Source: a virus (Duplodnaviria; Caudoviricetes). Taken from it: a stretch of DNA of 25,054 nucleotides. Positions 1-25,054 of the stretch are shown piece after piece. The position numbers and the translations under genes are program-made. The stretch spans positions 1 through 25,054 of the IMG/VR virus record IMGVR_UViG_3300020465_000091. One strand, 5' to 3'. The first letter of the stretch is position 1. Each line of letters opens with the position of its first letter. A model generated the notes under the pieces. It did no database searches, had not been told where the DNA came from, and worked only from the letters and a program-made list of their open reading frames with translations.

Positions 1-398
1 ATATAAATTTCACCTGCGTTTGTACCCATATACAAATCAGCACCTGATTGAGGTGTAAATACCCAACCATTTGTACCTGTAGAATATAAGTTTAGATCAT
101 TTCCTGCCCCAAATTTTAACTTCTTATTATCGCCAATAATATTAACATCATCTCTTGCTGTTATTATACCTACTGAATCTATATTCGTTACATCTTCATA
201 TGTTAATGTACCACCAACGCTTACATTACCAGTTACATTTAATGCAGCATATGTTGATATTCCACTAGTTGTATTTACATTTACACCATTTAATTGAAGA
301 CCAGCAAGTGTCCCATCAGACTTAAAGACATTTATCTCATTTGCCTGTGCTGTGATACTCGTGACACCAGATATACTATTGGGTCTAATTACTGTCAT
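1..398 (-). CDS. Tail-fibre-like structural protein, N-terminal part (runs off window start)
   Basis: Not in the ORF track. ATG at 398 reads MTVIRPNSISGVTSITAQANEINVFKSDG...VGGTLTYEDVTNIDSVGIITARDD...KLKFGAGNDLNLY with no stop before base 1. It shares motifs with the neighbouring fibre genes, and TAAATA lies upstream at 421-426. Confidence 0.8.
   Translation of the reverse strand, partial: MTVIRPNSISGVTSITAQANEINVFKSDGTLAGLQLNGVNVNTTSGISTYAALNVTGNVSVGGTLTYEDVTNIDSVGIITARDDVNIIGDNKKLKFGAGNDLNLYSTGTNGWVFTPQSGADLYMGTNAGEIY
151..218. repeat. 68-bp exact direct repeat, copy 1 (copy 2 at 13131-13198)
   Basis: TCTCTTGCTGTTATTATACCTACTGAATCTATATTCGTTACATCTTCATATGTTAATGTACCACCAAC is identical at both loci and encodes VGGTLTYEDVTNIDSVGIITAR on the minus strand. 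Confidence 0.95.
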
Positions 399-420
399 TC
401 TTATTTAATCTCCATCATAG

Positions 421-426
421 TATTTA
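421..426 (-). promoter_or_regulatory. T4-like late promoter (cTAAATA)
   Basis: Overlaps the TAA stop of 424..1959 and lies 22 nt before ATG 398. Confidence 0.6.
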
Positions 427-1959
427 GACTACCACAAGAGTAGATCCTTGTGCAACATCTATGGTTGCACCAACTGCAACTGTAGTTGGGCCTATAAGTA
501 AAGCATTTTTACCTGAAGGAACTGATACTGATGTATGAATATTAGAATCAAGCGTAAGTAATCCCTCATCGATTGATAAATTTCCACGAACTTGTATAGC
601 ACCCTCAGATGTTGCTGATCCAGCAATTGTCGTGGTGTTAATACCTAAGATTTTAGTTGTATGAACACCAACTGCGTTAGATGCAAACGTTCCACCAGCA
701 CCAGAAGAACCACCAGCGATGCTGATAGCAACAGTTGTACCACTTACCGCAAATGTATTTCCAGCACCTATAAAATTAAGTTGTGTAATACCAGCACCAA
801 TCTGAGTACCAGCAGATTGAATACCTATTTGTGAAGGGCCACTAAACAATGTAGCAGTTGCAACTCCAGCATTACCAAGTTGGATATTATTTCCAACTGT
901 AACTTCACCTGCAGGAACTTTGATTCCTGTTCTCGCAGTTACAATACCAAGTGAATCTACATTCTTTACATCTTCATATGTCAGTGTTCCACCAATTGAA
1001 ACACTACCTGTGAATGTTGCTCCAACACCAGTAAGATTTCTAATTGCTACATCATCAGAGTTTGTAAGAACTACATCACCTGTTCTACCAAAGACTGATG
1101 TAACTAAGTTTTCTGATGATCCACCGACTCCACCAGCAAAACCAATATGTCTTACTTGAATCGCAACACCAGTAGCTGGTGCAGATACAAATGATAAAAC
1201 ATTAGAATTTGTTGCGACTGTATACGCTCTTGTAGTTCCTGAATCTGATGGGTATTGAACTACACCATCAAGAGTTACTAAAATATTTCTTGGATCTGGT
1301 GGTGTCTTTGATAATGTAAAGTTTACAGTGCTATTATCTCCTGTAAAATTATCTATTGCATTATCAGATATTTCAAATGACGAAACATTGCTCGCCATGA
1401 TACTACCAAAAACTGTATCAGTAGATGCAGGTGCAGTTGAAAATACTAAAACAGAATCGGCATCTATACCAAAACCTGTAGAAGGAGATGTAGAATCATG
1501 TGGTTGTTGAAGAACACCATTGATTGATAGCACCACCTGTGATGCACGAGTTACCTTTGCATGTGTACCACTATCATGAGTAATTTTAAATTTGGTATTA
1601 GTACCATCAAAGGCTACATTTAAGGTATGTGAAGATCCTGCACCTAATCCAGTAAGATTTATCTGAGTTCCATTATTTGCATTAGATAAACTAGATGCGA
1701 GTTGTACTAAATTACGATCTACTCTTATAACATAATATACGCCATCCGCAAGACCAGTAATTGCAGTTCCACCACCATCATTATAAGTTACTCTCTGTCC
1801 CGTTATGAAACGATGTTCAGGTAAACTTATTGTATCAGCTGCAATACTGACAATTGATGATGAAGATCCATCAAAGGTCGCAGTAAAAGTTGATAGCGTA
1901 TCTAATATACGAAAAGAATTATTTTCTCCTGCCGTAGGTCTTATGCCAAGATATGCCAT
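424..1959 (-). CDS. Virion structural / fibre-adaptor-like protein, 511 aa
   Basis: MAYLG start, repeated FDG/FTGD..T..F.L and V.(I/L)(N/D)GV.Q.P modules, VTSVFGRTGDV and GGTLTYEDV motifs, and a C-terminal GPTTVAVGATIDVAQGSTLVVV. Paralogous to 8238..9080. Confidence 0.7.
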   Translation of the reverse strand: MAYLGIRPTAGENNSFRILDTLSTFTATFDGSSSSIVSIAADTISLPEHRFITGQRVTYNDGGGTAITGLADGVYYVIRVDRNLVQLASSLSNANNGTQINLTGLGAGSSHTLNVAFDGTNTKFKITHDSGTHAKVTRASQVVLSINGVLQQPHDSTSPSTGFGIDADSVLVFSTAPASTDTVFGSIMASNVSSFEISDNAIDNFTGDNSTVNFTLSKTPPDPRNILVTLDGVVQYPSDSGTTRAYTVATNSNVLSFVSAPATGVAIQVRHIGFAGGVGGSSENLVTSVFGRTGDVVLTNSDDVAIRNLTGVGATFTGSVSIGGTLTYEDVKNVDSLGIVTARTGIKVPAGEVTVGNNIQLGNAGVATATLFSGPSQIGIQSAGTQIGAGITQLNFIGAGNTFAVSGTTVAISIAGGSSGAGGTFASNAVGVHTTKILGINTTTIAGSATSEGAIQVRGNLSIDEGLLTLDSNIHTSVSVPSGKNALLIGPTTVAVGATIDVAQGSTLVVV

Positions 1960-1980
1960 ATTTCTTTTTTAGTTATTTAT
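1960..1980 (-). promoter_or_regulatory. T4-like late promoter plus A-rich leader
   Basis: ATAAATAACTAAAAAAGAAAT-ATG. TAAATA at 1974-1979 includes the upstream stop codon. Confidence 0.7.
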
Positions 1981-3911
1981 GGGTTGGAATCCCACAGAAC
2001 ATTATTATCCTTATCTTTTATTCTAACCCTTCCATTAGTACTACTAGCTCCCCATGTAATTTGTCCTGTAAGTTTTGCCCATACACCAACACCCTGTCCA
2101 GATGCACTAAATGCTATTTTGAATAAAGATCTTGTTGATCCTGCTCCATCTGGAGTGCTGTCAGCTGGGAATGTAACGGTACCAGCTCCCGGATTTAAAC
2201 CAATCTGGCTAGTGGTCATTACCTCACTATCATAATAGTGAGTACCATTCCTCCATGTATCTCCACTATTATTAGCACCAGCTTCTCTTCCAGCTACAGC
2301 TCTAATATATGTTACGTTCATACCATAACTAGATCCACCTTGCCCGTAAACAATATGAGATCCATTAAAAGTCCAACTAGCACTGTCAGTAATTTCAAAC
2401 ATAAAATGAGTACCTGTATAACCACTAGCATATGAAACCTGTAGTGCAATCATAGCAAAACCACCATATACCGAGCCCATTCTTATATCACCAGGCCCAT
2501 AGACATGTAAGAGTGATTTTGGATCTGTAACATGTATGCCAATTTTACCTGAATGATCAATTACCATCCTCTGATTTGAAGATGAACCACCACCTGTATA
2601 GAACTGCAATCCTTCATTGTCACCAGCAGCACCTCGATAATTAATCTTTGCTTGATCACCAGCACCAGTCTTCCAATTAATTGAAGCAATATCACCACCA
2701 GTAGATTGTCTGTATAATTGGAGTGCTGGATTATCATCAGTTGTTGCTTTTACAACAAGTTGAGCACCCGGATTGGAGTCATTTATACCAACTTTACCAT
2801 CTGATGTGATGCGAAGTCTTTCTGTTGGAGTATCTGTTGCACCTGTTGTATTTCTAGTATTGAATACTAATGCACCTTTCGTGTTTCCAGAATTATCACT
2901 TTCTGTATATCCCATTGAAGCAGGATAAACACTGGTACCAAAGGTTGTAACATATCCAAACCCAATCAGTCTATTAACATTTGTTCCATTCTCAGTATCA
3001 CCTAATGCAAGGAAAATACTATCATTACCTAATGAAGTAGATACAGCACGTTTTATTCTTACGGTTCCAGCAGAGTTGATGCGGAGTCTTTCTGATCCAC
3101 CAACAATAAATGCAGCATCATAACTAGCAGTTGTATTATTCTTCCAATAAGTATAGCCAGGCGAAGCACTAGTATCTACACCAAATATAAGTCCTTGACC
3201 ACTAGCAGTACTGTTCTGAAGATTTAGCATATCTCCAGATGTAGGTGTTGTAAATTTCGCTATTCCTCCATTTCCACTAGTTGAACTATAAATACGAAGT
3301 CTTTCACCACCACTATTAGTAAAACGAATAGAGCCACTTCCTGCTGTTCCTATTGTAAAATTACCGTTTGCACCTAATTGTGATTCAAAGAATGCTCTTT
3401 GTGCTCCTCCAGCATCACCTAGATATATACTTGCATAATTACTATTAGAATTATTACCAACAAACTGCATTCCAACATTACCTGATGCTTCACTAACAAC
3501 TAAGTTATTAGAATAAGAATTAGCTGGTGAAACTGAAGTGGCTCCTATAATCAATCTACCATTTGAGTCAATTATCATTCTATATGTTGTTCTTCCCAAA
3601 TCATAAAAAGCAAGACCAGGCCCAACACCACCATCTGCTTGCATTAACCATCTCTCTGCAGTATCTTTGACTTCTATTCCAGCACCAGTAGCATTAGTGC
3701 TCTGAAACTTACCATATACATTACCAGTTCCAGAAACATCGAGTTTTCTATCAGGAGAATTTGTTCCTACCCCCATGTCACCATCAGGTATTACTACATC
3801 AGAATTAAAAGTAGAAATGCCAGTTACAACAATGCCCCTATTTGGTGCCATTGAAACGTTAACATCACTAGCATCAGGACTTTGTAAATTGTGGGTTTTT
3901 AATGTTGACAT
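1977..3911 (-). CDS. Tail-fibre-like protein, 644 aa
   Basis: G/S/T/N-rich with repeated ERLRI(T/N)S.G.VGI modules and a distinct C-terminal domain that may bind a receptor. Confidence 0.75.
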   Translation of the reverse strand: MSTLKTHNLQSPDASDVNVSMAPNRGIVVTGISTFNSDVVIPDGDMGVGTNSPDRKLDVSGTGNVYGKFQSTNATGAGIEVKDTAERWLMQADGGVGPGLAFYDLGRTTYRMIIDSNGRLIIGATSVSPANSYSNNLVVSEASGNVGMQFVGNNSNSNYASIYLGDAGGAQRAFFESQLGANGNFTIGTAGSGSIRFTNSGGERLRIYSSTSGNGGIAKFTTPTSGDMLNLQNSTASGQGLIFGVDTSASPGYTYWKNNTTASYDAAFIVGGSERLRINSAGTVRIKRAVSTSLGNDSIFLALGDTENGTNVNRLIGFGYVTTFGTSVYPASMGYTESDNSGNTKGALVFNTRNTTGATDTPTERLRITSDGKVGINDSNPGAQLVVKATTDDNPALQLYRQSTGGDIASINWKTGAGDQAKINYRGAAGDNEGLQFYTGGGSSSNQRMVIDHSGKIGIHVTDPKSLLHVYGPGDIRMGSVYGGFAMIALQVSYASGYTGTHFMFEITDSASWTFNGSHIVYGQGGSSYGMNVTYIRAVAGREAGANNSGDTWRNGTHYYDSEVMTTSQIGLNPGAGTVTFPADSTPDGAGSTRSLFKIAFSASGQGVGVWAKLTGQITWGASSTNGRVRIKDKDNNVLWDSNP

Positions 3912-4318
3912 TATCTCCTCAGTGGAATATGCCTCATGGCATCTTGTACTTCTTGTGGTGTTGCATCAATAATTTTCATTGCATCAGACTTATTTTCATA
4001 AGGAAACTTACCTTCCTTAGCCTTTGCATACTTTTCACATCTTAAATCAAATAATAATTTATTGTAATTAGAATCACTACCATATTTAGTTTTCAAAAGT
4101 CCCTCTGCTTTTTCTGAAAATTGCCACATTGAACAATTGCATTTACCAGTTCCACAATCATCCACTTCAACAATTCCCATACCTTGTTTTTTTATATCTT
4201 CAAGATATGTCATATAATCAATATTACTTGAATCAGTAGGGATCCATGCATTATCAGATTTCCTTTTTATATAATCTAAATTACCTAATTCATCTTTAAC
4301 ACATTGATACATAAACAT
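3911..4318 (-). CDS. Small fibre-associated protein (possible assembly chaperone), 135 aa
   Basis: Starts 2 nt after the 4321..5748 stop and overlaps the next gene by TAATG. The N-terminal IKRKSDNAWIPTDSSNIDYMTYLE resembles small proteins that often follow phage fibre genes (from recall, not searched). Confidence 0.55.
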   Translation of the reverse strand: MFMYQCVKDELGNLDYIKRKSDNAWIPTDSSNIDYMTYLEDIKKQGMGIVEVDDCGTGKCNCSMWQFSEKAEGLLKTKYGSDSNYNKLLFDLRCEKYAKAKEGKFPYENKSDAMKIIDATPQEVQDAMRHIPLRR

Positions 4319-4320
4319 AA

Positions 4321-5748
4321 TTATAACTCCGCATTTGCTACAAATTTATATAAACTGGCCTGACTGCCACCCAAACCACTAAATGTAGCATAGAATCCAG
4401 ATGGAGATTGCCCTTGTGCAAGAAGACTACCACTACTAGTTTCAGTAATAGTTACGGTAGGTGTTGCTCTCATTTCAGTTGCAAAAATATGACTACCTCT
4501 CGAATAACCATCAGCACTACCATAACCAGAACTTAGGATTGAAGATCCAACCGTTTGATAATATCGTTGGCAACGTGCAAGTTCCTCTCCGTGACTACGC
4601 TGCTCGAATGGAGTGGCCACTGAACCAACTTCTAATTGAATATTTGAGATATCTAATGTCCATGAACTTGCACTATTGTTTGTTCCTTGTCCTAATGCTA
4701 TTTGGAAATAACTAGCTGCACCAAAAGTTTTACCAGAATGAGAAGGAATATCAAAGGTTAATGAATATTTTCTAAAAGTAGAATCATTTTGTAAATATGG
4801 AGTCGTTTGCTGTGCAACATCAACATCAGCACTTGAATCATAATGTATAGTTATCCATGCGGCTAAATTAGCATTTACATGACCTCTTGCCCAAAATGAT
4901 AAGGTAGCTTTTCCTTCTGGAATGGAGGCAGCATCTTCAATTCTTTGGAAAATTCCACAATAATCACTTGATGATGTAGACGCTATACGAGCATAATAAC
5001 GTGATCCATCAATTGGATTTGTATGAGTTTGTCTGGAGAAAGTCATACTTGCACCAGAAAGATTGTGATGCCATCTATCTGCTGCTACATAACCAGATGA
5101 ACTTGAACTTGTTGCTCTTTGCCAAATATGAAAATTTCCGTTGATTATTTTGTTGCGATGTGAGTATGGTGTTGTGCGTGTAAGATTTTCACCACTACCA
5201 CTAAATGATGTTGCAGTACAGATTCCTGTTACAACAGCTCCCGTGTTAGTGGTTTCTATTCTCTTCGTTCCATTAGAGTAGAGTGATACATCTCCATTAA
5301 TATTTGCATTAATGCAATAGTCACCTGTATCTTTATCACTATCTCTAAGTTGAAATGAACTATTAGAAACAAGCTTTAAACCACCTGTTCCAGATTCTTC
5401 AATAATACTATGGTTACCGTCATGAAACAGTTGAAGATCGGAACTAGCTCCGAAAGATAACTTTGCATTATCTCCAAACTCTAATTGATTATCCGACTTA
5501 TCCCATACGACATTGTATGATGCCCCAGCTAATGTAAGATCATCATTAAAAACTGATGTTGAAGATACATCTATACTTCCATTTATATCTAACTGTCCTG
5601 TTGTTGTAATCCCAGAAAAAACATTACCATTATTACCGAGTAATGCTGTACCACTTGTCGGCATAGTAAAAGTGAGATTACCAGCATCCGCAGCTGCTGC
5701 AATCTCAACGTATCCACTATTACTTCCAGTTAGACGTACTTTTGACAT
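4321..5748 (-). CDS. Tail-fibre-like protein with probable carbohydrate-binding-like C-terminal domain, 475 aa
   Basis: NKIINGNFHIWQR...IQLEVGSVATPFEQRSHGEELARCQRYYQ...EMRATPTVT motifs typical of phage fibre tips, plus an N-terminal FGDNAKLSFGASSDLQLFHDG module. Confidence 0.75.
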   Translation of the reverse strand: MSKVRLTGSNSGYVEIAAAADAGNLTFTMPTSGTALLGNNGNVFSGITTTGQLDINGSIDVSSTSVFNDDLTLAGASYNVVWDKSDNQLEFGDNAKLSFGASSDLQLFHDGNHSIIEESGTGGLKLVSNSSFQLRDSDKDTGDYCINANINGDVSLYSNGTKRIETTNTGAVVTGICTATSFSGSGENLTRTTPYSHRNKIINGNFHIWQRATSSSSSGYVAADRWHHNLSGASMTFSRQTHTNPIDGSRYYARIASTSSSDYCGIFQRIEDAASIPEGKATLSFWARGHVNANLAAWITIHYDSSADVDVAQQTTPYLQNDSTFRKYSLTFDIPSHSGKTFGAASYFQIALGQGTNNSASSWTLDISNIQLEVGSVATPFEQRSHGEELARCQRYYQTVGSSILSSGYGSADGYSRGSHIFATEMRATPTVTITETSSGSLLAQGQSPSGFYATFSGLGGSQASLYKFVANAEL

Positions 5749-5768
5749 ATTACTTTTTAGTTATTTAT
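5749..5768 (-). promoter_or_regulatory. T4-like late promoter plus A-rich leader
   Basis: ATAAATAACTAAAAAGTAAT-ATG. TAAATA at 5762-5767 includes the upstream stop codon. Confidence 0.7.
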
Positions 5769-8215
5769 GAACCCTCAAGGGCAGCAACTCTTGCTTCAAG
5801 TGATTCTCTCTTTGCAGTCTCCTCCTGTAAAGCAGCAGTAAGAAGTGGAACTAATTTAGCATAATCAACTGATTGATAAATTGGATCATCTTTTTTCCAT
5901 TGTCCACCATTTTGAGTTTCATCCTCTGCTTGTACAGCATCTTTTGTTCCAGAAACTACACCAATATCAGGTAAAACTGCCTGTGCTTCATGTGCAAAGA
6001 AACCTTGACCTAATTTATCATCATTCTTCCAAGTAAATTGATATGGTTTAAGTGCTTTTATTGTTGTTAATGCATTTGATATTACTGTCTCATCCTTTTT
6101 CAATCTATAATCAGAAGTTGATCCATATGTCATAGTTCCATTACTATTTGTTATCGACACATTACCACCACCAGTATGGGTGAATTTCATTCTCTGAGCA
6201 CCACCAACCTGCCATGAATTCATAGTACTATCAGTAGGATAATACTCAACTTGACCCCGCGACCATATACGCATCTTTTTGCCTGTAGTATTACCAGACC
6301 AATTAGCAGTACCAAGATCTAAATACCCACCATATTCCCAACCATTACCAGATTGTCTACTTCCTTTAACATAAGCCCACATTCTTTCTTGACCAGCAGA
6401 TCCAGTTCCACTTCCTCCAAGTCCAAGAACTCCACCATCACCTGCTGCCCATCCAGTATTAGAACCAACATACAGATTACATCTTTGAGCTGTATGCACA
6501 TTCGCATCAGCAGCATCTGGATTAACCCTTGCTGAATGGAATGCTACAGGTTGGTTAGTAGTTGGACTAGACGTTCCTACACGATCACCTACTGCAAGTT
6601 TACCATCTCCATCAATACGCATACTCTCTTCAGGAGCATTATTACCAGACTTATTGTAGAATAAAGTTTTTCCTGTATATTGACATCTAACTGCAGCACT
6701 ACCATAATTATTGTAATACCTAGTGAAAGTACCATTCTGTCCCATGTATACATTGGAACCCATCATTATATCAGTACCACCACTATCATCAGTAGTTGAT
6801 ATTGCAGCGTCTGCTAAACCAGCTCCATAAGCAGTCTGGAAACAGATAGGTGGCATTGTCTGCGTAGATCTTTTTGCTAAGAAAGATAGTTGAGCAGTAG
6901 GAACAGAAGTGTTTATACCAACCAAACCACCCGATGTGATGCGAACTTTTTCTGTTGCACTATTATTTCCAGTTGCAAATGCTAGGAATCCTTTACCAGC
7001 AGAATTATTCTCTACACCAAATCTTATTTCGCTTCTATTATACTCGTTACTTCTATTATACTTACCACGAATTGTTCCATATGTTCCATCAGTTGCACCA
7101 ACATACATCTCAACAAGGTTTGCAGCACTGCCAGCCTCATTACCTACACCAATATTAAGAGCACCAGCTGATGTGATGCGAAGTCTTTCTGTTGAAGTAG
7201 TTGTTCCACCATTAGTATAGAAAGTTAAATAACCGGGCGTATCATTAGAACCAATACCTGTATCAACATAAGTTCTTATTTCAGCAGCTGAATGATTTAA
7301 ATCAGTTCCATCATGAGGATACCATCCTATTACTCCAATATTATCACCTGCTTGACATGCAGCACCAGCAGAAGATCTTGATTTAGCTAGTGCTATGTAA
7401 CCTGCTCCATTATCATTTGATGTTCTTATAAATGTTGCTAATTCTGAACTATTTTTTTGAACCTGAAGAATTGGCTCACCACCAGCAGATGCTCTAGAAG
7501 CATTATGTCCAAGTAATAATCTTCCACTTGAGTCGATGCGAAGTCTTTCAGTCATCGAACCACCAGAAGGTCGAGTACCAATTGTTAATGCTCCTTCGTT
7601 ATTTGAATTATTAACATTAATAAATTTAATTTCGCTTGTTCCTTGTCCTCCTGCATCTGCACCTTGAATCATTGTATATGAATTCGCAGTTGCATCATTA
7701 TTTTGAAGAGATATCCATGTTCCAAGAGTACTACCAGTTCCTTCTAACTTAATAGCTCCATCTGATGATGTATCTTTTATATGGAGTTTTACTCCTGAAG
7801 CTGGATCAACTCCTATACCAACATCACCACTTGAGTTGATGCGAAATCTTTCACTACCACCAGTTTCGACTGAAAATGTATCAGCAGCAGGGAATCTTAT
7901 TGCAGTATTAGTGTCTCCAGTATGAATTATCTTATCTGGAATTGTGAGGTCACCACCCACAGTTAAGTTTGTTGGTTCAATGGTTCCTACAAACTTTGTT
8001 GCTGTAATTATACCCGTAACAACTACATTACTATTTGCATCAAAAGTTATATTAGAAGCTGTTGTATTAATTCCTATCGTTGTGATACCAGAAGTCTTTC
8101 CATCAATATGAACAAGAACATCTCCAGATGAATTAGTTATTTTTACTTTCTCATCAATACTAGCACTCGCTGGTACTGATTGTGCCTCAATATTGTTTAT
8201 CCGAAGAGTACTCAT
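5765..8215 (-). CDS. Tail fibre with C-terminal intramolecular chaperone (Peptidase_S74-like), 816 aa
   Basis: Four ERLRI-type modules. C-terminus has TSDYRLKK...LKPYQFTWK...GFFAHEAQ...VDYAKLVPLLTAALQE followed by a coiled coil, the S74 autocleavage signature. Confidence 0.85.
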   Translation of the reverse strand: MSTLRINNIEAQSVPASASIDEKVKITNSSGDVLVHIDGKTSGITTIGINTTASNITFDANSNVVVTGIITATKFVGTIEPTNLTVGGDLTIPDKIIHTGDTNTAIRFPAADTFSVETGGSERFRINSSGDVGIGVDPASGVKLHIKDTSSDGAIKLEGTGSTLGTWISLQNNDATANSYTMIQGADAGGQGTSEIKFINVNNSNNEGALTIGTRPSGGSMTERLRIDSSGRLLLGHNASRASAGGEPILQVQKNSSELATFIRTSNDNGAGYIALAKSRSSAGAACQAGDNIGVIGWYPHDGTDLNHSAAEIRTYVDTGIGSNDTPGYLTFYTNGGTTTSTERLRITSAGALNIGVGNEAGSAANLVEMYVGATDGTYGTIRGKYNRSNEYNRSEIRFGVENNSAGKGFLAFATGNNSATEKVRITSGGLVGINTSVPTAQLSFLAKRSTQTMPPICFQTAYGAGLADAAISTTDDSGGTDIMMGSNVYMGQNGTFTRYYNNYGSAAVRCQYTGKTLFYNKSGNNAPEESMRIDGDGKLAVGDRVGTSSPTTNQPVAFHSARVNPDAADANVHTAQRCNLYVGSNTGWAAGDGGVLGLGGSGTGSAGQERMWAYVKGSRQSGNGWEYGGYLDLGTANWSGNTTGKKMRIWSRGQVEYYPTDSTMNSWQVGGAQRMKFTHTGGGNVSITNSNGTMTYGSTSDYRLKKDETVISNALTTIKALKPYQFTWKNDDKLGQGFFAHEAQAVLPDIGVVSGTKDAVQAEDETQNGGQWKKDDPIYQSVDYAKLVPLLTAALQEETAKRESLEARVAALEGS

Positions 8216-8241
8216 TTTATGACGCTTTTTTTAATATTTAG
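8216..8241 (-). promoter_or_regulatory. T4-like late promoter plus A-rich leader
   Basis: CTAAATATTAAAAAAAGCGTCATAAA-ATG, with TAAATA at 8235-8240. Confidence 0.65.
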
Positions 8242-9080
8242 ACTACAACATAGTTTCCATCAACAGTTAAAACACCATTAACTGTGACTGGCCCTGCCAT
8301 TAATCCATTGAAACTTGTGCTTATATAATGATTACCATTAAGTTCATTATCATATATTGTCATGCCATTGCTTATATACATTCCTTGGAAAGAATTACCA
8401 GCACCAACCATATCAGTTGTAAATCCAACTGTATTGACACCTACATTCGATGCAGTATGAATACCAGCTGCAGGAGATGATGATGTAACAAACTTACCTC
8501 CACCCGCAACTTCTAAATCAATTGTTCCATCAGAATCTTGATACGTAACAGTGATATTAGTTTCAGTATTACCTGAGAACATTGCACCAACAATATCTTG
8601 TATTTCTTCATTTGTCTTACCACCCAAATTAACTGTGGCAATACCTGAAACAGAAGTTGCTGTTAATCCTGATTGAACAAAATTAATAAAGGTAACTCCA
8701 GTTCCAATGGTTGTACCACCAGACTGAATACCTACACTAGATAATCTATCCTTTGCACTCTCTGCTAATTTTGCAAGTGTAACTGAAGCATCTGCTGGAA
8801 CAGATACACCAATAGAAGTTCCTAAAACAATTATAAAACAATCATCACCACTAGCTGGTGCAGAAGCAAACTCAATACTTGATTGATCTATTGTAAAAGC
8901 AGTCTCTGCTTCTTGAATAATACCTGAAACTGACACCATAAGTGCCATTGATGATCCGGGGAAAAAATCGGTGCCACCTGATTTAAGGTCAAAAGATACC
9001 TTACTACCATTAAACTGTGAAGAAATATCATCCAGTTTAAGATAATTACCTTGACTTAAATCGCGACCTATGTATGGCAT
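8238..9080 (-). CDS. Virion structural / fibre-adaptor-like protein, 280 aa
   Basis: MPYIG...LDDISSQFNGSKVSFDL...VSVSGIIQ, VGIQSGGT.IG.G, and C-terminal GLMAGPVTVNGVLTVDGNYVVV. Paralogous to 424..1959. Confidence 0.7.
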   Translation of the reverse strand: MPYIGRDLSQGNYLKLDDISSQFNGSKVSFDLKSGGTDFFPGSSMALMVSVSGIIQEAETAFTIDQSSIEFASAPASGDDCFIIVLGTSIGVSVPADASVTLAKLAESAKDRLSSVGIQSGGTTIGTGVTFINFVQSGLTATSVSGIATVNLGGKTNEEIQDIVGAMFSGNTETNITVTYQDSDGTIDLEVAGGGKFVTSSSPAAGIHTASNVGVNTVGFTTDMVGAGNSFQGMYISNGMTIYDNELNGNHYISTSFNGLMAGPVTVNGVLTVDGNYVVV

Positions 9081-9101
9081 ATACTTTTTTTAGTTATTTA
9101 G
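9081..9101 (-). promoter_or_regulatory. T4-like late promoter plus A-rich leader
   Basis: CTAAATAACTAAAAAAAGTAT-ATG, with TAAATA at 9095-9100. Confidence 0.7.
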
Positions 9102-11449
9102 TTGCCTTCAAGATTAGTTACTCGTGATCTAAGTGCAACATTCTCAGATTTAAGTTGATTCATCGTAGTCTCAGCATCTTCAATCTTAGTAATTAGTTCT
9201 TTAATTGCAGCAGTCAGCAATGGAGTAATTCTTCCATAATCAGCAGCTTGTGCATCAATAGAACCATCCTCATTTACTGCATCTTTTACACCATCAACTG
9301 CATCAGGACATACTGCATCCAATTCATGTGCGATCCATCCATCTACAGTTCCTAGTGCTGGATTATTTTTCCAAGTATGCCTAACAGGATTTAATTGTTT
9401 AACACGAGTTATACCATCTGATATTGAAACAACATTTTCTTTAAGTCTATAGTCAGAACTTGTGTAATAAGTTACATTACTTGAATTATCTTTAATTCTT
9501 CCAGTATTAGTATTGCTATTTGACCAGTTAGCAAAATATATATGATCTCCTGTGCTTCCTCCAGCACTAGATATTATCACATAGTTGGCAGTAGTACCTT
9601 GAACATTTAATCCATTAGCACTACTACTAGATGCATTTATATTGAAGTAACCTCCAGCAGGCCCTTGAGATGTTGTACCATAATAGAATTTTCCATCACT
9701 TCCGATGCGAAATCTTTCTGTCGCTGATGTACGAAATCTCATACTATTATCAGAATGATCATATGCAATTAATCCAGCACGAATTCCACTATTATCATCA
9801 TCACTACCTGAGTTGTCAGCAAATTGTATTTCTCCTGATTGATTTCCGTTAGAATTTCCTCTGATAATTAAAGTTGGTCTATTTGTTCCAGTTATCTGAA
9901 GTGCCTGACCACTAACGGCACTATTATTTAAACCAGTAGTCCCAAGAATTAAATTCCCACTTGAGTCGAGGCGCATTCTTTCTTGAACTCCAGTAGCAGT
10001 ATCTGGTCTTGTGTAAAATGTAAGATGTCCATCATCTTTATTACTAGCATCTGCACCAGCAAGTGCAATAATTCCAGCAACTTTGGTATTATTCCAGTAA
10101 GCAAATATTTCTCCTAGTCCACCACCAGCACTTGTGGTTGTTCCTCTTAATGCAATTCTACCACCACTTGTTCCACCGTCAATATGAATAGTTCCAGCAG
10201 TTGTATCAAGAGTTGTTTGTGAAGCACCAGTATATAATCTTCCACCTGAGTCAATGCGCATTCTTTCTCCAATACTACTACCATTATGAGTATAGAATGT
10301 AATTGGAGCACTACTATTAGGTGCTTTAATAAAGAACTCAGTACCTGAAACTCCTAATATACCTTTCTGTCCTCCTGCTTCATCATATAAATTAACTTCT
10401 ACACCATTACTATCAGAACCACTAACAAATAATCTATTGGTATTTTCTGCTGCTTTAAGCATCAATAAACCACCAGATACATCTCCTTGAGTGGTCAGCA
10501 TTGCATTGAAAATATTTGATCCACCGATTGATGTTGCAGCACTATTATTAGCAATTTTTATTCTTTGATTATTATTGGTTGATAATGATAAAGTTCCATT
10601 GGACACCACATTAACGTGTCCATTACCAGAAGAATCATGTCCTATATCAATACCAGTATTACTATTCCTATCACCAGCAGTAACTCTTACATAAGCACTT
10701 GTTGTATTAGCAGCATCTGGCCAAACATGAAGTAATTGTTGTGGAGATACATTACCTATAGCAACATTACCACTTGAGTTGATAAACATTCTTGTGGAAG
10801 TATTTGTAGCAAAATACAATCCATCAACATTATGTCCATAACTTATGAATCCTTTATATTCACCATCGCCAGAGGTTGCATCAGAAAAATAAATATTACC
10901 TGCACCACTTGTTCCAGATCGAAGTGTTATTCCAGTATCACCAGATGTTGCGATTGTTAAATCATCACCATTTGCATGTCCTTCAGTAGTGGTTCCTAGA
11001 AGCAATCGACCACTTGAGTCGATGCGAAGTCTTTCTGTTCCTGCTGTATAGAGACGCATATTACCCGTCTCTCTATTATTCAATAGAGTTTCAACACCAC
11101 TTTGATGTATGGTAAATCCATCACCAGAACCAGTTCCAGTTGTACTGTTTGTTATATGAACATAACAATCAGCATTAGCTCTATGAATATGAAGAGGACT
11201 TCTTGCTGCTGCTGTGGTTCCTATTACAACATCACCTGCTGATGTGATGCGAAGTCTTTCTGCATTATTAGTTCCTAATGTTATCGTATTAGATGATGGA
11301 CTGAATATTGATGATCCTGTTCCTACAGTAAAACCTGAGTTATCTACAAATGTTGTGATACCCGAAAACATCGGGCCGGAATCTGTAAAAGTTACAGTAC
11401 TTAAACCAGCTCGACTCTTTAAACTATTTGTACGTATCTCAGATGTCAT
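9098..11449 (-). CDS. Tail fibre with C-terminal intramolecular chaperone (Peptidase_S74-like), 783 aa
   Basis: At least six ERLRI/ERMRI-type modules. C-terminus has SSDYRLKEN...LNPVRHTWK...GWIAHEL...DYGRITPLLTAAIKEL followed by a coiled coil. Confidence 0.85.
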   Translation of the reverse strand: MTSEIRTNSLKSRAGLSTVTFTDSGPMFSGITTFVDNSGFTVGTGSSIFSPSSNTITLGTNNAERLRITSAGDVVIGTTAAARSPLHIHRANADCYVHITNSTTGTGSGDGFTIHQSGVETLLNNRETGNMRLYTAGTERLRIDSSGRLLLGTTTEGHANGDDLTIATSGDTGITLRSGTSGAGNIYFSDATSGDGEYKGFISYGHNVDGLYFATNTSTRMFINSSGNVAIGNVSPQQLLHVWPDAANTTSAYVRVTAGDRNSNTGIDIGHDSSGNGHVNVVSNGTLSLSTNNNQRIKIANNSAATSIGGSNIFNAMLTTQGDVSGGLLMLKAAENTNRLFVSGSDSNGVEVNLYDEAGGQKGILGVSGTEFFIKAPNSSAPITFYTHNGSSIGERMRIDSGGRLYTGASQTTLDTTAGTIHIDGGTSGGRIALRGTTTSAGGGLGEIFAYWNNTKVAGIIALAGADASNKDDGHLTFYTRPDTATGVQERMRLDSSGNLILGTTGLNNSAVSGQALQITGTNRPTLIIRGNSNGNQSGEIQFADNSGSDDDNSGIRAGLIAYDHSDNSMRFRTSATERFRIGSDGKFYYGTTSQGPAGGYFNINASSSSANGLNVQGTTANYVIISSAGGSTGDHIYFANWSNSNTNTGRIKDNSSNVTYYTSSDYRLKENVVSISDGITRVKQLNPVRHTWKNNPALGTVDGWIAHELDAVCPDAVDGVKDAVNEDGSIDAQAADYGRITPLLTAAIKELITKIEDAETTMNQLKSENVALRSRVTNLEGN

Positions 11450-11470
11450 ATTACTTTTTTAGTTATTTAT
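11450..11470 (-). promoter_or_regulatory. T4-like late promoter plus A-rich leader
   Basis: ATAAATAACTAAAAAAGTAAT-ATG, with TAAATA at 11464-11469. Confidence 0.7.
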
Positions 11471-11500
11471 GAAGACTGTAGAATGAATCTTTCATATCAT

Positions 11501-13297
11501 TTATGCTACAAAACCTTGAATATCAAAGGTTACAAAAATATCAGATGTGTATCCACTATTATTTGTAACTGTAACACCTTTTGAAGCTCCTGCAACTGTA
11601 AAACTATTTCCACCACTTGCTCCACCTTGAGTATTAAATGGAGTATTACTTACACCAGAATTAGCTGTTGCTCTCATCCCAATGAGATACATTTGTGTTG
11701 TCATAAATGTTGCATTAGAATCTCTACAACTAGTAATAATAACTGTACCTCCACCATAAGTGCTTGATGTTTGGAAAGTATAAGAAGCTCCATTTGCTAC
11801 TTCTTGATATAAAGTTTCTTTAACCTGAGTGTAATTAGCAGGAGTCTGACCCTTACGAGCCAAATGATGTCTTCCTACAGTTATAAATTTCTCGTCATTA
11901 GTAATACGCACTTTTTCTGTTGGTGTATCAGCATCTGCTGTAAAGAATCTAAGATCGATATGATTATTTCCAGAATTATTTACAGCCTGAATAGATCCAT
12001 ATCTAGTAGCAGATGTAGTAGGTGAAAATCTCAGTTCTTTTGTTGTGTTTTGAGCACTTGTATTACTTTTGAGGTGAACTACACCACTTGAGTCGATGCG
12101 AAGTCTTGTCCCTCCAGCATTAGTCTGAAAATCTAATGCATTATCAGTTTGTTGATATGCAATGCGTCCAATATCTGCATCACTTGAATCTCCAAAGTAA
12201 ATATTGGCAGATGAACCACTACCTGAAATTATTGATATTCCTCTATCACTACTTCCCTCAATTACTAAATCATCTCCTGCTGTATTTGCAGATGTACCAA
12301 TAGCACCTATTCTTGCACTTGTACCTAAATGTAAATTTCTCCATCTTGCTCCACTTGCTCCCAAATCTCTTACATTATCAGCATCAACTTTTGCATCGAC
12401 ATTAAATTGCACTTTACTAGTTGTGATGCGAAGTCTCTCTACATTATTAAGTGAAACTGCAAGAGTATCAGCTACTGGTCTGAATATTGCTGCTCCTGTT
12501 TGTGGTGTACTTATATTTCCACTAAAATCAATAAAAGCGGAAGACATGGTAAGTCTTCCATTACTCATTACTTTTATTCCATCATGTTGTATCTTAAATC
12601 TTTCTGTAGATCCATCTGAGTCATACCATTTAAAATTACCTTGATAATCAATTAGATGTCTTAATTTTGCATTAGCCCCTGATCCCCCCTGATCACCAGA
12701 AACATAAAAATTGAATCCTGAATAATTACCACCTGTTCTACATGCTGATATATGTACAATACCATCACCACTATTTCTTTCAATGATACAACCATCCACA
12801 TTTTTAGAAGTATTAGCACTTCCAAAAAGACCTGATCCAGACACATTAATACCACCAGTTACTGTTGCTCCCGAATTAGTTGTTTTTATTTTTTCATTTC
12901 CATAATGATAAAGTAAAGACTCACCAGTTGAACCATCTGCTCTAAAGTAGAGTGCTGTGCCACCACTTCCATCATCAGTCTTAATATCTACATCTTTATC
13001 ATTAGCATAGTTTGTTACTTGTATATTACCAGTAGTTTCAAAAATTTGTAGATTGGTTCCCGTATGTTTAATTGAACCATCATCATCAGTACCAAATGAT
13101 GCTTTCTGATTATCAGGTATGAATACTCCTTCTCTTGCTGTTATTATACCTACTGAATCTATATTCGTTACATCTTCATATGTTAATGTACCACCAACAG
13201 ACACATTTCCAGCAAAAGTAGCGATACCAGATATATTTAAATTATTTAACTCTGCACTGAGAGATTTTCTTATGTCTGTTAACTTAGAAAGTGCCAT
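11501..13297 (-). CDS. Tail-fibre-like protein, 598 aa
   Basis: GGTLTYEDVTNIDSVGIITAR head, ERLRI modules, and a GDDLVIEGSSDRGISI...NIYFGD module shared with 9098..11449. Confidence 0.75.
   Translation of the reverse strand: MALSKLTDIRKSLSAELNNLNISGIATFAGNVSVGGTLTYEDVTNIDSVGIITAREGVFIPDNQKASFGTDDDGSIKHTGTNLQIFETTGNIQVTNYANDKDVDIKTDDGSGGTALYFRADGSTGESLLYHYGNEKIKTTNSGATVTGGINVSGSGLFGSANTSKNVDGCIIERNSGDGIVHISACRTGGNYSGFNFYVSGDQGGSGANAKLRHLIDYQGNFKWYDSDGSTERFKIQHDGIKVMSNGRLTMSSAFIDFSGNISTPQTGAAIFRPVADTLAVSLNNVERLRITTSKVQFNVDAKVDADNVRDLGASGARWRNLHLGTSARIGAIGTSANTAGDDLVIEGSSDRGISIISGSGSSANIYFGDSSDADIGRIAYQQTDNALDFQTNAGGTRLRIDSSGVVHLKSNTSAQNTTKELRFSPTTSATRYGSIQAVNNSGNNHIDLRFFTADADTPTEKVRITNDEKFITVGRHHLARKGQTPANYTQVKETLYQEVANGASYTFQTSSTYGGGTVIITSCRDSNATFMTTQMYLIGMRATANSGVSNTPFNTQGGASGGNSFTVAGASKGVTVTNNSGYTSDIFVTFDIQGFVA
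13131..13198. repeat. 68-bp exact direct repeat, copy 2
   Basis: Identical to 151-218. Confidence 0.95.
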
Positions 13298-13318
13298 TAT
13301 ATCTTTTTAACTATTTAT
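13298..13318 (-). promoter_or_regulatory. T4-like late promoter plus A-rich leader
   Basis: ATAAATAGTTAAAAAGATATA-ATG. TAAATA at 13312-13317 includes the upstream stop codon. Confidence 0.7.
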
Positions 13319-13569
13319 CGAACTTCAAAATCTAATTTACGAATTTTACGTTGTCTTCTTTTTTCCTGCCACTGCATATCTTGTTCAGTAAATCCAATCT
13401 TTTCTGAAAATCTAGGAGTGTTCACCATCACAACTTTTGACATGTCACGAGCTGATATACTATTACCTCTCACAGTTGTCATATTTTCACAACCACAAGA
13501 GTATGTTTTACCAGCACAACCTATCACCTCTTTACCACAAGAACGACATCTTATTCTAATGTTCTCCAT
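13315..13569 (-). CDS. Hypothetical Cys-rich (zinc-ribbon-like) protein, 84 aa
   Basis: CRSC...C...CGC motif and a basic C-terminus, in the same orientation as its neighbours. Confidence 0.7.
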   Translation of the reverse strand: MENIRIRCRSCGKEVIGCAGKTYSCGCENMTTVRGNSISARDMSKVVMVNTPRFSEKIGFTEQDMQWQEKRRQRKIRKLDFEVR

Positions 13570-13607
13570 TTCCCAATTAACAATTCACACTCTCTCTTTA
13601 TATAGCA

Positions 13608-13793
13608 CTACCAATCATCATCACTATTCTGCGAATTAACAAATTCTTTATTTCTCATGCAATATCCATGAGTATCAATTTCCATTCTTAAGTGTGCACC
13701 AGTATGAAGACCTTCTATTAATGCAACGATTAATAGTAACATCACAGGTAACATCCATAAGGGATGGCTCAGAACTTCAGAAGTTTTTTTCAT
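13608..13793 (-). CDS. Hypothetical small membrane protein, 61 aa
   Basis: One hydrophobic segment (LWMLPVMLLLIVALIEGL), and it fills the gap on the coding strand. Confidence 0.6.
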   Translation of the reverse strand: MKKTSEVLSHPLWMLPVMLLLIVALIEGLHTGAHLRMEIDTHGYCMRNKEFVNSQNSDDDW

Positions 13794-13823
13794 TGCATTT
13801 TATGTACGGTGTAAGTATACCAT

Positions 13824-13852
13824 AAAAAAAGACCCCTGCAATGCAGAGGTCT
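13824..13852 (-). terminator. Rho-independent terminator
   Basis: GACCTCTGCATTGCAGGGGTC hairpin followed by T7, 28 nt after the 13880 stop. Confidence 0.8.
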
Positions 13853-13879
13853 CGATCCATCTCGAACTAGAGATATTTA

Positions 13880-14266
13880 TCAGAAGGTGAATTTAACACC
13901 TGCTTTTGCACCCCAGTTAACGATGTCGTCACCTGAAGAATCTTCATCAGTGATACCAGATAGTTCACCGTATAGTCCTACTGAATCTGTAGCAGCAACA
14001 GAAAGACCAGCCTTACCAGAGAACTCACCTTCAGAACCATCAGTTCCGTCTACAGCGATGAATGAAGGGCCACCTTGTACGTAGTAAGCTACTTTCTCAG
14101 AAGCGTCTCCTTCAAAGCCGATGTGAAGATCAGTTGTAGCACCAGAATAGTCTCCATCAGGATATGAGATATTGCTCTCAACATTCACGTAAGGGCCAGC
14201 AAATGCTGCACCAGCGAATAGGAATGGAGATGCTGCAACAGCAGCGATTGTTGACTTAATAGACAT
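13880..14266 (-). CDS. Small outer-membrane beta-barrel (porin-like) protein, host-like, 128 aa
   Basis: Signal peptide ending AFA, alternating amphipathic strands (YVNVE, LHIGFEG, YYVQGG, GLYGEL), and a C-terminal GAKAGVKFTF with terminal Phe (Bam beta-signal). Confidence 0.7.
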   Translation of the reverse strand: MSIKSTIAAVAASPFLFAGAAFAGPYVNVESNISYPDGDYSGATTDLHIGFEGDASEKVAYYVQGGPSFIAVDGTDGSEGEFSGKAGLSVAATDSVGLYGELSGITDEDSSGDDIVNWGAKAGVKFTF

Positions 14267-14278
14267 GTTTTTTTGTTA

Positions 14279-14384
14279 AGTATCTCGCAAGAAAAAATCC
14301 CTTGCGGATGATAGCACCCCCGACATGGGGTACTGTTTGCATTCGCAAAGGGTTACGATTCTTTCGAGTCCTTTGTACGATACT
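14279..14384 (-). ncRNA. Structured 5' leader RNA (four-way junction), family unassigned
   Basis: AGUAUC/GAUACU closes three arms: CAAAGG/CCUUUG (containing GACUC-GAAA-GAAUC), AGUACCCC/GGGGUGCU and CGCAAGGG/UUCUUGCG. It begins where the upstream promoter predicts the transcription start. Confidence 0.6.
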
Positions 14385-14417
14385 ATTTAGTATAACATAA
14401 ACTTATGTATATGTCAA
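14384..14417 (-). promoter_or_regulatory. Sigma70-type early promoter overlapped by a late promoter
   Basis: TTGACA(14417-14412)-17 nt-TATACT(14394-14389) with extended -10 TG. CTAAATA at 14390-14384 overlaps it. Confidence 0.8.
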
Positions 14418-14436
14418 AGGTAGGGATAACCCTACC
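14416..14436 (-). terminator. Hairpin after talC, possible terminator
   Basis: GGTAGGG-TTAT-CCCTACC perfect 7-bp stem at the talC stop, followed by only three T. Confidence 0.5.
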
Positions 14437-15116
14437 TATACAGGATCTGAATTAACAAGGTCATCAAGTCTTGATTTGACATCACTCCAATCCTTATCAA
14501 ATAATTCAACACCCTTTTCAGTAAGAGCGTGTCCATACATTTTATCAAAAATGATTGGAGGAATGGTAACAATATCTGCACCAGCTACAAAAGAATCAGA
14601 GACACTTTTTACATCACGAATTGATGCTGACAATATGGATGTTTTATAGTGTTGCTGTTCTTTATATAATGCTGCTATGTCACGTATCAAATCCATACCA
14701 TTCATTGAATTATCATTCAATCTTCCAACAAATGGTGAAACATAAGTTGCTCCAGCTTTAGCAGCAAGAACTGCTTGTGCTGCAGAGAATATAAGAGTTA
14801 CATTAACTCTTATCAATTCTTTTGAGAATTCTTTACAGGCAAGAAGACCTGCTCTTGTGCATGGAACTTTGATGGTAGTATTTTTTCCAAACTTCTTTGC
14901 TAGTCTAAATCCCTCTTGAATCATTTCAAAAGAGTTTCCAACCACCTCCATACTTATATCACGCACACCAAGATCAACAAGTTCTTGATATACGTCCTCT
15001 GGTTTTCTACCACTTCTCATTATAAGAGTTGGATTTGTTGTAATACCATCAACCAATCCTGTTGACCAGAAATCGCTTATGGTATCTACATCTGCTGAGT
15101 CAAGAAATATTCTCAT
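14436..15116 (-). CDS. talC: Transaldolase (TalC/MipB family), auxiliary metabolic gene, 226 aa
   Basis: MRIFLDSAD, GITTNPTLI, IKVP (Schiff-base Lys), VNVTLIFS, GATYVSPFVGR, ASIR and GADIVTIPP motifs. The start was reassigned from 15215 to ATG 15116. Confidence 0.95.
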   Translation of the reverse strand: MRIFLDSADVDTISDFWSTGLVDGITTNPTLIMRSGRKPEDVYQELVDLGVRDISMEVVGNSFEMIQEGFRLAKKFGKNTTIKVPCTRAGLLACKEFSKELIRVNVTLIFSAAQAVLAAKAGATYVSPFVGRLNDNSMNGMDLIRDIAALYKEQQHYKTSILSASIRDVKSVSDSFVAGADIVTIPPIIFDKMYGHALTEKGVELFDKDWSDVKSRLDDLVNSDPV

Positions 15117-15150
15117 AGAAGTAGGGTATCCTGTGTTTTTGAAATTTAGT

Positions 15151-15393
15151 TTATGCAACTTCAGTCGCTGCGGTTGTTTCTGGTGCTGCTGTTTCTTCAG
15201 CTGCTGGTGCTTCACCCTCTGCTTCTGCTTCTGGGAGTTTTACACCTGTCTGTTCAAGATACTCTATGATACCTTGAACTTTAAGTCCAAGTTCACGCTT
15301 TGAAGTAAGTTGTGCGTTGAGTTCTTGAATTTCTCTAAGAATATTTTCTCTCTGATCAAGCGCAGATTTTAAGTGTTGTTGTGAGTCTGTCAT
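15151..15393 (-). CDS. Hypothetical coiled-coil protein with acidic Ala/Glu/Thr tail, 80 aa
   Basis: Heptad-like N-terminal half and a low-complexity EAEAEGEAPAAEETAAPETTAATE tail. A sigma70-like promoter lies upstream. Confidence 0.7.
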   Translation of the reverse strand: MTDSQQHLKSALDQRENILREIQELNAQLTSKRELGLKVQGIIEYLEQTGVKLPEAEAEGEAPAAEETAAPETTAATEVA

Positions 15394-15428
15394 CTGTGTA
15401 AGAATGCGTCTAGTATATATACGATGTT

Positions 15429-15456
15429 AGTATAGCATGAATTTTTTATTTTTCAA
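15429..15456 (-). promoter_or_regulatory. Sigma70-like promoter for the 15393 gene and talC
   Basis: TTGAAA-16 nt-TATACT with TGn extended -10. Confidence 0.55.
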
Positions 15457-15459
15457 GTA

Positions 15460-15466
15460 CTAAATA
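15460..15466 (+). promoter_or_regulatory. Late promoter CTAAATA for the plus-strand cassette
   Basis: 22 nt upstream of ATG 15489 and back-to-back with the minus-strand promoter. Confidence 0.55.
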
Positions 15467-15488
15467 TTTACATATGGTAACGTTTAAA

Positions 15489-16004
15489 ATGAAAAAATTT
15501 TTACCTTTTGCGATGCTATTGATGGGTGTTCCATTTGCTACAGCTCACCCAAGTGCCCGTGCAGACATTACACATCGTATGTCTTCTAGCACTCAGTTGG
15601 TTACAAACGCTGCAGCTACACAAGTTCAAAGAATCGGTAGTACGTATAGTGCCTCTGGATCTGGTGTAACTATGGATGTTGGTGGTGGTAACTCTGCAGA
15701 CTTAAAAGTTGGTGGAATCGGATCACTTTCTTCAGGTGTTGGTCAAGGATCAATTGGTACAGCGACCCAGACAACTGCTGGTGGAGCATTCAGTTTTAGC
15801 CAGTCATTCATTTCTGGTGATGTAATTGAAACTACTGCACCTGCAGTTGGAGCAGTTAGTGATTACTCTATTCAAACTTCAACTGGTGTTGGTAGTGGCA
15901 CTGGTACAGGTACGGTAACTTCAGCACATACTGCAACTGCAGTTGGTGGAGGAACAGGTACTTCTAGTACAGCACAATTTGTAACCGAGCTCACAATCAA
16001 CTAG
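15489..16004 (+). CDS. Exported Gly/Ser/Thr-rich hypothetical protein A
   Basis: MKKFLPFAMLLMG...ARA signal peptide (alternative start 15474). The mature part ADITH...FVTELTIN is beta-rich. Confidence 0.8.
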   Translation: MKKFLPFAMLLMGVPFATAHPSARADITHRMSSSTQLVTNAAATQVQRIGSTYSASGSGVTMDVGGGNSADLKVGGIGSLSSGVGQGSIGTATQTTAGGAFSFSQSFISGDVIETTAPAVGAVSDYSIQTSTGVGSGTGTGTVTSAHTATAVGGGTGTSSTAQFVTELTIN

Positions 16005-16008
16005 AGCG

Positions 16009-16440
16009 ATGAAAAGGTTTATCCCTTTACTTTTATTACTAGGTTCAGGATCTGCTGTTAGAGCAGTTCCTGTGGTGCCAAATTTTACTCAGGGCTCAAT
16101 GACCAGCCACACTGAGACAACTAGCACAGTTACTGAGACAATTAATAGTATGGATTATGCCACAGGCTGGCAGTATACAGTAACAGGCACTGGTGTTGAA
16201 ACAAATGCTCCTCTCTCACCAGCAGGAACATCACAACATACAATTACAATAGACGGAGTGACTTCGACATGGAATGGTCTAGACATAGACAATCGACCAC
16301 AATTTACACAAACCACTGCGGGAGCAAGTTTTCAATTTTCCGAAAGTTACGCTGGGCCAGGCCTCCAAAATCAAACCCTGATACAGAGGACAACCACAAT
16401 AGAAAGCGTAACAGATACAACAAGCACCTTTACGCAATAA
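16009..16440 (+). CDS. Exported Thr-rich hypothetical protein B, 143 aa
   Basis: MKRFIPLLLLLGSGSAVRA signal peptide. Shares TQTTAG..F.FS.S with protein A. Confidence 0.8.
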   Translation: MKRFIPLLLLLGSGSAVRAVPVVPNFTQGSMTSHTETTSTVTETINSMDYATGWQYTVTGTGVETNAPLSPAGTSQHTITIDGVTSTWNGLDIDNRPQFTQTTAGASFQFSESYAGPGLQNQTLIQRTTTIESVTDTTSTFTQ

Positions 16441-17177
16441 CCGCAACTGCTGTAAGTGTCATAACATGCACACCAGTTATGGCAGCAGATGTGGGTGGTG
16501 TTAGTGCCACTGCCAATCCAATAGCAAATTCGTCTGGCTCGGTAACAAACCAAGCTATTCAGGTTTTACAAGGCCCATATATAACTAATACTTATGGTGG
16601 AGGCATTCAATGTCAAGGTGCGACTATGAATGTCACGCCATACGTCACTGGAGCTGGATCATTCAAAAGACCTTTTGAACGGTATTATGATGATCCAGTT
16701 TTTGATGTCTCCGACTTAGATGATGATGGACAAATTGATAATCCCGGAGAAATACTTTACTATATTCCAACAAGAACTAATCAAACAGAAAACTATAATT
16801 TGTCATTAGGTTTATCCGCTACATGGTCACGACCATTAGATAAACAATTACAAGAACAATGTAAAGAGGCAGCAGCTGCAAATATAGATCTAATGCAACA
16901 AACAGTTGCCAATAAAAGATTAGATTTTGAAATCGCACGTCTTAAGAATTGTGGTGAACTTAAAAAGGCTGGTATAATGTTCCATCCCAAATCACCATAT
17001 GCTTCCATATGTGCTGATGTAATGTTAGTTCAACCTGCTGGTGTAGTAACTCCTCATATGCATAACCTTACACCTAATAAAGTTAATGAAGAAATCAAAG
17101 TAGACTCAAATAAAGTTGAAGTAAATGGTGAGGCATCTAATCTAGGAGTATTCTCTATAGGAAAACCCATAGACTAA
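16269..17177 (+). CDS. Exported or membrane-associated hypothetical protein C (true start uncertain, probably near 16400-16440)
   Basis: Signal-like KHLYAITATAVSVITCTPVMA followed by ADVGGVSATANP..., a DLDDDGQID acidic loop, YNLSLGLSATWSRPLD, and a helical Cys-containing tail. ATG 16269 gives a 172-nt overlap with gene B. Confidence 0.75.
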   Translation: MEWSRHRQSTTIYTNHCGSKFSIFRKLRWARPPKSNPDTEDNHNRKRNRYNKHLYAITATAVSVITCTPVMAADVGGVSATANPIANSSGSVTNQAIQVLQGPYITNTYGGGIQCQGATMNVTPYVTGAGSFKRPFERYYDDPVFDVSDLDDDGQIDNPGEILYYIPTRTNQTENYNLSLGLSATWSRPLDKQLQEQCKEAAAANIDLMQQTVANKRLDFEIARLKNCGELKKAGIMFHPKSPYASICADVMLVQPAGVVTPHMHNLTPNKVNEEIKVDSNKVEVNGEASNLGVFSIGKPID

Positions 17178-18074
17178 TTATTTTTTATTTTTAAAATACT
17201 TCTTCTTTAGTTTTTCCGCTTCTTTCTCAGCCTTCATCTTTTTGGCATGGTTCTTAGCAAAAGGAATCTCAAGTAAACCTTTCTTTTTCCGATATTCATT
17301 TGTTTTCAATTGAGCTTGAGTAGGTTTATAAGGAGTCTTACCAAGTGCTTTATTAACCTTACCTATTACCTGTTTAATTGCAGGTTTAAAAATCTTTAGT
17401 AGTAAATCTGCTAGAGGTTTTGCTAATAGTGCAGATGTGCCAGCCACTGCTGCTATGGAAGCTGTTGTAGTAGCAACTGCTGCAGAAGGTAGGTACGCTT
17501 CTACTACACCAATATCTTCATATAATTCTACACATACCCACGTTCCTTGTTGAGTTTTTTGTAATTCATGACCAACTACTTTTTCTTTTTCACTAGGGCC
17601 TACTGCACCAATACGTAATGATTGTGGGCCGGGACAATCAGGTTTTTCATTACCTGCTTTGGGTATAGGTGGTGTATCTGGTGTAGTAAGATCTGGATCC
17701 TCTGGTGGAGCAACAGGTGGTGCCTCCTGTTGTCTCGTAATTATCAATTGATCTGGTTCATAGTTCATAGAATCATATGAAGGATAACCAGAATCACAAA
17801 AAGTCATTACCTCTTCAGGATCATTCTCTACTAGATCCTTATCTATCGGTAAATTATTCCTATGTCTTTTATTATCTTTATGTGCTTTTACACAACCGGG
17901 GAGATCTACAATAGGATTACCAATATTGACTATGACAGGAGGAAGTAAATAATCAACATTAGGTTGTGTGGTCATCCACTGAGGAACATACACATTTGGA
18001 ATATTAGTATCATAGATATCAATAATATTCGTGGTATTGTTATTAATACCATCAATTTTTTTAATGGGTTCCAT
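17178..18074 (-). CDS. Hypothetical Pro-rich membrane-anchored protein, 298 aa
   Basis: Four Cys, a Pro-rich linker, a hydrophobic AAVATTTASIAAVAGTSALLA segment and a Lys-rich C-terminus. Its stop abuts the stop of gene C. Confidence 0.75.
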   Translation of the reverse strand: MEPIKKIDGINNNTTNIIDIYDTNIPNVYVPQWMTTQPNVDYLLPPVIVNIGNPIVDLPGCVKAHKDNKRHRNNLPIDKDLVENDPEEVMTFCDSGYPSYDSMNYEPDQLIITRQQEAPPVAPPEDPDLTTPDTPPIPKAGNEKPDCPGPQSLRIGAVGPSEKEKVVGHELQKTQQGTWVCVELYEDIGVVEAYLPSAAVATTTASIAAVAGTSALLAKPLADLLLKIFKPAIKQVIGKVNKALGKTPYKPTQAQLKTNEYRKKKGLLEIPFAKNHAKKMKAEKEAEKLKKKYFKNKK

Positions 18075-18392
18075 TCATTTTGCGATGTTATTCCATTTTA
18101 AAAAGTCAAAAGTAGTTATATAACTTTCATGCTTATGATCTGCCTCTGCAAATGTAGGAACCGTAGCCATATTTGTATAGATTCCAAATACAGTCACTAA
18201 TGATGCTATTACAGCACCAGCACCCCAAACCCACTTCTCTAATTTACGAAGTCTATCATTAAGTTCTTCTTGATCCTTATCCTTTATACGATCAAGTTGC
18301 TCTTCTAAATCCTTAACTTTTGTTTCCAAGACTGCCATACGACTGTCTTGTGCGGATTGTTTTTCATAATATTCAGGGTTAGTAGTGGTCAT
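18075..18392 (-). CDS. Coiled-coil plus single-TM protein (XhlA/holin-like architecture), 105 aa
   Basis: RMAVLETKVKDLEEQL...RLRKLEKWVWGAGAVIASLVTVFGIY. Confidence 0.6.
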   Translation of the reverse strand: MTTTNPEYYEKQSAQDSRMAVLETKVKDLEEQLDRIKDKDQEELNDRLRKLEKWVWGAGAVIASLVTVFGIYTNMATVPTFAEADHKHESYITTFDFLKWNNIAK

Positions 18393-18643
18393 TTAGGAAC
18401 CTCCTTACGGTAATCTTGCGGTGAATCTATTCTAACAACACCACCTGTTGATTTAGGTAACATCTCTGCTAAAGCATTACGAACTTCTTCTCTTACTATG
18501 AGTTGAATTTCTGATTGTTTTGCTTTAACTCTTTTTTCAGGCCCACCAGTTGCTTTATCGATGGCATAATTACCACCAAAAATACTACCGCCACCTATGA
18601 CGGCAACTGCTGTTCCTGTACTAGCAACTTTTTGTATATCCAT
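18389..18643 (-). CDS. Hypothetical protein, 84 aa
   Basis: N-terminal hydrophobic Gly-rich segment, with ATGA and TAATG overlaps with its neighbours. Confidence 0.7.
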   Translation of the reverse strand: MDIQKVASTGTAVAVIGGGSIFGGNYAIDKATGGPEKRVKAKQSEIQLIVREEVRNALAEMLPKSTGGVVRIDSPQDYRKEVPK

Positions 18644-18819
18644 TATAGAAGAATCGCTCCAATAATAAAACCTTTAGCAAATGAAAGACATAGCATTTGA
18701 TAATTAGATAATTTGAATTTGCCTTGAAATTTATACGCAAGATTCTTATCCCACTCTTTTACACTATGAAATGTTTGTCTCATCGCTTTCATACTTTCAT
18801 CAATGTTAATATTCCACAT
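18643..18819 (-). CDS. Small hypothetical membrane protein, 58 aa
   Basis: Not in the ORF track. Reads MWNINIDESMKAMRQTFHSVKEWDKNLAYKFQGKFKLSNYQMLCLSFAKGFIIGAILL, fills the gap exactly, and overlaps the next gene by TAATG. Confidence 0.75.
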   Translation of the reverse strand: MWNINIDESMKAMRQTFHSVKEWDKNLAYKFQGKFKLSNYQMLCLSFAKGFIIGAILL

Positions 18820-18823
18820 AGTT

Positions 18824-19291
18824 TTACTCCACTAATGTACCAAATGATCTACGTATATTTCTCAATTCTTCAAAGTCCTTTTGCTTGGTTCCACCGTCAT
18901 ATGGCCATGCATATCCTTCAGTGATCATCTGTTCATTAAGCGATAGATCCCCATCACCAATATAACACCAGCCAAGCAAACGCCCATACTTACCGACCCC
19001 GCCATCGAGCTCAGTCCTAATAATAAGATCGTCATCACCAGCAATCGCACCTTCCAACTTTCCTTTAAGCCAATCTGTTGCATCAATTCCGAGTGCTTTC
19101 TCTTCGAGATTTCTTGTCCTTTTTTCTGGGGTATCAACACCAGCTATCCTTACCCTCTCTTTCTTGTATAGATCAAATCCTAGATCTATTATAACATCAA
19201 TCGTATCTCCGTCAAGAACCTTGACTATTTCCGTGACTCGGAAGTTGTAACAACTCTTCCGATTCGGTGGGGTCATCGCTCCCATCTTCAT
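18824..19291 (-). CDS. Thermonuclease (SNase-like) family protein, about 155 aa
   Basis: VKVLDGDTIDV, RVRIAGVDTPE, GKYGRLLG and LNEQMITEGYA motifs. The start may be 19285. Confidence 0.9.
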   Translation of the reverse strand: MKMGAMTPPNRKSCYNFRVTEIVKVLDGDTIDVIIDLGFDLYKKERVRIAGVDTPEKRTRNLEEKALGIDATDWLKGKLEGAIAGDDDLIIRTELDGGVGKYGRLLGWCYIGDGDLSLNEQMITEGYAWPYDGGTKQKDFEELRNIRRSFGTLVE

Positions 19292-19526
19292 ACTCCATAA
19301 GTGTATTATTTATCATGTCCTCCACTGAAGTGCGTTCTTTTTGTATCTTCCAGTTACGAAAAGAATTTATTATATGATGATATGTGTCTACAATCACCAC
19401 AGGATTATCCTCTCTTGAATCTATAAAAACAATTTTTCCATCATCAAAATCTTTAATGTATTTTGCCTTCTCCGCTTTCACTGGAGTCGGTATCATTAAC
19501 ATTAATGGGATTAGGATTCCAATCAT
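19212..19526 (-). CDS. Hypothetical protein with signal peptide
   Basis: Start reassigned to MIGILIPLMLMIPTPVKA. It overlaps both neighbours by about 75-80 nt. Confidence 0.5.
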   Translation of the reverse strand: MIGILIPLMLMIPTPVKAEKAKYIKDFDDGKIVFIDSREDNPVVIVDTYHHIINSFRNWKIQKERTSVEDMINNTLMEYEDGSDDPTESEELLQLPSHGNSQGS

Positions 19527-19611
19527 CGTACTTAAATATCCAATATATTGTAACACTTACTGCGACCAGAAGCAAAGCTATCATAATATTAACTGACCAA
19601 ACTATGTCCAT
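19453..19611 (-). CDS. Small single-TM protein, 52 aa
   Basis: Not in the ORF track. Reads MDIVWSVNIMIALLLVAVSVTIYWIFKYDDWNPNPINVNDTDSSESGEGKIH. Confidence 0.6.
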   Translation of the reverse strand: MDIVWSVNIMIALLLVAVSVTIYWIFKYDDWNPNPINVNDTDSSESGEGKIH

Positions 19612-19687
19612 TAGAAAAAATTCTTTTACTGCTATGTATCATATATTTTTATACAGTGACATAGTGAGGGAGTCCACACATAAATGC

Positions 19688-19729
19688 GTATATTTACCTA
19701 CTATGTTAGTATAAATATTATCGTAACGT
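19688..19729 (+). promoter_or_regulatory. Late promoter TATAAATA (19710-19717) within a possible NtcA-type promoter
   Basis: Perfect T4 late consensus. Also GTA-N8-TAC (19688-19701)-N22-TAACGT (19724-19729). Confidence 0.5.
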
Positions 19730-19744
19730 GGAGTTGAAACGATC

Positions 19745-19909
19745 ATGTCCCACTATACAGTCGGTTATCACGACTTACAAAGAAATCATTATGAGATATG
19801 TGAATATGCTGAGAATGCATATGAAGCAATAAAACAAGCGAAAGAAGATCTTCCAGAATTAAGTGGACATCCCCATGCTACAGAATACTGTATAAAGGAG
19901 CCCGATTAA
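19745..19909 (+). CDS. Small His/Cys/Tyr-rich hypothetical protein, 54 aa
   Basis: Not in the ORF track. Reads MSHYTVGYHDLQRNHYEICEYAENAYEAIKQAKEDLPELSGHPHATEYCIKEPD, with GGAG at 19730-19733 and promoter motifs upstream. Confidence 0.75.
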   Translation: MSHYTVGYHDLQRNHYEICEYAENAYEAIKQAKEDLPELSGHPHATEYCIKEPD

Positions 19910-19998
19910 TGAAAGATTTACCATTTACATCAGCAACTATCATTTTAGGAACAGTAGCGATAGCAGTATGGGTATTACCAAAACTTGCTTACGTTTAG
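19909..19998 (+). CDS. Small membrane peptide, 29 aa
   Basis: MKDLPFTSATIILGTVAIAVWVLPKLAYV. TAATG coupling with the upstream gene and AAGGAG at 19895-19900. Confidence 0.6.
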   Translation: MKDLPFTSATIILGTVAIAVWVLPKLAYV

Positions 19999-20056
19999 TT
20001 TGTATAAGAAACAGTTAATAACCAAAAACCTACAACAAATAAAAACCAAATATTAG

Positions 20057-20106
20057 TAGAGGAAAATATCGATGCAGTGCTAATCGATAGTTCCTCTATT
20101 TTTTTT
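20057..20106 (+). terminator. Rho-independent terminator between convergent units
   Basis: TAGAGGAA..TATCGAT / ATCGATA.TTCCTCTA stem followed by T8. Confidence 0.7.
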
Positions 20107-20109
20107 ACC

Positions 20110-20706
20110 TTAACAATTCTCATTTAATTCTTTTGCCATATTGCCACCAATATCAGCACCCTGATTTCCACCAAACATTGCTACCCAACCAGCAGCAACC
20201 CAACCAACAAAGGGAATATTAGACAAAGCAGGAGCAACACTGGCACCAACAGAGGTACCCACGAGTCTTCCTGTTCCTTTTGCTCCTCCGATTGCTTCGA
20301 TGCATGCGATTGTTTTATCGCTTGGTTCTGCTCCTTTCGATTGAGCAGACGGGTCAATCCATGCTGTTGGGGTTGATACTGGCCCACCGTGGTGTTCTGC
20401 ACCATCCATCGTATATTCAACAATTCTGTCCACTTTGTTTGAACCCAATCCCAGAAAGCCACCTTTTCTTTTGACCTCCTCAACTGTGGTCATTACAGTA
20501 GGATCGTTTGCCTTATATTTTACACTATACCCATTCTCATTCACCATAGCTTCATAAGAAGTGTAATTACCAACTGGTATATTTAATGACGGTAATTTAG
20601 TTTCGCGATTAGCGAGCATACCAATCATGCCTATGTGCGATAAACCAAGTAGTCCACCCAATCCAAGGGCAAACCACTTAGTTAAATTTACATCTTTTTT
20701 TTCCAT
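20110..20706 (-). CDS. Membrane protein with C-terminal glycine-zipper-like region, 198 aa
   Basis: N-terminal TM (WFALGLGGLLGLSHIGMIGML) and GxxxG repeats (GRLVGTSVGASVA...IPFVGWVAAGW...GGNQGADIG). Confidence 0.75.
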   Translation of the reverse strand: MEKKDVNLTKWFALGLGGLLGLSHIGMIGMLANRETKLPSLNIPVGNYTSYEAMVNENGYSVKYKANDPTVMTTVEEVKRKGGFLGLGSNKVDRIVEYTMDGAEHHGGPVSTPTAWIDPSAQSKGAEPSDKTIACIEAIGGAKGTGRLVGTSVGASVAPALSNIPFVGWVAAGWVAMFGGNQGADIGGNMAKELNENC

Positions 20707-20721
20707 AGCAATTTCCTCGGT

Positions 20722-21204
20722 TTACATAGTGAAAGGTGGTTCTTCTTTCTTAGGTGCAGGTGGTTGACTTGCAATACTAATTGGTGCTTGTTCGATTCTA
20801 ATTGTCTGAGCAGGTGCAGTTTGTGCTGCTGCTGCAATTAACCTTTCCATGTCTCCTTTAGATACTCCTCCTCCACCACCACCATTAACAGCACCTTTTT
20901 TAGATGTTTGAACCCCAAATGTAGCCAAAACTCCTGTAAAAACTGAAGCTATAAATGTCGGATCCAGATCTTGTTTTGGCATTTTAAATGCTTCAGGAAG
21001 ATCAACGTAGGCCAAAGTTAAGATAGCCCCCGACCAAACTAAAATTCCTAGCCGTACAAACGTACTAAGAATCATCATCTGCTCCTCTTTATCGTCGGTT
21101 GCTTCTCTTAACTTAGCAAAGAGACCTTTTTTCTTTTGTTCTTCTCCTTTAACTTCCTCTTTAATTTCTTCTTTAGGCTTTTCCTTTTTTACTGCGTCTG
21201 CCAT
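20722..21204 (-). CDS. Two-TM membrane protein, 160 aa
   Basis: TM1 FVRLGILVWSGAILTLAYV, TM2 DPTFIASVFTGVLATFGV, and a highly charged N-terminus. Confidence 0.8.
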   Translation of the reverse strand: MADAVKKEKPKEEIKEEVKGEEQKKKGLFAKLREATDDKEEQMMILSTFVRLGILVWSGAILTLAYVDLPEAFKMPKQDLDPTFIASVFTGVLATFGVQTSKKGAVNGGGGGGVSKGDMERLIAAAAQTAPAQTIRIEQAPISIASQPPAPKKEEPPFTM

Positions 21205-21241
21205 AAAATTAGAGTATCTAATCTATATAGCAAAATTTATT

Positions 21242-21508
21242 TTAAAATTGAGAAATACCTAATCCACCAGCAGGTACATTAGCTTGTGGTGTGGAAGGAA
21301 CAAGATCAGGAGTACCTATAGGTAGATCACCGCCTAATCCAGCAGCACCGCCAATACCTCCAAGATTACTCATCACTGCTTCAATCGCTTGAGTTTTGAC
21401 CTTCTCAATAAGTGAATCTTTATTAAGATATAGGTACCCACCAGCACCAACAACGGTGAGAGATACAACCCCACTAAGAATAGCAATTCCATTTACAATT
21501 TTTTGCAT
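21242..21508 (-). CDS. Hypothetical N-anchored membrane protein, 88 aa
   Basis: IVNGIAILSGVVSLTVVGAGGYLYL TM and a Gly/Pro-rich tail. Confidence 0.75.
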   Translation of the reverse strand: MQKIVNGIAILSGVVSLTVVGAGGYLYLNKDSLIEKVKTQAIEAVMSNLGGIGGAAGLGGDLPIGTPDLVPSTPQANVPAGGLGISQF

Positions 21509-21509
21509 T

Positions 21510-21725
21510 TTAATCTCCGTAGTAATTTAAAAAATACTTGATTATACCATCACAATTTAGATTACCAGAAGTAACCCAACGATCAGCACATTCGTAAATG
21601 ATTTGATTTTGGTATTTAGGAAATCCATGATCGTTATACTGATTACCGAATTGATTCAAAAGAATTTTTAAAGCCTCTTGTCTCAATAACATCCGTGAAG
21701 GATGGTATCTTTCTTCACTTGTCAT
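21510..21725 (-). CDS. Hypothetical protein, about 71 aa
   Basis: Tightly packed ORF with likely start MTSEE at 21725 (alternative 21743). Confidence 0.65.
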   Translation of the reverse strand: MTSEERYHPSRMLLRQEALKILLNQFGNQYNDHGFPKYQNQIIYECADRWVTSGNLNCDGIIKYFLNYYGD

Positions 21726-21903
21726 AATCACTTCCATCTCCAATATAAGTCAGTGAGAAAACATCATGGTCTTCACCATCATATTCAATCCACTCCTCAA
21801 ACTCTTTATAAATTGCATTTTTATCAGCAACAGGTTCTACTACATTAAGTCTACTGATAGACCAATCACGAACACTATTCAGAGTTTGATTCAAAGTTTC
21901 CAT
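21715..21903 (-). CDS. Hypothetical acidic protein, about 62 aa
   Basis: Start reassigned to METLNQ at 21903, which leaves short overlaps with both neighbours. Confidence 0.65.
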   Translation of the reverse strand: METLNQTLNSVRDWSISRLNVVEPVADKNAIYKEFEEWIEYDGEDHDVFSLTYIGDGSDYDK

Positions 21904-22330
21904 AATCTTTACGCATATAGCGACCAAGTATGTTGCTATTATAATATTTCGGTGTCCCGTCGTCAAGAGCCTCTGTTAACACATTATGAAGAAACAACTG
22001 TTTAGTCTCTTCATAATTTACTTTACCTAATGTTGTATGTAATGATATTATCTCTCTTCTGAAAGCACCTCTACCAAGGCACTTAATATCCTGTTTAAGT
22101 TCCGCAGAGCTTCCAAAGTATCGTTTCCAGTCTGACTCCGAAGTAATCTTTCTTTTACCTCCTTTCGGTTTTCGCTTCTGCACGAAATATTTTCTTCCGA
22201 TATATTCCTTTCCATTTGTGGTGTTGGTGATGCGATAGACGAACCCATAGTGGTCACCGATATCATCAGAAGTAAAGGGAGTGCCCTCATAGATCCAAGG
22301 ATTTTCATAATCAATATTCTTATCAGTCAT
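21875..22330 (-). CDS. GIY-YIG superfamily nuclease-like protein, 151 aa
   Basis: YGFVYRITNTTNGKEYIGRK (GIY-YIG variant), Y(F)GSS, FRREI, a conserved-type Glu (NYEE) and a terminal YYN. Confidence 0.75.
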   Translation of the reverse strand: MTDKNIDYENPWIYEGTPFTSDDIGDHYGFVYRITNTTNGKEYIGRKYFVQKRKPKGGKRKITSESDWKRYFGSSAELKQDIKCLGRGAFRREIISLHTTLGKVNYEETKQLFLHNVLTEALDDGTPKYYNSNILGRYMRKDYGNFESNSE

Positions 22331-22333
22331 TTA

Positions 22334-22362
22334 ATTATAACATCACAATTCTATGTAGTCAA
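22334..22362 (-). promoter_or_regulatory. Sigma70-type early promoter
   Basis: TTGACT-17 nt-TATAAT with extended -10 TG, immediately after a terminator. Confidence 0.7.
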
Positions 22363-22363
22363 T

Positions 22364-22389
22364 AAAAAAGAGGGTTATTAACCCTCTTT
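22364..22389 (-). terminator. Rho-independent terminator of the nrd operon
   Basis: AAAGAGGGTT-AAT-AACCCTCTTT hairpin running into a T tract. Confidence 0.75.
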
Positions 22390-22533
22390 CAACCATTCAC
22401 ATTCTAACCAGTCATAAGCATCTAATTTACCTCCAAATAATTTGTCAGTGTGTTTAGCAGAGTCAAGGTATGCTTGTATGCTTGCCTCTACTTCATCATA
22501 GTTTGAATCCTGAGAATGAGTCCTTCTTAACAT
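22378..22533 (-). CDS. Small hypothetical protein, 51 aa
   Basis: Not in the ORF track. Reads MLRRTHSQDSNYDEVEASIQAYLDSAKHTDKLFGGKLDAYDWLECEWLKEG, overlaps the nrdB end and stops within the terminator. Confidence 0.45.
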   Translation of the reverse strand: MLRRTHSQDSNYDEVEASIQAYLDSAKHTDKLFGGKLDAYDWLECEWLKEG

Positions 22534-23686
22534 CTTGTTTAATGCCTCCTACGACGTAGCTTTCAACTTCTGTTTCTTGTGGTGCAACTTGCAATCCTTT
22601 TGAAGAAATCCAGTGTGCTGTCCAAGGTAATGGGTTGTTACGCATTGCAATATCATAAATTGGATTCAATCCAACTGCCTTCATTCTTTTGTTAGCAGTC
22701 CATTCAACATACTGATGTAGTAGTTTTTCATTTAAACCAATCATAGAACCATCCTTAAACAGATATTCTGCCCAGTATTTCTCCTGATTGACGGCAGTTT
22801 CAAATGCTTTTTGAAACCATGGCTCCTCCTCTTTGTAAATTTTCTTCATCTCTGGGTCATCACCATCTCTCCAATGTTTGAGAATACTTTGTGTAATGAC
22901 TAGATGTTGGTTTTCGTCTCTGGCGATGAGAGACACGATTTTTGCCGATCCTTCCATGAGCTTAAGTTCGCCAAAAGCAAACGAGCATGCGAAGGAGACA
23001 TAGAACCTAATTCCCTCCAAAATGTTGACGTTTGCAACTGCTCGGAAGAGTCTTTTTTTGAGTTCATACCTTGTGTAATCTGATAAGTAGGAACCTCTGC
23101 AGCTTTCTTTCCATTGATTACCTTGATCATACTCATGTGCCTCATTAATAAAATCATCATATGATTCAGTAACACTCTGTGCCCTCTCCAGAATACGATC
23201 ATCTGTAAGGATAGTGTCGAAAACATCAGATGGATTAGAATAGACGTTTTTGATAATGTAAGTATAGGATCTACTATGGATCATTTCCATAAACTCCCAT
23301 ACCTTCATACATCCTTCTAACTCAGGAAGTGAACAGTATGGTGCAAATGCCATACCGGGCCCTCTTCCTTGAACAGAATCTAACATCACCTGATACTTCA
23401 GATTAGATGTAAAGATATGCTTCTGCTCTGGACGAAGTGTTTGATAATCACTTCTGTCCTTTTGAAGAGATACCTCTTCCGGTCTCCAGAAATAACCTAG
23501 TTGTTGAGTTGTGAGTTTCTCAAAAACTGGGTACTTATAGTTATCATATCTTTGAACTCCAAGTGGAGCACCAAAGAACATTGGTTGTTTTTTTGTATCT
23601 ACAACCTGCGAATTGAATACAGTCATTTGACTGACTGGTTTTTGTTTGGTTGATTCCACGTTAGTCTTAAAGTTTACAAGACTCAC
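22496..23686 (-). CDS. nrdB: Ribonucleotide reductase class Ia beta subunit, 396 aa
   Basis: FWRPEEVSL, LDSVQGR, EMIHSRSYTY, ILEGIRFYVSF, RDENQH and C-terminal APQETEVESY. Confidence 0.97.
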   Translation of the reverse strand: MSLVNFKTNVESTKQKPVSQMTVFNSQVVDTKKQPMFFGAPLGVQRYDNYKYPVFEKLTTQQLGYFWRPEEVSLQKDRSDYQTLRPEQKHIFTSNLKYQVMLDSVQGRGPGMAFAPYCSLPELEGCMKVWEFMEMIHSRSYTYIIKNVYSNPSDVFDTILTDDRILERAQSVTESYDDFINEAHEYDQGNQWKESCRGSYLSDYTRYELKKRLFRAVANVNILEGIRFYVSFACSFAFGELKLMEGSAKIVSLIARDENQHLVITQSILKHWRDGDDPEMKKIYKEEEPWFQKAFETAVNQEKYWAEYLFKDGSMIGLNEKLLHQYVEWTANKRMKAVGLNPIYDIAMRNNPLPWTAHWISSKGLQVAPQETEVESYVVGGIKQDVKKDSFSGFKL

Positions 23687-25054
23687 AATCCTCTTCCTCC
23701 TCAGTGAGAATACTGTTGACTAGTTCATTGAGATTAGGTTTTTCTTCCTCAATCTCATCTGTTTTGATATCGTAGGTGTTCTGATAGTAACTGGTCTTCC
23801 AACCATACTTATAGGTGGTTAAAAGATCCTGTGCCATTACAGAAACTGGAACTTCGTTATCTGGGTAGTGTTCTGGATTATAACTCCAGTTTCCACTAAT
23901 CGCTTGATCAAAGAATTTCTGCATAACAGCAACGACGTTGATATATCCCTTATTAGATGTCATATCCCATAAGAGAGTATAGTTATTCTTTAAGTGCTGA
24001 TATCCGGGTACTATTTGCTTGAGTGGCCCTTTCTTCGATTTCTTAATGGACAGATACCCTCTAGGTGGTTCGATTCCATTGGTTGCATTTGACACAACGG
24101 AACTGCTCTCCGAAGGCATTTGTGCCGACAATGTTGAGTTCCGTACTCCATATTCCATGATATCCACTCTAAGAGATTCCCAGTCATATTTTAAATTATT
24201 GGGAACAATTTCATCCACATCATGTTTATATGTATCAATCGGAAGAATTCCATTTCCATACTTAGTTCTGTCTGAGTATTTACACGCACCCTTTTCTTTT
24301 GCAAGATCGACAGTGGACTTAATTAAATAATATTGAAACGCTTCAGTAAGATCATGAACAAGTTCCCATGCCCTTTGATCTTCATACTTAACACCGTTCT
24401 TTGCAAGGTAATGTGCAAGTCCAATATATCCTACTCCTAGCGAACGACGTGCTTTTGTGGCAACCTCTGCAGCTCTGACTGGGTATTGCTGAAAATCAAT
24501 GAGTTCATCAAGACTGCGAACACTAAGATCACAAAGACTTTCGAGATCGGATAGATCACGTATCTTACCGATATTAACAGCAGAAAGAATGCAGAGAGCA
24601 ATTTCACCATTTTCATCGTCAATATGTTGTACAGGTTTAGTTGGTAAAGTAATCTCTTGACATAGATTGCTCATCTCTACCTTATCCACAAAGGATGAGT
24701 GAGAATTGCAATGGTCTATGTTCATTAAGTATATTCTACCAGTTTCGGCACGTTCCTTGAGAAGGTCAAGGATAAGTTCTTGTCCTCCAATAGTTTTTCT
24801 GGGGATTGATTCATCATTCTCATAGCGAGTATAAAGGTCATCAAACTCATCGGTACCAAAACTCTCGTATAAGCCAGGACAATCATGTGGGGAAAATAAG
24901 GAGACTTCCTTATCTTCGATAAACCTTTCATAGAATAACTTGCTTAGTTGGATACTGTAGTCGAGTTTTCTGACTCGGTTGTCTTCTGTTCCTTTGTTGT
25001 TTTTGAGGACGAGGATGTCTCTGATTTCTTGGTGCCAAATAGGGAAGTGGACAG
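23667..25054 (-). CDS. nrdA: Ribonucleotide reductase class Ia alpha subunit (5' end outside window)
   Basis: The frame is open from the window end (VHFPIWHQEIRDILVLKNNKGTEDNRVRKLDYSIQ...ERAETGRIYLMNIDH). Contains the SNLCQEI active site, MPSESSS, TSYYQ and C-terminal CESC. Confidence 0.97.
   Translation of the reverse strand, partial: VHFPIWHQEIRDILVLKNNKGTEDNRVRKLDYSIQLSKLFYERFIEDKEVSLFSPHDCPGLYESFGTDEFDDLYTRYENDESIPRKTIGGQELILDLLKERAETGRIYLMNIDHCNSHSSFVDKVEMSNLCQEITLPTKPVQHIDDENGEIALCILSAVNIGKIRDLSDLESLCDLSVRSLDELIDFQQYPVRAAEVATKARRSLGVGYIGLAHYLAKNGVKYEDQRAWELVHDLTEAFQYYLIKSTVDLAKEKGACKYSDRTKYGNGILPIDTYKHDVDEIVPNNLKYDWESLRVDIMEYGVRNSTLSAQMPSESSSVVSNATNGIEPPRGYLSIKKSKKGPLKQIVPGYQHLKNNYTLLWDMTSNKGYINVVAVMQKFFDQAISGNWSYNPEHYPDNEVPVSVMAQDLLTTYKYGWKTSYYQNTYDIKTDEIEEEKPNLNELVNSILTEEEEDCESCKL

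Follow-up and report, generated by a model that had tools for sequence, protein, structure and literature searches.

A codon-locked in-frame joint probably connects interchangeable shaft modules in the tail-fibre genes of T4-like marine cyanophages

The four tail-fibre genes described here belong to a T4-like marine cyanophage and are divided by a short recurrent joint. We consider it likely that this joint is an in-frame connection between interchangeable shaft modules, and that its codon spelling has been frozen by repeated short-homology recombination without a dedicated recombinase. The window, meaning the whole stretch of DNA that was analysed, comprises 25,054 nt of virus record IMGVR_UViG_3300020465_000091, and the evidence for recombination at the joint is comparative throughout.

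An earlier note on this DNA had reported 13 copies of the motif, in frame and on one strand (minus) in four fibre genes, together with two 24-nt words repeated exactly (starting at 2801, 7168 and 11239, and at 7524, 11010 and 12084); all of these were recovered. Those copies had been chosen by their DNA, and a definition by peptide only ([ETK][RKS][LFMV]R[IL]) gave 17 joints in the window, all on the minus strand like the genes themselves. The gene at 1977..3911 (644 aa; phrog_18345 tail fibre, E 1e-19), with two DNA-picked copies, has joints at residues 203, 274 and 364, namely an ERLRI core with CGT ATT that was outside the earlier count (3291..3305), an ERLRI core with CTC CGC ATC (3078..3092) and a T-class 24-mer in spelling A (2801..2824, core 2808-2822). 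The gene at 5765..8215 (816 aa, four DNA-picked copies) has CGC joints at residues 122, 223, 343 and 422, which are an ERFRI core (7838..7852), a D-class 24-mer plus core (7524..7549, core 7535-7549), a T-class 24-mer (7168..7191, core 7175-7189) and an EKVRI core with CGC ATC (6938..6952), and degenerate CGT joints at residues 530 (ESMRI, CGT ATT, 6614..6628) and 646 (KKMRI, CGT ATA, 6266..6280). Five DNA-picked copies lie in the gene at 9098..11449 (783 aa), at residues 64 (T-class 24-mer, 11239..11262, core 11246-11260), 139 (D-class 24-mer plus core, 11010..11035, core 11021-11035), 395 (ERMRI, CGC ATT, 10253..10267), 490 (ERMRL, CGC CTC, 9968..9982) and 578 (ERFRI, 9704..9718), with a degenerate joint at residue 219. 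The fibre-like gene at 11501..13297 (598 aa, two DNA-picked copies), for which no PHROG or Pfam match was found, has CGC joints at residues 287 (ERLRI, GAG AGA CTT CGC ATC, 12425..12439) and 397 (D-class 24-mer plus TRLRI core, 12084..12109, core 12095-12109) and a CGT joint at residue 461 (EKVRI, CGT ATT, 11903..11917). A few more degenerate joints (TRMFI, YRMII, QRMVI and ERFKI) also occur in the window. Contigs of other seawater runs span several of the window joints with 0-4 differences per piece, so the window is no assembly chimera at those joints. The bin 9444-9677 was uncovered in one contig comparison, to which we attach no weight.

Peptidase_S74, a C-terminal chaperone, scored above the cut-off in the genes at 5765-8215 and 9098-11449 and was not found in those at 1977-3911 and 11501-13297; PHROG matches to a distal long-tail-fibre profile were only weak and covered the C-terminal chaperone region. 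Searching PDB sequences with phmmer gave no match at E<=1, and a single-sequence AlphaFold model of the entire 816-aa fibre (pLDDT 36) was set aside. A monomer model of residues 105-365 of the 5765..8215 gene, covering two modules, reached pLDDT 74 and resembled the T5 L-fibre beta-helix 4UW7 (Foldseek E 8e-7), 4UW8 (Z 11.5, rmsd 4.0, 205 residues aligned) and Bd1334 (Z 10.6). The fibre shafts are predicted to be triple beta-helices, and from the S74 domain and the fold we infer that the S74 fibres are trimeric and located on the virion. In the model, the joint consists of a strand (118-123), a turn and a second strand (129-131).

As the earlier note stated, CGC encodes the second Arg in 13/13 of its copies and ATC follows in 11/13. 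Among the 17 peptide-defined joints the second Arg was CGC in 13, CGT in four and AGA or AGG in none. Against the rest of seven structural genes both enrichments were strong, for CGC (13/17 joints vs 4/131 other Arg codons; Fisher p=3e-12) and for ATC (11/16 joint Ile vs 24/252 elsewhere; p=1e-7). The flanks were indeed divergent: pairwise comparison of the 13 copies (78 pairs) gave a mean identity of 87% in the core vs 34% in the 60-nt flanks, with maxima of 65% and 58% for the flanks. The codon lock spans about 24 nt, from codon -1 to +6, and the bias stops beyond this point, with Gly+8 still 96% conserved; change is tolerated at positions +4 and +6 and hardly at +5 and +8 to +10. When matches were collected free of codon choice, 122/124 used CGN and avoided AGA, a codon that makes up 67% of the background. 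A control motif at the same loci (TYEDVxNxDSxGxxTA, 41 copies) was without a comparable rare-codon lock, and the GxVGIG zones showed only a mild bias. Within a lineage the synonymous sites of the joint are thus not free, which bears out the proposal that the constraint acts on the DNA.

Two linked spellings were resolved, A (CGC ATC ACA TCA) and B (CGT ATA ACT TCT). Pure A or pure B was found in 174 of 235 ERLRITS/EKLRITS copies (r2 0.82-0.91), and copies within a genome agreed in 331/423 comparisons (78%) vs a permutation mean of 50.5% and maximum of 60%. Spelling A, the GC-richer one, was found in genomes richer in AT (GC3 0.152 vs 0.189, p=1e-10). The joint occurs up to 20 times per genome, over several genes, and the lock is also present in the isolates P-TIM68, S-SM2 and S-TIM5. 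The first 11 nt are common to A and B and to the S-SM2 and S-TIM5 families (Kyanoviridae and Aurunvirus); other lineages spell the joint peptide differently, with first halves that bear no relation to it, GAG CGG ATG and GAA CGC CTG among them, and in GC-rich phages the second half is CGC ATC AC. TCG, near A. At the second Arg, CGN is favoured in every GC class. Spelling A probably belongs to low-GC3 phages of Prochlorococcus and B to Synechococcus phages. The association with the host is suggestive only, with A in one Prochlorococcus isolate, B matches in about a dozen phages of Synechococcus, and an A-like match of 18 nt in S-B43. Weak matches of a type-A 30-mer in Gordonia, Arthrobacter and Lactococcus phages were treated as chance.

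Rare codons could alternatively serve as a translational pause or an RNA signal pacing the folding of each module, as these genes seldom use CGC and ATC and the preference for CGN over AGA holds in all GC classes. We regard this as very improbable: spelling B has common codons (ACT, TCT), codon rarity does not predict four synonymous sites inherited as linked blocks, and the breakpoints described below would be left unexplained. Folding energies of the joint zone (-7.8 and -7.3) were in line with that of mid-module controls (-7.5), and an RNA hairpin at the joint was rejected on the same grounds.

The earlier note had proposed in-frame module exchange at the joints, and sequence comparison of related phages does show modules in common whose neighbours differ at these points. 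Alignment ends fell near a joint in 87/446 cases vs 26.8 expected, a count to be read with the caveat that conserved motifs attract BLAST ends. Of the pairs of copies with one flank in common, 131 are broken at the joint, eight keep both flanks and eight are intermediate; these are not independent pairs, a single upstream family having 35 members, most are IMG/VR contigs and many loci had been retrieved with the motif's own DNA. By family, 40/46 upstream and 34/42 downstream break at the joint. Across joints, the broken fraction of upstream-sharing pairs was 0.94-0.97, compared with 0.16-0.46 when measured 84-200 nt downstream; downstream-sharing pairs were 0.69-0.80 broken at 60-132 nt upstream, and mosaicism extends beyond the joints, with 54% of anchors >200 nt from a joint also broken. 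Modules 223-343, 343-422 and 422-533 of the window recur joint-to-joint at other positions and in other proteins, and at the 10253..10267 joint the upstream flank is 97% identical to a locus (L001) that then enters a different module. A protein-seeded scan of viral contigs returned one locus, as expected of a mosaic gene. The breakpoints are not random relative to the motif, and none of the outcomes named in the earlier note as refuting its idea was found. Exchange appears to be mostly between genomes, with 7/131 break pairs in one contig group. The window contains no duplicate of any long module, and contigs from eight runs gave no deletion junction between two joints of one genome with sides >30 nt. 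Candidate rearrangement junctions between two motif copies had short sides of 18-35 nt and were left out of the count of rearrangements in this genome, since they come from other motif-bearing phages.

Cultured isolates that are 99% identical also differ by joint-bounded blocks. Between S-TIM66 and S-TIM5, 8/14 breakpoints lie in joint zones, which make up 6-8% of the fibre ORFs, and carry microhomologies of 7-10 nt; 6/14 lie outside joints, 1/14 has its end in the core, and ERLRI is missing from several partners. Isolate breakpoints were placed at +14, +22, +23, +24, +33 and +44 and in GxVGIG zones without a core, so that crossovers spread over about 45 nt, and most exchanges in metagenomic pairs map to -3..+15. 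Mis-assembly of metagenomes at a short repeat could mimic such breakpoints, given that IMG/VR contigs supply most pairs and that in one sample many contigs end or branch at joints. The joint-bounded swaps in the cultured S-TIM isolates largely refute this, independent runs reproduce the window over several joints, and the lock is carried by P-TIM68, S-SM2 and S-TIM5; we thus give this explanation almost no credence.

It might also be argued that recombination is not raised at all, that modules join anywhere, that only joins at the strand-turn-strand element fold, and that the spelling has hitch-hiked as a relic of an ancestral module rich in GC. The joint is such a structural element in the model and is followed by a VG-x-x-x-x-P..L-type capping loop described in S74 fibres (PMC10769870), the second half in GC-rich phages is close to A, and breakpoints reach the mildly biased GxVGIG zones. 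However, the flanks are at random identity (34%) while the synonymous sites of the core are fixed, and an AT-rich bias would erode a relic, as it has in the equally conserved Gly+8 and the TYEDV motif. Moreover, in A-vs-B pairs sharing a flank the spelling follows the resident genome in 16/17 (pairs not independent), which needs ongoing conversion. We therefore hold this relic explanation to be rather unlikely.

The earlier note had suggested a recombination site or a microhomology hotspot. The hotspot part fits our data, and the evidence is against the site: there is no dyad (no inverted arm >5 nt in the A or B consensus, the longest inverted words being 4-5 nt), the spelling varies by lineage, crossovers fall at +14 to +44 and some partners lack the motif. 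By Pfam profiles, whose reach ends short of very divergent or host enzymes, tyrosine recombinase/integrase (PF00589) was found in 0/10 complete motif-bearing genomes, and serine recombinase/resolvase (PF00239, PF07508) and reverse transcriptase (PF00078) each in 0/5. With PF00078 at 0/5 and the fibre tips of the window free of long, nearly identical repeat pairs, a diversity-generating retroelement was also rejected. The 21-nt A/B pattern had no match in the prokaryote genome collection, so the joint is not a host chromosomal site there. The core of spelling B resembles one loxP arm; this likeness was rejected because the second arm and PF00589 are both absent.

A sequence-specific protein (recombinase, nickase or host factor) could still bind GAAARANTTCG and promote exchange, with A and B as specificity variants. 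This would suit the sharp 24-nt boundary of the lock, the tolerance at +4 and +6 next to the nearly fixed +5 and +8 to +10, the 11-nt first half common to A, B, Kyanoviridae and Aurunvirus, the clustering of metagenomic exchanges within -3..+15 and the loxP likeness of the B core; the CGN preference in every GC class is equally explicable. Against it stand the inverted arms of at most 5 nt in both consensuses, the recombinase and reverse transcriptase profiles and the prokaryote search just given, the single S-TIM66/S-TIM5 breakpoint in the core with several partners without ERLRI, and the unrelated first halves elsewhere, and we judge such a protein unlikely. It is similarly doubtful that at least two cyanomyophage families share an ocean-wide module library at a 24-nt connector, with a sequence-specific phage or host factor reading its invariant first half and the second halves, A or B, acting as compatibility codes that separate Prochlorococcus- and Synechococcus-phage pools; if true, host range would be shuffled by a programmed, exon-like system independent of any recombinase family.

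Ordinary recombination at short homologies, together with concerted evolution of the joint, is the likely account, and a dedicated recombinase is not supported. In co-infected cells, identities of 7-25 nt in the ERLRITSxGxVGIG zone would be paired by a general activity for strand exchange or annealing. This activity could be phage UvsX where present, or else host RecA or some annealase; S-TIM5, S-TIM54 and S-TIM66 gave no PF00154 match, so UvsX is not the common enzyme. Only joins at the strand-turn-strand element would yield a foldable in-frame fibre. Because copies with the majority spelling would recombine and be converted most, each exchange pool would fix its own arbitrary spelling, and the joint, repeatedly used and re-homogenised, would be frozen while fibre length and receptor binding diversify.

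Gin/Cin/Min invertases, the Rci shufflon and Cre-lox are site-specific fibre or pilin shuffling systems, and like them the joint places in-frame crossover words inside host-recognition protein genes; unlike them, its copies are all direct, without inverted cassettes, dyad, recombinase gene or fixed crossover. The closest parallel is found in T-even phages, where crossovers occur inside small conserved motifs of gp38 (Trojet et al., 2011; PMC3157838), the same text crediting Tetart et al. (1998) with conserved-motif recombination in distal tail-fibre and gp38 adhesin genes. In both systems short conserved in-frame motifs lie between variable host-recognition segments, and exchange takes place at or close to these motifs and proceeds without extended homology; the available T-even text names no dedicated recombinase. 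The cyanophage joint differs in its number (up to 20 per genome, several genes), in bounding whole shaft modules of 65-160 aa that move between positions and phage families, and in the locking of its synonymous sites to rare codons, the linked spellings following the genome; no such codon-level lock is reported in the available text of PMC3157838. Being a different peptide, it is more probably an analogue than a homologue of the gp37 His-box and gp38 glycine-rich motifs; the best reading takes it for a multi-module form of the adhesin shuffling that T-even phages carry out at conserved motifs.

Motifs that surround tailspike receptor-binding domains (Pas et al., 2023; PMC10408124), and similar ones of Klebsiella receptor-binding proteins (preprint 10.64898/2026.05.12.724579), lie inside or beside the genes and are likewise described in the accessible texts as DNA more conserved than its surroundings, shared across genera and a proposed recombination hotspot. 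Those number one or two per gene, with 20-95 nt and 63-81% identity, and lie at the anchor boundary or the gene end, whereas the joint is internal and multi-copy, with 87% identity over 15 nt and an enrichment of breakpoints that was gauged with controls. PeSL cassettes of the T4-type phages RB49 and phi1 (Arbiol et al., 2010; PMC2839356), as far as that text is available, also combine repeated short crossover elements, modular shuffling and probably a general phage recombination system; they are intergenic promoter plus stem-loop elements of about 100 bp that flank whole genes, with mini-circles demonstrated, and the joint is coding, in frame, about 24 nt long and unstructured. With the S74-chaperoned triple-beta-helix fibres of T5 (L-shaped fibre, 4UW7/4UW8) and the Bdellovibrio MAT fibres (Caulton et al., 2024; PMC10769870) the cyanophage fibres share the C-terminal Peptidase_S74 (two genes), the fold match, from a monomer model on the cyanophage side, and mosaic architecture; the available text of PMC10769870 mentions no nucleotide-level joint. 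No description of the joint motif was found in the non-subscription main texts searched.

The principle of conserved-motif recombination in adhesins is already known, and the cyanophage joints therefore extend current understanding and do not overturn it. With a 24-nt joint that has two natural synonymous alleles and can be recoded while the protein stays unchanged, the Tetart/Krisch idea that such motifs are kept up at the DNA level for recombination becomes directly testable. Fibre genes determine which cyanobacteria these abundant phages infect, and the spelling of the joint may mark which phages exchange fibre modules.

The window carries a minus-strand cluster of structural genes and further encodes a transaldolase and a cyanophage OMP-like protein, both recognised by domain matches, and nrdA/nrdB-like ORFs recognised from their translations. 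Marine cyanophages gave the best tblastn records, DNA near-identical to the window was present in marine metagenomes of several studies, and the source is read from its sequence as a probable T4-like marine cyanomyophage. PHROG tail-fibre family matches were obtained on the minus strand for the genes at 1977-3911, 5765-8215 (816 aa) and 9098-11449, the last two with a C-terminal Peptidase_S74; the minus-strand gene at 11501-13297 had no family match. A conserved intergenic word, TAAATAACTAAAAAAG, followed by a start codon, bridges a stop codon and the fibre gene that follows (1953-1981, 9074-9102 and 11443-11471, with a similar word near 5750-5765); we take it to resemble a T4-type late promoter, and it could be a gene-level swap point. 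Six plus-strand ORFs (one DUF6322) form a block at 15474-18643, the minus strand prevailing elsewhere, and the gene that immediately follows nrdB (21875-22330) encodes a SegE-type GIY-YIG nuclease, likely an ordinary homing endonuclease with no relation to the fibre motif.

An earlier note had described 13 copies of this motif, a short in-frame joint between fibre modules (core peptide ERLRI or a variant), together with two 24-nt versions found three times each; the copies, their codons and both triplets were all recovered as described. When joints were selected by peptide alone (n=17), the second Arg was CGC in 13 and CGT in 4, and never AGA or AGG. The suspected enrichment over background was borne out for CGC (13/17 joints vs 4/131 other Arg codons, 91 of the 131 being AGA; p=3e-12) and for the following ATC (11/16 vs 24/252; p=1e-7). 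Mean identity was 87% in the joint core and 34% in the flanks, and several joints of the window were crossed by contigs of independent runs with 0-4 differences per piece.

Three stretches of the 816-aa fibre (residues 223-343, 343-422 and 422-533) recur from joint to joint, at 70-90% identity, at other positions of other proteins. For the window's modules, 57 of 112 alignment ends fell within -3 to +16 aa of a joint, a zone of roughly 15-20% of the sequence, and the flanks at 6952 and 10267 were 97% identical to loci running on into different modules. The comparison was extended to 260 de-duplicated motif-bearing ORFs (340 before contained or overlapping ones were dropped), with alignments counted from 100 nt and 85% identity upwards; breakpoints were enriched as the note had proposed, with 87 of 446 ends in the joint zone (-15 to +30 nt) vs 26.8 expected. 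Among 630 joint copies, 60-nt flanks at 85% identity or more were shared upstream only by 93 pairs, downstream only by 38, on both sides by 8 and in intermediate form by 8; 7 of the 131 break pairs lay in the same contig group. By family, 40/46 broke for upstream and 34/42 for downstream sharing, 7 kept both flanks, and one family has 35 members. In a sliding test along the modules, the broken fraction was 0.94-0.97 across joints vs 0.16-0.46 at 84-200 nt downstream. Two values count against a clean picture, namely 0.54 broken at positions over 200 nt away from every joint and, for downstream-sharing pairs, 0.69-0.80 broken at 60-132 nt upstream. Identity to the upstream partner faded from -3 to about +15, and that to the downstream partner rose over the same tract.

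The cultured isolates S-TIM66 and S-TIM5 are about 99% identical outside swapped blocks and differ by 14 module-scale breakpoints. Six lay within -3 to +45 nt of an ERxR copy (+14, +22, +23, +24, +33 and +44), where joint zones make up 6-8% of the fibre ORFs compared; two lay at GxVGIG elements without ERLRI and six elsewhere. The junctions shared words of 7-10 nt, and in several of them one partner lacked the ERLRI core. The joint is well supported as a genuine module-swap joint.

In the ocean virome, the joint together with GxVGI is a high-copy word. Within individual seawater runs, contigs with unrelated flanks ended by the dozen at the joint at 2785-2823, where summed depth was 48-578 vs about 4-37 in neighbouring bins. 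Another segment, TYEDVxNxDSxGxxTA, is encoded by an 82-nt repeat in three genes (151-232, 929-1010 and 13131-13212; 94% and 76% identity); the stretch 12986-13400 had a very high summed contig depth and loose contig ends lay at 13131, and the repeat is a widely shared fibre segment.

The exact 15-mer of the joint was found in about 310 viral stretches. A scan leaving the second Arg and Ile codons free gave 124 distinct matches, comprising 58 CGT-ATA, 51 CGC-ATC, 12 other CGY, 2 CGA and only 1 AGA, vs 67% AGA in the same ORFs. Two linked spellings were evident: 89 of 235 ERLRITS/EKLRITS copies were pure A (CGC ATC ACA TCA) and 85 pure B (CGT ATA ACT TCT), the first three sites being linked at r2 of 0.82-0.91; values fell to 0.44-0.56 for the fourth site and to at most 0.04 for Gly+8. 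Strong bias was confined to the roughly 24 nt of codons -1 to +6 and was only mild in the following GxVGIG. In 41 copies of TYEDVxNxDSxGxxTA from the same loci, used as a control, three positions leaned to A-ending codons and no rare-codon lock comparable to that of the joint was found.

Spelling sorted by genome: when the 82 contig groups that came from the codon-free scan alone were considered, both copies agreed in 331 of 423 within-contig pairs vs a permutation mean of 50.5% and maximum of 60%. Contig groups with at least two copies and a GC3 value were 54 A, 30 B and 28 mixed, and GC3 was lower in A than in B genomes (0.152 vs 0.189, p=1e-10), the opposite of what mutation bias predicts. 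A-vs-B genome pairs sharing a flank carried their own genome's spelling in 16/17 cases, these pairs not being independent. The Prochlorococcus isolate P-TIM68 has A; B is matched by S-SM2, S-TIM5/54/61/66 and several further Synechococcus phages, and S-B43 has an 18-nt A-like match. A host association is suggestive only.

Fully codon-free scans (132 and 128 matches) revealed that the peptide is much more widespread than A and B, whose exact seven-codon forms accounted for 10/33 and 7/30 matches in the lowest and second-lowest GC3 bins, respectively; CGN was favoured at the second Arg in every bin. Other viruses favoured other spellings, such as GAG CGG ATG CGN ATC GAC AGC (AGC in 51/68 vs 20% background) and GAA CGC CTG CGC ATC ACC TCG. 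Sf-CH8 (ORF at 9046) and S-CBP1 (ORF at 3618) repeat their own, GAG CGG CTG CGA ATC GAC AGC and CGC CTS CGC ATC ACA TCG GAC GGG, which suggests further exchange pools. In RN05-S, a motif-bearing S74 fibre gene (9836-11284) directly follows the major capsid gene, far from the tail genes, and a head location is possible for some such fibres.

Residues 105-365 of the 816-aa fibre were modelled on a 35-sequence alignment (pLDDT 74). The model matched the T5 L-fibre with a Foldseek E of 8e-7, and with Z 11.5 and an rmsd of 4.0 across 205 aligned residues; it also matched Bdellovibrio MAT fibres. It predicts ERLRI as the first of two beta-strands separated by a turn. What follows the joint resembles the capping-loop motif of S74 fibres, as described in the available part of Caulton et al. 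(2024, PMC10769870).

The note had further proposed a recombination site or microhomology hotspot; the module-swap joint stands, and the joint failed the tests of a site-specific recombination system. PF00589 had no match in 10 complete motif-bearing genomes, nor had PF00239, PF07508 and PF00078 in five each. RecA/UvsX (PF00154) was present in 7 of the 10 but gave no match in the Aurunvirus isolates S-TIM5, S-TIM54 and S-TIM66, though these carry B and have shuffled modules. In one genome (G002, C1:145984-146780) the RecA/UvsX match was in two pieces in separate frames (profile 7-92 and 133-259), representing a split gene, an insertion or an assembly error. Neither consensus contained inverted words longer than 5 nt or unusual folding, and the 21-nt A/B pattern was absent from the prokaryote genomes searched. 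The abrupt end of the codon lock and the 11-nt first half common to A and B speak for a sequence-specific helper acting at the joint, which we nevertheless consider improbable. Spread crossovers, arbitrary lineage spellings and conversion to the resident type fit homology-driven exchange with concerted evolution. Under such exchange, short identities would seed the joins, a join would give a foldable product only at the strand-turn-strand element, and copies with the pool's majority spelling would be used and re-homogenised.

For RBP boundaries, hotspots of conserved DNA or peptide have been proposed (Pas et al. 2023, PMC10408124; Klebsiella RBP preprint 10.64898/2026.05.12.724579), and repeat-mediated shuffling with mini-circles was shown at intergenic PeSLs (Arbiol et al. 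2010, PMC2839356), as stated in the available portions of these sources; in that of Sullivan et al. (2005, PMC1079782), cyanophage fibres are noted to contain complex amino-acid repeats, without a DNA-level claim. No description of the joint motif was found in the literature searched. The joint works like the conserved-motif shuffling of T-even fibre and gp38 adhesin genes (Trojet et al. 2011, PMC3157838); what is new is its multi-copy, whole-module scale and its linked, genome-sorted synonymous spellings.
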